Source: an uncultured Erysipelotrichaceae bacterium | GTDB taxonomy: Bacteria > Bacillota_I > Bacilli_A > Erysipelotrichales > Erysipelotrichaceae | Reading direction: 5' to 3' | DNA: 64,000 bases | Assembly: GCA_947569705.1 (NCBI GenBank) | Contig: CANOSP010000011.1 | Coordinates: 485 to 64,484 of the forward strand | Shown here: positions 1 through 64,000 of the stretch, piece by piece | Numbering within the stretch: the stretch's first letter is position 1 | Layout: every line of letters starts with the position of its first letter | Program-made: the position numbers and the translations under genes | Notes under the pieces: model-generated | The model's input: only the letters and a program-made list of their open reading frames with translations | Told to the model about the DNA's origin: nothing | The model's database searches: none

Positions 1-3000
1 TCCGGTTCATCTCCTTCATCAAATACCATTGTATCATATTGGAAATCTCCATCCACATTTTTATCAGGCTTCCATTCAGTGATTTCTTTAATGTTTTCAT
101 CTGCTTTTCCGTCTCCATCGGTATCCACATTGACATCCGGTTTACCGTCACCGTCACTGTCGATGCTTATATCAGGAATACCATCACCATTACTGTCAAT
201 ATTGATGTCCGGCACATTATCACCGTCTAAATCTATATTGATATCCGGTCTGCCGTCTTCATCTGAATCAATGTTAATAGATGGTTTTATTTCTTTTCCG
301 ACCGAATCATAAGTGAAATTAATTTGTTTATAATCCTTGATCGGTTTCCATGAATGCATTATAGCGATATTCGTCATTGGTTTTTGAGCATCTTTAGAAA
401 TATTGATATGAGGTTTAAAATCACCTTGATTATCAATATTGATATTCGGAATTCCATCATCGTCAGTATCCACATTAATCACTGCTTTTACACTTGTGCC
501 TGTGCAGTATTCCTCAGGGAATCCGTTATCAATATCTTGTTTCACACACTTGGTTGGTTTCCAATCCGTTTTCTTTAGAATCACTAAGTTAAGATCAGGT
601 TTACCATCATGATCGGTGTCGATGTTCAACTCAGGCTTCCCATCCCCGTTACTATCAATATTTAAGTCGGGGATACCATCACCGTCACGATCTCCGTTAA
701 TCACAATCCATTTACTTTCATCGTTTGTATCTTTCCACTTAATGTTTAAATCAGGACAACCGTCACCATCAGGATCATTGAAATCAGGTTTGCCGTCACC
801 ATCCACATCGACATCAATTTTCTTCAGTTCTAGTTCATGACAGCTTTCGGTATTTGTATTACCTGCATTGTCCGTGGCAATAACACAAACTTTATATTTG
901 CCTGTTGTTTCACTGATGGTAATGCTTGCCTTTTCTTTAGTGACACTTAATTTGCCCTCTTTCATCAGTTCTTCACCTGAGCGAGCAACGGTATCCAGCT
1001 TATATACCTTATAGCTGATTTCCTTTGTGCCGCTGACTTTTAGATTATCTTTCGCATCACTTGTGGTAATCTCAAATGCCGTTCCCGGTTTAAAGAAGAT
1101 GCCGCCGCTGATTTTATTAATAATATCCTGTAACTTATTATTCGTATCCTTTGCCTTAATACCTTTTACTTTTGGCGCAGTTTTATCGATCTTGACGAGT
1201 TCTTCTTTTTCCTTAGTGATCGCTCCGCTTTCCTTCTTCATCCAAAAGCTTTGATTTGTTTCGCCTTCTTTGGATACTGTGACTTCATTCGGTTTCCATG
1301 TGCTTTGATCCAGTGACAAGTTGATATATTCGATATGATCGCTGATGATATTTACATCTTGATTCGTCCACTTGCCTGCATAGGCTGTATTGTTTCCGTC
1401 ATTGATTTCTAAATGATACCAATCATCTTCAATCACATCTTCATTCACTATCAATGTTCCGTCTTTATATTTAAAAGTGTAATTCGGATAAGCTCTGTTT
1501 AAGGCGGTTGCGTCTCCCTTGATCGCATATCCCCCTGCTTCACTGCTTGCTTTTGCGGTAGTGCTTAGCTTTATATCATTCTCTTGAATAATATCCTGCG
1601 TTCCGTTCCATGAGACTAATTTAGATCTAAAATCTTGATAGGTCAGAACAGGATTTGCTTCACCTTTTAATCTGTCCTTATTATCAACGATAATTTCAAT
1701 ACTTTTCGGCAGCACTTGTACACTGACGAGTTTACTCAATGGTTTCTCTGAATCGGCAGTTCGCGTTACTTTGATGTTGATGCTGACATTGCCGCTTGCC
1801 TTTAATGCATCAAACTCCGCACTGTTTCCGTTAATCGTTGGGTTCGAAATATATGTGGTATTATCTACTTCAAACTGATACTGCACATTCGTACTGCTTG
1901 AATCATCCTGAAGACTGCTGATAGTGAAGTGATCTCCGTAGATAATTCTTCCCATATTCGTTACCGCCAGTTCACTTTCTTTTGAACCCAGTATGTGTAA
2001 AGTTCCGTCTGCCTCTGCTTTCTCATAATTGCGGTTTCCTTGTTTTAATACATGAAGCTGTATATCCTTGCCTTCTTCTTCCGAATAGCTGTAATGGATT
2101 GTTTTTCCGTCATTCGTATATGCGATATTATTATCAACACTTGTATCAACAGAGATATAATACTTCATATCCGGAACACTTGCTCCGCCCTCATTGCTTG
2201 AAATATCCTGTTCTAAAATAATCGGATCTACGGAACCGTCACCATTTGCCACATAGGTGACTTCTTTGAAGGAGATCGTTTGTTGTGCCTTTGTAATATT
2301 GATCGGCAATTCAATTATTTTATCACTGAAATTGCCGCTTGGATCATGACTTACCGCTTCGACAATCACTCTGCCGATTTGACTCGGAGTCAGTGTCGCG
2401 TTCAGTACAGTCACCGATCCATTCGCATCGACTGCTATTACATCGGTAGGACTTCCCGCTTTTAAACGATACGTTACACTGCTTCCGGTCGGATTTCCTG
2501 CCGTATATAATTGAAAACTCTTGCCTTTCGCATATACTTCACTGTATGCCGCATAAGCATCACCCGTTTTAGTTAATTCATTTCCTGCTTCATCCGTATA
2601 GATGAAATTTTGCGCTCCGGCTGTAACTGTGAATTCCAGTTCTGCGATCGCATTTGCTTGTCCGCTGATTCCTTGCTTTTCGGCAACGATGATTGTTGTT
2701 CCTACTGAATGAATCGTTACTGCGCCGGTACTTTCATTTACTTCTATGATTCCGGTTGAACCACCCTTAATGCGGTACTTCACCGGGTTCGGATTGGTGC
2801 TTCCCTTTACCGTCGCATATACCTTTACGCCTGTATCGGTTAAAGACACACTCTTTTTCGTAATCATATTCACTGCCGCACTTGTTTCATAGAAATACAG
2901 CGGTTCCGCATCAGCTTCCTCTACCTTTACCGTTACCTCTAAATCCTTAGAACTCCAATGATCAGATACAGTTACTGTAAAATGATATTCCCCTACCGAT

Positions 3001-5180
3001 AACTTGCCTTTGGTGGTTATATCACCCGTACTTGCATTCACCGCAAAGAAATTGGCATTTCCTCCGGGTTTCAATCCATAAGTATACTCATAATTACTGC
3101 CGCCGATTGTCGTAGGAGTACCGGGCATACCGGTGATTTTAGCAACCTTACCGTTCATTTGAACATTTGCCTGATTAGCGGTAAAGGTCGGAATCGTATT
3201 ATCCTTAGAACCACTCGCCGGATTTACGACACCGTTTACCTCTTTATAAATAATAATTTCTTTCTTTGTCGTTGCCGGGAGATAGTTATCATTACCGCTG
3301 CTCGGATCATCAGCAGCTGTCGCGCTGATTTCTACCTTACCGAAGTCGCCGTTTCCCTTGTAAGTAATTCTGCCCGTATCAGCATCTATATCAATTAAGC
3401 CAAAATCACCGCCGGTCACCTCATAAGTTATTTTAGGACCCTTTGGATTTGCCGTCGCTGTTTCGCTCCACGCTGTTCCTGCTTCAGCGATTGATTTTGT
3501 CGTTTGTGCTTGATCATCAAAACTTACCGTCAAGTTTGTTTTCGCTACAACAAGTGTAGTGCATACCTTAGAATCAGATGTTTCCGGAACAGGATCTCCG
3601 TACATATCCACCGCAGACACACAAAACTTATGATTTCCTGCTTTTAAGCTGCCGTTGACAACATCAGGTCCGTTACTTTTGATTTTAACATTCAATGATG
3701 TACCGGTAGAAGCACCGCTGCTGTTTAAACCGTCAATTTCAAAGTTTTGATAAGTATTATCACCGTTTGATTCTACTGTATAAGTAAGCGGCATTAAGCC
3801 TTGTCGATTCACGATAATGGTACCTATTGTCTGCCCTGCATTAACATTCTTGCTGAACTCATATTCCTTTCCGCTGCTCGCACCACTTTGCGGCTGCTTG
3901 GTATAAGTCAATTTATGAGATTCTATAATCTCTAACGGCATAATGTTAGAAATCGCAGAGCTTTCCACAGGCAGTTGTGAAGAAGCTTCATATTCTTCAT
4001 TGATAACAGCTAATTGATACTTTCCGACAGCCACTCCTGTGAGATCTAACGAATATTCATTCAATCCGCTTTTCGTCAAATCACCTAACTTATAATACTT
4101 TATCTCTGTGGCAGCTTCATTGTATAAAAGAATGGATAATCTTGTATTAGTTCCTGTATTTGCATCAACCGATAAAGTAATTGTACTGTCTTTCACTACC
4201 TTTTGTGTTGTCTGTGCTTTATATTTGATATTATTCAAACTTGCCGTTAAATTAGAAACAATTCTTAATTTATTAGGATTCAGTTCATTTTTTAAATTCA
4301 AATTCACCGTATCAACTTCATAGCTATGCCAATTACCGTCTGTATAAGAAGTGTTAGCCGCAAAATTAATTTTAGTACGATCGATTGTTGCGAAAGGTCT
4401 CAGACCTAATGTATTAATAGTAGCCTGATTTTGCGGCCAACGCTTTGCCGCAATACTGTCTATCATATTTGTAACAGAATTTAAAACCTCACCGGTATCT
4501 AACACGGTCATGTTCCCTCTGTCAGCATTGCCGACAGAATTTCCGATATTCACTTGTCGTATATTGAAATAACCATTTTTCGTAGAGTCATCAGCGGAAT
4601 TTGGAAATCTTCCCGCACCGTCCAGCCAATAGCCAAAATCATTTTGATTCGTATCTTTATAGGCACGATCATTGGTAGTTAAGCCGAGTGTACCGCCGTT
4701 CATGACAGCACCGACGGTCGGTAAAAACGGAGCTAAATTCAAAATAGGAGTTTCTTTTGAAGTAAGTTGAATTTTAGCAACTTCTTCCTTAAGCGGTGTA
4801 ACAGGACAATAAGGGATATAATAAATATTTTTATTAAAATACTTCAAGCAATATTTTTCACGCATTGCCGGATCTGTTTGAATGGTCGTTGATATTTTAT
4901 TAGGGTTATTACTTTCGTCATCCTCTTTTGATAAAATCGCCATATTAGTAATCGGCTTACTGCTCATAATCACATAATCATCTGTGTCTTTACCAATATC
5001 CCATATGATTTCATTACCGTTATATTCACCCAGGACTATTTTTTGCCCGCTTTGAAGATTAAAGGACGGTGCAGACTGTGCATGTAAAGTAGCCACCACT
5101 CCGATATTATTTACATACATATATGTTATCAATACAGTGCCTAATAAGAACAAAGAGGTCGCTAATATCTTTTTCCACAT
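1..5180 (-). CDS. Giant surface/adhesin-like protein, paralog 1 (runs off the left edge; absent from the ORF track)
   Basis: Manual translation from ATG 5180 (RBS AAAGGA): MWKKILATSLFLLGTVLITYMYVNN... signal/TM segment, DUF6273-like head (LGEYNGNEIIWDIG...YWL...GLRPFATID), Ig/cadherin-like and MBG-like stalk, DxDGDG repeats. The frame at position 3 (..DGDFQYDTMVFDEGDEP) matches the 5180 start and the C-terminal region of 7320-13457. Not every codon was checked. Confidence 0.85.
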   Translation of the reverse strand, partial: MWKKILATSLFLLGTVLITYMYVNNIGVVATLHAQSAPSFNLQSGQKIVLGEYNGNEIIWDIGKDTDDYVIMSSKPITNMAILSKEDDESNNPNKISTTIQTDPAMREKYCLKYFNKNIYYIPYCPVTPLKEEVAKIQLTSKETPILNLAPFLPTVGAVMNGGTLGLTTNDRAYKDTNQNDFGYWLDGAGRFPNSADDSTKNGYFNIRQVNIGNSVGNADRGNMTVLDTGEVLNSVTNMIDSIAAKRWPQNQATINTLGLRPFATIDRTKINFAANTSYTDGNWHSYEVDTVNLNLKNELNPNKLRIVSNLTASLNNIKYKAQTTQKVVKDSTITLSVDANTGTNTRLSILLYNEAATEIKYYKLGDLTKSGLNEYSLDLTGVAVGKYQLAVINEEYEASSQLPVESSAISNIMPLEIIESHKLTYTKQPQSGASSGKEYEFSKNVNAGQTIGTIIVNRQGLMPLTYTVESNGDNTYQNFEIDGLNSSGASTGTSLNVKIKSNGPDVVNGSLKAGNHKFCVSAVDMYGDPVPETSDSKVCTTLVVAKTNLTVSFDDQAQTTKSIAEAGTAWSETATANPKGPKITYEVTGGDFGLIDIDADTGRITYKGNGDFGKVEISATAADDPSSGNDNYLPATTKKEIIIYKEVNGVVNPASGSKDNTIPTFTANQANVQMNGKVAKITGMPGTPTTIGGSNYEYTYGLKPGGNANFFAVNASTGDITTKGKLSVGEYHFTVTVSDHWSSKDLEVTVKVEEADAEPLYFYETSAAVNMITKKSVSLTDTGVKVYATVKGSTNPNPVKYRIKGGSTGIIEVNESTGAVTIHSVGTTIIVAEKQGISGQANAIAELEFTVTAGAQNFIYTDEAGNELTKTGDAYAAYSEVYAKGKSFQLYTAGNPTGSSVTYRLKAGSPTDVIAVDANGSVTVLNATLTPSQIGRVIVEAVSHDPSGNFSDKIIELPINITKAQQTISFKEVTYVANGDGSVDPIILEQDISSNEGGASVPDMKYYISVDTSVDNNIAYTNDGKTIHYSYSEEEGKDIQLHVLKQGNRNYEKAEADGTLHILGSKESELAVTNMGRIIYGDHFTISSLQDDSSSTNVQYQFEVDNTTYISNPTINGNSAEFDALKASGNVSINIKVTRTADSEKPLSKLVSVQVLPKSIEIIVDNKDRLKGEANPVLTYQDFRSKLVSWNGTQDIIQENDIKLSTTAKASSEAGGYAIKGDATALNRAYPNYTFKYKDGTLIVNEDVIEDDWYHLEINDGNNTAYAGKWTNQDVNIISDHIEYINLSLDQSTWKPNEVTVSKEGETNQSFWMKKESGAITKEKEELVKIDKTAPKVKGIKAKDTNNKLQDIINKISGGIFFKPGTAFEITTSDAKDNLKVSGTKEISYKVYKLDTVARSGEELMKEGKLSVTKEKASITISETTGKYKVCVIATDNAGNTNTESCHELELKKIDVDVDGDGKPDFNDPDGDGCPDLNIKWKDTNDESKWIVINGDRDGDGIPDLNIDSNGDGKPELNIDTDHDGKPDLNLVILKKTDWKPTKCVKQDIDNGFPEEYCTGTSVKAVINVDTDDDGIPNINIDNQGDFKPHINISKDAQKPMTNIAIMHSWKPIKDYKQINFTYDSVGKEIKPSINIDSDEDGRPDINIDLDGDNVPDINIDSNGDGIPDISIDSDGDGKPDVNVDTDGDGKADENIKEITEWKPDKNVDGDFQYDTMVFDEGDEP

Positions 5181-5445
5181 ATCACTCATATCCTTTCTAT
5201 CAAATATTTATATAAATAAAGTTAAAGTATAAGCAGCTTCCCATTTGCTGCTTTACAATTTCTGTATATACAAAACATAAAACCCATAAAATCATAAACA
5301 AAAAAAGCGGTGTTATACGGTTATAACATATACTCTTCCACCCAAACGACGATATCAAATTCAAAAAGGATTAAAAATATACAAAAAAAATATCAATTTT
5401 TTAGAACATCAAAATCAACCCAAATAAAACTGTTTTTCGGCCGCA

Positions 5446-6492
5446 TCAAAGCTGATTGAAACTGTTCTCTACAAGCTCTTTAAAAGGCATATTCCAATAA
5501 TAAGTATAAAGCAGTTCATAATACGTTCCACCGTATTGCTTTAAGGAATCATGAACCGCAAAAAGTTGGTTCAGCTGTTCTTGACTCAGCTTTTTAATGT
5601 CATCTTCACAATGCGCATAATTTAATAAAATTTCATAAGCTTCTCTCGGAGTATGAATCGGTATATTCTCAAAATATAAATCTGAAAATAATGCTTTACC
5701 GTCAATACGTTCTTGATCAGAACGATAATTCTCAGTTAATTGATAACCTCCGTACAAAGTACCTCCGCACATTAATACAATCATTGCGATTTTCACATAG
5801 GGCAGTGCATAAGAAAACATATGCAATGGATAAGAAAACCACGTTTGATAAGAAACCGGCGCCAGTGAGGCACATGCCGTTACTAACAGTGCTTCTATAG
5901 AAGATGCTCTGAAAGACAGTTTAATATCATTTTCCTTTTCGTATTGCTCAATCGCTTCTTTGAGATATTTTTTGCCGTAAAGCAATCGACTTTTCACTGT
6001 TCCCAAAGGGCAATGAAGCAATTCGGAAATTTCTTTATTATTTAACTGAACAAAGAAATATAAAATCAGCACTTCTCGATACTGCGGTTTTAACTCTAAC
6101 AAGCATCTTTGAAGAATCTGCATATCCGTAGAATAATGATTCATATATTCAGGACAATATTCCATTCGATCTTCTGTTTCATTGCTTAATATTTCAAGCT
6201 GAGAATCACTCATTTGCTGATCTCTTTTTCTTCTTAGCATTGTTATGGTTTTAGAATGTGCAATTTTTCCGATCCAAGCTTTAAACTGCGTCGGATCTTT
6301 TAACGCTGATATTGATCGCTGTACCTGTACAAAAGTTTCCTGTACTATTTCTTCCGCATCCGCATGATTTTTTGTCAGTTGAAAAGCAATATAATAAACC
6401 AGACGACGATAACGGTTGTATAGTTCATTAAAAGCTGTTTCATCATTTTCCTGTAAACGAAGGACCAGTTGCGTCAGTGTTGATTTTTTCAT
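5446..6492 (-). CDS. ECF-type RNA polymerase sigma factor with C-terminal TM segment and extra domain
   Basis: Region 2 (AFNELYNRY..DAEEIVQETFVQV..FKAWI..IA) and region 4 (YREVLILYFF..LNNKEISELLHCPLGTVKSRL). Hydrophobic IAMIVLMCGGTLYGGY follows. Start set at ATG 6492 after AAAGGA (ORF track start 6507). Confidence 0.9.
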   Translation of the reverse strand: MKKSTLTQLVLRLQENDETAFNELYNRYRRLVYYIAFQLTKNHADAEEIVQETFVQVQRSISALKDPTQFKAWIGKIAHSKTITMLRRKRDQQMSDSQLEILSNETEDRMEYCPEYMNHYSTDMQILQRCLLELKPQYREVLILYFFVQLNNKEISELLHCPLGTVKSRLLYGKKYLKEAIEQYEKENDIKLSFRASSIEALLVTACASLAPVSYQTWFSYPLHMFSYALPYVKIAMIVLMCGGTLYGGYQLTENYRSDQERIDGKALFSDLYFENIPIHTPREAYEILLNYAHCEDDIKKLSQEQLNQLFAVHDSLKQYGGTYYELLYTYYWNMPFKELVENSFNQL

Positions 6493-6650
6493 ACAAATTC
6501 CTTTCATAACAATTTACTTTATTTTAAAATAACATTTTTATCATTTTTTGTAAATATGTAAATTCTGTAAGAATAATAGAAATCCTCTGAAAAACTGTAA
6601 AACAAATAAAAAAATTTGCTTTTTACAAAACAACATGTGATTTTAAATTT

Positions 6651-6676
6651 AAAAAAAACAGAGATAGTTCCCTGTT
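6651..6676 (-). terminator. Intrinsic terminator after 6688-7200
   Basis: AACAGGGA-ACTA-TCTCTGTT followed by a T run on the minus strand. Confidence 0.65.
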
Positions 6677-6687
6677 AAAATGTAAAA

Positions 6688-7200
6688 TTAATCCGCGATA
6701 TTTTTTATTTTTGTATCATGACGAAGACTCGTCATCATATGAGTAATACCGATATATGCCGTTGCGTCGATTATGATTGCTTTTTTACTTGCTTTGGGAT
6801 GGATTTTCCACAGTGCGACAACCTTACGATTTCCTTCCTTAAAAAGAAAGTGTTTCTTAACCTCTACGATCGCATTAATATCATCATAAGCAAGCCGTTT
6901 TTTACGCATATTTAAGAATGTGTAATCGATTAAACCGTATTCGTAAAATTCAATTTTGTCAAGCAAAGTAGATAATTGAAATAAAGCAAGAAACGCAAAA
7001 ACAAGAAGCAGTATAACTGCAATCACATCCTCTGATACTTCAATTGATAAAAAGATGGCAACGATAAAGATTATCATAACAATTGTAAAAATTATCGGCA
7101 TCATTTTTTTACTTTCCCCAACCATCTTTAAGGAACCGAAATCTTGATCTGTTCCGCTGATTCCATCTTGTTGAGTAGACAGTTTTCTTTTATATTCCAT
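6688..7200 (-). CDS. Hypothetical membrane protein (2 TM plus soluble C-terminal domain)
   Basis: 170 aa ORF with RBS GAGGT and two hydrophobic stretches. Confidence 0.7.
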   Translation of the reverse strand: MEYKRKLSTQQDGISGTDQDFGSLKMVGESKKMMPIIFTIVMIIFIVAIFLSIEVSEDVIAVILLLVFAFLALFQLSTLLDKIEFYEYGLIDYTFLNMRKKRLAYDDINAIVEVKKHFLFKEGNRKVVALWKIHPKASKKAIIIDATAYIGITHMMTSLRHDTKIKNIAD

Positions 7201-7292
7201 AAGTTAAACCTCATTTCTCTAATAGTTTATCATTTTTCAGCGTAAGTATCAATGATGAGACTGAATGATGTTAAAACATTTACAAACAAGCG

Positions 7293-7317
7293 AAAAAGAG
7301 CGGAGCTTAATCCGCCC
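7293..7317 (-). terminator. Intrinsic terminator after surface protein 2
   Basis: GGGCGGA-TTAAGC-TCCGCTC-TTTTT just after the stop codon. Confidence 0.7.
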
Positions 7318-7319
7318 TG

Positions 7320-10300
7320 TTATTCAGATAAATGACTTGTTTTTCTTTTGTATAACAGATAGAAAGTGATTCCAAACGAGAATAAACACAGACCGCTGTA
7401 CATCATTAAATTAGTTGCGTCACCTGTATTTGCTCCGCCCATGCTTGTAACGGGATTATACATGCCTTTTACGGATGTATCGAGTTTATCCGCTTGAGGT
7501 TCATCGTTCTTAGGCACAGTAGGATCATTTGGTTCTTCCGGTTCTTCAGGGTTTTCAGGATCTTCCGGTTCATTAGGTTCACTGAAATCCATAATATCAT
7601 ACGGATAATCTCCTTGAATGGTTTTGTTTGGTTTCCACTCTGTTATTTCTTGGATATTATCTTCCGGGACACCGTCACCGTCCTTGTCAATATTAATATC
7701 CGCAACGCCGTCTCCGTCACTATCGATATTAGTGTTAGGAATTCCGTCGTCATCCGTATCAATATTAAGATCAGGGATACCATCTCCGTCTATATCTACA
7801 TTCACATCAGGAAAGCCGTTGCCGTCAGTGTCAATATTCCAAACCGGCTTGATTTTTTCCGTATCGTAGAGGAATTTATTTGATGTATAATCCTGATTTG
7901 GTTTCCATGTATCATGTTCCGCTACATTTAACATAAAGCCGACTTTTTGGATATTAATATCCGGCTTCATATCGCCGTCGGTATCGATATCAATATCAGG
8001 AATTCTATCCCCATCGGTGTCAATGTTGATTAATGGTTTTACACTTGTACCGGTACAGTATTCTTCTAAGATTCCGTTATCAACATCTTGTTTCACACAC
8101 TTGGTCGGTTTCCAATCTGATTTTTTAAGAATCACTAAATTAAGATCAGGTTTGCCGTCATTGTCTGTATCAATATTCAAGTCAGGTTTCCCATCCCCGT
8201 CACTGTCAATATTCAAGTCAGGGATACCATCATAATCTCTGTCACCGTTAATCACAGTCCATTTCTTTGTATCATTTGGATCTTTCCACTTGATATTTAG
8301 ATCAGGACATCCATCACCATCCGGATCATTGAAATCAGGCTTACCGTCACCGTCCACATCGACATCGATCTTTTTGATGTTTAGGTCTGAGCACTTTTCT
8401 TCGGATTCATTCGTCGCATTGTCTATCGTTGTTGCACACACTCGATAGTTTCCGATATTGTTAATCTTGAAGCTCAGTATCTTATTCGTTCCCGGTTTTG
8501 CACTCTTTTCTTCTATCGGTGTTGTGCTTGTCATCATGCCTTGCGCATCTAATTCATAGACCTGATAGCTGACTTCCTTGACTTCACTCACCTTTACCGT
8601 TGCTCTTGTGTTTGGCTGAGGATCTTCTGTTTTGATCTCTACCTGCACTCCCGGTTTAAAGTAATGTCCTAAGGTGATTTCATTTAAGATATTGGATACT
8701 CCGTCTTGATTTACAGGATAGCCTGTGATACTTACAATCTTCGGTTTCATCATATCTATCTTTACATGATCTTGAAGCTTTTCACTGATCGCTCCTTTAT
8801 GCAAACTTGTACCGCTCGGATCGATTCTGAAGTAGATGTCTGTTTCATTGTCATCTTCTTTGTTTATTGTAAAGCGCTGCTTGTTCGCATTCGTAAATGT
8901 CACTGTATCTGATATTTGGTCATACACTCCTGCACTTGCCGTGGTGTTCGCTGTATCAATCACTACATCGACTAGATAGTTATGCCACTTATCTGATGTT
9001 ACTGTATTTCCGTCCGGATCCTCTAAATGATACCAACTGTCACTTGGTTCATCTTGTTTGATTGTCAAGCTTCCTGATTCAAGCTTGATTTCATAATGCT
9101 TCGTATTTCCGTTCAATTCATTTGTGCCATAGCTTCCGCTGATGTCATACTTTCCTGTTGTTTTTGTATCTTTAATTGCTTTGCCGTTTTGTTTTGCACT
9201 TGTATTCTTAGGAATCGGAAAATCATTCATACTGTCAGTAAATGCAAATGCATTCGTACTAGGCTGTTTGAATTTGTATGTCGGGAAGGCTTCTCCCACA
9301 TAGATTTCTTCATCCTCATAGGTTAAGGTGATTGGTTTCTTTTTTACAATGATAATCTGTTCTCCATAGTCTCCGCCGATCGCATTACAATCATCCACTG
9401 CCGGATCAAATGCATCCTTTGTCTGACATACCTTTATGATTACCTGTCCGCTTCCGATTGCCGTTATCGGCTGACTTGTTTTCGTATTCACCGCTGCCGT
9501 ATTAACATCAAGTATACTTGTATCATCGACATAGAAATACACAGGTACTCCATTCTTATAGCCACTTGTTATTTTTGCCTCTATGTTTGTATCTCCATAG
9601 GTCATGCCGGGGGCATACAGATTTAAACTTGTCGGCGGTCGATCTGTTGTTTCCAATATCGTTGTGGCTTGTTTACTGTTATAGTTTCGATCCTCAGGGG
9701 ATGTGGCTGTTAAGGTTGCGGTACCTGCTTTCCCTAAGGTTTTGAAGCTTTGATCTTGTCCGCTGATCGGTGGTTGTGCTTCGGCAATCGTATTATCACT
9801 GCTTGATAACAATACATCTCCCTGACTCAGCTTGCCGTTATAGGTTGGCTGGATCGTTGCCGGTGTTTTCCCAATCGTCCATTTCGGTGTATTCACAAAG
9901 GCAAAGTCCTTTTGTTCTGCTTTTTCAATGACGATCTTCGCATAGATGCATTGTGCCGCATAACCGTCATGTGCATTCATACATGCTTTTACATATGCAT
10001 CGCCGCCGTTTCCGTAATCTCCGTCCGGATCACTGGCATTGATGATATTGAAATGATTCAAGTTATTATGATCAATCACATCTTCATCTACACTGATTCC
10101 TGTTGATTCAGCGATCGTTACTTCGCTGTATGTGGAATCAATATTCGTCTTTACATCGATTGTTCCGTTTTGTTCATACGTCTTTTTATACACCGGTACA
10201 TTCTTTGTTCCATACGTATCGCTGAGTGCCAACTTCGTTCCTGCGATAGGATCAATAAAGTAGAAATCTGCCTGTGCATCCACTATCACAATAATCACAT

Positions 10301-13300
10301 CAACTGTTCTTGTGTTTTTATTATTATCAGTCACATCAACTTGAATATAATACTTATTCCCTGTACCGTGATTGCTTAAATCATTTGCGGTAATGTCCTG
10401 ATTCAGTGTGATATATCCGGTTGAGGTTACGGTAAAGAGGCTTGCGTCAGCATTTTGATTCCCGTTGTTCGTACTTTTCTTATAAGTGCTTCCCGAAACA
10501 CTGACTTGTGCCATTGCGGTTCCTTGTTTTGCCGTTCCGCCGTTTGGATCGGCACTTGTATTCAGTGCTTTCTTTAAAGTCGCATCAGGTGTATAAGTGA
10601 CTCCTGTGGTACCGCCGTTTTCAATACTTCCTGTCACCTCAATATTGCCCGGCACATACACTTGAATCACTCTGCCTGTTTGCGTTGTGGCTGTTTCATA
10701 GTTATCATCACCGTTTAAGGTTCCGGTTAATGTCGCACTTCCCGCATCACTCGCGTTGCTTGTCGGACATACCTGCCCTTGTGCGTTGATTGTAAAAGGT
10801 GCATTCAAACTCGTATTGCTTGAAGTATATTGAATCGTTTCGCCGCTTTTTGAATACGTTGAAGTAACACTTGCCGGTACACTCACACAGGCACCGCCCA
10901 CCGCTAGCTTTAACATACTTGTATCAGGAAATGCGATTGTCTGCGGATATTTATTAACATTTACAATCAAATCAGTATCTACTCCTGTTGTACCGTAAAT
11001 ACCACCGGTAATATGTGCTTTGATTTTCACATTGTTTAAAGTATTGGAATCACTTGCCTTCTTCACTGTCGCCTGGACAGTACTTGAACCGGAAATACTG
11101 ATTACATCATTGGGATCCGGATTCAATGAATAGGTAATCACGGTATTCGTTAATGCCCCGTTCGTTGTTTCGATCAGCTTAGTATTAAAGGTACCGCCGT
11201 TGTTTGGCTCTCCGCTTGGATCATACGTTATCGTATACGTATTGCCCGGGATAATACTTCCTGATTTTTGCGGTTCTTCCCAACCGACTCCTGATAGAGA
11301 TGCCGCTTGAATCGTAATCGTTTTCGTAGCTGTTGTTGTTTGTTTGTTCGGTGAAGTACTATCCTTTACTTCAACCACAATCGTATAGCTACCCGGTGTT
11401 AAACCGTTCGCACCGACACTTGTATTAACATACACATTGCCGTTAGAATCAACGTGGAAGGACCCATTATTACCCTGACCGCTCGGAAGCGTATAGGTAA
11501 ACGGTGCCGTACCGCCGCTCACATCAATATGAGCGATCTTATTTGCGGAAGTATAACTTGTCGGTGGCTTAGCCGCACTGCTTCCCGCAGTAATATTAGT
11601 TTTATCCTCCACATAGTTCGCTGTAATACCTAATTGGAATGTGATTGTTTTAGTTGTAGTAGCTGCTTCATAATTATCTGTCGCATCAACCTTTGCCTGA
11701 ATCACAACACTTCCCGTCGCATTCGCCGCAAATACAATATCGGCATTATCACCTGCATTTGATGAAGTAAACGGCAAACCGCTTGATATGATGTTTCCGT
11801 TTCCTGACACAAAGGAATATTCAATCTTAACATCATTATTAGCTAAATCATTATTTGTATGAGTCGCATGTTCACTGTGGGTTGTTGTACCGGTGGTGCT
11901 GCCTGAAACATAAGTCGTTCCTTTATCATCTTGATCAAAAATAATTGTCGGTTGCGTCTTGGCAACATCAAATGTGGTACAAACCCTTGAGTTACTCGTT
12001 GCAGGATCCGGGTCTTTGTACGCATCCTTTGCGGCAATACAAAATTTATAAGTCCCTGCTTTTAACCCGCCGTTCACTAAATCAGGCGCATTGCTTTTTA
12101 TTTTTATATCCAGTGACGTACTGCCTGATGAATCATTTGCATCCAAACCGTCAATCTCAAAATTTTGATGCGTATTGTCACCGTTCGACTCTATTGTATA
12201 AGTAAGAGGCATAACACCTTTCGGACTTACATCGATCATCCCGACTTTTTGTCCTGCATTCACATTCTTACTGAATTCATAATCCCCTGCCGTCGCTCCG
12301 CTTTGCGGATCCTTCGTATAAGCTAATTTATGCGGCTCTACAATCTCGATTCCCATCATTTGCGAAATCGGTGAGGACTTTGCGGCTCTGCCGGTAGATG
12401 CATCAAAATGCTCATTTGCGACAGCTATTTTATATTTCCCTACCGGTATTCCCGTTAAATCAAACTCTTTGGTATTTAAGGCTTTATAATAAAGCAGCTG
12501 ATTTCCCGCATCGTTAAACACAAAAACGGATAATGTATCATTGGCAGTTGCATCTAATTGAATTTTGGCATTTTTAACTACTTGTTTATCTGCAATAGAA
12601 TTCCCTTTATATTGCATATCACTAAAAGTAACTTGATAGCTTGGATCCGCATATCTGATTTTCAGTACTCCGCTTCGCGGATTACTTTTTAATACATTTT
12701 TTCCGATCGTATGATCCAATGCATAAAGTATATTAGGACTTTTTAAATGCGAAAAAACCGAAAGTTCAAGATTTTGCCACTCTTTCCCTATATACGCCCA
12801 TTCATAAGAAATATACGCCGGATAAGCTGTCGCATTGGTTGACGAAGACGAATACGCTTGCACAACCGAACTGTCCCTTCTGAAATATGCACTTTGCCAT
12901 GCTTTGTTATGCTTAATATATGCCTTCTCCGATATAATACATACCTCAGGCAAATCATCCAATCCAAGACTTCCCGAAGTAAAATCATCGATTCCGGGAA
13001 CATAACCATGTTGTAAATTACCCACTTTACCTGAAACTGCCAATACTTCCGTACTCTCAAATTCATTACCCGATAAACTAGCTGTATAAGCGTCATCATA
13101 GGATTTCGCCGTAAGGTATCCTTGCGAATGTGATTTTCCTGCCACATCGGTATAAAAATCACACATATCTATTTCGCCGCCTTTTCTCGGTACCGTATTA
13201 TTCGTATTACTGTTACAGTTTTGTACTGTTCCTATATAATGATGCATAGCATAATACCCGGTATTGTTTTTACTAACGGTCCAAACCGATTCTTCACCGC

Positions 13301-13457
13301 TCTCATTTGTTCCGACAATCACTTGTTCGCCCGGCTCTAAAACCTCTAAATTTCCGGCAGCAGACAGATTATTGTTATATTGAAGCACTGTAAAAGATGC
13401 GGAGAAAATTCCGATAGTCAGAAACAATAATAAGATCATTTTATTTCGCATATACAT
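7320..13457 (-). CDS. Giant cell-wall-anchored adhesin-like protein, paralog 2 (2045 aa)
   Basis: N-terminal signal/TM, variable head, Ig/cadherin-like repeats, MBG-like domain (KKKPITLTYED..ESGSLTI), many DxDGDGxPD Ca-binding-like repeats, EPxxPE linker, GANTGD + TM + basic tail sorting signal. Confidence 0.9.
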   Translation of the reverse strand: MYMRNKMILLLFLTIGIFSASFTVLQYNNNLSAAGNLEVLEPGEQVIVGTNESGEESVWTVSKNNTGYYAMHHYIGTVQNCNSNTNNTVPRKGGEIDMCDFYTDVAGKSHSQGYLTAKSYDDAYTASLSGNEFESTEVLAVSGKVGNLQHGYVPGIDDFTSGSLGLDDLPEVCIISEKAYIKHNKAWQSAYFRRDSSVVQAYSSSSTNATAYPAYISYEWAYIGKEWQNLELSVFSHLKSPNILYALDHTIGKNVLKSNPRSGVLKIRYADPSYQVTFSDMQYKGNSIADKQVVKNAKIQLDATANDTLSVFVFNDAGNQLLYYKALNTKEFDLTGIPVGKYKIAVANEHFDASTGRAAKSSPISQMMGIEIVEPHKLAYTKDPQSGATAGDYEFSKNVNAGQKVGMIDVSPKGVMPLTYTIESNGDNTHQNFEIDGLDANDSSGSTSLDIKIKSNAPDLVNGGLKAGTYKFCIAAKDAYKDPDPATSNSRVCTTFDVAKTQPTIIFDQDDKGTTYVSGSTTGTTTHSEHATHTNNDLANNDVKIEYSFVSGNGNIISSGLPFTSSNAGDNADIVFAANATGSVVIQAKVDATDNYEAATTTKTITFQLGITANYVEDKTNITAGSSAAKPPTSYTSANKIAHIDVSGGTAPFTYTLPSGQGNNGSFHVDSNGNVYVNTSVGANGLTPGSYTIVVEVKDSTSPNKQTTTATKTITIQAASLSGVGWEEPQKSGSIIPGNTYTITYDPSGEPNNGGTFNTKLIETTNGALTNTVITYSLNPDPNDVISISGSSTVQATVKKASDSNTLNNVKIKAHITGGIYGTTGVDTDLIVNVNKYPQTIAFPDTSMLKLAVGGACVSVPASVTSTYSKSGETIQYTSSNTSLNAPFTINAQGQVCPTSNASDAGSATLTGTLNGDDNYETATTQTGRVIQVYVPGNIEVTGSIENGGTTGVTYTPDATLKKALNTSADPNGGTAKQGTAMAQVSVSGSTYKKSTNNGNQNADASLFTVTSTGYITLNQDITANDLSNHGTGNKYYIQVDVTDNNKNTRTVDVIIVIVDAQADFYFIDPIAGTKLALSDTYGTKNVPVYKKTYEQNGTIDVKTNIDSTYSEVTIAESTGISVDEDVIDHNNLNHFNIINASDPDGDYGNGGDAYVKACMNAHDGYAAQCIYAKIVIEKAEQKDFAFVNTPKWTIGKTPATIQPTYNGKLSQGDVLLSSSDNTIAEAQPPISGQDQSFKTLGKAGTATLTATSPEDRNYNSKQATTILETTDRPPTSLNLYAPGMTYGDTNIEAKITSGYKNGVPVYFYVDDTSILDVNTAAVNTKTSQPITAIGSGQVIIKVCQTKDAFDPAVDDCNAIGGDYGEQIIIVKKKPITLTYEDEEIYVGEAFPTYKFKQPSTNAFAFTDSMNDFPIPKNTSAKQNGKAIKDTKTTGKYDISGSYGTNELNGNTKHYEIKLESGSLTIKQDEPSDSWYHLEDPDGNTVTSDKWHNYLVDVVIDTANTTASAGVYDQISDTVTFTNANKQRFTINKEDDNETDIYFRIDPSGTSLHKGAISEKLQDHVKIDMMKPKIVSITGYPVNQDGVSNILNEITLGHYFKPGVQVEIKTEDPQPNTRATVKVSEVKEVSYQVYELDAQGMMTSTTPIEEKSAKPGTNKILSFKINNIGNYRVCATTIDNATNESEEKCSDLNIKKIDVDVDGDGKPDFNDPDGDGCPDLNIKWKDPNDTKKWTVINGDRDYDGIPDLNIDSDGDGKPDLNIDTDNDGKPDLNLVILKKSDWKPTKCVKQDVDNGILEEYCTGTSVKPLINIDTDGDRIPDIDIDTDGDMKPDINIQKVGFMLNVAEHDTWKPNQDYTSNKFLYDTEKIKPVWNIDTDGNGFPDVNVDIDGDGIPDLNIDTDDDGIPNTNIDSDGDGVADINIDKDGDGVPEDNIQEITEWKPNKTIQGDYPYDIMDFSEPNEPEDPENPEEPEEPNDPTVPKNDEPQADKLDTSVKGMYNPVTSMGGANTGDATNLMMYSGLCLFSFGITFYLLYKRKTSHLSE

Positions 13458-13762
13458 CTTCCTTCCTCAAGTATGAAAAATCGGACTTTAGATACAGAAG
13501 CCCATATCAAAGAATCATAATCTATGGCTATTAACAGAAACATATATTTTAATATTTATAAGAAAAACAATGATATTAAAATATACCGCTAATACATATG
13601 AATGCCTTGGTATTTCCAAACCAACCAATTCGTACAAAGAAATCATTTCGATAAATAACCTCTTTTTGGGCGTATATGATTGAACATGTATATGAAAAAA
13701 CTGTTTTATTTACACATGATCCTTCAAATTTTCTCATTGTACAATACACGCAGGCTACACAC

Positions 13763-13792
13763 TAGACACACAAGGATCCGAAAACGTGCGCT
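13763..13792 (-). promoter_or_regulatory. Putative ECF sigma promoter upstream of surface protein 2
   Basis: Minus strand AGCGCACGTTTTC-GGATCCTTGTGT-GTCTA; 25/30 identical, with no gaps, to 14995-15024. Confidence 0.65.
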
Positions 13793-13878
13793 AAATATTA
13801 AAATATTTTCATTTATCAGTAAAAAACAAATGCGATGATATAAACTTTTATCAATATAAAATATGCAACAGAAAAGCT

Positions 13879-14871
13879 TCAGCGCTTTGCTTCCTCATAA
13901 GCCTGAATCCATCCGTCTTTATTTAACAGGTCGTAAAAGGGAGAATTATTTTGTCTCAGTTGTTTTACATACGGCAAAAGTTCATCTAACGCTGCTTGAT
14001 TCAACGCATTCAGTTCCTCAGAACAATGTGCCTTTTTTCTGATGATAAAATATGCATCTTGATCGGTGATCTCATGTCTGTATTCCTCATCTAAGACAAC
14101 ACCCTGATTCCATTGATAAAAAGAATATGTACTGACACCGAGAACTGCCGCAAAGCATAACGCCGCAATGCCGGATAACTGAATAGACGCACTGCGCTTA
14201 AAAAACGACAGTTTGCCTAAATTCCATTCGCAAGGCTTGGGGGCTTTACAATGAAAAGCATATAAAAGCAATAGTCCTGTAGGAAAACAGTAAAAAGATA
14301 GTTTTTCATGATGTTGAGATTCATATAAATGAATTTGCTTGCGCAATAACTGCTTACCGGTACGCAGTCTGCTCTTTACCGTTCCTTCCGGTATATCTAA
14401 AACTTTCGCAATCTCACTCATTTTAGCGTCATCATAATACTTTAAAATCAAGGTTTCGCGATAAATATACGGTATATTATCCAACAGCTTTAATACAATA
14501 TCCGCATTACTTTGCTTACGCACGATCACAGAAGGCAGTGAATCTTCACGATCATCGGCGATATCCAATGCCGCCAATGCATGTTCTTCCATATAAATTT
14601 CACGATTCTTACGAAACATATTCTTACAGCGATTGATTAAAATCTGCTTCATCCATACAATCACTACATCCGGATTCTTAAGATGAATAATATTTTGTTT
14701 GATATTAATAAAAGTATCCTGAACAACATCTTGTGCATCTGCTTCATTTTTTGTGAGCTTTAAAGCCATATAATAAAAGGCAGTATAAAAATCATGATAT
14801 AATTTCGCAAATGCTTCCTCATTACCGGTTTGAATTTCTCTGATAAGCTGCGGTAAATCTTCACGCTTCAT
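13879..14871 (-). CDS. ECF-type sigma factor with C-terminal TM segment and extra domain (paralog of 5446-6492)
   Basis: AFAKLYHDF..DAQDVVQDTF (region 2), YRETLILKYY..MSEIAKVLDIPEGTVKSRL (region 4), TM IAALCFAAVLGVSTYSFY. Start set at ATG 14871 after AAAGGAG (ORF track start 14895). Confidence 0.9.
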   Translation of the reverse strand: MKREDLPQLIREIQTGNEEAFAKLYHDFYTAFYYMALKLTKNEADAQDVVQDTFINIKQNIIHLKNPDVVIVWMKQILINRCKNMFRKNREIYMEEHALAALDIADDREDSLPSVIVRKQSNADIVLKLLDNIPYIYRETLILKYYDDAKMSEIAKVLDIPEGTVKSRLRTGKQLLRKQIHLYESQHHEKLSFYCFPTGLLLLYAFHCKAPKPCEWNLGKLSFFKRSASIQLSGIAALCFAAVLGVSTYSFYQWNQGVVLDEEYRHEITDQDAYFIIRKKAHCSEELNALNQAALDELLPYVKQLRQNNSPFYDLLNKDGWIQAYEEAKR

Positions 14872-14994
14872 GATTATTACTCCTTTATCTTTCATATATA
14901 TTAAATTATTACATAAACAAACATTTTTATCAATAAATTATCATAATATTTTTTAATTTGCATTTTCTTAAAATGATAAAAAGTGATCATTAAA

Positions 14995-15024
14995 TAGACA
15001 CATAAAGAATAGAAAACGTGCGCT
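14995..15024 (-). promoter_or_regulatory. Putative ECF autoregulatory promoter upstream of the sigma gene
   Basis: Minus strand AGCGCACGTTTTC-TATTCTTTATGT-GTCTA; same motif and spacing as 13763-13792. Confidence 0.65.
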
Positions 15025-15190
15025 GATTTGTAAACAAAATAATGCAAAATTTTGCGAAATAAGCTTTGTTTAGATTGATTAAATTGTCGTTCATTTCAGA
15101 AAAAAACACTTCATAAAAATAACAACAGTAAGATTCTCAGACTATCGTTTTTGTTAAAAACATGTTATACTAACATACAGGAAAAGGAAG

Positions 15191-16897
15191 ATGTATATGG
15201 AAAAAAACTGGATTAATGAAGCAATATTTTATCATATTTATCCGCTGGGATTTTGCGGGGCTCCTAAATATGCGCATGAACAAACAACATGCCAAAATCG
15301 CATAAAAAAACTCATTGATTGGATTCCTCATCTGCAGGAAATGAAAATCAATGCCTTATATTTAGGGCCGATATTCGCCTCTTATGAGCATGGATACGAT
15401 ACAAGTGATTATCGCTTAATCGATCCGCGTTTAGGCAGTAATGAGGACTTCATGGCTGTATGCGATGCACTTCATGAAGCAGGCATCAAGATTATTTTAG
15501 ACGGTGTATTCAATCATGTCGGAAGAACCTTTTGGGCATTTCAGGATGTACAGGAAAAAAGAGAAGGATCACAATATCGTGATTGGTTTCATAATATAAA
15601 TTTCAATAACCGCTCCCCTTATGATGATCCGTTTTCCTATGAGGCATGGGAAGGACACTACAACTTAGTGAAATTAAATCTGCGCAATGAGGCAACTGTT
15701 CAATATTTATTAGACAGCGTCGGTATGTGGATGGAGGCTTTTCATATTGACGGTTTGCGCTTGGATGCGGCTGACTGTATCGATAAACAATTCTTTCAGC
15801 GTTTAAAAGCTTATACAAAAGAGCGCAATGCTGATTTTTGGCTGATGGGCGAAATTATTCACGGAGACTATTCATTATGGGCTAATCCGGAATTGTTAGA
15901 TTCGGTCACAAACTATGAATGCTACAAAGGATTATATTCTGCGCATAATACAAAAAATTATTTTGAGATTGCATATTCCTTAAATCGTCAATTCGGTAAC
16001 GGCGGCATCTATAAGAATTTGAACCTCTATAACTTCGTGGATAATCATGATGTAAATCGTCTTGCCTCTACGCTTCAAAACAGCGCAGATCTTAAAAATG
16101 TTTATACGCTATTATACACGATGCCGGGTGTTGCCAGTATTTACTACGGCAGTGAATTCGCTATTGAAGGTAAAAAACAAAACGGCAGTGATGATATGCT
16201 GAGGCCGGAATTGTCACTTACCCAATTTTCAAAGGATCATCCGCTGTATCTCCACCTTTGTAAACTCGGTGAAATCCGCACTGCTTACAAGCCGCTGCAA
16301 TACGGTAATTATGAGCAGGTAACAGTACGCAATGAACAATTTATCTTCAAGCGCACTTTGAATGAAGAGACGCTGTTTATCGCGCTCAATGTGGCAGATC
16401 AAGCAATTACGCTTCCGTTTGCGAAAGGAGAACAGGCTTATGATCTGTTCAAAGACAAGATGCTGCAGGCAGAGAACGGTGAACTGAGCATTACCTTGAA
16501 TCCTCATGAAGCGACAATCTTGTATATAGGAACGAATTACCCTACGGTGAAAAACGCAACAAAGAAAAAAACAGTTAAAGCAAAAGCTGATACATTCTCT
16601 GTCAAAAATAAAGAACAAAAACCAAAAGCTGAAAAACAGGACATGAAACCTACCGATGTCAATCATACCGCAAAAGAAATCTCAAAGCAGATACAACCCG
16701 GGGTATATCGTCACTTTAAAGGTAATCAATATGCAGTATTATATATCGCAAAGAACAGTGAAACATCAGAAGCGATGGTCGTCTATCGCCAGTTATACGG
16801 AGATAGTGAGGTTTGGGTACGCCCGTTGTCAATGTTCACGGAAACAGTGCAGTTTAACGGCGAAGCAATTCCGCGATTCACTTATCTTCATAAATAA
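15191..16897 (+). CDS. GH13 alpha-amylase/neopullulanase-like enzyme fused to a C-terminal DUF1653-like domain
   Basis: DGVFNH, GLRLDAAD, GEIIH and FVDNHD GH13 motifs. The tail GVYRHFKGNQY..VVYRQLYG..WVRPLSMF is the DUF1653 signature. Confidence 0.85.
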   Translation: MYMEKNWINEAIFYHIYPLGFCGAPKYAHEQTTCQNRIKKLIDWIPHLQEMKINALYLGPIFASYEHGYDTSDYRLIDPRLGSNEDFMAVCDALHEAGIKIILDGVFNHVGRTFWAFQDVQEKREGSQYRDWFHNINFNNRSPYDDPFSYEAWEGHYNLVKLNLRNEATVQYLLDSVGMWMEAFHIDGLRLDAADCIDKQFFQRLKAYTKERNADFWLMGEIIHGDYSLWANPELLDSVTNYECYKGLYSAHNTKNYFEIAYSLNRQFGNGGIYKNLNLYNFVDNHDVNRLASTLQNSADLKNVYTLLYTMPGVASIYYGSEFAIEGKKQNGSDDMLRPELSLTQFSKDHPLYLHLCKLGEIRTAYKPLQYGNYEQVTVRNEQFIFKRTLNEETLFIALNVADQAITLPFAKGEQAYDLFKDKMLQAENGELSITLNPHEATILYIGTNYPTVKNATKKKTVKAKADTFSVKNKEQKPKAEKQDMKPTDVNHTAKEISKQIQPGVYRHFKGNQYAVLYIAKNSETSEAMVVYRQLYGDSEVWVRPLSMFTETVQFNGEAIPRFTYLHK

Positions 16898-16920
16898 AAA
16901 AGCACACACGTGCTTTTTTT
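16896..16920. terminator. Bidirectional terminator between GH13 and PTS IIA
   Basis: AAAAAAGCAC-ACAC-GTGCTTTTTT between convergent genes. Confidence 0.7.
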
Positions 16921-17004
16921 ATGCTTACTTTTCACTTTATCAAATCATATAGTTTTTATCAGTATGACAAAAACAAATATTAAAGAGTCTTAATGAAAAA
17001 AGGA

Positions 17005-17325
17005 CTATAATTTTAATTGGTATATCGCTCGATGCAGGGTAATAAATTCTTCACACAGGATTTTAAAGGTCTCTGCGCTCATTAATTGATCTTCTGCGTG
17101 TGCCAATAACAATGTCATCGGCATATCAATTCCCGATGCTTCTTCCTGAAGCAGTTTGGTATGAGACTCTTGTCCCTGCTGGAATATTTCATCTCCCTTT
17201 TTGATAAACTCATTTGCTTTAATAAACTCACCCTTTGAGGCTAATTGGATCGCTTCCACATACATAGAACGAGCGGCTCCTACTGATGAAATAATTCTCA
17301 TGCTGATTAATTCGATATGTTTCAT
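17005..17325 (-). CDS. PTS lactose/cellobiose-family IIA
   Basis: IISSVGAARS..LLAHAEDQLM motif. Confidence 0.9.
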   Translation of the reverse strand: MKHIELISMRIISSVGAARSMYVEAIQLASKGEFIKANEFIKKGDEIFQQGQESHTKLLQEEASGIDMPMTLLLAHAEDQLMSAETFKILCEEFITLHRAIYQLKL

Positions 17326-17326
17326 G

Positions 17327-17629
17327 TTATTTTCCTCGCATTCGTATCAGTACATTTTCTAATACTTTTTTCCCATCCAAATTACCGTAACTGTTTAAAT
17401 CCATTACCATAACCGGCTTCCCTTCTGCCATTCCGTCAATTTTCTGAAACAGATAGCGCACTTGCGGTCCTAACAGGATAATATCAGCCTTGGGTATATG
17501 ATCCTTAGCCAATCCTTCTCCTACTGCCCATATTGTCGCATTTATATGCTTAGATGCGGCAGCTTCCTTCATCCGTTTCATCATCATGCTCGTAGACATA
17601 CCCGCTGAGCATATCAACAAAATATTCAC
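17327..17629 (-). CDS. PTS lactose/cellobiose-family IIB
   Basis: ILLICSAGMSTS..ILLGPQVRY. Confidence 0.9.
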   Translation of the reverse strand: MNILLICSAGMSTSMMMKRMKEAAASKHINATIWAVGEGLAKDHIPKADIILLGPQVRYLFQKIDGMAEGKPVMVMDLNSYGNLDGKKVLENVLIRMRGK

Positions 17630-17727
17630 GTTTTCTACCTCTTATCTTTCCTCTTTCCTTTATTATATAACAGATTCTCGTTAAAGTATATTGAATAATG
17701 AATTTATCTGTTTATTTTTTTATAAAT

Positions 17728-17741
17728 TGACAGCGTTTACT
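17728..17741 (-). promoter_or_regulatory. Possible cre (CcpA) site upstream of the PTS IIB/IIA genes
   Basis: AGTAAACGCTGTCA matches TGWAANCGNTNWCA at 13/14 positions. Confidence 0.4.
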
Positions 17742-17964
17742 CTCTTTAAATGATAAATCACGGTTAAAATTCAGTTTTAATGACACCGAAATTCATGATC
17801 TTGTATGCGAAAGTGAAAGTTCGATATTTCATGATGATTTTAAATCGTTTAATTCAGCTTTATTTTTCAAAATAATGATAAGAAACATTGAACTTATCCT
17901 AGCTTTAAGGTATGATATACATACGAAAAAAAGATAAATTCGTGATTGGAAAGGAATTGAGAAA

Positions 17965-19431
17965 ATGAAAAAAATCAGAACAAGATTTGCGCCGAGTCCT
18001 ACAGGCTATATGCATATCGGCAATCTTCGTACCGCACTGTTTGAATACTTGATTGCGAAGCATGAAAACGGTGATTTCTTATTAAGAATCGAGGATACCG
18101 ATCAAGAGCGAAAAGTAGAAGGCGCAGTAGATATTATTTATGAGACAATGCGTGAAGTAGGACTTCATCATGATGAAGGACCGGATATCGGCGGTGACTT
18201 CGGTCCGTATGTTCAATCAGAGCGTTTACCGATGTATAAAGAATACGCCGATCGTTTGGTTGAATTAGGCGGTGCTCATTATTGTTTCTGTTCAGAGGAA
18301 GCAGTAGAAAAGCAGCGTAAAGAATGTGAGCTTATCAATAAGGCATTCAAATACGATGATCCTTGTAAACACATTTCTTTGGAAGAAGCCAGAAAACGTA
18401 TTGAAAGCGGAGAACCCTATGTCGTAAGGCAAACGATTCGCCATGACGGCGCCACTTATTTCGATGATGAAGTTTACGGCAGAATCGAAGTAGACAATGA
18501 TATTTTAGATGAATCGGTTCTGTTAAAGAGTGATGGATATCCGACGTATAATTTCGCTAATATTATTGATGATCATACTATGGGTATTACTCATGTTGTA
18601 AGAGGAAACGAATACTTAAGCAGTACTCCGAAGTATAATTTGGTTTATCAAGCATATGGTTGGGATATTCCTACTTATGTTCATGTTCCGCCGGTGATGA
18701 AGGATGATCATCAAAAGCTCAGCAAACGCAACGGAGATGCCTCATTTCAAGATTTGGTCAAAAAAGGTTATTTGCCGCAGGCAATCCTAAATTACATCGC
18801 ACTGCTCGGATGGGCGCCGGAAAGCGAACAGGAGATCTATACCTTACAGGAACTGATTGAGATATTTGACATTAAGCGAATTTCTAAGTCTCCGGCAATC
18901 TTTGACATCAATAAACTTACATGGATGAACGGCATGTATTTGCGTGCCATGAGTTTAGATGAATTTCATGAGTTGGCACTGCCTTATTATGACGGAGTCA
19001 TTCAAAGCGATGTTGATTTAAAGGCTGTTTCTAAAATATTGCAACAGCGCGTTGAAGTTTTGACACAGATACCGGAAATGATAGATTTCATTGATGCTCT
19101 GCCGGAATATGATATTGAGATGTATATTCATAAAAAAATGAAGACGACTTATGAAATCGCCTTAAAGGCATTACAGGCAAGTGAAAAAGCTTTAGCTGAT
19201 CTAAATGATTGGAGCAGTGAAGAAAGCGTACATGAAGTGCTGTTGGCACTGCCTGCACAGCTGGAAATGAAAAACGGGCAAGTATTATGGCCGGTCCGCA
19301 CAGCACTCAGCGGTAAACAGTTTACACCGGGCGGTGCGATTGAAATCGCTCATATCTTGGGAAAAGATGAAGCGTTGCGACGTATTGCCGTCGGTATTCA
19401 AAAACTCGAAGCTGCTGTTCATGAATCTTAA
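17965..19431 (+). CDS. gltX: Glutamate--tRNA ligase
   Basis: [15 protein letters not shown] (HIGH), LRIEDTD, KLSKR. Confidence 0.97.
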
Positions 19432-19499
19432 GCAATTCAATCTTTGCTTAAAAATGCTTTAACAAAGAAAGGTTGTTAAGGCTTGTTAAAAAACGCATA

Positions 19500-19536
19500 A
19501 AAGACGATGATATAAAACAAATCATCGCCTTTTTTA
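19500..19536 (+). terminator. Terminator between gltX and the aminopeptidase
   Basis: AAAGACGATGAT..ATCATCGCCTTT plus T run. Confidence 0.6.
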
Positions 19537-19572
19537 TTTTTTGTGAATGAATATTCATTCAATTAAGCATGA

Positions 19573-20952
19573 TTATTGTGCATGCTTTAAGAATGCTTTA
19601 TATGCATTGGTAGCTTCATAAATATCTGCCTTTGAGGCAATTTCCCACGGAGCGTGCATATTATGAAGCGCAATTCCGCTGTCAATAACATCCATATCGT
19701 ATTGCGCCAAAATATATGCGATTGTGCCGCCGCCGCCTTGATCTACCTTACCAAGCTCTGCGGTTTGGAAATGTACATTTTCTTTCTCCATAATCGCACG
19801 CAGCTGTCCCACATATTCCGCACTTGCATCATTGGATCCTGCTTTACCGCGTGATCCGGTATATTTATTAAAGACAATTCCTTTTCCGAAGTAAGCTGAA
19901 TTATTCTTTTCCATAACACCGGCATAATTAGGATCATAAGCAGCGGATACATCACTTGATAACATTTTACTGTTTTTCAATGCACGACGTACTTTCAACT
20001 CACTGTAATCACCGATACGATCCATAATTTCCGCTACGGTATTCTCAAAGAATTTTGACTGCATTCCGGTTGCCCCGATGCTTCCGACTTCCTCTTTATC
20101 CACAAGTAAGCAAACCGCAGTGCGCTTAATATCGTTTTCTTCCAAAATAGCACGTAGTGAGGTATAAGCACAAATACGATCATCATGACCATATCCCATA
20201 ACCATACTGGAATCCAGCCCGTAATCTCTTGCTTTTCCTGCCGGTACAACCTCTAACTCTGCCGATAAGAAGTCATCTTCTTCCATCTCATAACGCTCTT
20301 TTAAAAGCTTTAGAATATTCGCTTTTACAGCATCTTTTTCAGTGTCAGCCAACGGAATCGATCCTACCGTAAGATTAAGATCTTCACCTTCAATTACATG
20401 TGCAGCGGTTTTGCTCATTTGATCCTTTGCCAAATGGATTAACAGATCGCTGATTCCGACAACCGGATCATTTTCATCTTCACCGATACATACATTAATT
20501 ACACTTCCGTCTTTCTTCGCTACAACACCATGAATTGCCAACGGAATTGTGACCCATTGATAATTCTTAATACCACCGTAATAGTGTGTATCTAATAAAG
20601 CAATTTCATTATCCTCATATAAAGGCACTTGTTTAATATCCAAGCGCGGAGAATCCACATGAGCCCCGAGTATATTCATACCGTTTTCCATCGGTTCTTC
20701 ACCGATATGAAACAGAGCCAATGTTTTTCCCATATTATTCGCAAAAACCTTATCATGTGCCTTAAGCTGTTTTCCTTCCTTGATAATAACCTCAAGATCA
20801 ACGTATCCGCATTGTTTTGCCAAACGAATCGCTTCACTCACACACTCTCTTTCTGTTTTACAATCAGAGATATATTTCTTATAATCATCAGCCAGCGCAA
20901 AGACTTCTTTTTTCTTTGCGTCATCATAGCTATTCCATGCATTTTTACGCAT
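19573..20952 (-). CDS. M18 family aminopeptidase
   Basis: GAHVDSPRLD, GHDDRIC, DKEEVGS, HNMHAPWE. Start set at MRKNAW after AAAGGA (ORF track start 20976). Confidence 0.9.
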   Translation of the reverse strand: MRKNAWNSYDDAKKKEVFALADDYKKYISDCKTERECVSEAIRLAKQCGYVDLEVIIKEGKQLKAHDKVFANNMGKTLALFHIGEEPMENGMNILGAHVDSPRLDIKQVPLYEDNEIALLDTHYYGGIKNYQWVTIPLAIHGVVAKKDGSVINVCIGEDENDPVVGISDLLIHLAKDQMSKTAAHVIEGEDLNLTVGSIPLADTEKDAVKANILKLLKERYEMEEDDFLSAELEVVPAGKARDYGLDSSMVMGYGHDDRICAYTSLRAILEENDIKRTAVCLLVDKEEVGSIGATGMQSKFFENTVAEIMDRIGDYSELKVRRALKNSKMLSSDVSAAYDPNYAGVMEKNNSAYFGKGIVFNKYTGSRGKAGSNDASAEYVGQLRAIMEKENVHFQTAELGKVDQGGGGTIAYILAQYDMDVIDSGIALHNMHAPWEIASKADIYEATNAYKAFLKHAQ

Positions 20953-21109
20953 TTCGCCACATCCTTTCTGCGTCATTAATTATATGCCATATACAGTAAA
21001 AATACAAGGCAGAAGCCGTGAATCCATGAAATACATCGCTCTTATAAAGAAAGAAAAAAACACCCTGTCAGTCAATGTTAGACAACAGAGTGTTAATTTT
21101 CTGAAAATC

Positions 21110-22129
21110 TTATGCTAATTCAGAGAAGTATTTAATTGTACGAACCATCTGGCTTGTATAAGAGTTTTCGTTATCATACCAAGATACAACCTGTACCTGA
21201 GTATTTCCGTCTTCCATTTCGATTGCCATTGTCTGAGTCGCATCGAATAAAGAACCGTAACGCATACCGATAATATCGCTTGATACGATTTCATCAGTGT
21301 TGTAACCGAATGATTCGGTAGCTGCTGCTTTCATAGCTGCATTTACATCATCAACGCTTACTTTACCCTTTACTACAGCTACTAAAATTGTAGTTGATCC
21401 TGTAGGAGTAGGCACACGCTGTGCAGAACCGATTAATTTACCGTTCAATTCAGGAATAACCAAACCGATTGCTTTGGCAGCACCTGTAGAGTTAGGAACG
21501 ATATTTACTGCAGCTGCACGAGAACGACGTAAGTCACCTTTACGCTGAGGTCCGTCTAATGTCATCTGATCACCTGTATAAGCATGGACAGTTGTCATGA
21601 TACCGCTCTGGATCGGTGCTAAATCATTTAATGCTTTAGCCATCGGAGCCAAGCAGTTTGTTGTACAAGAAGCCGCAGAAATCACTGTATCTTCAGGTTT
21701 CAATGTTTCATGGTTTACATTATAAACAACTGTCGGTAAATCTTTTCCTGCCGGTGCAGAAATAACAACTTTACGAGCACCTGCTTCAATATGTGCAGAA
21801 GCTTTTTCTTTAGATGTATAGAAACCTGTACATTCTAATACAACATCTACGCCTAATTTTCCCCATGGAAGATTTTTAGCATCTGCTTCAGCGTAGATGG
21901 TAATTTCCTTACCATCAACCGTAATTGAATTTTCACCTGCTACAACTGAATCTGCTTTTTCGTATCTTCCCTGAGAAGAATCGTATTTTAATAAGTGTGC
22001 AAGCATTTTAGGACTTGTTAAGTCATTGATCGCAACAACCTCATATCCCTCTGCACCAAACATCTGTCTGAACGCTAAACGTCCGATGCGTCCAAAACCA
22101 TTAATCGCAACTTTTACTGTCATCTTCAA
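21110..22129 (-). CDS. gap: Type I glyceraldehyde-3-phosphate dehydrogenase
   Basis: [23 protein letters not shown]. Confidence 0.98.
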
Positions 22130-22430
22130 AGTCCTCCTTTTTTCATCTTATATTATAAAGTTTTCCCATAAAAAAGTCAATTATGAGAGATTCACTTTGC
22201 ATATTTTTTCCATAAGCAGTCTTACTATGAAACAATAAGATAAAACTTCATTGATGCAGTTGAAAATTCTTTTTACTGTCACTTGCTTAACGGCTGATTA
22301 TTTTGCATAAAACAGCGATAAATGACGAACGATTCGCTTATAAAATAAAGTTTTAGGGTTTCCTATCACATATTCTGCACATTGGTTATGAAATCAGGTA
22401 TTCGGAGCATAATCATATTGTGAAAAAGGA

Positions 22431-23009
22431 GTGATACCTATGGTGATAGTCCCAACTATTATTGAACGTAATGCCAGTGTTGAAAGAGTTTATGATTTAT
22501 ATTCCTGCTTGTTAAAAGAGCGTATTATTATTTTAACCGGAGAAATTGATGACACGATGTCCTCAAGTATTTGTGCACAATTGTTATACTTAGCCTCTAC
22601 AAGCTCAGATCCGATATTAATGTATATCAATTCTCCCGGCGGCAGTGTCAGTGCCGGTTTAGCAATTTTAGATACGATGAATTATGTACAATGTGAAGTA
22701 TCTACAATTTGTATGGGAATGTGTGCCAGTATGGCAGCTGTACTGTTAAGCGCCGGTGCGAAAGGAAAACGCTGCTCTCTTTCCAATGCCGAAGTGATGA
22801 TCCATCAGCCGCTGGGCGGTATGCAGGGACAGGCAAAGGATATGGAAATTGCCGCTAACCATATAATTAAAATGAAAGATCGCCTGAATCATATTTTGGC
22901 AGAGAACTGTGGAAAATCAGCTTCGGAAATTGCCGACGCATGTGATCGTGATAATTATATGAATGCCGAAGAAGCCGTGTCTTTCGGTATCATTGATAAA
23001 ATTATATAA
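22431..23009 (+). CDS. clpP: ATP-dependent Clp protease proteolytic subunit
   Basis: YINSPGGSV, ASMAAVLL (Ser), MIHQP (His), RDNYM (Asp). Confidence 0.93.
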   Translation: MIPMVIVPTIIERNASVERVYDLYSCLLKERIIILTGEIDDTMSSSICAQLLYLASTSSDPILMYINSPGGSVSAGLAILDTMNYVQCEVSTICMGMCASMAAVLLSAGAKGKRCSLSNAEVMIHQPLGGMQGQAKDMEIAANHIIKMKDRLNHILAENCGKSASEIADACDRDNYMNAEEAVSFGIIDKII

Positions 23010-23173
23010 TCTCTTAAGGTCTCTTTGACCTTATATACATAGCTTGGACACATTTATTAATATCTTGAGAACTAATGTTTATAGATTTGCTTATAATCAG
23101 TTAGTGGTTAAACAAAAAAAACGATTAATAACATGATACATTATCAATCGCTTCCGTATTTTAAATCATCCGT

Positions 23174-23866
23174 TTATCTTTTTCTTCGCGGCCTTTCCGG
23201 CATCTGATAACCCATTTCTTTTAATGCGTCCAGTTCCTTTAGAACTTCAATACGATAAATATCACGCTTTTGCAATATATCTTTTGCCGCATCAAACCAC
23301 TGTAATGCTTCTTCATATGCTTCCAAACGCTTTTTTTGAACAGCTACCAAGTAAGCACAAGTGCCTAAAGGAAAACCATAGTAATCCTTATTATCCATTG
23401 CCGCAATGATTTCATCACAAAGATCATTCTGATCATTTAATAATACATCACGGGTCCAGTCGCAATAGCGAATCAACTTCGCATTTTCGCATTGATGAAT
23501 GCGATTCAGAATTTCAAGCGCCATATCGTTGTTGCCCTGATGAATAAAAGTATGATAATACAACGCTAAATATTGTTCATCGTTTGCTTTTTCATATCTT
23601 TTCTTCATCATTTCCCGTAAATGCGCAGTCAATGCGGCTTCATCTTTCGCTAAATAATATACACGAGCTTGGTATAAATCTCGTAAATATTCATTAAGTA
23701 ATCGCATTGCCTGCGGCTTGTTCAACAGCATCTGAACCTTTTCAAAATCAGCTTGCTTTAATGCTTTATTTAACTTATTTAAATAACTGCTTCGAAGTAA
23801 CAAAAATAACACTCCGCATAGGAATAAGGCAACGATGATGATAATCGTTATTTGGTTCACAAGCAT
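23174..23866 (-). CDS. Hypothetical protein with N-terminal TM anchor and helical, TPR-like body
   Basis: 230 aa ORF with a hydrophobic N-terminus, downstream of the PTS IID gene. Confidence 0.7.
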   Translation of the reverse strand: MLVNQITIIIIVALFLCGVLFLLLRSSYLNKLNKALKQADFEKVQMLLNKPQAMRLLNEYLRDLYQARVYYLAKDEAALTAHLREMMKKRYEKANDEQYLALYYHTFIHQGNNDMALEILNRIHQCENAKLIRYCDWTRDVLLNDQNDLCDEIIAAMDNKDYYGFPLGTCAYLVAVQKKRLEAYEEALQWFDAAKDILQKRDIYRIEVLKELDALKEMGYQMPERPRRKR

Positions 23867-23976
23867 TCCACCTATCTATTCATAGCTTATATTAAGGAAA
23901 AGCGCTGCTGCTTCCACAACAACGCTTTATTATTCAGAAAGATGATAGAGAGAAAATCATCTATTGTCCGTGTATC

Positions 23977-24882
23977 TTATTTAATGACATTCCAAGGTAC
24001 CGGTACAAGCGGAGTATATTCGCCTGCCCAAATACCGAAGATTGCACCTACAATACCGATAACCAAGAATAAGCCGATCAGCTTAACAGGAGTGAATCCT
24101 TTTTTCTTGATTAAGAAGTAGCACATTAATGTGAACAGTAACGGAATTAAGCAAGGAACGATTTTATCCAAGTATTCCTGGATGTTGATGAATACATCAA
24201 CCATAGTTCCGTCTTCTGCGGCAGTCTGTCCGTTAGGGATAGAGATACCGAGTTTTGTACCGCCACCGTAGTTAGCGATCAATGCACCAATGATGAATAC
24301 ACCTAATACAGATGCTGCATGAGTAAATTCTTTAGCGTAAGAAGTCATCATTCCTACAGCCTTAGTACCCATGTTGTAAGACCAGTACATCAAACCGTAA
24401 CGAAGTGCCATTTCAGCACCGAATGCGATAATGAAGTAAAGAATCGGTCCTAAGATGCTGCCGTCGATTGCCATGTTAGCTGTCATACCGGCAGTGATTG
24501 GAATTAATGTCATCCAGAATAATGCATCACCGATACCACCCAACGGAGCGGCAGTGGAGATACGTACGGAACGAATTGTCGGGATATCCAACTTCTGCTG
24601 TTCCATAGATAAGATCATACCCATAACGAATGTTACGGCGAATGGGTGAGTGTTTAAGAAGTCCATGTTATGAGTCATGGATGCTGCTAAGTCTTCTTTG
24701 TTTGTATGAATTTTCTGAAGACCAGGCAAGATTGACCATAACCAACCTGCAGCCTGCATACGCTCATAGTTGAACGCTGCCTGTAACTGGCAAGAACGCC
24801 AAACCATTTTATTTAAGGTTTTATTGTCAAGTCTAGCGGCAGGCGTAGTATCTTTATAGTTTAACAATTCATTAGATGCCAT
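23977..24882 (-). CDS. PTS mannose/GalNAc-family IID (AgaD/E-like)
   Basis: FNYERMQ, FLNTHPF, APLGGIGD. Confidence 0.92.
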   Translation of the reverse strand: MASNELLNYKDTTPAARLDNKTLNKMVWRSCQLQAAFNYERMQAAGWLWSILPGLQKIHTNKEDLAASMTHNMDFLNTHPFAVTFVMGMILSMEQQKLDIPTIRSVRISTAAPLGGIGDALFWMTLIPITAGMTANMAIDGSILGPILYFIIAFGAEMALRYGLMYWSYNMGTKAVGMMTSYAKEFTHAASVLGVFIIGALIANYGGGTKLGISIPNGQTAAEDGTMVDVFINIQEYLDKIVPCLIPLLFTLMCYFLIKKKGFTPVKLIGLFLVIGIVGAIFGIWAGEYTPLVPVPWNVIK

Positions 24883-25669
24883 CGCTCATACCTCCGTTTC
24901 CTGCATTTTTAGTCAATGAGCTTGTCTTGAAGTCCATCAATGCTAACATAATACCGATAAATGCAACCAAGATCAATGCTGCAGATGCAGTTGCAGCGAT
25001 GTTACCGAATACTAATGCAAGTGCAAAACCTGCAAGCAGGTAGCCCCACATATCGTTTGCGAACATAATTTTCAATAAGATACCGAAACCTACGAAACGC
25101 ATCATAGCACCGGCAGCGGATAAACCACCCATCAACCAGCTTGCATTATCGCTCAAGCTCTGCAGTGTTTCAGACATAGCTGTACCACCTACATAAGCAA
25201 GAACAGTGATAACTGCAAATAAAGAACCTAAGATTAACATAGAAATGTTCAATACATTAGTAATTCCTTTAGGGTTAGCTTCCTCAGCTGCTTTATCAGC
25301 CTTAGCCATTAAACCTGACATGATTGTAAATGTCAAAGTAACTACATACTGACCGAAAGTAGCGAAGATCATACAAGCACCAAGTGCAGCGTTTGTATCC
25401 ATGTTTGCTTTAACAGCGAAGATCATGGCAACGATACCACCAAGCACGGCGTTAGGTGGCTGAGCACCACCGACAGGCATGTTACCGATCATCATCAGCT
25501 CATAAGTACCACCAACAACTAAGCCGGTTTCCATATCGCCTAATACCAAACCGATAATAGGACAAGCAATGATAGGACGGTAAACAATTTCTGTTAATGA
25601 GAACTGGTCAATCGCGAAGAAGAATGTAAGGATTGCCAGTAACACACATTCAACAATATTGAAATCCAT
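24872..25669 (-). CDS. PTS mannose/GalNAc-family IIC (AgaC/W-like)
   Basis: RPIIACPIIGLVLGD, GNMPVGGAQPPN. Confidence 0.92.
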   Translation of the reverse strand: MDFNIVECVLLAILTFFFAIDQFSLTEIVYRPIIACPIIGLVLGDMETGLVVGGTYELMMIGNMPVGGAQPPNAVLGGIVAMIFAVKANMDTNAALGACMIFATFGQYVVTLTFTIMSGLMAKADKAAEEANPKGITNVLNISMLILGSLFAVITVLAYVGGTAMSETLQSLSDNASWLMGGLSAAGAMMRFVGFGILLKIMFANDMWGYLLAGFALALVFGNIAATASAALILVAFIGIMLALMDFKTSSLTKNAGNGGMSDGI

Positions 25670-25706
25670 AAATTTGTTTCTCCTTTCCTAAGAATAAATT
25701 TTGATA

Positions 25707-26183
25707 TTACTTAAACAATTTGTCTACAGGTTCTGCTGCAATATCCGGAACACGTCTGATTTCCAGCTCTACACCGAGATCCTGCAATTTTTTGAAACAT
25801 GCGACATCGTCGTCATTTACCGCAACACTTGTTGCAACCTGACGTTTTCCCTCTGCCATATGCATATTTCCGATATTGACTTTTTTAATTGGTACTCCGC
25901 CTTCAACAAGACGCAATACATCTTGCGGGCAGTCGCAAATAATTGCAATGTGCTGCTGTGGGGAAGCCTTGCTGATAATTGCACAAGTTTTCTCAATTGA
26001 GAAAAAACGTGTTTGTGCATAAGCAGGTGCTGCCATGTTCATCAAACCTTGGCGCATTTCATTCACCGCAACATCGTCATTAGCTACTAATAATAAATTA
26101 GCACCAACAGAACCGCACCACTGCGTTGCTACCTGACCGTGAATCAGACGAGCATCAATTCTTGTTAAAACAATATCTGGCAT
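25707..26183 (-). CDS. PTS mannose/GalNAc-family IIB (AgaB/V-like)
   Basis: RIDARLIHGQVA with the phospho-His; VNIGNMH. Confidence 0.93.
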   Translation of the reverse strand: MPDIVLTRIDARLIHGQVATQWCGSVGANLLLVANDDVAVNEMRQGLMNMAAPAYAQTRFFSIEKTCAIISKASPQQHIAIICDCPQDVLRLVEGGVPIKKVNIGNMHMAEGKRQVATSVAVNDDDVACFKKLQDLGVELEIRRVPDIAAEPVDKLFK

Positions 26184-26286
26184 TTCTCTCTCTCCTTTCT
26201 GCCGTAAATGAACTTAGATTGTGAGTCGCCCCATACGTAACCCCTTTCAGTTCATTGCTATTCTATGACAAAATTTTCTGATTTTC

Positions 26287-26320
26287 TTTGCACTTTTTAC
26301 GATTTCATTTGCACTTTTTA
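26287..26320 (-). promoter_or_regulatory. Putative AraC-family binding site upstream of the IIB-IIC-IID operon
   Basis: Direct repeat TTTGCACTTTTTA (+ strand) at 26287 and 26308, period 21 bp, next to a likely -35 upstream of TAGAAT; adjacent to the AraC gene. Confidence 0.55.
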
Positions 26321-26665
26321 GTATATTCGCCTATTTTTATTTTGCAAAATTTGTACTAAATCAATTATATACCAATAATAGCAAAAATTATACATGAAGA
26401 AAATTAATAAGCTGAAATGTGATAAACAACGCTGTTTTTGAATGAATTTTCCGCATGATTTCACATTATAAATTAAGAAATAAACTGCCATTCTATCTTA
26501 CCCGTTCTGATTATAAGAAAGACTACAATTCATTATAATAAAACATTTGCATTTTCTTTGTACTTTGCATATAATAAAGCTAACATTGTTAAGACAGAAA
26601 TGAACAATTCAAAAAACTAAAATCATAAGTTTCTTAATCTATAACTATTAAAAAGAGGTGAAAGT

Positions 26666-27838
26666 ATGTTCAATAAAACAACAAGCTACATATTCTCTCG
26701 TTATGGTGAAATTATCAGTGATCTTACAAAGAAGCAGTCATCAAAACTAAGCAATACCACCTTTAGAATCAAAGACAAAAGTATTGACAGCTTCCTTATA
26801 TATAATCAAGATGCATATGTAAAGGTATCCTCCGGAATCGTCATGCTTGTTGTATCCGTCGACGAAGACGGTAAAGAATATGAGAAATTCGTAATTCATC
26901 GTGTCATAAAAATAAAGGCAGGTGTTAAGTTCAACTTTATCGCTATTTCGTCCAACGCCAGAATTGAATTATCGTGTGATAGCAAGACTAAAAAAGTTAC
27001 TGTTCCGCTGAAGCAAAAGCATCCTATTGAATATGAACCACTGATTCAAGCCTTTCAAATAAAAGAAATATATGCTTACTATTATCAAGTGCGCAATACA
27101 AATTACACATTTCCGGGCGAAAAACACAACTATTGGGAATTGACTTTTATCGATAACGGTGCCTTGCAAACAACAGTTGATGATGAAGAATATCAACTGA
27201 ATGAGATGGATCTGATTCTCTATGCCCCTGATCAATATCATACACAAAGTAATCATGCCGATCAATCATGTTCTTATTTAACGATTTTATTCGATATGGA
27301 TCTTAAAGATGAGTTTCTGATAACAAATCGCGTTTATCATGCACATCGAGAAATTCATCGCGCATTGAATGACTTTATCAAGGTTTCCAATAACGGAATG
27401 CTGTATGATAATGAATTAATGCTGTGTTACTTAAAAGAATTAATTATCAGAGTTCTGCAATACGACTTCTTAGATTCCTCACCGGTAGCTTCCAGTCCGA
27501 TGCAGCAGAAGTTTGAAAATGAATTGCTGAATGAAATCATCATTTTTATAAATGATAAAATTTATGAATCAATCACGATTGAAGACATTTGTGTAAAATT
27601 CTCGATTTCACGCTCCAGTCTGCAAACATTGTTTAAAAATAACCTTAATATAGCACCAAAACAGTATATCAGCAATTTAAAGCTGGCAAAAAGCAAGCTG
27701 CTGATTAAAGAAAGCATCTATACAATCAGTGAAATTTCTTCCATGCTCGGTTTTACAAGTATTCACTATTTCTCACGTAAATTCAAGCAGGTATTCGGCA
27801 TTACTCCGAGTGATTATGCCAAAACTATTTATAACTAG
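26666..27838 (+). CDS. AraC family regulator with tandem N-terminal cupin-like domains
   Basis: C-terminal double HTH (ITIEDICVKFSISRSSLQTLFK..TISEISSMLGFTSIHYFSRKFK). Confidence 0.92.
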   Translation: MFNKTTSYIFSRYGEIISDLTKKQSSKLSNTTFRIKDKSIDSFLIYNQDAYVKVSSGIVMLVVSVDEDGKEYEKFVIHRVIKIKAGVKFNFIAISSNARIELSCDSKTKKVTVPLKQKHPIEYEPLIQAFQIKEIYAYYYQVRNTNYTFPGEKHNYWELTFIDNGALQTTVDDEEYQLNEMDLILYAPDQYHTQSNHADQSCSYLTILFDMDLKDEFLITNRVYHAHREIHRALNDFIKVSNNGMLYDNELMLCYLKELIIRVLQYDFLDSSPVASSPMQQKFENELLNEIIIFINDKIYESITIEDICVKFSISRSSLQTLFKNNLNIAPKQYISNLKLAKSKLLIKESIYTISEISSMLGFTSIHYFSRKFKQVFGITPSDYAKTIYN

Positions 27839-27841
27839 GCG

Positions 27842-27877
27842 AAAGACAAGCTCTGTATAACAAAGCTTGTCTTTTTT
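27842..27877 (+). terminator. Terminator after the AraC gene
   Basis: AAAGACAAGCT..AGCTTGTCTTTTTT. Confidence 0.7.
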
Positions 27878-28045
27878 CATCACTGCTTGCTTTGACAAAT
27901 TTTATGAAGAAGATACTGTTTAAATAACAATGTTTTACTAAAAGTATACTGACTAGATATGAAAACAGTGTGAATCACATATAATAATTAAAAAAGACAG
28001 ATTCTGACATCATATACATGACGCTTCTTCTGTCTTTATTTACAT

Positions 28046-28327
28046 TTAGTCAACTAAAGCTGAAACCGCAAAACGGTTCACTTCCATAACTACACCTTTG
28101 GCAACTTCAACTTTCAGAAATTCACCGTCGATGCTTACAATTTTTCCTACAATGCCTGCAAACATTACCTTTTTACCGACTTTAATGCCTTCGGTCAGCG
28201 TTATGATTTCTTGACGTTTTCTTTTCATCATTCGTGCTGACATAAAATAGTAGATCAATGCAAATATTACAATTAATGTAGTAATCGTAATACAGCACCA
28301 TAGGATTACATTCCAATCAATAGTCAT
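28046..28327 (-). CDS. YajC-like small membrane protein in the PTS operon
   Basis: N-terminal TM, GIKVGKKVMFAGIVGKIVSIDG..VEVAKGV. Confidence 0.8.
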   Translation of the reverse strand: MTIDWNVILWCCITITTLIVIFALIYYFMSARMMKRKRQEIITLTEGIKVGKKVMFAGIVGKIVSIDGEFLKVEVAKGVVMEVNRFAVSALVD

Positions 28328-28341
28328 TAGTGGTTACCTTT

Positions 28342-28770
28342 CTAAATGCCGTCTTCGCTTGTTTCTTGAACAACCGGTTTAAATTCATAACGCAGAATTT
28401 GATCTTTACCTGTGTTTACGGCAGCTTCAGCCAAATCCTTCGCTGTCGCATCCGTCATGAATTTACGTGTCATGGAAATTTCCACAAGCATCGGCAAGTT
28501 GCTGCCGCCGACAACCTCAACATTACCTCTCGGGAAGCCGACTTCAACTGCTGTCTTAAACGGAGATCCGCCGACCAAATCAGATAATACCAAGATACCT
28601 TCGCAGTCTTTTAAAGCATCCATTGCTTTATTCAAATCATCACGAAGCTCATCTACTTCTTTTGTAAAATCTACATACTGATAATTTTCCTGTTCTCCTG
28701 CAATTAAATTCAAAGAACTGGTTAATCCGGAACCAAAGTTTCCGTGTCCTGTAACGATTAATCCGATCAT
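28342..28770 (-). CDS. PTS mannose/GalNAc-family IIA (AgaF-like)
   Basis: GLIVTGHGNFG, LVLSDLVGGSPF, GSNLPML. Confidence 0.92.
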   Translation of the reverse strand: MIGLIVTGHGNFGSGLTSSLNLIAGEQENYQYVDFTKEVDELRDDLNKAMDALKDCEGILVLSDLVGGSPFKTAVEVGFPRGNVEVVGGSNLPMLVEISMTRKFMTDATAKDLAEAAVNTGKDQILRYEFKPVVQETSEDGI

Positions 28771-28820
28771 CTTCTTTTTCTCCTTTTCAAATATATATTG
28801 TAATTGTTAATTAATAAGAA

Positions 28821-30038
28821 TTATGCTTCTTTCTTATAAGGATATAAGATAACGCCTTTTACAACGCGGTTTACCTCACCTGTAGGGCATGGATTATCCG
28901 GTGTAATGTCATAAGACAATGATTTAAACAACGCTAAAGTTTGAGCAAACAGAATGTATTCAAATGCCAAATACATATTGTCATGATCTTCCTTATTATC
29001 AAATACAAATAAGTAATCAGCCAAACCTTCCAATTCAGGATATGCATGTGCGGCAATAATCGCAATTTTATTTCCTTTACGCTGTCCGCTCATTTCTTTC
29101 AATAAATCCACTTCATACTGGCGAGAATAAGCATTGTCAGAAATATAAACAACAGTCAATGTATTATCATCAATAATAGATTTAGGTCCGTGACGGAAAC
29201 CTAACGGTGTATCATACATTGTACAAACTTTACCGGCAGTCAACTCTAACATTTTCAATGCTGATTCCTGAGCCATACCTTTCAATGCATTTGCACCTAA
29301 ATAAACGATACGGTTGAAATTATATTCATCGGCAATTTTCTTGCAGAAATCCCAGCTGTCAGCCAAAAATGCTTCCGAACGCTCAATAATATCGCCCAAT
29401 TCAGCTGCTGCTTCATCAATACGATCCAATGAGAAGCAAAGCAATGTTGCTAACATCATATTAGAATATGAAGAAGTCATTGCGAAGCTTTGATCATGCG
29501 TTTCATCAGTTAGATTGATCGCATAAGCGTTGCTTCTTGTTTCCGCTGCTTTTGATAAAGCACCGTTTTTGTTGCATGTAACAAACAAATGATACAGGTT
29601 ATCGCCGCATACCTCATCAGCTACATCTACCGCACCTACGGATTCCGGAGAATTTCCGCTGCGTCCAAAAGAGATCAACAAGGTTGGCTTTGTTTGAGAT
29701 AAATAGTTTTCCGGAGTTGCCACCAAATCAGTAGTTCCGTAAGATTTTGCCTTAAAGTTTGTTACCTTATTTAAATAGGAGAACAAAGCATTTCCGACAA
29801 ATTCACTTGTTCCGGCACCGGTTAAGATGATGTCATAATCATCATTATCAACCACATTCGCAATAAAAGCCTTTAAATCATTCTTTTGCTCTTTGATCTG
29901 CGCAATGGTCTTTTTCCATGTTGCAGGCTGCTGGTTAATTTCCGTAGCGGTAAATACGCCCTTAAGATTTTCCCATTCTGCTTTTTCTTTTCCAAAAATC
30001 ATGTTCCTTATCTCCTTTTCTATGGACTTCATATCCAT
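28821..30038 (-). CDS. agaS: AgaS-like double-SIS sugar-phosphate isomerase/deaminase
   Basis: TATEINQQP, LTGAGTSEFVG, SFGRSGNSPES, FAMTSS, GFRHGPKS, NPCPTGEVNRVVKGV. Confidence 0.88.
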   Translation of the reverse strand: MDMKSIEKEIRNMIFGKEKAEWENLKGVFTATEINQQPATWKKTIAQIKEQKNDLKAFIANVVDNDDYDIILTGAGTSEFVGNALFSYLNKVTNFKAKSYGTTDLVATPENYLSQTKPTLLISFGRSGNSPESVGAVDVADEVCGDNLYHLFVTCNKNGALSKAAETRSNAYAINLTDETHDQSFAMTSSYSNMMLATLLCFSLDRIDEAAAELGDIIERSEAFLADSWDFCKKIADEYNFNRIVYLGANALKGMAQESALKMLELTAGKVCTMYDTPLGFRHGPKSIIDDNTLTVVYISDNAYSRQYEVDLLKEMSGQRKGNKIAIIAAHAYPELEGLADYLFVFDNKEDHDNMYLAFEYILFAQTLALFKSLSYDITPDNPCPTGEVNRVVKGVILYPYKKEA

Positions 30039-30182
30039 TTTTTTACACGTTCATAATATCATAAGTTGCTAAAAAAAACAATGTCACAAAGCAATCTTGT
30101 TAATTAGTGCAAATATTTTAGTAATAAATCTACTTATTTTCCTAGACGGATAGCACAAATCCATATATAATTAAGGACAGAG

Positions 30183-30788
30183 GTGAAAACAATGGCAAAT
30201 AAAAGCTATCAGTACAATACAGACAGTGTGTCGGGCATCCATATTTATGAGGATGAAAAGGGCAGAAAAATTTATTACCAGCCCCGTAAAATGAGAGGGT
30301 ATGTCATCCAGGATGAGAATGTGAAGTCCTATCAAATTTATGCAAATCGCTTTATGATTCCGGTCTTAGCAGGATTAATTGCTTATATCGCATTGGGGGA
30401 CAGCGGTCTTCCGATTTATGTATGCGTACTTTTAGGAATCTTTGTGTTTGTGATTCTGCAATATCGTTTCCATAAAGTATTTTTGCCGGCACTCATTCAG
30501 CTGCAGCGATATATTCCGAGCAGTAAGCCGAGCATGACCGCGTCAATGGCAGAACAGGAAGGCTGGCGCTTATTAAGCAAGGCTGTTTTATATCCGGTGT
30601 TTGGTGCTTTAGTTATCGTTTTGTTTTATCAGCGTATGGGTGAGGCAGTGACAATGGATGCGAAAACGATCCTGCTGTTAAGCTTCGGCGGATTGATTTT
30701 GATTTTGAGCATTATCTACGGAATCTTTAATCTCAGAGCATTTCTGTATCGCCGCTCTCACAGCGCTCAATTAACGAAAACCAAATAG
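30183..30788 (+). CDS. Hypothetical membrane protein (about 4 TM)
   Basis: RBS GAGGT, several hydrophobic segments. Confidence 0.7.
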   Translation: MKTMANKSYQYNTDSVSGIHIYEDEKGRKIYYQPRKMRGYVIQDENVKSYQIYANRFMIPVLAGLIAYIALGDSGLPIYVCVLLGIFVFVILQYRFHKVFLPALIQLQRYIPSSKPSMTASMAEQEGWRLLSKAVLYPVFGALVIVLFYQRMGEAVTMDAKTILLLSFGGLILILSIIYGIFNLRAFLYRRSHSAQLTKTK

Positions 30789-30864
30789 CGAAAAGATTGA
30801 CCTTAGAAATTAAAATCAGTTATACTAAAACACTGTGCCGCAAAAGACACAGTGTTTTCATTTC

Positions 30865-31779
30865 TCAATAACATTCATTTAGGAAAATCGGCTTTTTCAA
30901 TTGCGCAAATGCTTCTTTCGGTGTACGCACCTTGCAGTTATACAGCTTATTGAATAAATCATAATTATTAATGCGTGCCATTGTGGTCGCACTTTTTTTA
31001 GGAATCGTCAACGGAAATAACCGCTCCAGTTTTTCCGATTGTGATACTGTTACCGTAATGTCCGGATAACCGTCGGATATAAATCGCAACAGCTTCATTA
31101 AAGCAACCGAATCTAAGTAAACAATCTCACTCACCTTAACCTCAACACTGTTTTCACGATATACCGCATAACCGCAAACCTCATGATCTTTATTACGATA
31201 TACACAAATATTGCCGTGATCCAACACAGAGCGTTTCAGAAATAAATCATAATAGTGAACATCACGCACATAGCTGCAGTCAAAATGACGGCTGTATTTC
31301 CGAAATACTTCCTCTAACTCTCTTGCGGTAATATGATGAGAAACACCGCTTGTCGATACTTTATCAAAGTAATGAGTATTGATCGTATATGTTTTAGATT
31401 CATAAACGGTTTCAAAACCAAACGGCTCATAAAGCTTAGGATTGAACGCTTCGATAAATGTAAGCAGATGATTATGACTGATTTCATCTAAAGCACTGTT
31501 CATTAAATAATGCATATGCCCTCTTCTGCGGTAATCAGGCAATGTCGCAACGCCGAGAATATAGGTACTTTTCAATTTTCTACCGTTAAAACAGGCGATA
31601 TGTTCATTCATCTGCAGTGATGCAATAATTCGCTCATCCTGAGGCAGATAAAGGCATTTCCCTTCATCGAAGACATGCTTAAAATAGTAGCTCAAATATG
31701 CTTTGCTCTTGGTCGGATATGCACTTTTCCATAATTCATATATTTCAGGTTTATTCGGTTTACCGGCTTCCTTAATCAC
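30865..31779 (-). CDS. GNAT family acetyltransferase (Eis-like N-terminal region)
   Basis: GVATLPDYRRRGHM acetyl-CoA-binding motif, YEPFGFE. Confidence 0.85.
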   Translation of the reverse strand: MIKEAGKPNKPEIYELWKSAYPTKSKAYLSYYFKHVFDEGKCLYLPQDERIIASLQMNEHIACFNGRKLKSTYILGVATLPDYRRRGHMHYLMNSALDEISHNHLLTFIEAFNPKLYEPFGFETVYESKTYTINTHYFDKVSTSGVSHHITARELEEVFRKYSRHFDCSYVRDVHYYDLFLKRSVLDHGNICVYRNKDHEVCGYAVYRENSVEVKVSEIVYLDSVALMKLLRFISDGYPDITVTVSQSEKLERLFPLTIPKKSATTMARINNYDLFNKLYNCKVRTPKEAFAQLKKPIFLNECY

Positions 31780-31788
31780 ATTATCATC

Positions 31789-32043
31789 CTATCTATCTTC
31801 ATCTATTTCGGTTTCTGTGTACTCCACATCGATAATATCGCAATCCTGTTTACGATTTCTGTTATCATAATAAGTAGTTTCTGAATAATAATAACCGTTA
31901 TTTTTTCTTTTGCGATATGCTAAGAAATTCATCACTCCTACTACGATCACCAACACTACGATGGCAGGCCATAAAAAAGAAAATAAAAGACCGATAAGAT
32001 TAATGATAATCACAAAAATGATAAAAGCGAATATAAATTCCAT
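31789..32043 (-). CDS. Small hypothetical membrane protein
   Basis: Two TM stretches, acidic DIIDVEYTE tail, RBS GAGG. Confidence 0.7.
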   Translation of the reverse strand: MEFIFAFIIFVIIINLIGLLFSFLWPAIVVLVIVVGVMNFLAYRKRKNNGYYYSETTYYDNRNRKQDCDIIDVEYTETEIDEDR

Positions 32044-32391
32044 AAGATAACCTCATTTCTCTATTTATTATAATATAAAAACTGATACTTTGAAATATTA
32101 AGTTGAAAAAAACAGTCGCAATCTTTGACAAAACAGTTTCAAACAGAAAGTAAACACGAAACTGATGATGTGATATATTCTGTAGTTTTACAAAAGATGC
32201 AGGAAAAGACTGTCGCACTCATCTATTTGATGTTTATTGCGGCAGTCTTTAAGAACAGTCAGATATAAAGATATACTCAAACAACAAGTAAGCATCTTGA
32301 ATTGCTGCTTGAGCAAAATTTCATTCAGCTTCTTATCTGCTAAATACTGAATTTGAATTGGGAAGCAAGCAGCTAAAGCATGAAAAGGCGA

Positions 32392-32841
32392 TTATTTTTC
32401 GTCACAGCAGTCATCATCATGATCATGATGACGTTTGCAGCGGCGATTTCTGCCGTAACCGTAATCATCATAATCAAAATCAAAGTCATAAATCGGTCCG
32501 TACAATGAATCAAAATCATCGCAGCACTCGTGATTCATATTGCGGCATTCACAACGATCCGGACGTTCACCACGGCAGTTCTTTAAACAGCTGCGATACT
32601 GTTCTACACAGCGATCCTCACAATCGGGACGAGGACATGGTTTCGGTGGACGCGGTTTGGGCGGGCATGGTCTGGGCGGACAGGTCGGCGGAGTACAAGG
32701 TCTCGGGCAACGACTTTCCTGACAACGATAATGATTTTTTTCACAACCGCAGGAACTTGCAGAATTAACACGAATTCTTTCCCCTGCCATACATGAATTA
32801 GATTGAGAGAAAGAACAGCCGCATGGTTTCGCATTACGCAT
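32392..32841 (-). CDS. Cys/Pro/Arg-rich protein, possibly spore coat/exosporium
   Basis: 149 aa, CPRPC/PPKP repeats, many Cys, RBS AAAGGAGGA. Confidence 0.65.
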   Translation of the reverse strand: MRNAKPCGCSFSQSNSCMAGERIRVNSASSCGCEKNHYRCQESRCPRPCTPPTCPPRPCPPKPRPPKPCPRPDCEDRCVEQYRSCLKNCRGERPDRCECRNMNHECCDDFDSLYGPIYDFDFDYDDYGYGRNRRCKRHHDHDDDCCDEK

Positions 32842-32949
32842 AAGATAATTCCTCCTTTATGAGATATTTGTTATCTCAATGTATCGTATGCGTTTGCACA
32901 ATATCCCTTATAGGCTAATCCATCGCTATAAAAGTTTTTCTTTATTTTC

Positions 32950-33765
32950 CTAATCACTCTCAAGCATTGCCTTCATCGTATCCATTGTCGTATAGGCATT
33001 CACAGAAAAACGCGGAAGCGCAAAAGCGTGGTCCGTCTTTGATGCTTTTCGATTTTCATGATAACCAAATGCCAATTTCACACTGTTTTCTTCCAAAACA
33101 GATATTATCTCATCATTATAATGTCCGAACGGATATGCAACAAATGAACAGTCTGTAATTGTTAATTGTTGTTCATAATCCTTTTGCAGCTGTTGTTTGG
33201 AAGCGCGATCAACCGCATATTCGTGATTATCATGATCATGCAGCTGATAAGTGTGGGAATAATATTCCACCGTTTCCTGATCCTTTAAATCTTCCTTACT
33301 CAAATAGGTTGACGCTTCATCTGCCTGTTTCACCAAAGATCCTACTACAAATGTAGTTCCTCGATAGCCGTATTCCTTCAATATCGGTGCTATGATTTCT
33401 TTCGATGAACGATAACCGTCATCAAATGTTAAAACTACAACTTTTTCAGGCTTTTCCCTTTTTCCGCATTTCCATTCATATAATTCCTGCATCGTCCATG
33501 TCGTATATCCTTGTTCATATAAATATGCAATTCTCTCGCGAAACATACTTTCGCTTTCGACCCACATATTATAAGGATACTCCTGTTGCTTCACTTCATC
33601 ACGAACAACATTGTGAAATCCGAGAATCGCAATCTTGTCATTGTTTCGTGTAAAGCAGATATGAAATAAGGTCGCGATCAAATAAACCGAAATAATAATC
33701 GGCAGGATTACTCGCTTATTCCTGTATCGGTCTAATATATTTTTTCGTGCTGGGATTGTTTTCAT
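32950..33765 (-). CDS. Polysaccharide deacetylase (CE4, IcaB/PgaB-like), membrane anchored
   Basis: ILGFHNV, LTFDDGY, YSHTYQLH, FVAYPFG, LPRF. Confidence 0.88.
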   Translation of the reverse strand: MKTIPARKNILDRYRNKRVILPIIISVYLIATLFHICFTRNNDKIAILGFHNVVRDEVKQQEYPYNMWVESESMFRERIAYLYEQGYTTWTMQELYEWKCGKREKPEKVVVLTFDDGYRSSKEIIAPILKEYGYRGTTFVVGSLVKQADEASTYLSKEDLKDQETVEYYSHTYQLHDHDNHEYAVDRASKQQLQKDYEQQLTITDCSFVAYPFGHYNDEIISVLEENSVKLAFGYHENRKASKTDHAFALPRFSVNAYTTMDTMKAMLESD

Positions 33766-33872
33766 AAAATAATGGTATCATATTTTTGAAAATCTAAAAA
33801 GACAAATAAAGATAAAATGCTTCTTTCCTATGTTATAATAACAGTAGATGTTCTATGAAAAGGAGAAGTCCG

Positions 33873-34091
33873 ATGAAAAAAAAGTCCTATATTTGCCCGA
33901 AATGCGGAAATGATCAATATGAAATGATTCAAGCTGATATAACCAGCGGAAAATTGGCTTATTTCTTCAGTATTGCAAACAAAAAATTCAACGCTGTCAG
34001 TTGTACGAAATGCGGATATACAGAATTTTATCGTTATGATGCAAAAATTCCGTTTGATCAAATAAATTGCGCTGATGATGAGAATGCTTAA
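33873..34091 (+). CDS. Zinc-ribbon protein
   Basis: CPKCG..CTKCGYTEFY; start after AAGGAG (ORF track start 33855). Confidence 0.8.
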   Translation: MKKKSYICPKCGNDQYEMIQADITSGKLAYFFSIANKKFNAVSCTKCGYTEFYRYDAKIPFDQINCADDENA

Positions 34092-34196
34092 GCTGTTTCA
34101 AAGCAAGAGAAAACAGATGCCGCACCGATGACATCTGTTTTGTTTTTATATAATCTCTGTGAAATTATAGTGTTTACAATAATTTTTAGTTATATT

Positions 34197-35645
34197 TTAT
34201 TGATTGACAATTTCTAAAATATTCGGATAATACGTATAACGATCATCTACATACTGGAAAGAGCTGTACGCAATGGATTTTGCTTTATTATAGTCAATAT
34301 CTTTATAAACAGAAGCATAACGATAATAGATATAATCTTTGATCTGATTATCACGTAAAATATATCCGTATAATTCATCACCCAACTGATAATCACCGTG
34401 CTTAATATATAAGTCGGCAACATCAATCTGGATACGCTGTTGCTCACTTTGATAAAGATCAGCGAATTGTGACAATACCGCATAAGCAAAGTTCTCATAA
34501 TATTTCACATCATCGTACTGCCAGCTTGGCAACAATGCATAAGCAAAAGTGAAGAAATGTTTGAAATAAGCATTTACATCAGCACCGATCAATTCACTTA
34601 AGGCTTCAGCTTCCGTGATTTCCTTACGCTGTCCGACCATCAATAGCTTTTCCGCAAGCTTAAACTCATCTAAGTATTCACCGGCATTCGCTTCGGCATC
34701 TTCACCCATTGTAAAATTCAATGCTTTCGTGATGGATTTTTTATATTCTTTGAAATCCGCTGCCTTGATATCCATAGTTTCTGCTACTTTATCCAAAGTC
34801 ACCGCCACTAAATCAATATCATAACCCAATTCTTTATAGTCATAATTACCGTCTTTAATATTATTGCCTTCAATGATATTTTTAGCCAATTTCTTTAAAT
34901 CAGCTTCATCTAACAACAAACGATAATAATCTTCATATTCATATTGTACCTGCATCTTTTGCATATCTTGGATACAATCTGCCAAAGAACGTACTGCATA
35001 TTGATCTAATTTTTCTTGATCAACCTTTTTAACGGTTTTCTTAGCTGCCTTTTTTGCCGGTGCTTTTTCCGCCTTTTTCGGTTCTGCTTGTACAGTCGCT
35101 TTAGATTCTTTTACCTTTTTCGCTGCTTGTTTTTCAGTTGCTTTACCACTCTTGGCACTTGCTTTATCGTCAGCTTTCACTTCTGCCTTCACAGCCTTTG
35201 CTTCCTTTGATTTCACTGCGGCACTTTTCACCGTTTTTTCTGTTTTTACGGTTTTGTCCGCTTTCATTTCAGCCGTTTTTTCAACGACTGCCGCGGCTGC
35301 TTTTTTCACCGGTTCGCTCTTGACCGGTTTCGCTACTTTTTCTGTCGCTTTTTTCACATCCGCAGCTTTCACTGCCTTTGTGCTTTCCTTTACAGCCGGT
35401 TTTGCTTCCTCGGTTTTCGCTTTTTTGTTTTCAGCCTTTACAGCCGGCTTTTCTGCCTTAGTATTTTTCACTTCATTTTTCACTGCAGCTTTTGCATCAA
35501 TTTTTGCTTCAACCGGTTTTATTGCTTTTTCGGCAACAGCGGTTTTAACTGCTTTTGCTTCTACAGCTTTTTCTGCTTTTTTCACTGTATCATGATTGGT
35601 TTTTACTTTCTTAACAGATACTGTTTTCGTACTCTTTTTACTCAT
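34197..35645 (-). CDS. Hypothetical protein with Lys/Ala-rich low-complexity N-terminal half and helical C-terminal domain
   Basis: Start MSKKSTK after AAAAGGAG (ORF track start 35762); AEK/KAVK repeats over about 210 aa. Confidence 0.8.
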   Translation of the reverse strand: MSKKSTKTVSVKKVKTNHDTVKKAEKAVEAKAVKTAVAEKAIKPVEAKIDAKAAVKNEVKNTKAEKPAVKAENKKAKTEEAKPAVKESTKAVKAADVKKATEKVAKPVKSEPVKKAAAAVVEKTAEMKADKTVKTEKTVKSAAVKSKEAKAVKAEVKADDKASAKSGKATEKQAAKKVKESKATVQAEPKKAEKAPAKKAAKKTVKKVDQEKLDQYAVRSLADCIQDMQKMQVQYEYEDYYRLLLDEADLKKLAKNIIEGNNIKDGNYDYKELGYDIDLVAVTLDKVAETMDIKAADFKEYKKSITKALNFTMGEDAEANAGEYLDEFKLAEKLLMVGQRKEITEAEALSELIGADVNAYFKHFFTFAYALLPSWQYDDVKYYENFAYAVLSQFADLYQSEQQRIQIDVADLYIKHGDYQLGDELYGYILRDNQIKDYIYYRYASVYKDIDYNKAKSIAYSSFQYVDDRYTYYPNILEIVNQ

Positions 35646-35922
35646 CTTGTTCTCCTTTTCATCTATAGAAAAATTCGATAGCCGCTTCCGTGTAACAGGA
35701 ATCGCTTGACGTATTATTGCATTCAAACACATGAACATCTTTATTATAGCATATTTTCGCAAGATAGGAAACTTTCCGGTTCACCTCACCTATTACATCT
35801 TTTTATAAAACAATGATCTTTGAATCATTGCCATAATAATTAAAGGCAAACTTTGCCATAATAAAATTGTTTTTTTATCAATTTAATGTATAATATTAAA
35901 CAGTAGAAAGGGTTGATATGCC

Positions 35923-36807
35923 GTGAATCGAAAATGTATGCTGATTTATAATCCTCATGCCGGTAAAGGCAAGGTGAAAAATGCCCTTCATACTATTATC
36001 GAAGGCTTTTTTCAGGAAGGCGATCTTGTGACGTGCTTTCCTACCGCTCATAAAGATCATGCTACAGAATTGATTCAAACCTACGGCAAAGATTTTGAAT
36101 TATTAATCTGTTGCGGCGGAGACGGTACCTTGAATGAAGTAATCAATGGTTTGCTGTCGCTGAAACAGCCGTTGCCGTTGGCATATATCCCCAGCGGAAC
36201 CGTCAATGATTTTGCGAACACATTAAAACTATCTGCGAATGCGCAAAAAGCTGTGACTGCTTTTAAAGAAGGAAATACATTCGCATGTGATATTTGTTCC
36301 TTCAACGATCGTTTCTTTACTTATGTGGCTGCTTTCGGTGCTTTTACCGAGGTATCCTATCGAACTCCGCAGGCAACCAAAAACCTATTGGGACGAGCCG
36401 CTTATTTCTTAGAAGGATTAAAACAATTCCCTAATATTACGACCTACCATATGCGAATAACAGCATCCGATCGCATCATCGATGATGATTTCGTATTCGG
36501 TGCTGTCACCAATGCTCGCTCAATCGCCGGCTTTCAATCGATCAATACAAAATATGCACAACTGGATGACGGTGAATTTGAAGTTTTACTGATTCGTATG
36601 CCGCAAAATCCGCTTGATTTACAAGTTATTATCACTGCGCTTCTGAAACAGGAAATCAATGAGAAATTCATGGAATTCTTTACTGCGCAGTCAATATTGA
36701 TCGAGAGCGATACGAAGGCAAACTGGACCTTAGACGGAGAAGAAGGCGGTAATCCGGAGTTAATCGAAATCACAATCAAAAACAAGGCTGTTACCTTTCT
36801 TTTATAG
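35923..36807 (+). CDS. Diacylglycerol/lipid kinase family (YegS/DAGK)
   Basis: YNPHAGKG, GGDGTLNEVING, PSGTVNDFA, LDGE. Confidence 0.92.
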   Translation: MNRKCMLIYNPHAGKGKVKNALHTIIEGFFQEGDLVTCFPTAHKDHATELIQTYGKDFELLICCGGDGTLNEVINGLLSLKQPLPLAYIPSGTVNDFANTLKLSANAQKAVTAFKEGNTFACDICSFNDRFFTYVAAFGAFTEVSYRTPQATKNLLGRAAYFLEGLKQFPNITTYHMRITASDRIIDDDFVFGAVTNARSIAGFQSINTKYAQLDDGEFEVLLIRMPQNPLDLQVIITALLKQEINEKFMEFFTAQSILIESDTKANWTLDGEEGGNPELIEITIKNKAVTFLL

Positions 36808-36817
36808 CCTTGTTTTT

Positions 36818-36955
36818 TTATCCGTTAAAATTCACTTTATCAAAAGCTGTTTTCTTTTGTTTCTTTTTCGTTGCTTTTTGAAAACCATTCTCTTGTTTCT
36901 GTAGTTGCTGCTTTTTTACTTGTGCCAAAAGTGCCGCACCTTTTCCTTGCTTCAT
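36818..36955 (-). CDS. Small basic 45-aa protein (below the ORF-track cutoff)
   Basis: GAGG-preceded ATG; MKQGKGAALLAQVKKQQLQKQENGFQKATKKKQKKTAFDKVNFNG*. Confidence 0.5.
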   Translation of the reverse strand: MKQGKGAALLAQVKKQQLQKQENGFQKATKKKQKKTAFDKVNFNG

Positions 36956-37108
36956 ACTCTCACATCCTCACCATTGCTTTTATATAACTTAAGATCATTT
37001 TTAGATTGATATAATCGTACCATAATTAAACGTAAAAATACAGACTTCATACAAAAATTATTTCCGGGGTAATAATTTATCATTTAATATTTTAAATTGA
37101 TCATTAGC

Positions 37109-37651
37109 TTAAGGCAGCACGGCATAGAGATCTTTACTGATAATATCGGAAAGCGGAATTGTCCCGACATTTCGTGAATCATAGGAATGCTCACGATTAT
37201 CTCCCATTACGAATACCTCATCCGCGCCGATCTGAATTTCATCGTAATCATTCGTTTTAACAGTATTACTTAAAAATCGCTGCGGACATGGCTTCTGATT
37301 GATATACAGGACATTGTCCTTAATTGAAAGTGTCTCATTCGGTAATCCGATGACTCGTTTTACCCATACTTCCCCATTTTCTCTTTGGATTAAAACAATA
37401 TCAAAGCGTGTTAATCCAAATACATGTCGAAATGCAATATTGGATAGTCCGATAGTACCGTCTTTTACGGTCGGATTCATGCTTTGCCCTTCTACATAGA
37501 CCGGCATCAGACACAGGTGTGATAATATGTAAGAAAAGATAAGAGCCTTAAAGATGATGGCTGTATAAGGGATTATATGAATTATTACAAAAGATTGTTT
37601 TATTTTTTTCATTGTGATCACCGTAGTAAGTATAGTAAATTTCAGGTGCAT
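37109..37651 (-). CDS. lepB: Signal peptidase I
   Basis: VEGQSMNPT (Ser), WVKRVIGLP (Lys), GDNREHSYDSR; start after AAAGGA (ORF track start 37810). Confidence 0.9.
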   Translation of the reverse strand: MHLKFTILTTVITMKKIKQSFVIIHIIPYTAIIFKALIFSYILSHLCLMPVYVEGQSMNPTVKDGTIGLSNIAFRHVFGLTRFDIVLIQRENGEVWVKRVIGLPNETLSIKDNVLYINQKPCPQRFLSNTVKTNDYDEIQIGADEVFVMGDNREHSYDSRNVGTIPLSDIISKDLYAVLP

Positions 37652-37727
37652 ACACTGTCCTTTTTTGTCTTTTGATATTGTTATTTTTATTCTGCTTTTT
37701 GTTGTGCTATAATACATACAAAGGAGT

Positions 37728-38987
37728 TTGAGTATGAATTCAGAGGAAAGAAAAGTATTTTTTGATGATGAAAAACGACATCTGTTGATATTTATAAAGT
37801 GGTTGATCATTGCCGTTTGCTGCGGATTATTAATCGGCGGAGTCGGTACAGCGTTCTCTTATTGTTTAAGCTATGTGACACAAAATCGGCTTCAATATCC
37901 AAAGCTGGTTCTGTTTCTGCCGTTCGGTGGTCTGTTAATTGTATGGCTGTATCGTATGAGCGGTGTAAGACAAAGCAAAGGCACAAATATGGTTATCAGT
38001 TCGGTACGCTCAACCGAAAAGGTGCCGATGAAAATGGCTCCGCTGATCTTTATTTCAACTGCTCTGACTCATTTGTTCGGCGGTTCTGCCGGTCGAGAGG
38101 GCGCGGCTTTACAGTTAGGCGGAAGCATAGCGGCACAAATCGGCAGATTCATAAAGCTTGATGAAAAGGATATGCATATCATTACCATGTGCGGAATGTC
38201 GGCAGCGTTTTCTGCCTTATTCGGCACCTCGATCACAGCGGCAATTTTTCCGTTAGAGGTTATCAGTGTCGGAATTATGTATTATGCCGCCTTGGTTCCC
38301 TGTGCGATTGCTTCCCTGATTGCATCGGCGCTGGCTGCTTCCTTAGGAGTGAAAGGTGAGCATTTTCTAATTGCGCAAATACCGAATTTAGATTTAGGTT
38401 TAATATGCAAGGTCGCGTTATTGGCGATTTTGTGTGCTTGTACAGCGCGTTTGTTATGTCATATTCTGCATTTCACCAATGAATTATTTCGCATGTATTT
38501 CCGTAATCAGTATGTACGTATCTTTTGCGGCGGCTGTATGATAATCGTGCTTTCCGTATTCTGCGGAAGTGAATATTTGGGTGCCGGTATGAATATCATT
38601 GAAAAAAGTATCGAAGGAGAAGTCATATGGCAAGCGGCTTTATTAAAAATTGTCTTTACTTCCGTCACCTTGGGATGCGGCTTTAAAGGCGGAGAAATTG
38701 TCCCCAGTTTCTTTATCGGTGCGACTCTCGGTGCCTGCCTAGGCGCATTGTTAAATATTCCGATCGGCTTTGCGGCGGCTATCGGTTTGATGAGCGTTTT
38801 CTGCGGAGTTACGAATTGCCCGATCACTTCTCTGTTTTTAAGCTTTGAACTTTTTGGTTTTGTCGGCACTGCTTATTTCTTATTGGCAGACACAATAGCC
38901 TATATGTTAAGCGGCTATGAAAGCTTATATCATGAACAAAAGATCATGTATTCTAAATTTTCACCACGCTTTATTGATAAGAAATAA
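37728..38987 (+). CDS. ClC family chloride channel/transporter
   Basis: GGSAGREGAALQ, GFKGGEIVP. Confidence 0.92.
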   Translation: MSMNSEERKVFFDDEKRHLLIFIKWLIIAVCCGLLIGGVGTAFSYCLSYVTQNRLQYPKLVLFLPFGGLLIVWLYRMSGVRQSKGTNMVISSVRSTEKVPMKMAPLIFISTALTHLFGGSAGREGAALQLGGSIAAQIGRFIKLDEKDMHIITMCGMSAAFSALFGTSITAAIFPLEVISVGIMYYAALVPCAIASLIASALAASLGVKGEHFLIAQIPNLDLGLICKVALLAILCACTARLLCHILHFTNELFRMYFRNQYVRIFCGGCMIIVLSVFCGSEYLGAGMNIIEKSIEGEVIWQAALLKIVFTSVTLGCGFKGGEIVPSFFIGATLGACLGALLNIPIGFAAAIGLMSVFCGVTNCPITSLFLSFELFGFVGTAYFLLADTIAYMLSGYESLYHEQKIMYSKFSPRFIDKK

Positions 38988-39011
38988 AGGGCATAGAAAA
39001 AGGAGCACATT

Positions 39012-39284
39012 ATGAAAATACAAACTTGTGTAATTCACGATATTGATTTTAAACCTTGTTCTTACAGCGATGCTTTACATGAAAGCCTGTTGCGTATGGG
39101 ACAAGGGTTTCCGATCCATGTAAAGCTGACAGACGGTGTGTATCGTTGTATTGACGGACATAAGCGCCTGAGCGCCATCAAAGACATACTGAAAAAAGCG
39201 CCTGATCACGCTTTAAAAAACATAAAAATCATAGTTATAAATAACGCTCGCACTCCAAGCGGTACAGCGAAAAACCATCATTAA
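39012..39284 (+). CDS. Stand-alone ParB/Srx N-terminal-like domain protein
   Basis: ESLLRMGQGFPIHV..YRCIDGHKRLSA; RBS AAGGAG. Confidence 0.7.
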   Translation: MKIQTCVIHDIDFKPCSYSDALHESLLRMGQGFPIHVKLTDGVYRCIDGHKRLSAIKDILKKAPDHALKNIKIIVINNARTPSGTAKNHH

Positions 39285-39528
39285 GTTGACTTGTTTCACT
39301 CGCCTATGCTTATGTTACTATATGTTATTCACCGTTTATTATTCATCATGGCTTTTCCCCTTTCCTGTCATTCAATCTCTTTCAGCATTTGTGTGTATAA
39401 CAATACATCGCAGTATATTACTTCTTATAAGCACATAAAAACGCAGTTTGGTTTCTGCGCTTTTTTATATGAGATTTATTCTTTATTTAAATCTGAGTTT
39501 CGTCTGTTCTTAAAGTATATCTGAAAGA

Positions 39529-40894
39529 TTAATTAAAAAAGTTATAAAGACCTAGAACAAAAACGATGAATACGATGACAGGCAAAACATAGGTCATATA
39601 AGATCGCATATAGTTTTTGATTTTTAAGCCTTTGCCTGTATTTGCCTCATCTACAAACTTATTCCAGCCCCAGCCGTTTTTACGGACACAAAAAAGTACA
39701 AAGATCAATGAGCCGATTGGCAGAATTATATTACTTACCAAAAAGTCCTCAAGATCCATAATAGTTGAACCGTCACCGAACGGTTGAATACCGTTTAACA
39801 TGTTAAATTCTAATGCACACGGCAGTGAAAGCACAAACATCATAATGCCGTTTACCATGCAAGTTTTTCTTCTGCTCCATCCGGTAATATCCATCGTCGA
39901 GGCAATGATTCCCTCGAATACAGCAAAAATTGTTGAAAGCAACGCGAACGATATAAAGATAAAAAACAGACTGCCCCATAAACATATTGTTAAATATATT
40001 CGGCAATGTAATAAAAATCAGGCTAGGTCCGCTGTCAGGCTGAACACCGTTTGCGAAGCAAGCAGGAAAAATAATCAATCCCGAAACGATTGCGACAAAT
40101 GTATCAAGAAATGCGACATTAACTGCCTCTCCCATAAGGGCTCTTTTTTTGCCGATATAACTTCCGAATATAGCCATTGCGCCGATACCTAAGCTAAGGG
40201 TAAAAAACGCTTGATTCATTGCCGCAACGATTACATTGACAATACCGGCATCTAGCATTTTTTGAAAATCAGGTACAAGATAGAACGCTAAACCTTCTTC
40301 TCCCCCGCTCATAAATATGCTGTTTACGGCAAGCACAAGCATAATGATAAGTAATGCAATCATCATAAATTTTGTGATTCGTTCTAACCCGTCTTTTAAA
40401 CCGAACGAACAAACGAGAAAACCGATAATGACGACGATTAACATAAATAATACCATCGAGTTACCGTCACCCAACATATTATTAAAGTAATTGCCGACTT
40501 CGGTAACCTCAAGACCTTCAAAGCTGCCGTTTGCCATTGCCAGAAAATACCTTAACATCCAGCCTGTTACGGTTGTATAAAACATCATCAAAAGATATAG
40601 CCCGATAACCGATAAATACCCGTGTAAGTGCCACTTTGATCCTTTCGGTTCCAGTTGCTGATAAAGCCTTGCAGGGCTCTTTTGACTTGCACGTCCCAGT
40701 GAAAACTCCATTGTCATTACCGGTATTCCTAAAATAAGCAGATAAAACAAATGAATCAGTACAAATATTCCGCCGCCGTATTGACCGGCAATATACGGAA
40801 ACTTCCATACATTTCCGATTCCTATGGCACATCCTGCACTTAATAAAATAAAACCCAATCTACTTCCGAGTTTCTCTCTTTCCATAATTTTCAT
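39529..40894 (-). pseudogene. Sodium-dependent transporter (SNF/NSS family), frameshifted near 39973-39983
   Basis: ORF 39803-40894 (GCAIGIGNVWKFPY, QAFFTLSLG) and ORF 39529-39942 (STIFAVFE..C-terminal TMs) are two frames of one gene. An assembly error is not excluded. Confidence 0.85.
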
Positions 40895-40960
40895 TACCTT
40901 TTTAATTATAACATAGACAGCCTTTTACTTCATATGTAGAACGTGTTAATATCAGCTTTT

Positions 40961-41554
40961 CTACTCTGAAACATCGATATTAAATTCTATTTGTCGGATT
41001 AAATCTCCGCAGTACTGATAATTTGATACTAGACATTTCTTTCCGCTTGGTTTTTGCAATCTCTGATGATCATATTTATCCGGCATTTCCAATGCACTAA
41101 TATATTGATCTATCACTTTTAAAACAGCTTCAATTCCTGAAATACCTGCGATAATCTGTGATTGTACCTGCACTGTTTTTTGCAATGTGCGCATACGCTT
41201 TTCATTCACTATATATCCTTTTATCATGTATTCTTTCAATATTACATTTGCCCATTTTCTAAATATCGTTGCTCTTTTTGATTTAATACGATAACCTACA
41301 GATAAAATCATATCTAAATTATAATGCTTTAAAGTTCTTTTTACTGTTCTATCCCTTTCTTTTTGAACAACCGAGAAATCCTCGGTAGTTGATTGTTTAT
41401 CTAATTCTTTTTCCTTGTAAATATTTTTTATATGTAATCCAATATCAAACAGCACACTCATTTGCTTCTGCGTTAGCCAAACTGTATCATTATCTGCACA
41501 TATAGAAACATCTAACTGCAATTCCCCAGCTTTAAAAATAACAATTTCATTCAT
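40961..41554 (-). pseudogene. Truncated RhuM-Fic paralog (Fic domain lost)
   Basis: DTVWLTQKQM..YNLDMILSVGYRIKS..FRKWA; the second half is nearly identical to 43561-44499; it shifts frame at FNIDV and ends before the Fic motif. Confidence 0.8.
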
Positions 41555-41755
41555 TTTTTATCAACCCCTTCTTTATTTTAAGTTGTCTCTTATGATTAAG
41601 ATTATAGCGTAAAAATAGTAAGAAAGCTTCTTATAAAAGTTAAATCATCAGTTCTTGTTAACTTGAAGTTATTATTCTTAAAAATATATATTATAATTTT
41701 TATGAATTTAAATCCTTAAATAATTTAATCCTTTCAATCTAAGTTATCAACTCTT

Positions 41756-41791
41756 TTATCTTCTCGCTAGCATTACGACACTTTCAATATG
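41756..41791 (-). repeat. rlmD 3'-end copy R5 (HIESVVMLARR*)
   Basis: CATATTGAAAGTGTCGTAATGCTAGCGAGAAGATAA; 30/36 identical to R2. Confidence 0.85.
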
Positions 41792-41853
41792 TATCGAATG
41801 TTTGTAATTGTAAAGAATGCTTCAAATCCTTGTTGAATTATCCTATAAAAATA

Positions 41854-42085
41854 TCAGCTTCCAATGCAGGATATAGACAATACATGTATGTTATTGTTTA
41901 AAGCATAGTTTTCTTTCGTATTACATAACAGGCAAGAAAAGCCAATCGAATACCTTGATTTTTCTAACTGTTTAAAAGCCTTTACACTATCTAAATGAAA
42001 ACTAACAAATCTATATACCTCGGCAGATTTTCCGATTTGTATTTAATGCTTCTTTAATTTTAGTATTTATTGTTCTTTCAATCAC
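41854..42085 (-). pseudogene. Internally deleted remnant of a possible AAA/DUF4143-type ATPase
   Basis: RBS AGGTG + GTG gives MIERTINTKIKEALNT..; another frame gives a C-terminal-like ..DSVKAFKQLEKS..CLLCNTKENYALNNNIHVLSISCIGS*. The family call is from recollection only. Confidence 0.4.
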
Positions 42086-42204
42086 TTTTATCACCTGCTT
42101 CTACTATACCATGATTTTATGCGATTTAAAGTACAAACTTAAATTCGCATAAAAAAATGCAAGTCATATTTGTAACCTACATCTCTATTCACTGATTTGA
42201 TTTT

Positions 42205-42272
42205 TTAACTTTTTTGCAACAGTACAATGGATTCCACATGGCTTGTTACTTTTAAATGAAGCAATTACAAGT
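42205..42272 (-). repeat. rlmD 3'-end copy R4 (HVESIVLLQKS*, 42205-42240) with conserved upstream arm
   Basis: CTTGTAATTGCTTCATTTAAAAGTAACAAGC|CATGTGGAATCCATTGTACTGTTGCAAAAAAGTTAA. Confidence 0.85.
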
Positions 42273-42318
42273 ATAGTTAAAACAAATGCGCTCATCAATT
42301 TTTTTATTAGAAATTCAG

Positions 42319-43371
42319 TTACCACTTTTCCATTAAATTAAATAACGCAACATTTTTATATATAACTTCTTTACCCACTTTCTCGCTAATAACAAAACCT
42401 TGCTCCTCTAAAAGTTTTAAATATTTATTAGCCGTAGATCGTGATATATTAAATTCATTTCTTAAAAATTCATTTTTGGTATAAAACTCATAATACAAAT
42501 ATTCAACGAGTTCTTTTGAATAGATTTTAGGTAATCGCTCTCTCATTAACATTGTTGTTTGCTCCATACTATGAATGATTTCATCTATAAAGCGAATGGT
42601 AAAATCTGATGTTGCCGCAATACCTTTTAACATATAGCGAACAAATATACGAATATTTTCTTCATTATTATTGCATTCTCTTAATAAAGTATAGTATTCA
42701 TCTTTATTGTGGATGATGTATCTGCTTAAATAAAGAACCGGATATGATAGTTTATTCATCATAACTAAAAATAAAACATTTAGAATCCTTCCTGTTCTCC
42801 CATTACCATCATAAAAAGGATGTATTGTTTCAAACTGATAATGAATCACTCCCATATTAATTAACGGATCATATTCATTATCTTGATTAATATATTTTTC
42901 TAAGTTAGACAGATAATCTAGAATTTCTACTTCTGATTGCGGCGGTGTATGAAGAATCTCACCTGTTCTTGTATTCTTTATCACTGTTCCGGGTAACTTT
43001 CTAATGCCACCTTTATCAGATTCAATACAGTTTTGAATATTAATTAGAGAACGAATACTTATGAAGTCATTCCTTTTTAATTCTTCAAAGCCTAAAGAAA
43101 TAGCCTTTCGATACCTTAAAACTTCTTTTGCATTTGCTGAAATTGAACTTTCACTCGTCATTTCCTTATATATTTCATCATATGTTGTTACAATATTCTC
43201 AATTTCAGATGAGTCCTTAGCTTCTCCTAATGTAATAGCATTTAATAAGATTTGTGGGTTCGGAAGTTGGTTTATGATGCCTTTTAATTCTCCGACTTTG
43301 TTATTTGCATTTGATAACAATTTCAATGTTTCAACATCATTTAAATCTATAGATAAAGGAAGTTTAAACAT
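42319..43371 (-). CDS. Class II Fic family protein (AMPylase-like) with C-terminal HTH
   Basis: Inhibitory SSEIEN motif, canonical HPFYDGNGRTGR, C-terminal ISRSTANKYLKLLEEQG. Confidence 0.92.
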   Translation of the reverse strand: MFKLPLSIDLNDVETLKLLSNANNKVGELKGIINQLPNPQILLNAITLGEAKDSSEIENIVTTYDEIYKEMTSESSISANAKEVLRYRKAISLGFEELKRNDFISIRSLINIQNCIESDKGGIRKLPGTVIKNTRTGEILHTPPQSEVEILDYLSNLEKYINQDNEYDPLINMGVIHYQFETIHPFYDGNGRTGRILNVLFLVMMNKLSYPVLYLSRYIIHNKDEYYTLLRECNNNEENIRIFVRYMLKGIAATSDFTIRFIDEIIHSMEQTTMLMRERLPKIYSKELVEYLYYEFYTKNEFLRNEFNISRSTANKYLKLLEEQGFVISEKVGKEVIYKNVALFNLMEKW

Positions 43372-43482
43372 TCAATCACCTCGTGCGTTCATTATAACAG
43401 TTTTTACACACGTTCACAACACGTGTTTAATTTTTTTGTTTTTTTATACACGTCAATGTTCCATATATCATAAAATAGTCTT

Positions 43483-43545
43483 TTATTTCTTCTCTATCTG
43501 AAACACACTTTCCACATGGCTTATAGCTTTTAAATTGAGCAATCA
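43483..43545 (-). repeat. rlmD 3'-end copy R3 (HVESVFQIEKK*, 43483-43518) with conserved upstream arm
   Basis: TGATTGCTCAATTTAAAAGCTATAAGC|CATGTGGAAAGTGTGTTTCAGATAGAGAAGAAATAA; 43511-43545 is 34/35 identical to 44653-44687. Confidence 0.85.
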
Positions 43546-43560
43546 TAGACATAGATAGCC

Positions 43561-44499
43561 TTAAGCGTTTTCTTTTTGTAAAAAATTCATTACCAATGCA
43601 ATCATAGTTTCTTTTTCTTCCGGTTTGGATTCTGCAATCATTAAAGTAATTGCGACTAATGCACTATCACTGATTATTTTAGTATTCCCAATAAATAATG
43701 ATTGATTTTTATGCAAAAAAGCTAAAAACAAAGCTGCAGCTATCCTCTTGCATCCATCCGCAAACGGATGATCCTTTATCATAAAATAAAGCAGATTGGC
43801 AGCTTTTTCTTCTAATGTCGGATATACTTCTTGTCCAAAAACCTCTTGATACACTGCTGCAAGTATTCCCTCTACCTTACCGCTCTCTTTTTCAACTCCG
43901 AATACAGCGGTATCAAATTTCATTTGCTTAATTAAATCACAGCAGTCCTGATAAGTCAATTTTACAAGACATTTCTTTCCGTTTGGTTTTTGCAATCGCT
44001 GATGATCATAACTATCCAGCATTTCTAACGCACTAATATACTGATCTATCACTTTTAAAACAGCTTCAGCTTCAATTCCTGAAATACCTGCGATAATCTG
44101 TGATTGTACCTGCACTGTTTTTTGCAATGCGTGCATACGCTTTTCATTCACTGCATATCCTTGAATCATATATTCCTTTAGAATCTTACTTGCCCATTTA
44201 CGAAAATAGACACCGCGTTTAGACTTTACTCTATACCCTACGGAAATTATAATATCTAAAGAATAAAACGGTACTCTTTGCTTAACACCCTCAACACGCA
44301 AAAATTGCGTGTTGTTATCTCTGTCTGCTTCATTTTCTTTAAACACATTATTGATGTGTTTTCTTATGGTCTTTTCGTCACGTTTAAAAAGATCAGCCAT
44401 TTGATTAGCGCTTAACCACACGGTATCTCTCTGCGATAAAATTGTTACGTTCAGCCTAAGCTCGCCATCTTCAAAGACCACAATATCACTAACATCCAT
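43561..44499 (-). CDS. RhuM-like N-terminal domain fused to a Fic/Doc domain
   Basis: DTVWLSANQMADLF..YSLDIIISVGYRVKS..FRKWA; Doc-type HPFADGCKRIA. Confidence 0.9.
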   Translation of the reverse strand: MDVSDIVVFEDGELRLNVTILSQRDTVWLSANQMADLFKRDEKTIRKHINNVFKENEADRDNNTQFLRVEGVKQRVPFYSLDIIISVGYRVKSKRGVYFRKWASKILKEYMIQGYAVNEKRMHALQKTVQVQSQIIAGISGIEAEAVLKVIDQYISALEMLDSYDHQRLQKPNGKKCLVKLTYQDCCDLIKQMKFDTAVFGVEKESGKVEGILAAVYQEVFGQEVYPTLEEKAANLLYFMIKDHPFADGCKRIAAALFLAFLHKNQSLFIGNTKIISDSALVAITLMIAESKPEEKETMIALVMNFLQKENA

Positions 44500-44624
44500 A
44501 AGGCAATCCTCCTACACATATGAATAAAATTATTCTCTATTATATCATGAAAATCTTCTGCAAAATCATAAATAAATATTAAAATATTTTTATAACAAAT
44601 GGCGTAAAAATTTTCCTTTCTCAT

Positions 44625-44692
44625 TTATCTTCTCACTAACATTACAACACTCTCCACATGGTTTATAGCTTTTAAATTGAGCAATCACAAGC
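44625..44692 (-). repeat. rlmD 3'-end copy R2 (HVESVVMLVRR*, 44625-44660) with conserved upstream arm
   Basis: CTTGTGATTGCTCAATTTAAAAGCTATAAAC|CATGTGGAGAGTGTTGTAATGTTAGTGAGAAGATAA. Confidence 0.88.
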
Positions 44693-44916
44693 ATGGTTAT
44701 CCCTACGCATGTTCTTTCTACTTCATATTTTTGTGTTAAATATTTTATTGGTTGATCTCTCCATTTTCTTCACTTTTTCTTTTTTATACATATGTTTATT
44801 GTCTTTCCATCTTGCTTACAAAGAGCATCGATTAAAATAGCATTTAACCATGCGGCTCATTGGTCAATACCCTCGGCACTTTAAAAATAACACAAATGTA
44901 TATTGCTATCTCTGAA

Positions 44917-46128
44917 CTATGCAATTAGATATATATTCTCATTATCAAAACAAATCTGCGCGGTATGATTATAAATCTGAATCATATCTTCCATTTTATC
45001 TACAAACACTTTAGTGCCCGGATTACAAGCAGCAGCAAACTCCTTTATCGCTTTCGTTTCCATTTCGATAGCATTTTTATGTAATTGAGCACCCTTGTTT
45101 TTTAAATACTCATCGACTTGGCCTTCCTTAACTAACGGAATGCTACCAATAATTTTACCAACTGTTTTACCAGCAATTCCAATGCCTTTTACAACATTTG
45201 TATCTAAGCCAACCTTACAAATTCCCTCAAGATATAAAGAACCATTTTTGAACTGTTCTCTGTATGTATCTGATAAGTTTTTTATCTCTTCTTTGACCTT
45301 AGCTATGTACTCCTCTTTAAAATTACCACTTAGCATAATTTCCATTAATGCTCCTAACGAGTAAGTGTACAATGACAATCTATAGTACTTGAACTTTTTC
45401 TCTAAATCAGATAATATTGAGTTTACTTTACTTTGCGCAACAACAAACTGTTTTGATGAAACAATATCAGTAACTTTCTTTTGAAAAGCAATCATATTCT
45501 TTCGAGCGCGATTCTGAATATCTAAAACTAATTTATGACTGCTTGCTACTGAAAGTTTATTGTCCCAATTATATTTATAATTAGTTATGATTTCCATTAA
45601 AGATTCAACATCTGCTTCTATCTGCGATTCGTTTTCTACTTCAAGAAATGTAAGTATTTCCTTTTGCGTTTCAGCAATCTCAGCAATATCCTTTTCTATC
45701 GAATATAATGCTACCGCCATCATCATTGTTGCCGGATTGAAAGCGGCTACTGACTGTGTTGTTGCGGTTAATGGACCGGCTTCTGCAAGCTGTACCATTT
45801 TTGATCCACCCTCAGCTGTTTTCATCGCCCCCCATGCATTACCATTTTTAGCAAGCTTTAAGTTATCTCCTGCCGCTGCATTTGCTATTCTGAAAAGGCC
45901 GTTTGTTGCAAAAGTTGTCGTCTGAGTAACCTTATTTAATGACGGAATTAGCGTTGATACAACAGCACCTAACGTAGACAATTTACCGATAGGAACACTT
46001 AATGCCTTATTGCTATTGATGGATGATCTCGCATCCTCTAAAAGATCATCTGTAAGTTCTACCAGTCCGTCTGCCCTCCCCTCTATATCTATCTTGTATG
46101 TATTATTTATTTTAATTACCTCACTCAT
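44917..46128 (-). CDS. Hypothetical protein (403 aa, hydrophobic segments and coiled coil)
   Basis: RBS GGAGGT; no recognisable catalytic motif. Confidence 0.75.
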   Translation of the reverse strand: MSEVIKINNTYKIDIEGRADGLVELTDDLLEDARSSINSNKALSVPIGKLSTLGAVVSTLIPSLNKVTQTTTFATNGLFRIANAAAGDNLKLAKNGNAWGAMKTAEGGSKMVQLAEAGPLTATTQSVAAFNPATMMMAVALYSIEKDIAEIAETQKEILTFLEVENESQIEADVESLMEIITNYKYNWDNKLSVASSHKLVLDIQNRARKNMIAFQKKVTDIVSSKQFVVAQSKVNSILSDLEKKFKYYRLSLYTYSLGALMEIMLSGNFKEEYIAKVKEEIKNLSDTYREQFKNGSLYLEGICKVGLDTNVVKGIGIAGKTVGKIIGSIPLVKEGQVDEYLKNKGAQLHKNAIEMETKAIKEFAAACNPGTKVFVDKMEDMIQIYNHTAQICFDNENIYLIA

Positions 46129-46182
46129 ACTCTACCTCCCAATATTTCATTTACACCTATACACTTTATTCTTAAAATGGAC

Positions 46183-46230
46183 TTATCTACGCTTTTGTTT
46201 CCTCACTATCAGAACCGCACTTTCCACATG
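46183..46230 (-). repeat. rlmD 3'-end copy R1 (HVESAVLIVRKQKRR*)
   Basis: CATGTGGAAAGTGCGGTTCTGATAGTGAGGAAACAAAAGCGTAGATAA, starting 17 bp after the RhuM stop. Confidence 0.8.
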
Positions 46231-46247
46231 ATGACCTTTGTCCGAAC

Positions 46248-47267
46248 TCAATTCTTACCCCTTTTCTTTACTGTACTGTGAATATTTTTAATACTTTCCA
46301 AATATTCTTCTTCTACCGGCGATAAGTTCTGTACCTGATATTTCTTATATTCTTCTGTTGCTTTTTCGATTGCCTGTGCATGACTAATCGTTCCGGCCCC
46401 TTGCAACACTTTTTCACCTGTAGTTTTTAAAACATTATCAAGGTGCTCCACATAATCTGCCATATACATAGGATTGTGGCGCATAGCTTGAATCTCCGCA
46501 AAATCAAAATATCCCGATATAATATTATTTAGGATCTTTAACTCTTCATCATTGAGATAATTTTTTGCAATACTGATATCTTTTAATACAGGAAAATCAC
46601 CAGAAAAACTTTTCAATCCCATAAAAGGCTGACTGGCGTCCGCACGCCCATATATAATTTCTGCTGCTGTATGCCCATGTGCTGCATAGTGTAATTTATT
46701 TTGTACCATTTTGAAAAATGCAATAGATTCACTACTCTTGGGATCATAATCAACACTTGTTGCATAAAGATCAAGTACTTGCCGGTACATAACTTTTTCA
46801 GATGAGCGTATATCCCGAATACGGTCTAATAACTCTTTCCAGTAAGTCCCGCCACCCAAATTTTTCAGCCGTTCATCATCCATTGTAAACCCTTTTATCA
46901 TGTACTCTTTTAATCGTTCAGTAGCCCACCGACGAAAATTTGTAGCAATTTTAGACTTTATTCTGTACCCAAGCGAAATAATCATATCAAGATTATAGTG
47001 TATTGTATTATAGTTTTTCCCGTCAGCCGCAGTTGTTCGGAATTTCCGAACAACTGCATTTTCCTCTAGCTCACCCTCTTCAAAGATGTGCTTAGTATGC
47101 TCACTGATATTAGATTTACTGGTTTGATAAAGTTCACATAATTGTGCCTGTGTAAGCCAAACGGTCTCGTTTTCAAATTTAACATCTATTTTTGTCTTTC
47201 CATCTTCCGTTTGATATATGATGATTTTGCTTCCTATAATATTTAAATTATCTTTATTGTCCACCAT
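46248..47267 (-). CDS. RhuM family (virulence RhuM) protein
   Basis: ETVWLTQAQLCELY, HYNLDMIISLGYRIKS, FRRWAT, RIRDIRSSEKVMY, QNKLHYAAHGHTAAE. Confidence 0.92.
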   Translation of the reverse strand: MVDNKDNLNIIGSKIIIYQTEDGKTKIDVKFENETVWLTQAQLCELYQTSKSNISEHTKHIFEEGELEENAVVRKFRTTAADGKNYNTIHYNLDMIISLGYRIKSKIATNFRRWATERLKEYMIKGFTMDDERLKNLGGGTYWKELLDRIRDIRSSEKVMYRQVLDLYATSVDYDPKSSESIAFFKMVQNKLHYAAHGHTAAEIIYGRADASQPFMGLKSFSGDFPVLKDISIAKNYLNDEELKILNNIISGYFDFAEIQAMRHNPMYMADYVEHLDNVLKTTGEKVLQGAGTISHAQAIEKATEEYKKYQVQNLSPVEEEYLESIKNIHSTVKKRGKN

Positions 47268-47295
47268 TATTTGGCTCCTTTCTGTCTTTTAATAT

Positions 47296-47777
47296 TTATA
47301 TATTTGTAAATAATCCTCTTAAGATTTTTTCGATTTGTTCAGATTCAACTTGCCTTTTTAAATAATCAATTTTTGTCTCGATATATTTTTTATGCTTAAT
47401 CCATTCTAACCCTATTAAACTTGGAAGTAATGATTCAAGATACTCAATCCTAGCAGAATACATAGGTACCGCACTCCCCGACAACTCCAAGAAGTAGGTG
47501 TTAATGGTATTCTTTTAAAATCTTCAAACAATAGATTATTCTCAAGTAATAGCAAAATATATTCCTTCTTTCTTTCGATTTCCAATTTCGATATAACTGA
47601 ATATAGGCAATACTTTTTTGTTTCATCATTAGAGAACAACTGAATGTATTGTCGAATCCACTCGTCTTGTCTTCTCCAACACATAATCCTTAATTTCCTC
47701 ATAGGTGGCTATACTCTCCGCGGCCGTCAAATCAATTCATCCATTTCTAATTCCACATTGACATGCTTCAATTTATA
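47296..47777 (-). pseudogene. Decayed RlmD C-terminal extension fused to a frameshifted C-terminal fragment of a larger protein
   Basis: After the rlmD stop: KHVNVELEMDEL/(D)LTAAESIATYEEIKDYVLEKT with a 1-nt frameshift. It then switches to ..DEWIRQYIQLF..LTPTSWS/SGSAVPMYSARIEYLESLLP..*, with a second frameshift at about 47485. Confidence 0.6.
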
Positions 47778-49106
47778 TTATTTAAGTTTGGAAAGCAACA
47801 CGACACTTTCAACATGCTGCGTCTGCGGAAACATATCCACCGGTTGTACCGCTGCCGCATGATAACCGTACTGTTTCAATCGTTCAATATCTCTCGCTTG
47901 TGTTGCGACATCACACGACACATAAACAATTCGTTGCGGCTCCATACTTGCAATGCTTTCCAATACCTGCTCATCACACCCCTTGCGCGGCGGATCTACA
48001 ATTACAACATCAATTTTCTGATTATTATCACTCAATTCCTTCGCATAAGCTTTCGCATCAGCGCAAATAAACTGTGCATTTTCAATATGATTGCGCTCAG
48101 CGTTTTCCTTTGCGTTCTCAATAGCTTCAGGAATAATTTCAATACCGATCACCTGCTTTGCCTGCTTCGCTAAACACAAGCCGATCGTTCCGACCCCGCA
48201 ATAACAGTCCAGAACCGTCTCATTCCCGCTCAACTGCGCAAACTGCATTACTATGCGATACAGCACCTCGGTCTGCTGCGGATTCACTTGATAAAAAGAT
48301 TTCATCGCAATACGAAAGGACAAATCAAAAATTCGATCACTGATATACGGATGACCGTACAATAAAATCTCTTCCTCGCCTAAAATCACATTATCATCGC
48401 GCTGATTAATATTTAACATAACGCTTTTTATCTGCGGAACTTGTTCACACAAAAGCTGCACTAACGGTTCCCAATCCATGCCGTTCGCATCAGAGGTGAT
48501 AAAAACTACCATAACTTCATCACTGCTTCTCGCATATTTAATCAATAAATGGCGAAGTCCGCCAAGCGAATGCTTTGAACTTAAAAACCCCTTCACAATC
48601 TGTAATACACGATTCATTACAGGATGCTGAATCATACACTCATCCATATCCACCGATTCATTGGAATGTAAACGATAAAAGCCGCAGACCACTCGATCAT
48701 TCTGTAACTGAAACGGCACCTGCGCTTTGTTGCGATAATTCAATCCGTTTTCCATCATCAAAACATCAGACACTTCAGTATCAATATGAGCGATGCGTCT
48801 CATTACACCTTCTACCTGCTCCTTTTTAAAGAACGCCTGATGTTTCAAAGACATATGCTGAAGCTGACAACCGCCGCATTTACCGGCAAGCGGACACAGC
48901 GGTTCAACACGCTCTTCGTTTTTTTTCAAAAGCTGCTTTACTCTTCCGTATCCAAACTGCTTCTTCACCATTGTCACAATGATTTCTGCTTCTTCACCCA
49001 AGATTAAATTTTTCACAAATAACGGAAATCCGTCAACCTTTACCACACCAAAACCTTGATAAGTATAGCTGACACAAGTTCCTTTCACAATATCATTCTT
49101 TTTCAT
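47778..49106 (-). CDS. rlmD: 23S rRNA (uracil-5-)-methyltransferase RlmD/RumA
   Basis: CGGCQLQH Fe-S motif, YRNKAQ, FYQVN, DCYCGVGTIG, VDPPRKG, YVSCD, DMFPQTQHVESV; start after GGAGG (ORF track start 49157). Confidence 0.95.
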   Translation of the reverse strand: MKKNDIVKGTCVSYTYQGFGVVKVDGFPLFVKNLILGEEAEIIVTMVKKQFGYGRVKQLLKKNEERVEPLCPLAGKCGGCQLQHMSLKHQAFFKKEQVEGVMRRIAHIDTEVSDVLMMENGLNYRNKAQVPFQLQNDRVVCGFYRLHSNESVDMDECMIQHPVMNRVLQIVKGFLSSKHSLGGLRHLLIKYARSSDEVMVVFITSDANGMDWEPLVQLLCEQVPQIKSVMLNINQRDDNVILGEEEILLYGHPYISDRIFDLSFRIAMKSFYQVNPQQTEVLYRIVMQFAQLSGNETVLDCYCGVGTIGLCLAKQAKQVIGIEIIPEAIENAKENAERNHIENAQFICADAKAYAKELSDNNQKIDVVIVDPPRKGCDEQVLESIASMEPQRIVYVSCDVATQARDIERLKQYGYHAAAVQPVDMFPQTQHVESVVLLSKLK

Positions 49107-49125
49107 AAGCCTCCAAGAAAAAGGG

Positions 49126-50094
49126 CTATTCGCCCTCTGTCTGTTGTTTATTATCATTCGTCGGCGGATTAGAAGTATCCGGATTCAAAATTTCCTCTGC
49201 ACTTTGTTTATCCTTAGGAGTACTCAATACATCATCGACAGGCTGCTCGGCAGAAGAATTCTTCACCTTGCTTAAATGAATCTGACTCTTTTTTTCTTCC
49301 TCATTTTTAGGAATATAATTATAAGCACTGATCTCCAAATCATACATCTTAACTACCTTGTCACCGTCTTTTTTATTAGTAAAATACTTATCGACAGGAA
49401 GTTTTTCATTCACTTTGGCATAAGCATCATTCATCAGCTTTTGGATTGCATCCTGCTTTAAATCATCTTTCGCATTGATATTGATTCTTAAGGTGGCAGA
49501 CTTCAAATTGATTTCGACTGCCTCTGCGCCCTCAAAAGTCAAGCTTGACTCTAATTCCTTTAAATCTTCTTCGGTAATTTTAGGATCCAAAGCATTTTTA
49601 AAGCGTGATCCCTCTACCGGTTCAGAAGAGTTCTCACGAGAACCTAAAAATATATACAATAAGATTAAGCAAGGAATCGCAATCACACCGATGGTTACCC
49701 ACAATAAATAATTAGGTTTTTTCGCTGCCCCTTTGGGATGCTTCACCGGTGATTGAGTTGACCGCTGCTTTTTCGTCGATGTCGACTGAGGTTTTGTCAA
49801 CTTGCTTTGTGATGACGACTTACTTTGAGATGTTGACTTGGACGCTTCTTTCTTCGGTGTAGAAGCATTGCCGACAGTCTTTACACTCTTTTTCTCATTC
49901 TCTTTATTTTCAGCTTCTTTTTGTTTTTTTGAGATTGGTTTATGTTCAACAGTGTTTTGCTTACTGTCAGTACTTTTAGAAGCCTCTTTTTGACGAGATT
50001 CATCTGCCCACTGCTTCATTGTTTCCATATCGCTGTCCAGACTGTTTTGTTCTGAACCTATCGCATGTCTTTTCTTCACTTCTTGTTCTTTCAT
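49126..50094 (-). CDS. Hypothetical single-pass membrane protein with Lys/Ser-rich N-terminus
   Basis: TM YLLWVTIGVIAIPCLILLYIFL; RBS GGAG. Confidence 0.75.
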   Translation of the reverse strand: MKEQEVKKRHAIGSEQNSLDSDMETMKQWADESRQKEASKSTDSKQNTVEHKPISKKQKEAENKENEKKSVKTVGNASTPKKEASKSTSQSKSSSQSKLTKPQSTSTKKQRSTQSPVKHPKGAAKKPNYLLWVTIGVIAIPCLILLYIFLGSRENSSEPVEGSRFKNALDPKITEEDLKELESSLTFEGAEAVEINLKSATLRININAKDDLKQDAIQKLMNDAYAKVNEKLPVDKYFTNKKDGDKVVKMYDLEISAYNYIPKNEEEKKSQIHLSKVKNSSAEQPVDDVLSTPKDKQSAEEILNPDTSNPPTNDNKQQTEGE

Positions 50095-50186
50095 GCTTAT
50101 CAACTCCTGACAATCTCTAAACTCTATTTTACTAAATTATTGACAGTTTGACTATAACTTTGTGTGTTTTTTATCTGATTTTTATT

Positions 50187-50209
50187 AAAAAAAGCCTTTG
50201 CGGCTTTTT
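50187..50209 (-). terminator. Terminator after the S-component gene
   Basis: AAAAAGCC-GCAAA-GGCTTTTTTT on the minus strand. Confidence 0.6.
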
Positions 50210-50223
50210 GAATTGATTCTTAA

Positions 50224-50844
50224 CTAAGCAGACTGCTTCAAAATAGGCTTTAATGCTTTATAAACCATTAAAGTAACCACTGCGGCTATAACGGCTTCTG
50301 CGATACCGTTACTGAAGACGACGCCCATAAGCACTGCCAACAGTGTATCAAACGATATGCTCAAAGCCTGTGCATATGCATGTCCGAAAAACAGATAGAT
50401 AAAACCGAGTACAAGCACTGTATTAATAATCGCTCCTGCCAAAGCAGACGCAATCACATTTACCGATTCGTTGACCTCGTGTTTTCGACAAAATGCAAAT
50501 ACACTGTAAGATACCAAACCAATACAAATACGCGGCACTACAGCGACAATCAGACTGGCATAATTACCGCTGATTCCGCCGATCGTAATAAACGGGGAAA
50601 AACAAAACGATGTAATACCGGGCGCAAATGTCGCATTCCAAACACTGCAGATACCGAAAATTAAGCCGAGTGCTGCCCCATACTTCCAACCCATTGTCAC
50701 TGCCGCAATAATAACCGGAATATGCATCAGCGTAGCTGACAGCGGTCCGATACGCAAAAAGCCGAGCGGGGTAAATAACAAAATCAGCTCAACTGCCAAA
50801 AAAAAGGCAAACAGGGTTAAATCTTTCGTTTTCTTTGTTCTCAT
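50224..50844 (-). CDS. ECF transporter S component, PanT-like
   Basis: FTPLGFLRIGPLSATLMHIPVII, PRICIG, NTVLVL. Confidence 0.85.
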   Translation of the reverse strand: MRTKKTKDLTLFAFFLAVELILLFTPLGFLRIGPLSATLMHIPVIIAAVTMGWKYGAALGLIFGICSVWNATFAPGITSFCFSPFITIGGISGNYASLIVAVVPRICIGLVSYSVFAFCRKHEVNESVNVIASALAGAIINTVLVLGFIYLFFGHAYAQALSISFDTLLAVLMGVVFSNGIAEAVIAAVVTLMVYKALKPILKQSA

Positions 50845-50971
50845 AATTTCCTCCTACTTTCGCTCTCATGGATGCGATGTGTCTTGAGAAAGCGCAAATT
50901 TGTGATAACGACCGTAAATTCATGTCCTAAGGATCACGATTTATTCTGTTATCAGTTATTGCGACATGTTT

Positions 50972-51000
50972 ATTATAAGCACTAAGGCATGAAAACGCAA
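50972..51000 (-). promoter_or_regulatory. Sigma-A-type promoter of the PanT-like gene
   Basis: TTGCGT-N17-TATAAT. Confidence 0.6.
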
Positions 51001-51202
51001 GTATTAGGAGATAAACGGATCATTCAAATAAATAAAAAACAGTCAGAATACCATTCATTCACAGCCGTTTTTACCGTAAAAAAGCTGCACTGTTCTCTTA
51101 ATTCATGTCTGCATTCTACACTCATTTCCTTTAATTGTACTAAAAAACGGCGAATCGATCACCCGCCGTTTGATACATATGATTTTAAATTCATATCGGC
51201 AA

Positions 51203-53080
51203 CTACAGCACACTGTGCACCTTGCTTAATACCGCCGTTGAATCATCCAAGCGTTGTCGTCTGCGAAGTACTTCCATCAAGTCTTCTATGGATGTTTTCG
51301 CATTTTCACAGCTGCGATTTTTCAGCCATTCATAGATTTCATCCATAAAAATACCGTCACTGATCATTAAGTATTCATCTCCGTCTTGTAAATCAGCCAC
51401 AAAGCAATCAGGTTCTATCGATGAAACTATTCCTACCGGCAAGGAACTGCCGTTTACTTCATAAAGTTCATGATTTCGGATCAGGAATGTCGGACAAGCC
51501 GCGGATTTAAAAATATAAGCCTTACCTGCCGCACAATCGAAACAAACCACATCCAATGTCGCATACGCATCACTTTGAAGCAGCTTATTAATGCATTTGA
51601 TCGCGTCTGCCTTAGGAATTCCGCTGACAACCATACGCTGAAACAGATTCGTAATCAATCGCGATGAGGTCGCCGCATGTTCACCGCTGCCCATGCCGTC
51701 GGAAATCATGGAAATGACCGTATTGCGATATCGGAATATCGAAAATGTATCGCCGCAGCTCTCATACATATTCTTTTGTGCATCGGCGTATGAATCGATT
51801 TGAAACGGCACCTGATTTTCCAATGTAATCACATGTGCACCTCTTGTAAAACGCTTATGATGAAGCTGTGTAATATTCAAATGTTCATGAGTCAGCACTT
51901 CTAACAACGGCAGCAAGGTCTGTTGGATCTCATTTTTCTTAATATTGCGGATTTCCAGTTCAATCGCCATATGCCCGTCTTCCTGTTGCTCGATTTCAAG
52001 CACATCCACCTCATACTGGTATCCTTCCAAAGCCTTTAAGATGCGTTGCTTTTGTGATTGTGTCGTATCAACCTTTTTTAAAGTATCTGCACAATACTTC
52101 AAAGCCTTTGCCATATCAGAAAGCATTTGAGCTTCTACATCGGATATTTGTTCATAGTAATCAGATAATGCCGTGAATATTCCGGAAAAATGATTAATTT
52201 GTTTATTTAGAATATGGGTCGAAGCTTGATTATTCGGCAGTTGTCGATGTCGCTCACTGTGAAACGGCAGTTTTTTTTCATCATAAAGAAACGATGTAAG
52301 CGATCCGATGAGAAACAGCGCGGTATTCGGTAATGATAAATCAAACCATAAAATCATTAATAGCAAGCCGCTGCATAACAAATATTTTTCCTGCTTCATA
52401 ATTGAAATCCACACCGTTGCCAAAACAATTACGGGTGATAATACAAGCGTAGGTGTCGCAACGGAAACTAAACCCATCAAGATGATCAGAACCAACGATT
52501 CACAAAAGAATGCTGCTGTAAATAAAAACGCCGCAAACAGCCACTCTCCTAACGCTCCGCCTAACCAATTTAAACTCAACAGCGCTAGAGTTACAAAAAA
52601 GATTCCGTAAATTTGTGAAGTTAAAACTAATTTTTTTTGTATCCAACCGATTTCACGATGATCAATCATTGCCAATAAATAAGCAAAAAAAGCGATACAC
52701 AATACTCTTAAATCGAAATGAAATGCATAGATTCCATACGGTATGCTTAAGCATGCGGCAATCAACGGTAAACGGCGATAGACATTTTGATCAAATAAAC
52801 GTAAACCATGGATCACTAAAAAAAATATAGTCATCCCCAGTGCATAAAAATAAGTGGTGATAAAACCGCAAAAGCAAGAACCCAGCAATATCGCAATGCT
52901 CGCAATACGGCATTCTTTTTCATCACGCATATAAAAATACGCAAGGTATAAAAAAGCAAATACATAGGCACAAAGTCCGTCATAGCATCCCAGTAAAAAT
53001 GCCCCGGTAAAAACCACAAATAAACGGGGATGATAAAAGCTCTCCGGTTTTGCCGAAGCAGATACTACTGTTTTTTCCAT
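51203..53080 (-). CDS. SpoIIE-like PP2C phosphatase with multi-TM N-terminus
   Basis: CGDTFS, ISDGMGSG, ATLDVVCFD, MISDGI, LDDSTAV. Confidence 0.85.
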   Translation of the reverse strand: MEKTVVSASAKPESFYHPRLFVVFTGAFLLGCYDGLCAYVFAFLYLAYFYMRDEKECRIASIAILLGSCFCGFITTYFYALGMTIFFLVIHGLRLFDQNVYRRLPLIAACLSIPYGIYAFHFDLRVLCIAFFAYLLAMIDHREIGWIQKKLVLTSQIYGIFFVTLALLSLNWLGGALGEWLFAAFLFTAAFFCESLVLIILMGLVSVATPTLVLSPVIVLATVWISIMKQEKYLLCSGLLLMILWFDLSLPNTALFLIGSLTSFLYDEKKLPFHSERHRQLPNNQASTHILNKQINHFSGIFTALSDYYEQISDVEAQMLSDMAKALKYCADTLKKVDTTQSQKQRILKALEGYQYEVDVLEIEQQEDGHMAIELEIRNIKKNEIQQTLLPLLEVLTHEHLNITQLHHKRFTRGAHVITLENQVPFQIDSYADAQKNMYESCGDTFSIFRYRNTVISMISDGMGSGEHAATSSRLITNLFQRMVVSGIPKADAIKCINKLLQSDAYATLDVVCFDCAAGKAYIFKSAACPTFLIRNHELYEVNGSSLPVGIVSSIEPDCFVADLQDGDEYLMISDGIFMDEIYEWLKNRSCENAKTSIEDLMEVLRRRQRLDDSTAVLSKVHSVL

Positions 53081-53760
53081 ACAAGATCACCTCTAGGCAA
53101 TATTGTATGGAAACAGACTCGGATATTTTGTCATATTGTGCTTTTTGCGTATAAAAAACACAGAGGGTGAATAAACTGTTAAGCTGTGCATGTCTGCCTT
53201 TTAAATAAACTTATGCCTCATTCAGCAACTTCTCCTTTTTCTTATCAACCACTGAGATTGCATTCATATTACGGTTGATAATGTATCTGCATTTGTAGTC
53301 GGCTGGAAGGATGCAAATATAACACCAAATAAACAAAATGATACAGAAGATGAGGAACAAAGCCAAGTCAACCATCCTTTCAAAAATACATCGGATAAGA
53401 AAAACTTGCAAGTGTAAATACCGGTGATGAAACAAAAATCACATTCCGGACCTGTCTTTTAATCGGGTCTTTCTTTACACTGACAATCCTTAACAGAAAA
53501 AAATTTGAAAACCATCATCAATAAGACAAAAAGCAACAATGAATGTCGTTTTTTTCTTTATCGATAATTTATCTATTCTTATTTTTATCATATCCCGTAA
53601 TTTTATATATTTCCCTTCCTTTAACACTTACTTTCAAGCATCACAAAAATGCAAAATTAGCTCTAAAAAAGTGCTTTTTACGTACTTGAGATATATTCAC
53701 TTTTCATTTATCCGAGTGTATAATAATATATGTAGAGAAAAGAAGGGAAAGCGATTTTTT

Positions 53761-55026
53761 ATGAAAAAGAATTATAGAAAAGCAGTGATTTTGTTCTTAG
53801 GTTTGATCGCTGCTACATTGGGTGCATACGGTGTGAATTATGCATTACACGCTGAGGTATTAACGAATTTCTATAGCATAGAATTTGTTGACCCTATAGA
53901 TCAAATAAACAGTTTAACGATAAAAACCGACGGTCGCGATAACACTGTTATGAAAGAAACAGGTTTTAATGACGGCCCTTTATCAATTCATTTTACAACA
54001 TACCATCTGGATTGTATCTCAACTTCATCACATCCCCATGACTTAGGACTGTTTTCTAAAGATTATGTATTTCACCCTAATTTTGTCACACTGTTTCCGG
54101 AACAGGCTGACATACCGATTCAAGTTCGTGCAGACTATGATCCTAATCACTGTATTGACCATACGGCAAGAATCAGAACTGAAACATATATAGAAAAACC
54201 CTCTTTTACTACTGATGAAACTGCAGTTGTCGCATTTGATTCTGAATATCCATATCATGTAGTTTATTATCGCATCAAAGATGAAGGAACTTGGCAACAA
54301 GCACCGGACGGAACCATCAATGTGAATGCAGAATCTAATCAACCGCAGGATGTTGAAATAGAGTATCGATTTGCCGGCTATTATGAGAATGAAATTCCGC
54401 CGACATTGGATGAATTGCAAGATCCCAAATATCTAAATAATGTGATTGTTCATTTTGAGGCAACCGCTGCCGGTGGTAATCCGGTTGATCCTAATCCTAT
54501 TGATCCGGGAGATGACAGTAACGATCCGACCGTTCCTGATCCCGATGATCCAGGAAATGATAACAACGATCCGACTGATCCTAATCCTGTTGATCCGGGA
54601 GATGACAATAACGATCCGACCGTTCCTGATCCCGATGATCCGAAAGATGATGACAACGATCCGACTGACCCCGATCCCGATGATCCGGTAGATAATGAAA
54701 ACGACCCGACCGTTCCTAATGACGATAATGACCCAACCGATACGAATGACCCTGATAATGAAGAACCTGAATCAGATGATTCAAACAACGATGATAATGA
54801 TGACAATGAATCTGATGATCCTGATAATACTGATGATGAAGGTTATCTCGATAATAACAATCCGGACTATCCAAATAACGATAATTCTAATAACGGGCAG
54901 CTACAAGATTATACGACCGGCGCCAACACCGGAGATTTTACAAATGCGTTATTATGGGTAACGGTTAGCGGTATCGGATGCTTCTGCATTGTATATCCAA
55001 TCCGAAAAAGAATGGGAGAAAAATAG
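53761..55026 (+). CDS. Cell-wall-anchored protein with Asp/Pro/Asn-rich stalk
   Basis: Start MKKNYRKAVILFLG after AAGGG (the ORF-track extension to 53539 looks spurious); GANTGD + TM + basic tail. Confidence 0.85.
   Translation: MKKNYRKAVILFLGLIAATLGAYGVNYALHAEVLTNFYSIEFVDPIDQINSLTIKTDGRDNTVMKETGFNDGPLSIHFTTYHLDCISTSSHPHDLGLFSKDYVFHPNFVTLFPEQADIPIQVRADYDPNHCIDHTARIRTETYIEKPSFTTDETAVVAFDSEYPYHVVYYRIKDEGTWQQAPDGTINVNAESNQPQDVEIEYRFAGYYENEIPPTLDELQDPKYLNNVIVHFEATAAGGNPVDPNPIDPGDDSNDPTVPDPDDPGNDNNDPTDPNPVDPGDDNNDPTVPDPDDPKDDDNDPTDPDPDDPVDNENDPTVPNDDNDPTDTNDPDNEEPESDDSNNDDNDDNESDDPDNTDDEGYLDNNNPDYPNNDNSNNGQLQDYTTGANTGDFTNALLWVTVSGIGCFCIVYPIRKRMGEK
54487..54720 (+). repeat. Intragenic tandem repeat, about 90-bp period (DPNPxDPGDDxNDPTVPDPDDP)
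   Basis: GATCCTAATCCT(A/G)TTGATCCGGGAGATGAC at 54487 and 54577, then a degenerate third unit. Confidence 0.8.
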
Positions 55027-55053
55027 AAACCGGAAATCGAAATCCGGTTTTTT
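55027..55053 (+). terminator. Terminator
   Basis: AAACCGGA-N8-TCCGGTTTTTT. Confidence 0.7.
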
Positions 55054-55245
55054 CTGACTGATAATACACCGATAACCTTATGTAATGATAAACTTTTATG
55101 TCTTTCCTTGAGCATATCTCTTTCTTTATTTCAGTCGACTGTTGAGTGGCTCTATTGTACAGAAAGAGGTATCTCTTTTGCATAAAAACTTTTTAAACAG
55201 CATTACAACACAACAAAAGGTATCCCATCAGGAATACCTTTTTTT

Positions 55246-56358
55246 CTATATCTCGTGTTCCGGCAGTTTTTCTTCCAGCTTTTCTTCAATTTCATCTTCT
55301 AAGGAAGGCTTTTTTAATGCTTTACGTACTACATCAATCACTGATAAGATCGGATGATATTGCGGGGAAATCATATGCGATATTTCCAAGAACAACTCCA
55401 CACCGATTGCCATCACAATGAGCGCAATCAAACCGAGGGATTTGTTAACAATATACAAATAAGCTGTCAGTCCGAATAAACCGGTAACCGCATATAAAAT
55501 TAATACCGTATTACGATGTCCGAAGCGTCGCATCAACACATGATGAAGATGGTTTTTATCTGCATCAGAGAAGCTTTTCCCTGAAAGTTTTCTTCGTATG
55601 ATTGCACTGATTGTATCCAAAATAGGAATTCCTAACAATAAAATCGGCAACCCGAGGGTAATCAAAGTTGAACTCTTAAAGCCTAGAAGTGAAATTGCCG
55701 AGATTACAAACCCTAAGAATAACGCACCGCAATCTCCCATAAAAATACTTGCAGGATGAGAATTATACAAAAGAAAACCCAGTGTACTGCCTGCCAATAT
55801 TAAGGATAGCATCATGATGTCCGAACGGCCTTCCAATAAGGAAAGCGTGGCGATTACAACAAGGATAATAACCGATATACCGCCTGCCAAACCATCTAAG
55901 CCATCGATCAGATTAACTGCATTCGTAATCCCGATTACCCAAACAAAAGTAACAAGCAGTGAAATCAAACCGAGATCGATAGAGATACCGAACGGCAAGC
56001 GAATTGCATCTAAAGTTACACCGCCGAATGATATGAGGATCAACGCAGCAGCACATTGAAATGCAAGCTTATACTTCGGTCTTAAATTTAACATATCATC
56101 GATTAAACCACCGATAAACATTACGCTGGCACCAATCAAAATACGATTCAAAGCATCATCAACTTTTACAAACATTGCCATAGTGATAATAAATGAAACA
56201 TAGATTGCAACACCGCCGATACGTGCAATTTTCTTTGTATGAATTGTTCGTTCATTCATTTCTGCATAGATATCTAATTGGTAAGCAATCTTTTTTAATA
56301 TCGGCGTCAATAAGGCCGACATCAGAAAAGGAATGAACAGATATTTCAACCATTCCAT
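55246..56358 (-). CDS. tagO: Undecaprenyl-phosphate GlcNAc-1-phosphate transferase (TagO/WecA, GT4/MraY family)
   Basis: ARIGGVAIY, GLIDD, NAVNLIDGLDGLA, IFMGDCG, DKNHLHH. Confidence 0.88.
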   Translation of the reverse strand: MEWLKYLFIPFLMSALLTPILKKIAYQLDIYAEMNERTIHTKKIARIGGVAIYVSFIITMAMFVKVDDALNRILIGASVMFIGGLIDDMLNLRPKYKLAFQCAAALILISFGGVTLDAIRLPFGISIDLGLISLLVTFVWVIGITNAVNLIDGLDGLAGGISVIILVVIATLSLLEGRSDIMMLSLILAGSTLGFLLYNSHPASIFMGDCGALFLGFVISAISLLGFKSSTLITLGLPILLLGIPILDTISAIIRRKLSGKSFSDADKNHLHHVLMRRFGHRNTVLILYAVTGLFGLTAYLYIVNKSLGLIALIVMAIGVELFLEISHMISPQYHPILSVIDVVRKALKKPSLEDEIEEKLEEKLPEHEI

Positions 56359-56379
56359 TTCCTACACCTCCTTGACTGC

Positions 56380-57372
56380 CTATTCTACAAGATGTAGATT
56401 TTCTAACATAACTCCGGTACCCTCCGCGACACAGCGAAGTGCATTATCTGCAACATATACAGGAATATGTAATTCATTACGTAATAATTCATCGATACCG
56501 TGAAGCAATGCCCCTCCGCCTGTCAATACAATACCGCGTGTTACGATGTCACTGGCAAGCTCCGGCGGTGTCTGTTCAAGCACCGTTTTGCACGCACGCA
56601 CAATTTCCTGCAACGACTCTCTGATGCTCTCCTCAATCTGCTCACTGGTAAGTGTTATTGTATGAGGCAAGCCCGTTACTAAGTCACGGCCGCTCACTTC
56701 AATGGAATCATGACGAGAGCCTTTCCATGCCGTTCCGACCTTTTTCTTAATTTCTTCAGCTGTACGATCGCCGATCAACAATTTCTTTTCTTCTTTCACA
56801 AACTTCAGAATATCCTTATCCAAAGTATCTCCGGCAATTTTCAATGAAGTAGAAGAAACAATCTCTCCTAAAGACAATACTGCGACATCGGTAGTACCGC
56901 CGCCTATATCAAGTACCATACAACCGCTCGGTTTAGATATATCCAATCCGGCTCCGACCGCTGCCACTTTCGGCTCCTCTTCAATATATACTTTCTTCGC
57001 TCCGGCACGATACGCACTATCACGAATCGCATTACGTTCAACCGATGTGATATTACTCGGGCAGCAAATTAAAATGGTCGGACGTTTAAACATCCCCTTT
57101 AATTCCAATTTCTTTAAAAAGAAATTCAACATAATCTCTGTAACTTCAAAATCAGCAATGACACCGTCCTTCATCGGTCTGATAGCCATCACACGCCCCG
57201 GAGTTCTTCCGAGCATATCTTTTGCATCTTGACCTGCAGCCAAGCATTTCTTTGTACTGGCATCTATTGCGACAACGCTGGGTTCATCAATTACGACACC
57301 CTCGCCTTTGACATATATTAATAAATTTGCGGTACCTAAATCAATACCAACCTCTTTTGAAAAAAAACTCAT
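56380..57372 (-). CDS. mreB: Rod shape-determining actin homolog MreB/Mbl
   Basis: GIDLGTAN, IRPMKDGVIADF, EEPKVAAVGAG, DIGGGTTD, LTGGGALL. Confidence 0.92.
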   Translation of the reverse strand: MSFFSKEVGIDLGTANLLIYVKGEGVVIDEPSVVAIDASTKKCLAAGQDAKDMLGRTPGRVMAIRPMKDGVIADFEVTEIMLNFFLKKLELKGMFKRPTILICCPSNITSVERNAIRDSAYRAGAKKVYIEEEPKVAAVGAGLDISKPSGCMVLDIGGGTTDVAVLSLGEIVSSTSLKIAGDTLDKDILKFVKEEKKLLIGDRTAEEIKKKVGTAWKGSRHDSIEVSGRDLVTGLPHTITLTSEQIEESIRESLQEIVRACKTVLEQTPPELASDIVTRGIVLTGGGALLHGIDELLRNELHIPVYVADNALRCVAEGTGVMLENLHLVE

Positions 57373-57581
57373 AGTCTAAATGACCTCCATTTCGCATTTA
57401 TAACATTATACCACACTTTTATGCATTTATATCATCAATCCATACTTTTCATCAGAACAATCATATCCGATGATACAAATCTTTTGCGGCGCATAATAAA
57501 GTCATTACATTCATGATTGTTTTCGTTTATTTTGATAAAAAAACAAGGCATAAACTTATCGCTATACCTTGTTTAGTTTAA

Positions 57582-60500
57582 TTAATTGTTTTCTTGTCTT
57601 TTACGTGTTACATATGCTGCAGAACCGACTAACAGTAACATCGTCCAAAGAATTGCCGTTCCGCTTTGTTCCGTCTTCGTTCCGGTATTCTTAATCGGAG
57701 AATTCGGTTTGATATTTTCACTCGGAACAGAAGCTGCCGTTGATACGATTGCATAATAAGAATTATGCGTTGTTTTAAATTTAATCGTATCGTTTTCAAT
57801 CCAGCTCGGAATAAATCTAATGTCACCGGAATCAGAGATATAAACAACTCTTAAATCTTTACCAAGCATCTCTTTATCGATTTTTATGCTCATAACCATT
57901 TGAACTGTACGATTGAATTCAACTTGCTCACCTTTACCGTTTACAAAATAAATATCAATCAATTTTTCAAAGTTATATTGCTTCAAGAAAGTCTTATCTT
58001 TGATTTTAGCACCCAACTGTTTCAGCATTTCTTGGTCAAAATGTTTAACAGCCAGTTTAATATCATCATCTAATTCAACATCCGTCACAACCGTTACATC
58101 ATCTTTGACAAAGACATTGTTACCCTGATCAGGTTTACTTGGTTCATCATGATTGTTTGGCTGATCCGGTTGATCAGGTTTATTCGGTTGATCCGGATTA
58201 TTTGGTTGATCAGGTTTATTCGGCTGATCCGGATTGTCCGGATTATCCGGTTGATCAGGATCATCAGGATTTGGTTTTTCATAGTTTTCCAATTTCTGAG
58301 CTGCCTTAACCAATGCATCTTTAGCTGCGTCAGCTTCGTCCTGTATTGCTTCACTGTCCTTATTTACCTGTTCTGCTTTCGTATATGCTTGCTTGAATGC
58401 ATCTGCTATATCCTTAGGATAATCCGCTAATTCTTTCAGTAAATACGCATACTTATTCATTGCTTGTTGTAACGCTGTTTTATCAGCAGTCTTAACTAAT
58501 GCGTTTTTCGCATCATTAATCATTTGAACCGCTTCCTCAACATCTGTCTTGGTTGCGTCTTCATCTGCCATTACAGCTTCACCGCTCGCAATCGCATCCT
58601 GTAAAGCCTGATAGCTTACCTTTGTGTAACCTTCTGCTTTAATAGCGCTTGCATCTTCAATCGCTTTTGCTAAAGCTAATTTATCAACCTTTTCTTTCAG
58701 AATATCCATTGCATTATTCAATGCTTCAACAGTAGCTTGAACATTCGCTTCTGTTGCGAATTCATCTTCGCTTACTTCTTTTGCATAATCTAACAACTCA
58801 CAGAATTCATTCCAGCTTTCATCAGTGTAATTACCCTGCTCCACTTGATCAAGTTCACTGATTAACTGATTTAATTCACTCTTATCCACTGATTGAGAAT
58901 CAATATCGGTTAATTTGATGTGATCTAACCAATGACTTCCGGCAGGGATACTGCTTACAAGATTGAACAGATACAGCTTACCTAAATCCTGAGGTGCAGC
59001 CACACGATAAGCATAATCTTTACCGATGCAGACTTCTGTTTCACCCGGCGGAGTTACGTATACACTGTAAGTAGACTTGCTCAAATCTACAGCGAAGCGT
59101 ACATGATAAGAGGTGTTTGGTTCATAAGTCAAGTCACTTTGTACAAAACCGACTGCCTTACCATTTACTTGGTTACCGTTATATGCACCGAATTTTCCAT
59201 CCTTGTACATACGCATCAGCATTGGAATTTGTGTATAAGAGGTATGATTTGAATCATAGGCCCCCAAACCAACCGGAATATCAACGATTCCTGTATCCTC
59301 AGTTGTTGTAACCATATCAAATTCTACATTTACCTTATCGGAAGTATTCTTACCGATTTGTCTTTGAGCGGTAGTTGCACCTGTAGTATCCGGAGACAAT
59401 GCAAGAAGTGCATCGATAGAAGGTCTTGGATTATCATCAAACGGCGCATATACCTCAAATTCATAAATACTTCCGCTATATACTTTATTGTTTCCGGAAT
59501 GTTTCCATCTTTCTTTTTGTACGTATTTTACATAACGCGCATCAACAGGCTCAATACTGATTTTCTCAATTGCAGGCACACCTGCAGCGGCAATTACCTG
59601 AGCATCATTTTTACGATAAACAGGTGTGAAGTTTTGTCCGTCAGTTGATACTTGAATTTCATATTTACCTACCTTGGATTCATAGTTGATTACAAGATCA
59701 CCGATATTGTATACATCACCGAGATCAACCAACAGCCATTGCTCATCTTGATCCTTCGCAAAGGATACACGAGAATCACTGCTGACAATACCGTCCACAG
59801 CCATTTCCGCAGTAAATTGTCCGTTATTTAATTCTAATCCTGATACACTGACAGTTTTCTTCAACGCTAAATTCTCTCTGACAATGCCCATCTTTTCCAA
59901 TACTTCATCCGCACTCAATGCACGATTATAAACAGACATTTTAGAAAGCGTACCTTTTGTATTTTCAAATACCTTTTCCACCGGCAATACAAATGTAGAA
60001 CTTTGCTGAGTTTTACCGGCAATCGTCGTATTAGTCAGCTTACCGTTTCCGATTTGCTTACCGTCAACATACAATGTCAGATTTTTATTATCACATACTA
60101 ATGCAAGTGCTATTTCCTTATCTGTTTTCGGTGTATAGTTGAAAGTAAATTCATACTGATCTCTTGCATAGCTTAACTTACCGAGCTTATTCACATAGAA
60201 TGTTCCGTCAGCTCCCGCAAACAGCGTTGCGTTATCAGTCAATTCATCTAACGTCAAATTCATAAATACAGAGTAAGGATAACCAATGCTGTCCATCGGC
60301 AAAGACAGATAGCCGGTACCGTCGAATTTCACTGCACCGTCAGCTGCAGAAGCCTTTGTCAAGCTTGCATCATAGCCGTTTGTACTATTGTCCTTAACTG
60401 TTGTTCCGTTTTCCTCAAAATCATATTCAGCAATTAAATCCGTATCAGATTCTACATAACGTCCCGGATTTGCATTCGGTACCTTATTTTGCAGCGCATC

Positions 60501-62774
60501 AATACGCTCTCTGAACTGTGCATAAGTCTGTCCGTTGTCGTCTTCTCCATACCATGTTTTTTCTGATACGAGTGACACAGCATCTTTAATACGATCATGA
60601 ATATCAAACCAAGAGAAGCCGGTTCTGAAAGATGTCATATCATTCCATAATGCGAAAGATGCACCCTTTGTCTGTGGATGTGCCACAGGCATAATTGCTT
60701 CACCGGATGGATTTCTTCCGGATTTAAAGTCATTTACTTCAAAATTTTCATAAAGCTTTTTCGTATCAAAGCGATCCGGATATCCGGCATTTGCCGCAGG
60801 TACGATATACAGCCATCCGCCGTAAGTGTTAATGACATCATAACCTGCATTATATGTTTCATGAACATCTGCCCAATACGGCGCCCATAAGTTCATTACA
60901 ATATCACTTGTTACCGGGGTAGTACCGTTGAAACCGTTTTTACCTAAAGAAGCCCATGCACGACTTTGATAGCCCTTTGCATTTACATATTTTGCGAAAT
61001 GATCGGTCCATTTACGCATTTGTTCACCATAAGCTTTATCATATTCATCCGTACCGATATGGAAGTTTTTACTTTGAATTACCGGATCGGGACCGTCTAA
61101 ATATTCATCAATCAGCTTTTCCAAGATTCTCGCATTGGCATTAAATGCTTCTTCAGTTCTTATATCCAAATATCCTGCTTTCCACATTACGACGCCTTCA
61201 ATATCCTTTAAAGCATCGGCATGATACGGTGAATCAAGTTCGGTAATTACATCGATTCCGTATAACTTCATGTCCTTCTGATACTGACGATATTCCTCTT
61301 GCGTGTAATAGCCATCTTTTGCGTTAATAGAAGGATATACTTTACTTTCCAAACGGAATGCGCTGTAGCCCGACTGTCCCCAATAATCATTAATATGAAT
61401 ATGTGCTTCATTCATTTTATAATAGGACATATAAATTGTCATTTCTTCAAGATATTCCAACGGAATATACATTCTGCCGACATCGATCATACCGGCACGT
61501 ACTTCATACTGCGGATAATCTCTTGTCAGACCTTTAGGCGCTGTATTGTCATTTTGATATAAAATCTGAGTAATTGAAGCAGCACCGTAAATCCAACCGT
61601 TTTCTGTATTCTGCGGTGCAGAAATAGTAACTACATCATCAATACTCATGTAGTAACCCTCTGTACCGAGTTCATCTGTTGTATAAGCAGCTGCGAATGA
61701 AATATCGCCCGTTTTCGGTGTGACACCCTTAATCACATTGATATCCATTCCCAACATATCCTTCAGATATGTTTTTAATACATCTGCCGCTGCCTTTTGA
61801 TTATCTGCGCTGTAGATAATCTGAGAGCTGCTTGTTAATTGGAAGCTTCCGGTTCCGCCGTTCCACTCTCTTAAGCCCGGTAAAACATTCGGTTTAGCGT
61901 TTGATCCCGTTACCGGATTGCTTCCCGGAATCGTAATTGCCGGTGCATCAACAGTAGATGTCGCAGTATCTGTTGCATCTGTTTTATTCGTTACACGATA
62001 CATCACTTTTACCGGCATAGCAGTAATCGGCTGATAAACAACATTTGCTGTACTTACAACTTGTGCATTATCTGTTCCGTATAATTCAATCTCATAATCC
62101 GCCGGCACTGTCGGAAGAACTAAAGAGTTTCCGTCAGGGGCCAATGTCGGTGCTGTATTTTGAATATCTTTAATTACTTCAGCCGCATTAGAAGGAACAT
62201 GATCATCGATTACATCATTTGAATATACTTCAAACTCATAAACGGAATAACCATATTTTGCGGTTTTCGGCTGTAAACACAACAATTTTACATAGCGTAT
62301 TCTCTCATTTAAATTGTCATGTACCATTTCACCGGCAGCACTTGTACCGCTTTCTACAAAATCAGTGAAGGTAGTACCATCCAAAGAACCCTGCAGCTTA
62401 TATTTTGTCGCAGTGGCACCCTCCCAATCAATCACAATTTTATTGACAGTGTACTCCTCACCGAGATCGACCATCATCCATTGTTCAATACTCGGATCCC
62501 ATTGTTCAGTAGGTGTTCCTGTGCCGACACGCTTTGAAGACCATCTGGAATCATTGTTCGTATCCGGATCTTCATCACCTTTACGCTTACCATCCACAGC
62601 CTTCATTGCCGTCTTTCCTGAATCAGGATATACGCTGGATTCTGTTGCCGTCTTATTTAAGGCCAAATTTTTTAGCTGCGCGGCTTTTACCGAAATACCC
62701 TGAGCCGGCAGTAAAGTAGCTACCATTAAAGCAGTCAAACAACTGATCATCAGCTTTCTAATCTGTTTCATCAC
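57582..62774 (-). CDS. Cell-wall-anchored GH20 beta-N-acetylhexosaminidase-like enzyme with CBM32(F5/8C), LamG-like and FIVAR domains
   Basis: MIDVGR, HIHIND, HIGTDEY catalytic DE pair, two F5/8C-like modules (NLALxK..W..VDLG), DKxALxxAI FIVAR repeats, PDQPN linker, KNTGT + TM + basic tail. Confidence 0.88.
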   Translation of the reverse strand: MMKQIRKLMISCLTALMVATLLPAQGISVKAAQLKNLALNKTATESSVYPDSGKTAMKAVDGKRKGDEDPDTNNDSRWSSKRVGTGTPTEQWDPSIEQWMMVDLGEEYTVNKIVIDWEGATATKYKLQGSLDGTTFTDFVESGTSAAGEMVHDNLNERIRYVKLLCLQPKTAKYGYSVYEFEVYSNDVIDDHVPSNAAEVIKDIQNTAPTLAPDGNSLVLPTVPADYEIELYGTDNAQVVSTANVVYQPITAMPVKVMYRVTNKTDATDTATSTVDAPAITIPGSNPVTGSNAKPNVLPGLREWNGGTGSFQLTSSSQIIYSADNQKAAADVLKTYLKDMLGMDINVIKGVTPKTGDISFAAAYTTDELGTEGYYMSIDDVVTISAPQNTENGWIYGAASITQILYQNDNTAPKGLTRDYPQYEVRAGMIDVGRMYIPLEYLEEMTIYMSYYKMNEAHIHINDYWGQSGYSAFRLESKVYPSINAKDGYYTQEEYRQYQKDMKLYGIDVITELDSPYHADALKDIEGVVMWKAGYLDIRTEEAFNANARILEKLIDEYLDGPDPVIQSKNFHIGTDEYDKAYGEQMRKWTDHFAKYVNAKGYQSRAWASLGKNGFNGTTPVTSDIVMNLWAPYWADVHETYNAGYDVINTYGGWLYIVPAANAGYPDRFDTKKLYENFEVNDFKSGRNPSGEAIMPVAHPQTKGASFALWNDMTSFRTGFSWFDIHDRIKDAVSLVSEKTWYGEDDNGQTYAQFRERIDALQNKVPNANPGRYVESDTDLIAEYDFEENGTTVKDNSTNGYDASLTKASAADGAVKFDGTGYLSLPMDSIGYPYSVFMNLTLDELTDNATLFAGADGTFYVNKLGKLSYARDQYEFTFNYTPKTDKEIALALVCDNKNLTLYVDGKQIGNGKLTNTTIAGKTQQSSTFVLPVEKVFENTKGTLSKMSVYNRALSADEVLEKMGIVRENLALKKTVSVSGLELNNGQFTAEMAVDGIVSSDSRVSFAKDQDEQWLLVDLGDVYNIGDLVINYESKVGKYEIQVSTDGQNFTPVYRKNDAQVIAAAGVPAIEKISIEPVDARYVKYVQKERWKHSGNNKVYSGSIYEFEVYAPFDDNPRPSIDALLALSPDTTGATTAQRQIGKNTSDKVNVEFDMVTTTEDTGIVDIPVGLGAYDSNHTSYTQIPMLMRMYKDGKFGAYNGNQVNGKAVGFVQSDLTYEPNTSYHVRFAVDLSKSTYSVYVTPPGETEVCIGKDYAYRVAAPQDLGKLYLFNLVSSIPAGSHWLDHIKLTDIDSQSVDKSELNQLISELDQVEQGNYTDESWNEFCELLDYAKEVSEDEFATEANVQATVEALNNAMDILKEKVDKLALAKAIEDASAIKAEGYTKVSYQALQDAIASGEAVMADEDATKTDVEEAVQMINDAKNALVKTADKTALQQAMNKYAYLLKELADYPKDIADAFKQAYTKAEQVNKDSEAIQDEADAAKDALVKAAQKLENYEKPNPDDPDQPDNPDNPDQPNKPDQPNNPDQPNKPDQPDQPNNHDEPSKPDQGNNVFVKDDVTVVTDVELDDDIKLAVKHFDQEMLKQLGAKIKDKTFLKQYNFEKLIDIYFVNGKGEQVEFNRTVQMVMSIKIDKEMLGKDLRVVYISDSGDIRFIPSWIENDTIKFKTTHNSYYAIVSTAASVPSENIKPNSPIKNTGTKTEQSGTAILWTMLLLVGSAAYVTRKRQENN
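58152..58275 (-). repeat. Low-complexity P-D/N-Q-P linker repeat within the GH20
   Basis: NPDDPDQPDNPDNPDQPNKPDQPNNPDQPNKPDQPDQPNN. Confidence 0.8.
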
Positions 62775-62845
62775 TTTTCTCCTTTCCTATTCATCGAAAT
62801 GAAACATTTCACTATTTTTTTGTTTATAAATGTAGACAATTATAG

Positions 62846-62874
62846 ACATACGTTTCTGATATAGAAATGTATGT
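62846..62874. promoter_or_regulatory. Palindromic operator candidate between the divergent GH20 and adhesin 3
   Basis: ACATACGTTTCT-GATAT-AGAAATGTATGT (12-bp arms, 1 mismatch). Confidence 0.45.
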
Positions 62875-62967
62875 TTTTTGTTTGTAAAGCATACGATTTT
62901 GGTTCTTTTTCCACTATTTCTTAAAGTCTACCTTTGTAGATATTGAGAAGGAAGGGAAAATGAAGTT

Positions 62968-64000
62968 ATGTGGAAGAAAATTGCGGTTGTGGCATTAGCA
63001 TTGATCGGAGGTATTTCGGTCGGATACTCATATGTCGCTGATAAATTGAGCGCTGCCTCTATGTTTAAATTAGACATAGGAACAAAAATCGCTTTTGGTG
63101 AACACGACGGTAATAACGGAATGGTTTGGGATGTAGGTGGCAACAATGACGGTCAATATACGTTATTAGCGACCCGTTCTTTTCAATATGGTGTAGAAGT
63201 TACCGGACTAAATCGGAATTATGTCAGAAGTGAAGGCGCAAGTGTTTCATTAAATACCTTAGAAACATCAGCGTGTAATAAACTGCCGGGACTTCCGAGA
63301 TTGGATGATCTTTCAAATGTATCTGCCAATGATGCATCTTATCGAAGCGGTGCATATTATTGGATTGATAATGATATTAAAATCAGCGGCAACACTACAG
63401 TGTATAATGTTGCACATCTTGGTTATGGTGAAGGACATAAAGCGCATAATGTAATTGACAATGCGACAGGTAACAGTTACGGAACTAATTTTATGGTAAT
63501 TGCCTTAAACGCTGCCGATCAAAGAGCATCCATTCGTCCTTTTACTTATTTGGATCAGGCAAAGATTGTGTTTGCGGCAGCACCGGGATTTCAGGACGGC
63601 AGCTGGCATCGCTATCAAATTCAAAAAGGGATTTGCAGTGATGAAGTGGAATCACCGATCACCCGAATCAGAATCCAATCATCCGCTATGAGTGCTAATT
63701 TACTGAATATCAGAAGTATTTACAACGATAAAGTGATCAGTAAAACTATTTTAAACAGCACTGTTAATTTAGAAGCTTCTGTTACCGGAGCCGGTGCAGT
63801 AGGTGTATTATTGTATGACAGCAGCGGTTCGGAAATAAAATATTACCGTTCGGTAGGGCCAATGACCGGCAAATATTTATCGCTTGATTTAAGCGGAATA
63901 CCGGTTGGAAAATATAAAGCAGCTATTCTAAATGAGGAAATTAATCCATCTACCGATCGTCCTTTGGCAAGCTCTGCAATTTCAGGTTTTTCAGATTTAG
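62968..64000 (+). CDS. Giant surface protein paralog 3 (runs off the right edge; absent from the ORF track)
   Basis: MWKKIAVVALALIGG..FGEHDGNNGMVWDVG..YYWI..SIRPFTYLDQAKIVFAA..DGSWHRY..IKYY..LDLSGIPVGKYK; open to the window end and clearly homologous to the other two. Confidence 0.85.
   Translation, partial: MWKKIAVVALALIGGISVGYSYVADKLSAASMFKLDIGTKIAFGEHDGNNGMVWDVGGNNDGQYTLLATRSFQYGVEVTGLNRNYVRSEGASVSLNTLETSACNKLPGLPRLDDLSNVSANDASYRSGAYYWIDNDIKISGNTTVYNVAHLGYGEGHKAHNVIDNATGNSYGTNFMVIALNAADQRASIRPFTYLDQAKIVFAAAPGFQDGSWHRYQIQKGICSDEVESPITRIRIQSSAMSANLLNIRSIYNDKVISKTILNSTVNLEASVTGAGAVGVLLYDSSGSEIKYYRSVGPMTGKYLSLDLSGIPVGKYKAAILNEEINPSTDRPLASSAISGFSDL

Follow-up and report, generated by a model that had tools for sequence, protein, structure and literature searches.

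The locus described here raises the question of what a sigma factor with a membrane-spanning extension does directly ahead of the gene for a giant adhesin, and how such a sigma factor could be kept in check with no separate anti-sigma gene beside it. We analysed a window of 64,000 nucleotides from an uncultured Erysipelotrichaceae bacterium, in which this arrangement is found in two neighbouring modules, A and B.

Two sigma-adhesin modules on the minus strand

The initial annotation had placed a sigma gene followed by an adhesin gene twice on the minus strand, and an ORF check found the reading frames at these positions (Table 1). The sigA reading frame opens at 14895; judging by the RBS and the orthologs, translation more likely starts at the ATG at 14871, and the orthologs in four other species start at the equivalent methionine. 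The sole gene between the two modules codes for a 170-aa protein. Five other genomes have retained the 3′ end of this gene ahead of sigB, and no profile marks the protein as an anti-sigma factor. A profile check detected no anti-sigma domain in any ORF of the window, so that a separate anti-sigma gene is absent here, as had been proposed. The window also encodes RlmD, a conserved housekeeping methyltransferase whose homologs assign the genome to the Erysipelotrichaceae: its identity is 53-57% to proteins annotated as [Clostridium] innocuum, Longicatena, Dielma and Erysipelotrichaceae bacterium.

Table 1. Features of modules A and B; positions are those of the window.
Feature	Position	Strand	Basis and remarks
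Predicted ECF-type promoter upstream of sigA, GCGCACG-N15-GTGTCTA	14995..15024	-	conserved in 5 species; PWM score 20.9
Predicted housekeeping-type promoter of sigA, TTGATA-17-AATAAT + TG extension	14905..14933	-	best sigma-70-type match of the region; in 5-species block
sigA: ECF sigma + linker + one TM helix + outside domain, 330 aa	13879..14871	-	Pfam/NCBIfam matches, paralog alignment
sigA TM helix (most hydrophobic 19-aa window)	14134..14190	-	Kyte-Doolittle mean 1.96
sigA outside (extracytoplasmic) domain, about 84 aa	13882..14133	-	member of paralog domain alignment
Predicted ECF-type promoter of adhesin A, motif shared with the sigA-upstream site	13763..13792	-	25/30 bases match the site upstream of sigA
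Adhesin A, giant surface protein, predicted to be secreted and wall-anchored, 2045 aa	7320..13457	-	signal-like N-terminus, putative sorting signal
Terminator-like hairpin after adhesin A	7297..7318	-	8-bp stem, 5 G-C pairs, then T run
170-aa two-TM protein between the modules	6688..7200	-	weak DUF6560 and DUF6585 matches only; synteny conserved
Predicted housekeeping-type promoter of sigB, TTTACA-17-TATTTT + TG extension	6526..6554	-	in block conserved in 6 genomes
sigB: ECF sigma + linker + one TM helix + outside domain, 348 aa from ATG 6492	5446..6492	-	ORF, Pfam, TIGR02937
sigB TM helix (approximate)	5734..5808	-	hydropathy peak and long predicted helix, residues 234-269
sigB outside domain, hairpin + five short helices	5449..5694	-	pLDDT 84-94 in full-length model
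Predicted ECF-type promoter of adhesin B, TAATCC-N-CGTC	5348..5373	-	N18 geometry, ATC replacing AAC
Adhesin B, 1801 aa on contig	3..5180 (or 5189)	-	runs past window edge; Pfam Cadherin, MBG_2

Adhesin A contains Asp/Gly-rich repeats and ends with GGANTGD, a TM segment and KRK. The predicted sorting signal of adhesin B, read on the contig, is GGAITGD at the C-terminus, and the two proteins share 43% identity across the C-terminal 720 aa. The adhesin family has a signal-like N-terminus and a C-terminal GGA[NMLI]TGD motif with TM segment and K/R tail, which is a variant of the LPXTG-type motif; the genome contains two sortase genes. The adhesin heads vary among the 25 modules of the genome (see below). 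A search of the long adhesin leaders for known RNAs or riboswitches gave no Rfam match at E<=1.

ECF sigma factors with a membrane-spanning extension

Sigma70_r2 (PF04542) and Sigma70_r4_2 (PF08281) are located in residues ~30-190 of both sigma proteins; in sigA, sigma2 and sigma4 lie within the first ~188 aa. These two regions are present without sigma3 or sigma1.1, which is the composition of ECF (group 4) sigma factors. With the ECF superfamily model TIGR02937 the two proteins score 73.2 and 97.5 bits (curated cut-off 42.9), and none of the equivalog models (SigW, SigY, SigV, TIGR02954 and others) reaches its cut-off for either of them. The nearest relative with a solved structure is SigW of B. 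subtilis. sigA and sigB are 31% identical over their full length including the extension, and the AlphaFold2 model of sigB (mean pLDDT 80.6) contains two helical bundles and a short linker in the sigma core. Judged by their sequences, sigA and sigB are thus one-polypeptide, membrane-anchored ECF sigma factors without a separate anti-sigma gene. Among the groups in the main text of the 2021 ECF classification, compared by description, there is no Firmicute group with an extension of one TM helix and an ~80-aa domain.

A linker, a single TM segment and a helical domain had been described as the extension of both sigma factors, and hydropathy, the AlphaFold2 model and the paralog alignment confirm this build. 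According to hydropathy, all 25 paralogs have a single strong TM helix with positive-inside flanks; in sigA the net charge is +3 before the helix and 0 after it, which fits an N-in/C-out orientation. Small residues make up 50% of the sigma TM helices compared to 27-32% of the other membrane helices of the genome; since the paralogs are related, the P value of this difference treats them as more independent than they are. The cytoplasmic linker between sigma4 and the membrane is ~40 aa long, is modelled with low confidence by AlphaFold2, and contains no Cys/His motif conserved across the 25 aligned paralogs.

The outside domain (~80 aa) matches no Pfam or NCBIfam family. The sigB domain modelled alone reaches a pTM of 0.66, and comparison with solved folds found none alike (best Foldseek E-value 3.5). 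Searching 1.84 billion representative proteins with a profile of the domain yielded 156 matches, nearly all of them 315-387 aa long with the domain at the C-terminus. Stand-alone homologs, for instance separate anti-sigma factors, were considered and rejected: the short matches look like fragments. Conservation within the domain falls mainly on core residues that all paralogs have in common. The AHC motif of this domain had been put forward as a conserved feature that may bind metal or sense redox; this does not hold for the family, in which only 9 of the 25 paralogs have the H and 15 the C. AHC is kept among the orthologs of sigA and sigB, the two orthogroups of the window.

Every tethered sigma gene is paired with an adhesin

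Sigma-adhesin pairs were counted genome-wide, as the initial annotation had suggested. The genome (2.13 Mb) contains 25 genes for tethered ECF sigma factors, and each is followed immediately, on the same strand, by an adhesin-family sequence, which is far above chance. The same pairing occurs at orthologous loci in five other genomes and in two distant metagenome members. Copy numbers range from 15 to 27 per genome in eight further genomes of the genus, and no tethered-sigma gene was found in a sample of 32 further genera of the order. About 10 adhesin-family genes of the genome have no sigma gene upstream, which counts against the reading that we favour below. The window itself has a sigma-less adhesin paralog at its right end, and inspection by eye revealed no AAC-N18-GTC upstream of it. 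The similarities of the sigma factors and of the adhesin heads are weakly correlated (Mantel r=0.23-0.24, p about 0.001). This correlation was not used as evidence for an interaction, because neighbouring genes duplicate together.

Sigma and adhesin genes are preceded by different promoter types

The motif [TC]GAAC-N18-NNC, which has ECF-type geometry, is present upstream of 16 of the 25 adhesin genes (1.4 expected, P=3e-12) and of one of the 25 sigma genes. The housekeeping-type motif TTGACA-N16-18-TAnnnT shows the reverse distribution, with 10/25 upstream of the sigma genes (1.5 expected, P=5e-6) and 0/25 upstream of the adhesin genes. Enrichment of AAC-N18-GTC is confined to a spacer of 18 and is not seen at 16, 17, 19 or 20. 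Between sigA and adhesin A the promoter block is the only block conserved across five species, and the exact ECF motif of this module has just two sites in the genome, one before sigA and one before adhesin A. Likewise, the promoter block is the only one conserved across six genomes in the spacer of module B, and the exact extended motif of adhesin B occurs once in the genome.

The predicted ECF-type promoter upstream of sigA implies that sigA is autoregulated. A PWM scan found no ECF-type site upstream of sigB. General autoregulation was tried as an explanation and rejected: in an ungapped comparison of 30-mers upstream of the sigma genes with those upstream of the adhesins, only module A is distinct (25/30, with an AT-rich background of 22-24).

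Each sigma factor had been proposed to be dedicated to one adhesin. The conserved ECF-type spacer blocks and the geometry found in 16 of 25 modules argue for a link to the downstream adhesin. Strict one-to-one dedication is not supported: several modules have nearly identical -35 and -10 elements, and cross-activation between modules might therefore be possible. In addition, a scan found no terminator-like site between sigma gene and adhesin in modules A and B; read-through from the sigma promoter could thus give adhesin transcription that does not depend on the sigma factor.

A tethered sigma factor that might be released by proteolysis

Housekeeping-type promoters on the sigma genes suggest that the sigma proteins are made constitutively. 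ECF-type promoters on the adhesin genes would need an active ECF sigma factor, most simply the one encoded just upstream, and from this we infer that control runs from the sigma factor to the adhesin. The sigma factors are thus probably made all the time, held at the membrane and activated post-translationally to turn on "their" adhesin. In the explanation that we favour, and which we hold to be slightly better than an even guess, each module consists of a signalling switch made of a single protein and, behind it, the adhesin gene that it targets, and the tethered sigma factor is released by proteolysis.

The steps could be as follows. The sigma genes would mostly be read from the housekeeping-type promoters, and the inactive sigma factor is probably parked at the membrane, with the tether acting as the putative inhibitory part. 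A cue at the outside domain might start regulated intramembrane proteolysis, in which a cut at site 1 comes first and cleavage by a RasP-type site-2 protease second. The freed sigma core would bind RNA polymerase and switch the adhesin gene on; sigA would be a second target in module A. A full-length gene for a Peptidase_M50 (site-2 protease) is present in the genome, which is weak support because site-2 proteases are nearly universal (14/14 control genomes). The high share of small residues in the sigma TM helices is a further indirect hint at such cleavage, and precedents are the hybrid IutY, activated by Prc and RseP cleavage, and ECF52, for which the same route is predicted (PMC8999054). 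Counting against this explanation is that the Pfam search recognised no anti-sigma domain that would keep the tethered form inactive, and that the cytoplasmic linker has only ~40 aa and is modelled with low confidence. Profiles and the alignment of the 25 paralogs revealed no conserved cleavage motif.

Owing to their promoter logic, these modules are a small natural model in which the activation of a tethered sigma factor could be studied. Genetic circuits might also draw on them for numerous related sigma-promoter pairs. They also suggest how a gut commensal with a small genome may control a large repertoire of surface proteins that bind host or partner.

Alternative explanations

The missing anti-sigma domain and cleavage motif would fit a sigma factor that is active while tethered. 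In that case the holoenzyme would assemble on the membrane and be tuned by the outside domain via oligomerisation or conformation, without cleavage. This would also put the transcription of a 2000-aa secreted protein beside the secretion machinery. ToxR and CadC are transcription factors that work while tethered to the membrane. The ~40-residue linker, which separates sigma4 from the membrane, is consistent with such a mode, and the TM helices rich in small residues also suit helix-helix packing or dimerisation. However, we know of no precedent for a membrane-bound active sigma factor, and one that is always made and always active gains nothing compared to a housekeeping promoter on the adhesin gene. 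The characterised fused sigma factor IutY requires proteolysis (PMC8999054). We therefore regard activity in the tethered state as unlikely.

Activation by release treats the modules as 25 sensors. They might instead form a network for the choice of adhesin, that is, for surface variation, in which the sigma factors compete for core polymerase and feedback or a shared outside partner selects a few adhesins. Such a network would account for 25 paralogous modules with variable heads and for promoter elements that overlap among modules; the core residues shared by all outside domains fit a common partner, and the autoregulatory promoter of module A can yield bistability. Feedback is not general, however, since an ECF-type promoter lies upstream of just one of the 25 sigma genes, and the sole candidate for an invertible element that was seen is one AT-only repeat pair. 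Taken together, this makes adhesin choice distinctly improbable. A more specific version, which we consider a still longer shot, is that the ~25 modules make one single decision on surface identity: the outside domains would read the cell's own adhesin layer, for instance the near-identical membrane-proximal stalks, and the sigma factors would compete. If true, this network would be a sigma-based form of surface variation without DNA rearrangement, with few adhesins displayed at once.

The pairing itself could have arisen by joint duplication, with sigma factors that do not control the adjoining adhesins and spacer blocks that serve another regulator. The weak correlation of sigma and adhesin-head similarity (Mantel r=0.23) and the missing terminator-like site between the two genes would agree with this, and a separate conserved palindrome near sigA and near other surface-protein genes hints at further regulators. 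Against this stand the canonical ECF geometry and fixed spacing of the spacer blocks, the repetition of the module A block upstream of sigA, and the finding of no more than two further short ECF-like sigma genes in the genome; a lack of control is accordingly very improbable. Least probable of all, with hardly any chance in our view, are two membrane crossings with a cytoplasmic C-terminal domain that serves as a built-in anti-sigma: all paralogs have a conserved juxtamembrane KLxF motif followed by a second moderately hydrophobic segment, but this segment (19-aa hydropathy mean 0.5-1.6) stays below the main helix (1.6-2.4), the charged flanks suit a single N-in/C-out span, and the domain is unlike any known anti-sigma family.

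Comparison with known systems

Inactive sigma factors at the membrane that are released by a membrane-embedded protease are known from Bacillus subtilis, where pro-sigma-K and pro-sigma-E follow this route. These are group 3 sporulation sigma factors with short N-terminal pro-sequences and have neither a TM helix nor an outside domain. A few sensor-fused sigma factors have been described, most of them from Proteobacteria and Actinobacteria. Of all known systems, the sigma/anti-sigma hybrids IutY and ECF52 come closest to the present one.

IutY of Pseudomonas putida (ECF243) is activated by cleavage with Prc and then RseP, and its truncated form is constitutively active (PMC8999054). It shares with the sigma factors described here an N-terminal ECF sigma, a single span and an outside domain in one polypeptide, with no separate anti-sigma (PMC8999054). 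IutY has a FecR-type anti-sigma extension; its partner is a TonB-dependent receptor, the envelope is Gram-negative and the targets are iron-uptake genes. The Erysipelotrichaceae sigma factors, in contrast, have no FecR or other anti-sigma domain (no Pfam match) and a novel helical domain of ~80 aa; their host is a Firmicute, their predicted target is an adhesin and they occur in 15-27 copies per genome.

ECF52 (SCO4117 of Streptomyces coelicolor) and the actinobacterial ECF48 and ECF53 carry a C-terminal TM extension with an outside part, and activation by proteolysis is predicted for them (PMC8999054). Such extensions comprise up to 400 aa and combine a zinc-finger anti-sigma (ZAS-like, HxxxCxxC) with a proline-rich stretch and a carbohydrate-binding domain. 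The Erysipelotrichaceae sigma factors have none of these parts (25-paralog alignment, Pfam).

Large sets of paralogous sigma-sensor units, each adjoining and driving dedicated surface or secreted proteins, have been described for SigI/RsgI of Clostridium thermocellum and for the ECF/anti-sigma/SusC systems of Bacteroides (PMC4711584, PMC10575876, PMC7826278). The presence of many such units in one genome beside surface-protein genes is common to these sets and to the modules described here. Both sets, however, keep the anti-sigma factor as a second protein and sense through carbohydrate-binding modules or FecR-like domains, and SigI is not an ECF sigma factor. Compared to all of these, the Erysipelotrichaceae modules are a Firmicute version of the sensor-fused sigma factor with a minimal new outside domain and no recognisable anti-sigma part. 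Also new are the 15-27 copies in genomes of ~2 Mb, their strict place ahead of giant adhesin genes, and a promoter logic with housekeeping-type promoters on the sigma gene and ECF-type promoters on the target.

Two sigma factor and adhesin modules on the minus strand

The minus strand of positions 1-14895 contains five genes, in the order sigA, adhesin A, a gene for a 170-aa membrane protein, sigB and adhesin B. The initial annotation had described a sigma factor gene followed by an adhesin gene twice on this strand, which was confirmed by the open reading frames, the sigma domain matches and the similarity of sigA and sigB over their full length (31% identity, extension included). The membrane protein has two hydrophobic helices and only weak similarity to DUF6560/DUF6585. 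Its gene has promoter-like and terminator-like sites of its own, and its placement upstream of sigB is kept in five other genomes. The genes flanking the modules are ordinary sugar-use genes.

Features of the modules, their promoters and neighbouring or related genes in the window
Feature	Position	Strand	Remarks
adhesin B	start 5189/5180, runs past window edge	-	1801 aa on contig
predicted ECF-type promoter of adhesin B	5348-5373	-	TAATCC...ATATCGTC, single conserved block, six genomes
sigB	ORF 5446-6507	-	likely start 6492
housekeeping-type promoter of sigB	6526-6554	-	sole conserved promoter upstream of sigB
170-aa membrane protein	6688-7200	-	between the two modules
adhesin A	7320-13457	-	2045 aa
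predicted ECF-type promoter of adhesin A	13763-13792	-	GCGCACG-N15-GTGTCTA, sole conserved spacer block, five species
sigA	ORF 13879-14895	-	likely start 14871
housekeeping-type promoter of sigA	14905-14933	-	TTGATA-17-AATAAT with TG extension, conserved
predicted ECF-type promoter of sigA	14995-15024	-	same block as before adhesin A
alpha-amylase-family enzyme with DUF1653 tail; lactose/cellobiose-type PTS IIA and IIB subunits	15191-17629		flank of the modules
Glu/Gln-type tRNA synthetase	17965-19431		after the sugar-use genes
wall-anchored GH20 hexosaminidase	57582-62774	-	1730 aa; F5/8 type C, laminin-G-like and FIVAR domains
adhesin-family gene, MWKK start	62968-63999	+	no sigma gene upstream

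The sigma factors carry a membrane extension

By definition, sigA and sigB are both ECF sigma factors: Sigma70_r2 and Sigma70_r4_2 are matched within the first ~190 residues, and the ECF superfamily model TIGR02937 is matched with 73 and 97 bits (cut-off 42.9). Neither reached the cut-off of named equivalog models such as SigW, SigY and SigV. Among solved structures B. subtilis SigW is the nearest relative, with an alignment confined to residues 14-186.

The plan of the extension was drawn from an alignment of all 25 paralogs of the genome and hydropathy analysis, and it is the same in every copy. Sigma4 ends with a nearly invariant GTVKSRL helix, which is followed by a conserved Y-E-x5-KLxF motif, a segment of moderate hydrophobicity (mean 0.5-1.6 over 19 aa), a stretch that varies and is often basic, and a single strong TM helix (mean hydropathy 1.6-2.4). 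The flanks of this helix are net positive before and neutral or negative after it, and the last 75-110 residues of each fused sigma factor are predicted to lie outside the cell. A recognisable anti-sigma domain is absent, and the cytoplasmic linker has only ~40 residues. An AlphaFold2 model of full-length sigB, built on a 43-sequence alignment, has a mean pLDDT of 80.6, with low values (39-50) in the juxtamembrane linker. Among orthologs the TM helix (18-54% identity) and the outside domain (32-66%) change faster than the sigma core (63-86%). Gly, Ala, Ser, Cys and Thr make up 50% of the sigma TM helices; in the remaining membrane helices encoded by this genome their share is 27-32%.

The outside domain is predicted to consist of a beta-hairpin and five short helices (pLDDT 84-94); modelled alone from the 25 paralogs it reached a pTM of 0.66. 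No Pfam family matched it, and a Foldseek comparison with solved folds gave no match (best E-value 3.5, probability 0.2). A profile search of 1.84 billion representative proteins found only 156 clusters, nearly all of them proteins of 315-387 aa that carry it at the extreme C-terminus and thus have the same fused architecture; no stand-alone or anti-sigma-linked version was found in this search. The AHC motif, initially regarded as a conserved and possibly metal-binding or redox-sensing site, does not define the whole family, with His present in 9 and Cys in 15 of the 25 paralogs. Better kept positions form an aromatic-rich core (AY..L..WA, P.YE.LK, YY..L, W..FE). Since AHC is retained in every sigA and sigB ortholog examined, it may be of importance within this subset.

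Sigma-adhesin pairs in the genome and the genus

Searching the 2.13-Mb assembly (57 contigs) with tblastn and phmmer identified 25 fused sigma factors (325-383 aa) and just two short ECF-like ones of the ordinary kind. For 23 of the fused genes the next same-strand ORF has 1700-2667 aa or is one cut at a contig end; the other two are followed by short remnants, which still match the adhesin family. The pairing proposed for the two modules is therefore found genome-wide, with adhesin-family sequence downstream of 25/25. Contig ends interrupt fourteen of the sigma-adjacent adhesin ORFs, a probable consequence of the near-identical repeats that make up the adhesin bodies, and several short contigs are adhesin fragments alone. 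The true number and order of the modules therefore require a long-read assembly.

About ten more genes of the adhesin family are not immediately preceded by a sigma gene. One of them lies in the window, divergent from the hexosaminidase gene; AAC-N18-GTC was not found upstream of it when the region was read by eye. Proteins of the adhesin family terminate in GGA[N/M/L/I]TGD, then a hydrophobic stretch and then a basic tail (e.g. 7320-7470, minus strand), an arrangement that resembles an LPXTG sorting signal in a TGD-type variant. PNTGD or a similar ending is seen in several further surface proteins encoded in the genome, and some have a different anchor; the genome contains two sortase genes.

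Matches were obtained in each of the eight other genomes of the genus (15-27 per genome), and none was found at E<=1e-20 in 32 genomes that represent different genera within this family and order. The relatives include the unclassified isolate 'bacterium c-19'. Judged by homologs of the conserved housekeeping methyltransferase RlmD, whose gene lies in the window, the organism belongs to the Erysipelotrichaceae. One other genome (G002) has the same order of sigA, adhesin, small ORF, sigB and adhesin, and in four others (G005-G008) the orthologous sigma genes are likewise followed by MWKK-type adhesin starts. Two distant members from a JGI metagenome are 28-33% identical to sigB, each with a giant ORF after it. 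One of these ORFs, L035:2276-6817 (JGI metagenome 3300010163), encodes an adhesin body that shares 57% identity with adhesin A across 1242 aa; the first ~290 aa of this protein cannot be aligned to adhesin A, and the sigma factor upstream is only ~33% identical to sigB. Heads, bodies and sigma factors seem to be reshuffled between modules.

Sigma and adhesin genes have different promoters

Promoters were predicted by footprinting, comparing orthologous loci of five species (module A) or six genomes (module B). The exact module A motif has only two sites in the genome, before sigA and before adhesin A, and the extended exact motif before adhesin B occurs once. The housekeeping-type promoter of sigA is located downstream of the ECF-type site and is also the top match in a promoter scan.

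ECF promoters usually have GAAC at -35 and GTC or CGTC at -10. There are 8 copies of AAC-N18-GTC in the 7.8 kb upstream of the adhesin genes, compared with 19 in 211 kb from upstream of other genes; with spacers of 16, 17, 19 or 20 the motif was not found upstream of the adhesins. The patterns were partly derived from the data on which they were tested: [TC]GAAC-N18-NNC is found upstream of 16/25 adhesin genes (1.4 expected, P=3e-12) and 1/25 sigma genes, whereas TTGACA-N16-18-TAnnnT is found upstream of 10/25 sigma genes (1.5 expected, P=5e-6) and 0/25 adhesin genes. With a position weight matrix, sigA was the only sigma gene preceded by an ECF-type site. Chance is unlikely, given that a single spacing is used exclusively, that sigma and adhesin genes separate sharply and that conservation between species supports the sites independently.

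Which sigma factor serves which promoter is less clear. In modules A and B the -35 element has diverged from AAC to CAC and ATC, the -10 triplet differs among modules (GTC, GGC, TTC, others), and sigma similarity correlates weakly with adhesin-head similarity (Mantel r=0.23-0.24). Cross-talk between modules is possible, since several of them share AAATCGAAC...GTCT.

Two further elements were observed around module A. Just upstream of the sigA ECF-type promoter is a perfect 12-bp palindrome, GCAAAATTTTGC (15044-15055), that is conserved in five species and has 8 exact copies in the genome (~0.2 estimated by chance), all intergenic. Five of the seven other copies adjoin large surface-protein genes outside sigma modules, and the palindrome looks like a candidate operator of another surface-protein regulator. 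The promoter of adhesin A and the beginning of its leader are enclosed by a perfect 15-nt AT-only inverted repeat (13544-13558/13792-13806) with arms 233 nt apart; the orthologous spacers are shorter and without this stretch. The repeat could have arisen by chance in AT-rich sequence, bind a protein or mark the two ends of a segment that inverts.

Proposed activation of the fused sigma factors

Housekeeping promoters on the sigma genes and ECF promoters on their targets imply control after synthesis, at the level of the sigma protein. The case for a tether that gates activity is based mainly on this promoter layout, because a housekeeping promoter on the adhesin would suffice if the sigma factor were active as made. 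We infer a mechanism in which the tethered sigma factor would be released by proteolysis, freeing the sigma core from the membrane. The part-wise ortholog conservation, the TM helices rich in small residues and a full-length Peptidase_M50 gene, although such genes are nearly universal, are compatible with proteolytic release. Helices of this composition suit substrates of site-2 proteases and also helix-helix packing. A sigma factor that is active while still tethered remains a serious rival to proteolytic release, because there is no anti-sigma domain, the linker is short and a scan of both modules found no terminator-like site between the sigma and adhesin genes.

Comparison with known systems

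Of the characterised systems, Pseudomonas putida IutY comes closest; it is a sigma/anti-sigma hybrid that is released by Prc and RseP and is constitutively active in a truncated form; a similar working is predicted for ECF52 of Streptomyces (PMC8999054). The architecture is common to these proteins and the fused sigma factors described here, but their defining features, a FecR-like or ZAS-like anti-sigma domain, a TonB receptor partner and a carbohydrate-binding module, are missing here. Among the groups listed in the main text of the 2021 ECF classification, none from Firmicutes has an extension of one TM helix and a small domain. The multi-copy logic is like that of the SigI/RsgI sets of cellulolytic clostridia, and the ECF/anti-sigma/SusC sets of Bacteroides follow a similar one, but in both the anti-sigma proteins are separate. 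Altogether, the sigma-adhesin system is well supported for architecture, pairing and promoter logic. Fused sigma-sensor proteins are already known as a kind; new here are the outside domain, the adhesins as target class and the unusual copy number.

Follow-up and report, generated by a model that had tools for sequence, protein, structure and literature searches.

To our knowledge, among the ECF sigma factors that are fused to their own membrane sensor, only IutY has been studied at the bench. IutY of Pseudomonas putida (group ECF243) is a sigma/anti-sigma hybrid whose release by Prc and then RseP was shown experimentally, and its truncated form is constitutively active (PMC8999054). Fused transmembrane extensions are also found in the actinobacterial groups ECF52 (SCO4117), ECF48 and ECF53 and in the Firmicute group ECF115, for which proteolytic activation was proposed (PMC8999054; PMC7826278). 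Expansion of ECF sigma factors within one genome, with each copy tied to a neighbouring surface-protein locus, is known from group ECF240 and the polysaccharide utilisation loci of Bacteroidetes (PMC7826278). ToxR, CadC and TcpP resemble the sigma factors described below in that one protein combines DNA targeting in the cytoplasm, a single transmembrane helix and a sensor domain on the outside, but they are winged-helix activators working membrane-bound and not sigma factors. Lastly, the SigI/RsgI systems of cellulolytic Clostridia comprise many paralogous pairs with extracellular sensors, promoter variants of their own and large extracellular proteins as targets.

The window (the whole 64,000-nucleotide stretch of DNA that was analysed) carries two copies of a two-gene module, in which the gene of an ECF sigma factor with a membrane-anchoring tail is followed by a predicted promoter of its own and the gene of a giant, probably wall-anchored surface protein. 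The succession of sigma factor and giant, noted twice on the minus strand in an earlier reading of the letters (hereafter the sequence-only reading), was confirmed at the level of the ORFs (Table 1). The shorter start codons chosen in that reading are preferred: ATG 6492 of sigma2 lies 7 nt past GAAAGGA, an arrangement kept in the orthologues, and ATG 14871 of sigma1 is preceded by AAAGGTG. The ATG of giant2 (5180) lies 10 nt past GAAAGGA.

Table 1. Positions of the module features within the window.
Feature	Position	Strand	Details
Sigma-A-like promoter of sigma1 (predicted)	14905..14933	(-)	TTGATA, 17 nt, TG-AATAAT; 10/12 consensus positions with TG, the region's best match, as a consensus match only (match counts no higher than in shuffles)
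Sigma1, ECF sigma factor with fused membrane-spanning tail	13879..14871	(-)	ORF open to 14895; Pfam r2 + r4_2, TIGR02937, hydropathy
Sigma1 transmembrane helix	about 14134-14190	(-)	Hydropathy
Sigma1 extracellular domain (predicted)	about 13882-14088	(-)	C-domain profile A2 match, E 7e-21
ECF-type promoter of giant1 (predicted)	13763..13801	(-)	A/T-rich upstream stretch; -35 GCAC 13789-13786; -10 GTCTA 13767-13763
Giant1, secreted surface protein, 2045 aa	7320..13457	(-)	Signal peptide, variable N-terminal region, Ig/cadherin-like repeats, Asp-rich DxDxDG repeats
Intrinsic terminator after giant1	7297..7318	(-)	8-bp stem, 5 G-C pairs, T-run
Sigma-A-like promoter of sigma2 (predicted)	6526..6554	(-)	TTTACA, 17 nt, TG-TATTTT
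Sigma2, ECF sigma factor with fused membrane-spanning tail	5446..6492	(-)	ORF open to 6507
Sigma2 transmembrane helix	about 5734-5808	(-)	
Sigma2 extracellular domain (predicted)	about 5449-5655	(-)	
ECF-type promoter of giant2 (predicted)	5347..5390	(-)	T-rich upstream stretch; -35 AATCC 5372-5368; -10 CGTCG 5351-5347
Terminator-like hairpin + T-run in giant2 transcript leader	5300..5338	(-)	RNAfold -7.8 kcal/mol
Giant2, secreted surface protein	1..5180	(-)	Cut by window edge; 1801 aa in contig

The same reading had called the two modules tandem. The pair is real, but the term understates the system, since these are two of about 25 modules in a genus-wide expansion. The 2.13 Mb assembly of this mouse-gut Erysipelotrichaceae bacterium encodes 25 paralogous extended sigma factors, publicly annotated only as 'RNA polymerase sigma factor'. 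For 24 of them, the gene that follows in the same orientation is a large ORF with a signal peptide, many of these ORFs being interrupted by contig ends, and the 25th sigma factor (C15:940) is followed by a 137-aa remnant of the giant family at the end of a contig. As 31 of the 114 contig ends lie within giant genes, the module count is to be taken as about 25, and the modules occupy at least 7% of the assembly. For comparison, Firmicutes have a mean of 7.1 ECF sigma factors per genome (PMC7826278), against 25 of ECF type in 2.1 Mb here. In other genomes of the genus a large secreted-protein ORF follows the sigma factor at 25 of 30 loci, and most of the remaining five reach a contig end soon past the sigma gene. 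Relatives carry the labels 'bacterium c-19', 'uncultured Erysipelotrichaceae' and, for isolates from mouse, A81, C59_1 and B98_23_ET_BP. The recurrence of the pairing is far beyond chance. Several genes of the giant family stand without a sigma factor and without an ECF-type promoter. The literature search found no paper that describes the sigma-giant module system.

The two sigma factors of the window belong to the ECF type (group 4), having sigma2 and sigma4 domains only, without sigma3 or sigma1.1. Pfam Sigma70_r2 and Sigma70_r4_2 are both above cut-off, NCBIfam TIGR02937 (ECF superfamily) gives 73 and 97 bits (cut-off 42.9), and the best fold matches are the ECF sigma factors SigW, SigE, AlgU and SigH. 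Among the named Firmicute ECF families (SigW, SigY, SigV, SigM, SigX, TIGR02954), the best scores were 105-108 bits against equivalog cut-offs of 188-209. Sigma1 and sigma2 align with each other from end to end, the extension included (31% identity, E 6e-44). P0268, P0269 and P0065 are distant, longer relatives which have only the sigma core in common with the extended sigma factors.

The extension of about 150 aa that had been noticed in both proteins was borne out by hydropathy and structure prediction, and comprises a linker of low conservation, a single transmembrane helix and a folded helical domain of about 75 aa. A single hydrophobic segment (Kyte-Doolittle at least 1.5 over 19 aa) is present in all 25 paralogues, with a tail of 74-112 aa beyond it and more positive charge ahead of it than behind. 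The predicted topology is N-in/C-out, which would place the outer domain outside the cell. The C-terminal domain folds confidently in the model (pLDDT 83, pTM 0.72) and is the better conserved part of the extension, with a mean pairwise identity of 36% as against 10-20% for the linker, the transmembrane helix and the juxtamembrane stretch. It was found in 8/8 genomes of the genus and in 0/299 other genomes of the class. It has no Pfam match, and its best Foldseek match against the PDB (E 1.3) offers no usable fold relative.

The sequence-only reading had also pointed to Ala-His-Cys in this domain as a possible metal or redox site by which the sigma factor would be controlled. The quoted motifs NYAHCEDD and KKAHCSEE are indeed present in the window proteins, and the triad is found in many close relatives. 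Over the 225 members of the family, however, the histidine is kept in 33% and the cysteine in 52%, and 75 members have no cysteine whatever outside the membrane. A single cysteine with one histidine is moreover a weak site, and the positions that are conserved are instead aromatic and aliphatic residues of a hydrophobic core common to all paralogues. As a family-wide mechanism, metal or redox control by Ala-His-Cys is largely refuted and appears most improbable.

The linker between sigma4 and the membrane (35-50 aa) is unconserved, at about 20% mean identity, and is probably flexible; its sole conserved piece is a short motif, Y-E-x5-KLxF. Between sigma4 and the transmembrane helix, no anti-sigma domain (ASD, zf-HC2, FecR) was recognised: a Pfam search of residues 185-353 with E values up to 1 returned noise only. 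No credible small ORF is present in the spacers between sigma factor and giant, so the modules have no separate anti-sigma gene, which agrees with what had first been read from the window. The product of P0003 (6688-7200), a membrane protein, was considered for the role of a hidden anti-sigma factor. It is a singleton that has no paralogues and adjoins no other module, which rules it out in this role and as a part of the module. With no anti-sigma domain and a linker of such low conservation, tethering is the only inhibition of the sigma factor that is seen.

These proteins share with IutY the single polypeptide, the N-terminal ECF sigma factor, the one membrane span, the extracytoplasmic C-terminal part and the want of a separate anti-sigma gene, which are among the features by which a sigma/anti-sigma hybrid is recognised. 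The modules are rated as a variant of such known hybrids. IutY has a FecR-type anti-sigma part and serves Gram-negative TonB-dependent iron signalling, whereas the present proteins show no detectable anti-sigma domain, have a new helical outer fold of about 75 aa, belong to a Firmicute, have one giant each as the presumed target and number 25 per genome. ECF52, ECF48, ECF53 and ECF115 likewise have a C-terminal fusion with one or two transmembrane helices and an outer domain. They are set apart by their descriptions, which give extensions of up to 400 aa that contain a zinc-finger anti-sigma motif together with proline-rich or carbohydrate-binding parts, and neither a pairing with giant surface proteins nor a 25-fold expansion. 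The ECF240 systems resemble the modules in the large expansion of one group and in the pairing of each sigma factor with an adjoining surface-protein locus, but their anti-sigma factors are separate and FecR-like, their transducers are SusC-like proteins of the outer membrane, and their targets serve nutrient uptake. The SigI/RsgI systems are similar in being Firmicute, in the many paralogous sigma systems, in the promoter variants and in the large extracellular targets; SigI, however, is not an ECF factor, the sensor RsgI is a protein of its own that bears known carbohydrate-binding modules, and the pairs number about 8 as against 25.

All 24 spacers between sigma factor and giant contain a predicted ECF-type promoter, made up of an A/T-rich stretch, GAAC, 17 nt and xGTCT, and situated 20-240 nt downstream of the sigma stop codon. 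The -35 GAAC is present in 20 of the 24 and TC at -10 in about 17. A position weight matrix at 18 bits or more found 10 matches in the spacers and 1 elsewhere in 4.26 Mb (both strands), although much of its information is A/T-rich context, and a strict regular expression matched 9/24 spacers where about 0.14 were expected. Leave-one-out scoring recovered the same site in 22 of the 24, with individually modest scores (20/24 at p<=0.1). The giant1 promoter scores 22.2 bits (18.9 in the leave-one-out test) and is the only conserved block of its spacer in four species; the giant2 block is fully conserved in four species and the same variant occurs at L005-L007. Within the spacer, conservation is confined to the promoter in two sets of orthologues, and it extends to the unusual -35 variants AATCC and GCGCAC.

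The variants follow the sigma clades. For 28 loci of other genomes, the promoter agrees with that of the cognate lineage at 15.2 of its 19 core positions and with those of other lineages at 9.5, and 19/19 matches are seen at only 77-80% sigma identity. Such lineage-specific variants, conserved across species, support one sigma factor per surface protein, and the proposal that each is dedicated to its adjoining giant has thus gained in substance. The opposite arrangement would be a largely redundant set of 25 sigma factors, in which any active member turns on many or all giants through the common GAAC...GTC promoter, giving one regulon with many sensors. The wide sharing of the -35 and -10 bases fits this, as does the nearly invariant recognition helix of sigma4 (GTVKSRL), and the common GAAC makes some cross-talk likely. 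Full redundancy would, however, let the flanking and variant promoter positions drift, and these are conserved within lineages and differ between them; the sigma cores, too, are only about 37% identical between paralogues. Redundancy on this scale is therefore judged decidedly unlikely. Invertible promoters were rejected as a family feature, as only two isolated inverted repeats flank promoters among the 24 spacers, one of 15 nt, A/T-only, in the giant1 spacer (13544-13558, 13792-13806) and one of 13 nt in C32.

Upstream of the 25 sigma genes there was only one weak match to an ECF-type promoter, which disfavours autoregulation, and the strongest common feature is the terminator of the preceding gene. 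The predicted sigma-A-like promoter block of sigma2 is fully conserved at the orthologous loci of three other species, while the adjacent upstream sequence is not. Terminators bound the module units. The leader hairpin is optional, being present in 7 of 24 modules, and the orthologues of giant2 have a hairpin and T-run of differing sequence at the same position. In neither module of the window is a terminator predicted to separate the sigma gene from the giant promoter; transcription that starts at the sigma promoter may therefore continue into the giant gene as well. A search of window positions 1-16000 against Rfam (E up to 1) gave no known RNA element.

The giants start with MWKK/MKK-type residues followed by a hydrophobic stretch, and at the C-terminus all complete ones have GGA[NLIMD]TGD ahead of a transmembrane segment, which a K/R tail follows. 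For example, giant1 has the sorting signal GGANTGD before its transmembrane segment and basic tail, and giant2 combines cadherin, PKD-like and MBG_2 domains and Asp-rich repeats with GGAITGD. The xNTGD-type motif is carried by other surface proteins of the same genome as well, and there are two sortase genes. The signal peptide, the sorting motif with its hydrophobic segment and basic tail, and the sortase genes together make sortase anchoring of the giants probable, through a presumed chemistry, as the motif departs from canonical LPXTG. A function as adhesins is suggested by the domain content (cadherin, PKD-like, MBG_2, Asp-rich repeats); the giants have no sequence match in the PDB. Giant1 and giant2 are 42-43% identical across their middle and C-terminal parts, and their N-terminal ~280 aa cannot be aligned. 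Recent gene conversion between them was discarded, the sole candidate being a single 300-nt stretch at 78% identity.

In Mantel tests against the variable N-terminus of the giants, divergence of the sigma core shows a weak correlation (r 0.29, p 0.004) and that of the outer domain none (r 0.07, p 0.26); co-divergence of this kind cannot demonstrate interaction, because whole modules duplicate together. The result for the outer domain would suit one that monitors, rather than the environment, the product of its own module or the sorting pathway, such as an unanchored giant or the C-terminal stalk and sorting signal, and so provides feedback on an expensive 200-kDa protein. The stalk and signal common to the giants (VKGxYNPxTSxGGAxTGD) and the hydrophobic core conserved in all outer domains would fit as well. 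Against this, the outer domains are still diverse at their 36% mean identity, and the 9-10 complete giants are too few for co-variation with the stalk. Product monitoring is held to be quite unlikely.

Taken as a mechanism, each module is somewhat more probably than otherwise a self-contained switch for one surface protein, with a tethered sigma factor that is freed by proteolysis. The sigma gene would be transcribed from its own sigma-A-type promoter, and the protein would insert into the membrane with the sigma2 and sigma4 domains in the cytoplasm and the small helical domain facing the cell wall. While tethered, it would be kept from free RNA polymerase. A presumed signal acting on the outer domain would lead to cleavage in the juxtamembrane and transmembrane part, with the site-2 cut made by a RasP/RseP-type protease. 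The freed sigma factor would then guide RNA polymerase to the ECF-type promoter past its own stop codon, from which the adjoining giant, sortase-anchored protein would be expressed. Proteolytic release is plausible by analogy, and an M50 site-2 protease of the RasP/RseP type is encoded in the genome (C6:23602-24588); no site-1 protease or cleavage motif was identified.

The sigma factor might instead work while tethered, without proteolysis, with co-transcriptional insertion holding the locus at the membrane and proximity in cis providing part of the specificity. RNA polymerase would then be loaded by the membrane-bound sigma factor onto the promoter next to its gene, much as ToxR and CadC act from the membrane. 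The constant position of the promoter just past the sigma gene, the probably flexible linker, the lack of a detectable anti-sigma domain and a shared GAAC that may not insulate by sequence alone all agree with this. The strongly conserved, lineage-specific promoter variants, on the other hand, argue for recognition of sequence rather than proximity alone, and the conserved folded outer domain would be left without an obvious role. We also know of no sigma factor that acts while membrane-bound, and activity in the tethered state is considered unlikely.

Within the favoured model, a -35/-10 variant for each sigma lineage implies that the ~25 modules are at least partly insulated, and partial insulation would let the cell choose which giant surface proteins to display. 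The fullest form of this reading is a genus-wide array, in which about 25-30 giants stand under mutually insulated, single-polypeptide transmembrane sigma factors, each sensing the surface through a new domain and activating only its own neighbour; it is advanced tentatively, as a possibility that falls short of being probable.

The modules suggest a way to switch many surface proteins individually. The devotion of at least 7% of the genome to them points to a major investment of a mouse-gut commensal in a selectable cell surface, and this is of relevance to colonisation, to attachment to mucus and to how host antibody recognises the cell. Since the family has no recognisable anti-sigma domain, it would be a case for learning whether a sigma factor can be gated by tethering alone, and the lineage-specific promoters are a ready-made test set for the orthogonality of sigma factors and promoters. 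If the reading as an insulated array is true, surface variation here would be driven by sigma factors and not by DNA rearrangement, and about 25 sigma/promoter pairs in a single 2-Mb genome would form a naturally occurring orthogonal set.

Two units stand in series on the minus strand of the window, each made of an ECF sigma gene (sigma1, sigma2), a spacer and a large secreted surface-protein gene (giant1, giant2), with gene P0003 between the units and intrinsic terminators predicted after giant1 and after P0003. The tandem order is kept in another genome, G002, where both orthologues lie ~7.5 kb apart on a single contig. The shorter starts chosen in the sequence-only reading are well founded, as the second ATG is preceded by a GAAAGGA-type ribosome-binding site in each case. 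The 170-aa product of P0003 shows weak DUF6560/DUF6585 similarity and is predicted to have two transmembrane helices. P0003 lacks paralogues in the genome but is conserved next to the sigma2 orthologue, on its upstream side, in three other species.

Features of the window, with positions or lengths in nucleotides
Feature	Position or length	Strand	Remark
sigma1	13879-14871	minus	unit 1
sigma1-giant1 spacer	421 nt	minus	unit 1
giant1	7320-13457	minus	unit 1
sigma2	5446-6492	minus	unit 2
sigma2-giant2 spacer	265 nt	minus	unit 2
giant2	1-5180	minus	unit 2; extends past the window edge
P0003	6688-7200	minus	
Leader hairpin and T-run	5300-5338	minus	also on contigs C24, C43, C49, C4, C15 and C33 of the source genome (G000)
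Symporter family gene	39529-40894	minus	
Low-GC stretch	42000-47300		30-34% GC
Fic/SoFic-like gene	42319-43371		in low-GC stretch
RhuM-Fic fusion	43561-44499		in low-GC stretch
RhuM-family gene	46248-47267		in low-GC stretch
GH20 gene	57582-62774	minus	
Third giant-family member	62968-64000	plus	to contig end

Both sigma1 and sigma2 carry Pfam Sigma70_r2 and Sigma70_r4_2, pass the NCBIfam ECF superfamily model, and fall far under every cut-off of the named families (SigW, SigY, SigV, SigM and others). They align with each other end to end at 31% identity. Their C-terminal extension kept a constant architecture in alignments of the genome's 25 paralogues, of 40 relatives from databases and, in the largest set, of 225 family members. 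Beyond the last sigma4 helix comes the brief conserved motif Y-E-x5-K-L-x-F, whose F is kept in 94%, then a linker of 35-50 aa (mean identity 20%) and a single hydrophobic segment with many small residues (18%). An acidic or polar juxtamembrane stretch of variable sequence (10%) leads into the terminal domain of 60-75 aa (36%), which is conserved at F274, A290, Y291, L294, A298, Y319, L322, Y329, L333 and W338, with residues counted from the ATG at 6507. A single Kyte-Doolittle peak is present in 25/25 paralogues, save one marginal second peak, and net charge is higher before the peak than after it, from which the sigma is predicted to lie on the cytoplasmic side and the tail outside. The AlphaFold2 model of the tail domain is a beta-hairpin with a five-helix bundle (pLDDT 83, pTM 0.72). 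Foldseek against the PDB gave no similar structure (best E 1.3), and a Pfam search of the domain gave no match. The earlier idea of a conserved, metal-binding or redox-sensing ‘AHC’ does not hold for the family, since A, H and C are kept in 83, 33 and 52% of the 225 members and one third of them have no cysteine outside the membrane.

The phmmer search of every ORF in the 2.13-Mb assembly found 25 extended sigmas, with called lengths of 325-383 aa, and otherwise only two short ECF-like proteins. The next same-strand gene is a large signal-peptide ORF for 24 of the 25; the remaining sigma, C15:940, lies ahead of a giant-family remnant of 137 aa close to a contig end. Ten of the 24 giants are complete (nine of 1696-2667 aa and one 323-aa mini version) and 14 are interrupted by contig ends; 31 of 114 contig ends fall inside giant genes. 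Sigma and giant-family ORFs together make up at least 7.2% of the assembly. About half a dozen more giant-family genes have neither a sigma nor an ECF-type promoter, and two of these are second genes behind another giant. Among the half dozen is the third giant-family member of the window (E 8e-49 to the giant1 middle region), oriented divergently to the GH20 gene and preceded by neither a sigma gene nor an ECF-type promoter; elsewhere the genome has at least five other orphan giants.

A Gibbs sampler run on the 24 sigma-to-giant spacers returned first the ribosome-binding site with the MWKK start and, after masking, an A/T-rich stretch ending in TGAAC(C/T)TTT, 17 nt downstream of which a -10-like xGTCT appears. 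The layout GAAC, 17 nt, xGTCT is the classic shape of an ECF promoter, as for SigW, SigM and SigX of Bacillus subtilis. The strict pattern, searched genome-wide, matched 9/24 spacers against ~0.14 expected, and a position weight matrix at ≥18 bits, circular in being trained on the spacers, found 10 spacers and one other place in 4.26 Mb. Leave-one-out scoring returned the same site for 22/24 spacers and for 20/24 the score ranked within the best 10% of A/T-rich background windows.

The strongest support for the promoter link comes from comparative conservation. When orthologous spacers of four species are compared, the promoter forms the sole island of conservation, in the sigma2 set as in the sigma1 set, and even deviant -35 elements are kept (AATCC for sigma2, GCGCAC for sigma1). 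Over 19 core positions, 28 loci from other genomes share a mean of 15.2 with the promoter of the closest paralogue in the source genome and 9.5 with those of the remaining paralogues; matches of 19/19 occur at sigma identities of only 77-80%. Promoter variants also track sigma clades inside the genome, and the lineages are old (median terminal branch ~1 substitution per site). These patterns argue that purifying selection keeps a particular promoter variant with each sigma lineage, as expected of dedicated sigma-promoter pairs; the rival reading is broad cross-talk among the 25 sigmas. Separately, a perfect 15-nt A/T-only inverted repeat (13544-13558 / 13792-13806) encloses the giant1 promoter together with 233 nt of leader. 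Although it resembles an invertible switch, it does not recur in the other modules and may be due to chance in A/T-rich DNA.

Upstream of the sigma genes the ECF-type promoter gave one weak match in 25, and hence no autoregulation of the modules was detected. Lack of autoregulation is unusual among ECF systems. Instead, sigma2 is preceded, right after the terminator of the preceding gene, by a sigma-A-like element (TTTACA, 17 nt, TG-TATTTT) fully conserved in four species, and sigma1 by TTGATA, 17 nt, TG-AATAAT. In neither window module does a predicted terminator separate the sigma gene from the ECF-type promoter, which leaves room for some read-through into the giants. A terminator-like hairpin with T-run lies 35-130 nt into the 5' leader of 7/24 giant transcripts (1.2 ± 1.1 in shuffles) and is retained, with differing sequence, in the sigma2 orthologue set; it may be an attenuator, a second control layer. 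Other leader elements recur in modules outside the window: the motif TAGGCTTTTAGTATCATA...TATTGTTTATA in ~6 modules (C8:60052, C15:8959, C38, C43, C48, C49), a TTGTAGACA box directly before the ribosome-binding site in several modules, and a longer hairpin-bearing block common to three (C4:94646, C26, C38).

The sigma2 tail has 10-20 matches per genome in eight other genomes of the genus and none in 32 genomes from other genera of the family and order; the outer-domain profile found none in the 299 other genomes of the class searched (179 genera). Among public contigs, full-length relatives occur in uncultured Erysipelotrichaceae, in isolates from mouse gut and in ‘bacterium c-19’, and one lies on a 2.8-kb contig binned as Melainabacteria, probably a binning error. 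The extended-sigma family is very diverse, as a profile search of 1.84 billion representative proteins gave at least 145 distinct full-length clusters at 50% identity. A large signal-peptide ORF follows the sigma at 25/30 loci of other genomes, and the remaining five mostly meet a contig end shortly past the sigma gene.

The giants begin with a signal peptide and a ~280-aa N-terminal region that is not alignable between paralogues, followed by Ig-like, cadherin, PKD-like and MBG_2 repeats; the C-terminal third is conserved and contains Asp-rich DxDxDG repeats. Every complete giant finishes with VKGxYNPxTSxGGA(N/L/I/M)TGD, then a hydrophobic segment, then a basic tail; xNTGD-type signals also terminate other surface proteins of the genome, including the GH20 enzyme of the window, and two sortase genes are present. 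Thus the giants are probably covalently wall-anchored fibres with a variable tip, for which ‘adhesin’ is a fair guess. Genome-wide, the sorting signals are of the form (P/A/V)-x-T-G-D (e.g. PNTGD, ANTGD, PKTGD), not LPXTG. The GH20 gene encodes a 1730-aa secreted glycoside hydrolase with GH20 catalytic, two F5/8 type C, laminin-G-like and FIVAR domains; it ends in a sorting signal of the IKNTGT type and seems to be a wall-anchored enzyme that degrades mucin or glycans. Elsewhere in the window, the low-GC stretch may be an acquired island, and the sodium:neurotransmitter symporter family gene is apparently split (363-aa ORF and overlapping 137-aa ORF), which may reflect a frameshift or sequencing error.

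Taken at the level of sequence, the extended sigma is a one-polypeptide transmembrane ECF sigma, each copy predicted to be dedicated to its adjoining promoter and giant gene. The best-supported gating model is patterned on IutY, the sigma/anti-sigma hybrid of Pseudomonas putida (PMC8999054): the sigma would be retained at the membrane, then cleaved outside and within the membrane, and, once freed, would act on its promoter. In its favor are a juxtamembrane stretch that is variable and probably exposed, a transmembrane helix with many small residues, and a RasP/RseP-type protease encoded in the genome. Against it, no anti-sigma domain is detectable in the extended sigmas, so inhibition would have to come from tethering alone. 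The rivals to such release are that the sigma acts in cis while tethered, or that it senses the product of its own module as feedback.

Of 157 ECF groups, 19 have fused extensions (PMC7826278); ECF48, 52, 53 and 115 are predicted to include transmembrane fusions, and IutY, the only studied precedent, has a demonstrated one (PMC8999054). Hence the extended sigmas vary a known theme and are not a new principle. The literature search found no publication on the extended-sigma/giant system. New here are the outer domain, the apparent lack of an anti-sigma domain, the strict pairing of each sigma with a giant surface protein, and a 25-fold, genus-wide expansion with lineage-specific promoters.

Follow-up and report, generated by a model that had tools for sequence, protein, structure and literature searches.

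ECF sigma factors in which a transmembrane (TM) segment and a sensor are fused to the sigma core are rare, and only two of them, IutY and SCO4117, have been studied. In IutY of Pseudomonas putida (group ECF243), the ECF core, a single TM segment and an extracytoplasmic domain are combined in one polypeptide, which is activated by regulated proteolysis, by Prc and then by RseP, and a truncated form of the protein is constitutively active (PMC8999054). In the actinobacterial groups ECF52, ECF53 and ECF48, a C-terminal extension joins one TM helix, or two, to a sensory domain on the outside, and for SCO4117, an ECF52 protein in which the sigma factor is fused to a TM segment and an outer domain, proteolytic activation has been reported or proposed (PMC8999054). 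The sigma factors described here resemble IutY in that sigma core, TM segment and outer domain lie on one chain and no separate anti-sigma gene is present. However, IutY contains a FecR-type anti-sigma/periplasmic domain, which is not detectable in the present proteins, and it belongs to Gram-negative TonB-dependent cell-surface signaling, with no known paralog expansion, whereas here there are 25 paralogs with giant, apparently wall-anchored targets. The extensions of the ECF52, ECF53 and ECF48 proteins differ in reaching ~400 aa and including a zinc-finger anti-sigma domain (SCO4117 also has a carbohydrate-binding domain), and these groups belong to a different phylum, where the sigma genes are not linked one-to-one to adhesin genes. 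The present family is a Firmicute version of the IutY/ECF52-type fusion, with a new outer domain. It bears on the question of how a tethered sigma factor is silenced and released, because no anti-sigma domain is recognizable in it.

Two further systems are comparable in the multiplicity of their sigma factors. Bacteroides genomes encode dozens of ECF paralogs, each located beside the polysaccharide utilization locus that it controls. In these Gram-negative bacteria, sigma and anti-sigma are separate proteins, and a SusC-type transducer of the outer membrane relays the signal. The cassettes described below likewise contain many ECF paralogs, each adjoining its putative target, but here the sigma factor is fused to a TM segment. 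In SigI/RsgI modules, a single-pass membrane protein carries the extracellular sensor; each module has its own promoter specificity and controls genes of cell-surface machinery. SigI is not an ECF sigma factor, RsgI is a separate anti-sigma protein with recognizable carbohydrate-binding domains, and the regulons consist of several enzymes; the present cassettes differ in having an ECF sigma factor, a fused sensor and one adjacent gene. Multiple SigI/RsgI pairs in one Firmicute genome are described for Clostridium thermocellum (PMC10575876), and the presence of many paralogous sigma modules in a Firmicute genome is a feature shared with the present cassettes. The text of PMC7826278, on the ECF Hub classification 2.0, mentions no Firmicute ECF group that carries a comparable extension with a single TM segment, and a literature search for this system in Erysipelotrichaceae returned nothing relevant.

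Sigma–giant cassettes in the window and in the genome

The window, a stretch of 64,000 nt from a mouse-gut Erysipelotrichaceae genome (2.13 Mb), contains two modules in which a sigma gene is followed by a giant gene. Both had been described in the original prediction, and they were found on the minus strand at the same coordinates. The genes and hairpins of this region are as follows:

1..5180 (−), ORF open 3–5189: giant-2 (P0005), with its C-terminus beyond the window; 1801 aa in the genome
5446..6492 (−), ORF open from 6507: sigma-2 (P0002), likely true start 6492, RBS AAAGGAA
6688..7200 (−): P0003, 170 aa, two hydrophobic stretches, own terminator at 6657–6676
7297..7318 (−): intrinsic-terminator-like hairpin directly after the giant-1 stop, 8 pairs and then a T run
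7320..13457 (−): ORF of giant-1 (P0004), 2045 aa
13879..14871 (−), ORF open from 14895: sigma-1 (P0001), likely true start 14871, RBS AAAGGAG

No ORF able to encode an anti-sigma factor lies between either sigma gene and its giant, in agreement with the earlier claim that a separate anti-sigma gene is missing. P0003 was considered as a hidden anti-sigma factor and rejected, as only one copy exists, none of the other modules has a paralog of it and a separate terminator follows it. It adjoins the sigma-2 orthologs in 7/9 genomes and is syntenic with module 2 only, and it is not a component of the family. No terminator was predicted between either window sigma and its giant, and no Rfam family was matched in the window. 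Sigma-1 (13710–14841), positions 6531–8115 and parts of giant-2 are represented in contigs assembled from RNA libraries of a related strain; these contigs prove only that the sequence is present, as DNA carry-over is possible and uncovered regions carry no meaning, and they cannot give transcription starts, strand or expression level.

The genome encodes 25 membrane-spanning ECF sigma paralogs of 325–383 aa, all with intact reading frames. Genome-wide, a gene of the giant family or a remnant of one lies downstream of every one of them (25/25) in the same orientation, which bears out the pairing of sigma factor and adhesin that the original prediction had drawn from the window. In 23/25 cases the downstream ORF has 1700 aa or more or leaves the contig, and in 2/25 it is a truncated giant remnant. 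The pairing was also present in 25/30 related loci, the remaining five being interrupted by contig ends. The two modules of the window are two of ~25 autonomous cassettes in the genome, each composed of an anchored ECF-type sigma factor, a private promoter and one giant gene. Five giant-family genes have no upstream sigma gene, which counts against the dedicated regulation favored below.

At the N-terminus, giant-1 carries a signal/anchor and a region of ~280 aa that is specific to this paralog; a conserved domain (aa 280–520), a variable middle part and a conserved C-terminal region of ~700 aa with DxDGDGxPD-type repeats follow. The protein ends with the motif GGANTGD, a hydrophobic segment and a sorting signal, KRK. 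Giant-2, in which Pfam detects Cadherin and MBG_2, shares 43% identity with giant-1 over the conserved parts. All complete giant C-termini (22/22) have the form GGA[NLM]TGD, ~20 hydrophobic residues and K/R, with a motif that differs from the canonical LPXTG. From these C-terminal signals the giants look like sortase-anchored wall proteins, and two sortases are encoded in the genome. Each giant paralog has N-terminal and middle parts of its own. Between paralogs, identity reaches 81% in the conserved giant regions and does not exceed 42% in the sigma factors. Co-duplication of sigma factors and giants was not supported (Mantel r 0.10, p 0.23; nearest neighbors agree in 0/18 cases).

Architecture of the anchored sigma factors

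In both window sigmas, Pfam Sigma70_r2 (PF04542) and r4_2 (PF08281) were detected at residues ~30–190, and only sigma2 and sigma4 domains are present, as in the ECF (group 4) sigma-70 family. The two proteins scored 73 and 97 bits with TIGR02937, against a cut-off of 42.9, which places both in the family. Every equivalog or subfamily score with the named NCBIfam models (SigW, SigY, SigV, SigM, SigX; TIGR02954) was below its cut-off. The best scores with named models were 104.6 vs 188.5 bits for TIGR02954 and 108 vs 206 bits for PRK12513, and with the SigW models P0001 reached 88 and 75 bits and P0002 91 and 78 bits (cut-offs 209 and 243). Among proteins of solved structure, B. subtilis SigW is the nearest relative (E 7e-18), with an alignment that covers residues 14–186 only. 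SigW provides the closest solved sigma core, but it is a soluble protein of 187 aa that is held by a separate anti-sigma factor, RsiW. In ORF numbering, the core spans aa ~12–190 in sigma-1, where it comprises sigma2 and sigma4, and aa ~10–190 in sigma-2. The two proteins are 31% identical from end to end, extension included, and sigma-1 shares 54–73% identity with its orthologs in five genomes of the genus. Residues W78, G169, T170, K172, S173 and R174 are invariant across 43 homologs.

The core is followed by a linker of 45 aa, one TM helix in a predicted N-in/C-out orientation and an extracytoplasmic helical domain of ~75 aa. The TM helix is located at aa ~236–254 in sigma-1 (nt ~14134–14190) and at aa ~235–255 in sigma-2 (nt ~5743–5805). 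Hydrophobicity was expressed as KD19, the mean Kyte–Doolittle score in a 19-residue window. Among 60 proteins of the family, the single strong hydrophobic segment has a mean KD19 of 1.9 (at least 1.6 in 57/60), and the segment preceding it averages 1.09. The flanks of this segment carry 1.93 K/R on the N-terminal side vs 0.80 on the C-terminal side, and 0.33 vs 1.87 D/E. Because there is a single hydrophobic segment with positive-inside flank charges, the sigma core is predicted to lie inside and the C-terminal domain outside, the single-pass topology that characterizes sigma/anti-sigma fusions. The description of these proteins as a sigma core fused to one TM segment and a small helical domain thus stands, with the helical domain placed outside by hydrophobicity and flank charges.

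In neither sigma factor was a Pfam domain found after residue ~190 at E up to 0.01, and the Pfam search detected no zinc-finger ZAS or FecR anti-sigma domain between sigma4 and the TM helix. This region consists of only ~45 aa with one predicted helix of low confidence, pLDDT near 50 (aa 201–214 in sigma-2). It may contain a very short, unconventional inhibitory segment.

The outer domain, located at aa ~272–338 in sigma-1 (nt ~13882–14082) and at aa 277–352 in sigma-2 (nt ~5449–5679), has no Pfam family. It was modeled by AlphaFold2 as a hairpin and five helices, with a pLDDT of 88.8 and a pTM of 0.79. Foldseek searches with this model gave weak, generic helical matches (E 2.6 in the PDB and 1.1 in AlphaFold DB clusters), the best Z score in VIA-align (wide) was 5.2 and TM scores in the ESM Atlas were at most 0.54, none of them convincing as a fold relative; a protein-atlas feature search with the domain gave no usable match. 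An HMM of the outer domain had 146 matches in 1.84 billion protein representatives, all of which have the same architecture or are fragments of it. With a single query, the extension was found in 9/9 genomes of one genus and in 0/32 from neighboring genera. The outer domain is thus a previously undescribed domain that is restricted to the ECF-sigma fusion architecture. Between orthologs, identity is 74% in the sigma core, 60% in the outer domain and 38% in the linker and TM segment.

The original prediction had drawn attention to an AHC triplet in the outer domain, and the two motifs quoted for it, REAYEILLNYAHCEDD and QDAYFIIRKKAHCSEE, are present in the window sigmas. The triplet is not conserved in the family: it is complete in only 8/25 paralogs and 25/130 representatives, and its single positions are kept in 19/25 (A), 9/25 (H) and 15/25 (C) paralogs. 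Because the triplet varies across paralogs in its H and C positions, and the outer domain has no Cys at all in 5/25 of them, the proposal that it binds metal or senses redox state is not supported. A fold prediction of the sigma-1 TM segment and outer domain together with the last 116 residues of giant-1 gave a score of 0.00, which speaks neither for nor against binding.

Predicted promoters of the giant and sigma genes

An ECF-type promoter is predicted just past each sigma stop codon, 4–235 nt beyond it, in every module. As expected of ECF promoters near a sigma gene, the predicted sites have an AAC-type −35 block and a CGT/GTC-type −10 block ~16–18 nt apart; examples from the regions downstream of the sigma stop are TGAAACC-N17-CGTC and GCGCAC-N18-GTCTA. 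This layout is similar to that of B. subtilis SigW promoters, which consist of TGAAAC, N16 and CGTA. In 9 orthogroups, each group has −35 and −10 blocks of its own, which are retained from species to species, also at 50–60% sigma identity within the orthogroup, while the sequence between the blocks diverges. Each private promoter is unique in the genome, with the exception of that of module 1, which recurs only upstream of sigma-1. The predicted sites of the window are as follows:

5347..5374 (−): private ECF-type promoter of giant-2, TTAATCC...ATATCGTCG, beginning 72 nt past the sigma-2 stop
13763..13791 (−): private ECF-type promoter of giant-1, blocks GCGCACGTT and GTGTCTA
14995..15023 (−): second copy of the module 1 private promoter, GCGCACGTTTTC-N10-GTGTCTA, ~124 nt upstream of the sigma-1 start
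6573..6601 (−): housekeeping-type promoter candidate of sigma-2, TTTACA-17-TATTAT
14905..14933 (−): housekeeping-type promoter candidate of sigma-1, TTGATA-17-TG-AATAAT, 10/12 matches, which alone is no better than chance in this AT-rich DNA

The giant-1 promoter begins 87 nt past the sigma-1 stop. About 305 nt separate its end from the start of giant-1, which would give this gene a long 5′ UTR. Its blocks are kept at the same place in 6 genomes with a different spacer. The giant-2 promoter is unique in the window and in the genome, and its blocks are kept at loci L001, L002 and L003, whose sigma factors are 49–73% identical. The module 1 promoter occurs twice in the window as an exact match, whereas 100 shuffles contained no such match, and the upstream copy is kept before the orthologous sigma gene in genomes G002 and G005. 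Because a copy of the private promoter also precedes the sigma gene, autoregulation of module 1 is suggested, with 14995–15023 as a putative autoregulatory promoter of sigma-1. A motif that is clearly common to the sigma-upstream and sigma–giant regions was found in module 1 only. A perfect inverted repeat of 15 nt, longer than any in shuffled sequences, flanks the module 1 promoter; an invertible promoter was rejected as a mechanism of the family, as five orthologous loci lack the repeat and none of the contigs showed the inverted orientation.

The proposed dedication of each sigma factor to one adhesin gains support from the 25/25 linkage, the orthogroup-specific predicted promoters between sigma and giant genes and the uniqueness of these promoters in the genome. 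From this pattern we infer that each private promoter is used by the neighboring sigma factor. Although the −35 blocks vary between paralogs, the recognition helix of sigma4 hardly changes, and only positions 80, 83, 89, 150 and 180 emerged as candidate specificity positions in the sigma factor. This counts against dedicated regulation, and cross-talk between modules may occur.

For the sigma genes themselves, TTGACA-17-TATNAT was searched 40–60 nt before the start codons. Sites with at least 10/12 matches were found in 40/55 loci, compared with 6.9 in shuffles, and those with at least 11/12 matches in 16/55 loci, compared with 0.4. Most sigma genes therefore carry a predicted housekeeping-type promoter. 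This signal is seen only family-wide, since the window by itself shows no excess of such sites over shuffles.

Proposed control of the anchored sigma factors

We consider it somewhat probable that the proteins are dedicated, membrane-anchored sigma factors under post-translational control, probably freed by proteolysis, each of which switches on one sortase-anchored giant. Transcription of the sigma gene from its housekeeping-type promoter would lead to continuous synthesis and membrane insertion of the protein, which while anchored would be inactive or weakly active. The lack of a recognizable anti-sigma domain between sigma4 and the TM helix counts against this step. By analogy with precedent, a cue at the outer domain would trigger cleavage outside the membrane, followed by intramembrane cleavage by a protease of the RseP/RasP type. 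A gene for such an M50 protease is present in the genome, but this says little, because M50 proteases are universal. The freed sigma core would then direct RNA polymerase to the matching promoter a few dozen bases past its own stop codon and turn on the adjacent giant gene. In module 1, the additional copy of the private promoter before the sigma gene would create positive feedback.

Release need not be part of the mechanism. ToxR, CadC and TcpP are membrane-bound one-component activators with a winged-helix domain that work without being released. They are similar to the present proteins in having a cytoplasmic DNA-directed domain, one TM segment and an outer sensor on one chain, although they are not sigma factors. 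The anchored sigma could act in the same manner without cleavage, mainly in cis, if it were inserted beside its own gene during transcription; the 5–6 kb gene for a secreted protein would be transcribed at the membrane, and the outer domain would modulate activity through a conformational change or oligomerization. The position of the predicted promoter within 4–235 nt of the sigma stop in every module, the absolute adjacency of the genes, the linker of ~45 residues between sigma4 and the membrane and the lack of a detectable anti-sigma domain all agree with such an arrangement, and positional specificity in cis would help to separate 25 paralogs whose sigma4 helix is nearly invariant. However, the private −35/−10 blocks already provide sequence specificity, a literature search gave no sigma factor described as active while membrane-bound, and both experimentally studied sigma–TM fusions reportedly act after cleavage (PMC8999054). 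Overall, we judge action in the anchored state to be rather unlikely.

A different role for the same parts would be surface variation, in which each sigma factor is a bistable or stochastic switch and an individual cell exposes one giant, or a small number, out of ~30 interchangeable ones. The outer domain would then report on its own adhesin, for example its secretion or sortase processing, and not on an external ligand. Such self-monitoring has a parallel in Streptococcus gordonii, where the peptide that sortase leaves in the membrane is monitored by a sensor kinase of the intramembrane type. The copy of the module 1 promoter before the sigma gene, which implies positive feedback and is conserved in three genomes, fits a switch of this kind, as do the paralog-specific N-terminal and middle parts of the giants. 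The mismatch between giant and sigma relationships would also be expected if giants swapped segments under stable regulatory 'addresses'. Autoregulation, however, is clear in one orthogroup only, and no conserved invertible element exists, the 15-nt inverted repeat of module 1 being missing in its orthologs; we regard surface variation as quite unlikely.

We give similarly little credence to a scheme in which ~25 mutually orthogonal anchored sigma/promoter pairs run the choice of adhesin. Each sigma factor would either act in cis while anchored or be released upon sensing the state of its own adhesin (secretion, sortase processing or load) through its outer/TM part, and the giants would shuffle segments by recombination. 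If this were true, a cell would commit itself to particular giant adhesins.

It is very improbable that the fusions are decayed or repurposed membrane proteins that are no longer sigma factors, with giants expressed by read-through (which the lack of a predicted sigma–giant terminator in the window would permit) or from ordinary promoters and adjacency a legacy of tandem duplication, since the sigma core is the most conserved part (74% between orthologs) with invariant DNA- and core-binding residues, 25/25 reading frames are intact, intergenic promoter blocks are kept within orthogroups at 50–60% sigma identity while spacers have diverged, and sigmas and giants have no common duplication history.

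If each sigma factor is indeed dedicated to its neighboring giant, 25 ECF sigma factors in 2.1 Mb, each with a private promoter and a single target, would form an unusually clean orthogonal set. Such a set of sigma/promoter pairs would be useful for synthetic biology and for the study of how promoter specificity diverges. The assembly is interrupted within giant genes, and short-read genomes therefore give too low a count of the family. The cassettes occupy at least 7% of the assembled genome, and because so much of it is devoted to them, their regulation probably shapes the attachment of this mouse-gut commensal to the mucosa or to partner organisms.

Fused sigma factors with a predicted membrane anchor and outer domain

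Five genes occupy the minus strand of window positions 1-14895, and the order sigma to adhesin occurs twice among them, as originally described. Each module consists of a fused ECF sigma gene (sigma-1 or sigma-2) and the giant surface-protein gene downstream of it (giant-1 or giant-2).

Genes of positions 1-14895, in order
13879-14895, minus: sigma-1 ORF, 338 aa
7320-13457, minus: giant-1 ORF, 2045 aa
6688-7200, minus: P0003 ORF, 170 aa
5446-6507, minus: sigma-2 ORF, 353 aa
leaving the window at base 3, minus: giant-2 ORF, 1729 aa in the window (1801 aa in the genome)

Good ribosome-binding sites precede internal ATGs at 14871 (sigma-1) and 6492 (sigma-2), so the gene ends first proposed are probably the true starts. 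Neither sigma-giant gap contains an ORF able to encode a separate anti-sigma factor, in agreement with the original observation, and no terminator was predicted in either gap; terminators are predicted downstream of giant-1 and of P0003. The latter is a single-copy membrane protein with a weak resemblance to DUF6560 and its own terminator; 7 of the 9 genomes of the genus retain it immediately upstream of the sigma-2 ortholog, and all other modules lack it.

Pfam searches placed Sigma70_r2 and Sigma70_r4_2 in the first 190 residues of sigma-1 and sigma-2 and recognised nothing past residue ~190. Both proteins pass the general ECF model TIGR02937 and lie far under the cut-off of every named sigma model; they are 31% identical end to end, including the extension beyond the sigma core. 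In alignments of 25 paralogs and of 43 homologs, the core is well conserved, with an invariant W78 and the recognition helix G-T-V-K-S-R-L. Behind it come, in turn, the conserved motif Y-E-x5-K-L-x-F, a stretch of weak hydrophobicity, a single helix that is strongly hydrophobic, a polar linker 10-60 residues long, and a domain of ~75 residues (the outer domain). Identity in the core, outer domain, and linker plus transmembrane (TM) helix is 74%, 60%, and 38% between orthologs and 37%, 29%, and 17% between paralogs.

The mean Kyte-Doolittle value in a 19-residue window is 1.9 for the main hydrophobic helix versus 1.09 for the preceding stretch, and the flanks of the helix differ in charge (K/R, 1.93 inside versus 0.80 outside; D/E, 0.33 inside versus 1.87 outside). 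Hydrophobicity and flank charges alike point to a single TM helix with an extracellular C-terminal domain. The TM and helical extension proposed at the outset was thus recovered, as one predicted TM helix and a mostly helical AlphaFold2 model of the outer domain. This model is confident (a β-hairpin and five helices; pLDDT 88.8, pTM 0.79); in the full-length model, helix 201-214 has a pLDDT of only ~50. Aromatic and aliphatic residues dominate the conserved positions of the outer domain (AY, L, W/F-A, Y, LK, YY, L, GW, FE). The domain has no Pfam family in a Pfam search, and fold searches returned no convincing relative. Out of 1.84 billion protein representatives, just 146 matched its profile; nearly all of these are 315-387 aa long with the domain at the extreme C-terminus and the remainder are fragments, so by profile matching it is confined to one architecture. 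The AHC triplet, previously taken as conserved and as a possible metal or redox sensor, was found in just 8 of the 25 paralogs and, among 130 representatives, in 25. With these counts, and with 5 of the 25 paralogs having no cysteine in the outer domain, such a general role is not supported.

Sigma-giant pairs and their predicted private promoters

The genome assembly containing the window (as contig C11) comprises 2.13 Mb in 57 contigs. A search of all its ORFs found 25 sigma paralogs of the same layout (325-383 aa) and only two other ECF-like sigmas, both short. Downstream of 23 of the 25, on the same strand, lies an ORF that either has 1700 aa or more or reaches the contig end, and downstream of the remaining two lie truncated remnants of a giant C-terminus; the genome-wide count suggested earlier thus gave a giant-family gene or remnant after 25/25 sigmas. 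Of the ~33 N-termini of the giant family, a sigma immediately precedes 22-23; four belong to the second giant of a tandem, five are sigma-less, and two lie at contig edges. The family is under-assembled, as numerous contigs terminate within giant genes; despite this, sigmas and giants together account for at least 150 kb. At C15:79-848 and C39:80-1051, the only giant sequence after two intact sigmas consists of short or frame-broken C-terminal pieces, most of the giant gene being lost and the sigma retained.

With one extension as the query, matches were obtained in 9/9 genomes of the genus (10-20 each); 16 further genera of the same family gave none, and neither did the 16 genomes searched from two more families of that order. 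Related loci place the organism among the Erysipelotrichaceae/Erysipelotrichales of the mouse gut, as a relative of 'bacterium c-19' and of Mouse Gastrointestinal Bacteria Catalogue (MGBC) isolates. Gut metagenomes of mouse and rat, from 13 studies, contain DNA of the window; matching RNA-library contigs are read as presence of the sequence only.

Each gap between sigma stop and giant contains a predicted promoter of ECF layout downstream of an A/T-rich tract. When thirty related loci and five sigma-1 orthologs were sorted into orthogroups, the -35 and -10 blocks proved to be kept within an orthogroup, with spacer and flanks diverged, and to differ across orthogroups.

Private promoters (predicted) and orthogroup blocks; C32, C8, and C10 are named by contig
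13763-13791: module 1 private promoter
5347-5374: module 2 private promoter
sigma-1 orthogroup: -35 GCGCACGTT, -10 GTGTCTA
sigma-2 orthogroup: -35 TTAATC(C/T), -10 ATATCGTC
C32 orthogroup: -35 TGAAACCGAT, -10 CGTC(T/A)GATTGAT
C8 orthogroup: -35 TGACCC, -10 GTGTATCTCA
C10 orthogroup: -35 variable, -10 GCATCCAGT

The 36-nt promoter windows are each single in the genome, with the sole exception of module 1, whose promoter has a second copy at 14995-15023, upstream of sigma-1 itself and conserved in the two closest genomes. Genome-wide linkage and orthogroup-specific promoters that are unique in the genome make the dedication of each sigma to one adhesin, as first proposed, the best-supported reading, and we consider it very probable that a dedicated sigma serves the neighbouring giant through a private promoter.

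The A/T-rich tract (AAAAAWTTT...ATATTTTT) is shared by most modules, where it precedes the -35 blocks by 15-25 nt (e.g. 13792-13815 and 5375-5395, with otherwise different promoters behind), and could be an UP-like element or the site of a common regulator. Of 49 intergenic regions, 15 contain a dyad, AAATT-N15..19-CTTT, where 3 would be expected. In module 1, a perfect 15-nt AT-only inverted repeat (13544-13558 and 13792-13806) flanks a 233-bp segment with the private promoter. Shuffled controls gave only shorter repeats. Five orthologous loci do not conserve it, and contigs showed no inverted form of the segment.

Proposed control of the anchored sigmas

The start codon of most sigma genes is preceded, at a distance of 40-60 nt, by TTGACA-17-TATNAT (at least 10/12 matches at 40 of 55 loci versus 6.9 in shuffles; at least 11 at 16 loci versus 0.4), with weaker versions at sigma-1 and sigma-2. 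Because these promoters are of housekeeping type, autoregulation is the exception, and the extra domain sits outside the cell, one membrane-anchored sigma per giant gene would be controlled after translation. The anchored sigma might then be set free by regulated proteolysis; this route is favoured by the precedent of IutY and SCO4117, fused sigma-TM proteins reported to be activated in this way (PMC8999054), and by an RseP-like protease encoded in the genome. We regard proteolytic release specifically as plausible at slightly below even chances, and the mechanism taken together, in our judgement, as modestly favoured. It is weakest on inhibition of the anchored form, for the fused sigmas have no detectable anti-sigma domain. 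A sigma that is active while still anchored, working in cis, is unlikely, and a switch that chooses among adhesins and takes feedback from the adhesin of its own cassette somewhat more so. That the protein is degenerate and no longer a sigma is unlikely, as both sigma core and promoters are conserved.

The system would work like the IutY/ECF52 sigma/anti-sigma fusions. With numerous paralogs, a putative sensor outside the cell and a separate promoter for each, it also resembles the SigI/RsgI sets of C. thermocellum and the Bacteroides ECF pairs beside polysaccharide loci. The present sigmas are not members of any of these families: the defining anti-sigma domain of IutY/ECF52 was not found in sigma-1 or sigma-2 by Pfam, their outer domain is a new one, and no named model fits their core. 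Our literature searches turned up no description of this fused-sigma/giant system.

Giant genes and accompanying elements

Giant-1 and giant-2 are ~43% identical in the N-proximal domain and the last ~700 residues. All complete giant C-termini consist of SVKG-x-YNP-x-TS-IGGA[NLM]TGD, ~20 hydrophobic residues, and a basic tail, and the genome encodes two sortases. By sequence, the giants are probably wall-anchored, with a conserved stalk of DxDGDGxPD-rich repeats and variable N-terminal and middle parts; from Cadherin, PKD, and MBG matches we infer that they are adhesins. Among paralogs, identity in their conserved N-proximal domain reaches 81%, and the paired sigmas never exceed 42%. Since sigma and giant relationships are discordant (Mantel r 0.10, p 0.23; nearest neighbours agree in 0/18), the comparison suggests that giants swap segments by recombination or gene conversion while the sigma/promoter 'addresses' remain old and distinct.

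A ~110-nt element with ATTGAAATATATGYTTCTGAAT and a hairpin resembling a bidirectional terminator has zero copies in the window and nine in the genome (C2:143427, C3:136967, C4:96199, C15:28, C24:7895, C26:22145, C28:1182, C38:3169, and C39:28), lying, in either orientation, within the 5' leaders of giants or shortly after their stops, two copies being at contig ends. One of the five sigma-less giant-family N-termini lies at 62968-63999 (plus strand), with a leader resembling that of a giant on contig C33 (start 13456). It is divergent from a 1730-aa surface GH20 hexosaminidase with F5/8 type C and FIVAR domains (57582-62774, minus), which suggests host-glycan foraging. At 12284-12423, in N-terminal giant-1, contigs of two mouse-gut RNA libraries join across 138 nt (46 codons), and one DNA run also has loose ends there; the gap looks like an in-frame length variant among strains.

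Follow-up and report, generated by a model that had tools for sequence, protein, structure and literature searches.

In staphylococci, the SCC and pseudo-SCC islands at the 3' end of rlmH (orfX) include tandem defence cassettes that are mobilised by CcrAB or CcrC (Hossain et al. 2024, PMC11470126). The rlmD/rumA gene of Firmicutes is the target of elements carrying serine recombinases and inserting among its last approximately 11 codons, among them the vanG and ICE-r elements, whose crossover was assigned to the GA of the Glu codon in a His-Val-Glu stretch (PMC4120198), and the Tn5252-family ICEs and prophages of S. suis (PMC7168690). Accretion of the ICESt1/ICESt3 type leaves cis-mobilisable elements (CIMEs), which lie between att sites and have no genes for recombination or transfer; a related element that integrates next to them presumably mobilises them (PMC5704250, PMC7563491). 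No paper describing rlmD cassette arrays of the kind reported below was found in the literature.

The window, that is, the whole 64-kb stretch of DNA analysed here, contained six co-oriented gene ends of the form H(V/I)ES..stop, all on the minus strand at the end of rlmD and downstream of it, and none elsewhere (Table 1). The CAT-to-CAT distances of 1586, 1570, 1142, 1278 and 449 bp, the 36-nt length of four of the ends and the presence of one intact gene or remnant in each interval agreed with an earlier note on this DNA. The degenerate 14-mer CAYRTNGARWSNRY matched the window exactly six times, at these ends and on one strand, against 1.1 matches expected; at least six matches arose in 0 of 100 shuffles. 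A peptide pattern (H[VI]ES, a hydrophobic residue and a stop within 16 aa) applied to the 2.13-Mb genome detected the ends of the RumA paralogues on C11 and C3, the five array copies, one copy behind the C3 paralogue and one stray site, and the RumA paralogue on C12 was found to end in HVET, not HVES. The end repeats are non-random and confined to the rlmD locus. All junctions have the 8-nt core CAYRTNGA in common, including the GA of the published rumA crossover; it starts each later junction (first bases 46230, 44660, 43518, 42240 and 41791), and at three junctions the similarity also extends upstream of the CAT as a longer arm.

Table 1. Features of the rlmD locus (window coordinates; "stop" marks the in-frame stop codon).
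Feature	Position	Strand	Remarks
rlmD/rumA (paralogue 1), 23S rRNA U5-methyltransferase	47778..49157	minus	Pfam tRNA_U5-meth_tr, TRAM
Live rlmD end	47778-47816	minus	HVESVVLLSKLK-stop
Downstream ends	46183-46230, 44625-44660, 43483-43518, 42205-42240, 41756-41791	minus	
Junction core	47809..47816	minus	CATGTTGA (His-Val-Glu codons)
Unit 1	46231..47816	minus	replacement end HVESVVLLSKLK-stop, decayed ICE-type C-terminal extension, STAND tail, RhuM
Unit 1: tail of deleted STAND NTPase gene	about 47311-47679	minus	
Unit 1: intact RhuM gene	46248-47267	minus	PADLOC PDC-S05
Unit 2	44661..46230	minus	end HVESAVLIVRKQKRR-stop (stop codon shifted)
Unit 2: 403-aa protein, function unknown	44917-46128	minus	
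Unit 2: right arm A	44661-44705	minus	
Unit 3	43519..44660	minus	end HVESVVMLVRR-stop
Unit 3: RhuM-N + Fic/Doc protein, 312 aa	43561-44499	minus	PADLOC PDC-S23
Unit 3: right arm A	43519-43563	minus	
Unit 4	42241..43518	minus	end HVESVFQIEKK-stop
Unit 4: SoFic-type Fic protein, 350 aa	42319-43371	minus	Pfam Fic_N/Fic/SoFic_C; PADLOC SoFic 2.5e-99
Unit 4: diverged arm A	42241-42285	minus	
Unit 5	41792..42240	minus	end HVESIVLLQKS-stop and non-coding relic
Unit 6 (presumably the oldest)	40895..41791	minus	end HIESVVMLARR-stop and truncated gene; abuts SNF transporter gene
Unit 6: truncated RhuM-N/Doc gene	40961-41554	minus	78-81% identity to parts of unit 3

The rlmD gene, the start of which was placed at Met18 by gene callers (442 aa), has orthologues in 41 of 41 relatives and receives its last 12 codons from unit 1. 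As every unit opens with an HVES..stop end, the claim that each unit brings a replacement RlmD end was borne out. Orthologues within the genus that lack the His codon in the native end carry no cassettes, and in 23 other genera no second end was detected downstream of the orthologous rumA within the approximately 1.5 kb of flank scanned, a range that larger units would escape. The GC content of the cassettes was 28.5-34.7%, compared with 40-43% for the flanks. TGnTATAAT motifs, part of the promoter claim of the earlier note, were located upstream of the unit 3 and unit 4 genes, and sigma-70-like matches occurred at background frequency (36 versus 35.2 in shuffles); the cassettes only seem to have promoters of their own.

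Each of units 1-4 was also found singly at paralogue 2 or 3 in other genomes (G003, G005, G007, L127 and L202). The shared cassettes were 89-98.5% identical, compared with 67-78% for the core genes of the same genome pairs (in G007, 96.6% versus 91.7%). Unit 3 showed 98.5% identity over all 1142 nt to a lone cassette behind paralogue 2 of G003, in which rlmD is only about 67% identical at the DNA level, and it also adjoins the native paralogue-3 end in L127. The entire unit 2 was 89% identical over 1615 nt to a lone cassette behind a paralogue-3 gene of another species (L202/L203), the flanks of which were only 77.8% identical. Unit 4 aligned over bases 1-1218, at 97.2% identity, with the DNA downstream of paralogue 3 in G003, where the copy has lost its right arm; units 3 and 4, neighbours here, thus occupy two separate loci in that genome. 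The homology blocks begin at the CAT and, for units 2 and 3, finish at or just beyond the next CAT, and the boundaries of the single cassettes in other species fall in the common core CATGTNGA. As a control, 70 distant homologues of the unit 3 protein were inspected; none had a rumA end upstream, and a downstream one was present only in the 96% relative L127. From these comparisons, we conclude that the units are real, discrete, mobile cassettes exchanged, on an evolutionary scale, between species and RumA paralogues. Serial insertion of discrete cassettes at the His-Val-Glu codons, as put forward earlier, is well supported by this recurrence at other paralogues with edges in CATGTNGA. Indeed, the closest species, G007 (91.7% identity in rlmD DNA), differs entirely in what lies between its rlmD and SNF genes.

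The gain, loss or reordering of units among strains that the earlier note named as support did not appear. Exact-protein look-ups from both flanks and with two cargo proteins retrieved contigs of the same species from public assemblies, and every one showed the identical unit order, with nothing to indicate that shuffling is under way. The end of one Logan contig lies 3 nt short of the first CAT, which is only suggestive.

The units differ in their state of preservation, the most decayed in this genome being the distal ones. A 5.6-kb STAND+RhuM cassette located behind paralogue 3 of G007 matched unit 1 at 96.6% identity, apart from 3.6 kb missing from unit 1, which is plainly a deletion derivative of the larger element. 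The final approximately 210 nt of unit 5 were 88% identical to DNA distal to the paralogue-2 cassette of G003, which likewise ends at a degenerate junction. Unit 6 retains neither a right arm nor the native rlmD end, and since G007 has a homologous relic before its SNF gene, the unit 6 relic is older than the split of the two species. The description of all units as minimal cassettes, made in the earlier note, was therefore too broad, as it does not extend to unit 1 or to the relic units 5 and 6.

These features could also be read as decay, with the units being stumps of full-size prophages, ICEs or IMEs that once had their own recombinase, the array a graveyard and the small units never mobile. 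The loss of 3.6 kb from unit 1, which has kept a decayed ICE-type extension, and the relic state of units 5 and 6 agree with such an origin, as does the use of the site by full-size elements; in G007, rlmD is fused to a 113-codon extension resembling the published left ends of ICE-r and vanG (PMC4120198). Neither a helper in the collections scanned nor polymorphism within the species was seen, which would also be expected for immobile remnants. On the other hand, two or three independent settings were found for units 2 and 3, at different paralogues and in different species, and the minimal edges are identical on both sides. Independent deletions are an unlikely source of these units as they would not yield the same ends. 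Moreover, a right end of approximately 45 nt (arm A) is conserved in three units despite their unrelated cargo. We therefore consider decay alone an unlikely account of the array.

In units 2 and 3, merely 42-60 nt separate the stop codon of the cargo gene from the core. An exchange requiring no site-specific recombinase, by transformation and homologous or microhomology recombination between rumA ends as in the neisserial minimal mobile elements, might be proposed as the ends are mutually similar, and an apparently chimeric stretch of approximately 17 nt at the unit 4 junction of G003 suggests some homologous exchange or gene conversion. The partners, however, share just 8-14 identical nt, too short for RecA-dependent recombination, within flanks that are 65-85% identical over about 36 nt. 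The cassettes also move between non-homologous paralogue loci, and the conserved 45-nt arm would have no role in such a process, which makes it very improbable as the main route. Gene conversion between the ends probably occurs in addition. Core base 6 does not segregate cleanly with either flank, and the exact crossover within the core appears ambiguous from the sequences. The earlier note placed the crossover at the His codon; it need not lie there, as the core reaches the GA of the Glu codon.

We consider it probable that the DNA separating rlmD from the SNF gene is an accretion array made up of small, recombinase-free integrative cassettes, used as an exchangeable bank of defence genes. 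Each cassette would consist of a cargo gene inside a split attachment site, with a 36-nt copy of the RumA C-terminus on the left and an arm on the right, and the core CATGTNGA would be where the arm and the replacement end join the adjacent unit. Insertion would proceed by site-specific recombination inside the His-Val-Glu codons. Because the left arm has to encode a working RumA tail, the gene-proximal junction would again resemble an empty target, so that the next cassette could insert there and shift the older ones downstream. If units are still excised, the predicted circle junction comprises the right arm, CATGTGGA and the left end of the excised unit itself. A large serine recombinase is the most likely enzyme, which a phage or conjugative element with the same target site would provide in trans. 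The cargo includes SoFic, the candidates PDC-S05 (RhuM) and PDC-S23 (RhuM-N/Doc) and the unknown 403-aa protein, and a GIY-YIG/DUF4357 gene in the corresponding interval of G007 matches PDC-S14; it is this predominance of known or candidate single-gene anti-phage defence that points to a role as a defence-gene bank. For the 403-aa protein, no match was obtained in PDB, Pfam, PHROG, PADLOC or NCBIfam; its AlphaFold model has a mean pLDDT of 49 and is confident only in a central helical bundle (approximately residues 165-305), and a 76% homologue adjoins a type I RM system, not rumA.

The array shares with the described rumA elements the in-frame replacement of the rumA tail, tandem accretion and, apparently, insertion within the H-V-E codons close to the gene end, and a long in-frame left-end extension is also present in G007 and unit 1. 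Those elements, however, are 30-60 kb in size, with conjugation or phage modules and a recombinase of 520-550 aa at the right end, whereas each unit here holds a single cargo gene and lacks a recombinase. Resolvase and Recombinase domains were absent from all units, and the 10 kb to each side of the array contain no recombinase gene. A large serine recombinase, one of the two kinds that the earlier note proposed to look for, is not encoded in this 98.5%-complete genome (no PF07508 match), and we thus infer that a recombinase acts in trans. The genome's own recombinases are a Hin-like resolvase, an IS607-type transposase and eight tyrosine recombinases on other contigs, none of them linked to the array. 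An element combining a recombinase with arm A was not detected in 301 family genomes (up to 3 mismatches), nor in 185,579 species representatives, IMG/VR or phage and plasmid collections (blastn). Among the species representatives, arm A gave 36 matches, of which only the cassette of G003 itself was real, and throughout the collections scanned it occurs solely on units lacking a recombinase. CIMEs, which are like these units in being att-bounded and free of recombination and transfer genes, differ in that their tyrosine integrases act at fda or tRNA sites and in generally occurring alone, stacks of five or six units with one gene each being undescribed for them; an autonomous partner of the present units that carries their att sites was not found in the arm A scans.

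The same site is used by elements with serine recombinases, the published streptococcal rumA elements among them. In G007, HVE ends bracket a 33-kb prophage that encodes two large serine recombinases of 521 and 522 aa, a 527-aa recombinase lies 90 nt from a right junction in G074, and cassettes in G002 start with a short CcrB-like recombinase. The latter, of 302 aa, may be truncated, as its relatives elsewhere have 525-527 aa; it scored 86.8 bits against the CcrB model, far under the cut-off of 900, and has no homologue in the present genome. Every recombinase-bearing element seen at this site has a recombinase of the serine type.

This observation also bears on a true integron-like or Xer-type mechanism, in which folded or dif-like sites would be recombined by a tyrosine recombinase of the host. 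The co-oriented single-gene architecture and the eight tyrosine recombinases of the genome would suit it, but the arrays have no adjoining recombinase, and the reconstituted junctions form no stable single-strand fold. We regard such a mechanism as highly improbable, even more so than homologous exchange. The attC-like folding of the reconstituted junctions of units 1-4 was no better than that of shuffled sequence, with z values of -0.9 to +1.6. The integron analogy drawn in the earlier note accordingly held for the architecture but not for the mechanism, as there is neither an attC-like fold nor an adjacent integrase. Integrons and CALINs likewise hold co-oriented, mostly single-gene cassettes that can be reshuffled between hosts, the newest lying beside a fixed insertion point, whereas here IntI and folded attC sites are absent, the site is inside a housekeeping gene and the cassettes seemingly have their own promoters. 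In Acinetobacter plasmids, pdif modules are small, recombinase-free cargo modules that are bounded by recombinase-binding sites and moved in trans. They differ from the rlmD cassettes in using the host XerC/D at dif-like plasmid sites and in rebuilding no gene end.

Judged by analogy, the tandem SCC-like defence cassettes at rlmH come closer to the array than integrons do. In both, an rRNA methyltransferase gene is targeted at its 3' end, which is rebuilt, both form tandem stacks between repeated att cores with defence-rich cargo, and many cassettes in both lack a recombinase, those of SCC depending on supply in trans. The differences are that the target here is rlmD/rumA and two paralogues instead of rlmH, that no Ccr is present, that the units are single-gene and 1.1-1.6 kb long in place of 17-48 kb (PMC11470126), and that the host is a genus of gut Erysipelotrichaceae.

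If the units of the accretion array are mobilised in trans, they would form the second system after SCC in which stacked cargo docks at the end of an rRNA methyltransferase gene, far more miniaturised at one gene per unit. The flanking ends could be used as sequence bait for new defence genes, such as that of the 403-aa protein in unit 2, and target-regenerating recombinase sites of 45 + 36 nt could serve serial genome integration. There is about an even chance that these cassettes belong to a so far undescribed class of minimal hitchhikers among the elements of gut Firmicutes, each a single defence gene with an approximately 45-nt arm and a 36-nt gene-end mimic, which parasitise the rumA-specific serine recombinases of phages and ICEs and stack in an integron-like manner at the end of any of the three RumA paralogues. 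If this is true, they would give a phylum without known integrons an exchangeable store of defence genes, and mobilisation in trans would explain the spread of SoFic and of the RhuM- and Doc-type candidates among gut Erysipelotrichaceae species.

The C-terminal end of RlmD, HVESVVLLSKLK with its stop codon, was followed by five more H(V/I)ES-to-stop stretches downstream, all co-oriented, and re-derivation from the window reproduced exactly the coordinates and spacings reported for them in the earlier note. A degenerate 14-mer built on the six ends matched only at these ends (six matches in 64 kb against 1.1 expected) and none of 100 shuffled sequences reached six, confirming that the repeats exceeded background. 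In the assembly as a whole (2.13 Mb), the peptide motif was found at the ends of the RumA paralogues on contigs C11 and C3, in the five array copies, in one extra copy on C3 and at one stray site; the paralogue on C12 ended with HVET, unlike those on C11 and C3. As the extra copy was located 1.1 kb behind the C3 paralogue, it indicated a second, single-unit locus in the same genome. The cargo ORF of this locus was broken by an in-frame TGA and had no family match. Similar terminator-like hairpins were present after both its proximal and distal ends, indicating that its left arm copies a native paralogue 3 end together with the terminator.

Counting from each CAT to the next, six units were delimited behind rlmD. 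The GC contents of the units were 28.5-34.7%, compared with 40-43% for rlmD, the SNF-family transporter gene and the chloride-channel (CLC) gene beyond it, and 39.1% for the genome. Units 2, 3 and 4 shared an approximately 45-nt right arm, arm A (...TTTAAAAGCTATAAGC then CATGTGGA), closely preceding the CAT of the following unit, and only 42-60 nt separated their cargo stop codons from the 8-nt junction core (CAYRTNGA). The displaced ends had drifted: unit 2 had lost the stop and unit 4 read ..VFQIEKK. Unit 1 also held a decayed in-frame extension past the rlmD stop. PADLOC assigned the cargo to PDC-S05, PDC-S23 and SoFic. The units appeared to carry their own promoters, although promoter-like matches did not exceed background. 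The SNF gene was split by a frameshift into 360 and 109 aa and was intact (471 aa) in G007, the closest species. The right end of unit 5, a non-coding stretch of approximately 210 nt, was 88% conserved at a different paralogue locus of the congener G003 (L049 7109-7324), where it likewise ended at a degenerate junction.

Features of the rlmD array and related loci (window positions unless a contig is named)
Feature	Position	Strand	Content
rlmD	47778-49157	minus	Pfam tRNA_U5-meth_tr and TRAM
Unit 1	46231-47816	minus	Intact RhuM gene; final ~370 nt left from a deleted STAND NTPase gene
Unit 2	44661-46230	minus	403-aa protein without family match
Unit 2 cargo gene	44917-46128	minus	
Unit 3	43519-44660	minus	312-aa RhuM-N + Fic/Doc protein
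Unit 4	42241-43518	minus	SoFic-type Fic protein
Unit 5	41792-42240	minus	Non-coding relic
Unit 5 right end	41792-42000	minus	
Unit 6	40895-41791	minus	Truncated RhuM-N/Doc gene, abutting the SNF gene
SNF transporter gene	39529-40894	minus	Frameshifted
Second cassette locus (L003)	contig C3:59462-60628		One 1.1-kb unit behind RumA paralogue 3
G007 prophage (L054, L115, L116)	G007:C10 about 5130-38570		Integrated in RumA paralogue 2 end
G002 tandem cassettes (L056)	G002:C11 8157-12459		Each headed by a short serine recombinase

The host genus, an uncultured one within the Erysipelotrichaceae, has three RumA paralogues (p1, which is rlmD, p2 and p3), and the DNA downstream of each was compared in eight congeners. 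G003 carried unit 3 as the sole cassette behind p2 (98.5% identity over all 1142 nt) and unit 4 directly after p3 (97.2%, with the right arm lost), against approximately 67% for rlmD of the same pair. The homology of unit 3 began at the CAT and stopped at the next CAT, beyond which lay the native p2 end, recognised from G007 and the congener G002. Unit 3 was also detected on the metagenome contig L127 (96% protein identity), followed by a native p3 end. In another congener (L202/L203), unit 2 was the sole cassette behind p3 (89% over 1615 nt; flanks 77.8%), with arm A and then a native p3 end. Unit 1 corresponded to a 5.6-kb unit behind p3 in G007 with an intact 1250-aa STAND NTPase (96.6%; rlmD 91.7%), and its RhuM part was found behind p3 in the congener G005 (90.8%; rlmD 77%). 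Neighbours in the array thus occur separately elsewhere, and one unit can stand behind different paralogues; these sequence comparisons show that the units are discrete and mobile on an evolutionary scale. It is unlikely that homologous recombination alone moved them, as the partners have only 8-14 identical bases and the paralogue loci are non-homologous. Pure decay of full-size elements accounts for unit 1 and the relics, but leaves unexplained why units 2 and 3 keep the same minimal boundaries wherever they recur independently. Congeners whose rlmD has the native end ..QTY(A/G)(V/I)EC.., without the His codon, had no cassettes behind rlmD.

The rlmD...SNF-CLC synteny was kept in G007, in which rlmD was fused to a 113-codon extension and the rlmD-SNF interval contained KilA-N fragments, a GIY-YIG/DUF4357 gene (PDC-S14) and a degenerate end accompanied by a RhuM-N relic that shows homology to unit 6. 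Whole units had been gained and lost between the two species with junctions at the core, the kind of outcome that the earlier note had asked for as support. Gain, loss or reordering among strains of this species was not seen, as every retrieved contig (at least five ENA assemblies and several Logan runs) carried the same array, giving no evidence of present-day activity. One conspecific contig (Logan SRR30902852) broke off 3 nt short of the first junction CAT, at window position 47819, perhaps because the strain in that sample differs at the junction.

Regarding the stacking, the right arms would be unlike the gene's own left flank, and the left arms, having to encode a RumA tail, would mimic the native right flank. 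The gene-proximal junction left by an insertion (gene plus mimic) would then again resemble the empty target, so that the next unit could enter there. The distal units 5 and 6 were relics, unit 6 being common to G007, and the proximal units were intact or recently transferred. Base 6 of the core was not consistently tied to one flank, and in G003 the junction of unit 4 was a chimera over approximately 17 nt; the junction sequences thus pinned down no single crossover position, and some gene conversion between ends is indicated as well. The proposed integron analogy stood for the architecture but not for the mechanism, as no integrase flanked any array and the single-strand fold of the reconstituted junctions, considered for attC-type folding, was no better than that of shuffled sequence.

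No recombinase gene was present in units 1-6. The 98.5%-complete genome gave no match to the Recombinase domain (PF07508); the serine recombinases it encodes amounted to a Hin-like resolvase and an IS607-type transposase, and its eight tyrosine recombinases were all on other contigs. In G007, a prophage of approximately 33 kb, with two recombinases of 521 and 522 aa and endolysin, holin and tail genes, had the p2 end on one side and another HVE end on the other. Its two large serine recombinase genes were convergent, and two genes without annotation, of 335 and 308 aa, lay between them and the rebuilt gene end; these could be morons or form a cassette of their own. Both cassettes behind p3 in G002 started with a short Resolvase and Recombinase protein (302 and 264 aa) without the zinc-ribbon or coiled-coil part, followed in one case by a 668-aa HATPase_c_3 protein. 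Both copies retained one and the same C-terminus, at 84% DNA identity, so this short version may well work and need not be a broken gene. A 527-aa relative of the short G002 recombinase, in another genus of the family (G074), stopped approximately 90 nt short of an HVE right junction. In streptococci, vanG and ICE-r elements enter behind the GA of a Glu codon that lies 11 codons ahead of the rumA stop; their right end carries the gene for a serine recombinase of 547-549 aa, and their left end runs in frame for 101-115 codons (PMC4120198). Both ICEs and prophages use rumA in S. suis (PMC7168690). Within the sequence collections searched, arm A was found on no recombinase-bearing element, only on units without recombinase, and the arms of the G007 prophage and G002 cassettes differed from it. 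The use of this site by serine-recombinase elements makes in-trans action of a helper serine recombinase the best, though inferential, explanation.

The rumA hotspot and tandem accretion are already known, and we found no description of miniature single-gene arrays at rlmD in the literature searched. Among characterised systems, the SCC family comes closest: defence-rich SCC-like cassettes, arranged in tandem beside SCCmec at rlmH, undergo excision by CcrAB acting in trans (Hossain et al. 2024, PMC11470126), although the target gene (rlmD), host group and helper identity differ here and the units are single-gene, of 1.1-1.6 kb. Small serine recombinases have also been linked to defence genes (PMC13552941).

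The unit 2 protein belongs to a large unannotated family (>2000 homologues), had no Pfam, PDB or PADLOC match, and gave a poor AlphaFold model (mean pLDDT 49) except for a central helical bundle. A 76% homologue has a PIN-domain gene on one side and a type I RM system on the other, making the unit 2 gene a candidate new defence gene. Regarding the unit 3 protein, 80 metagenomic homologues with 55-65% identity served as a control set; an upstream rumA-type end was found in 0 of 70, and a downstream one only in the 96% relative on L127. These gene neighbourhoods assign the rumA-end packaging to this cassette lineage and not to the cargo families.
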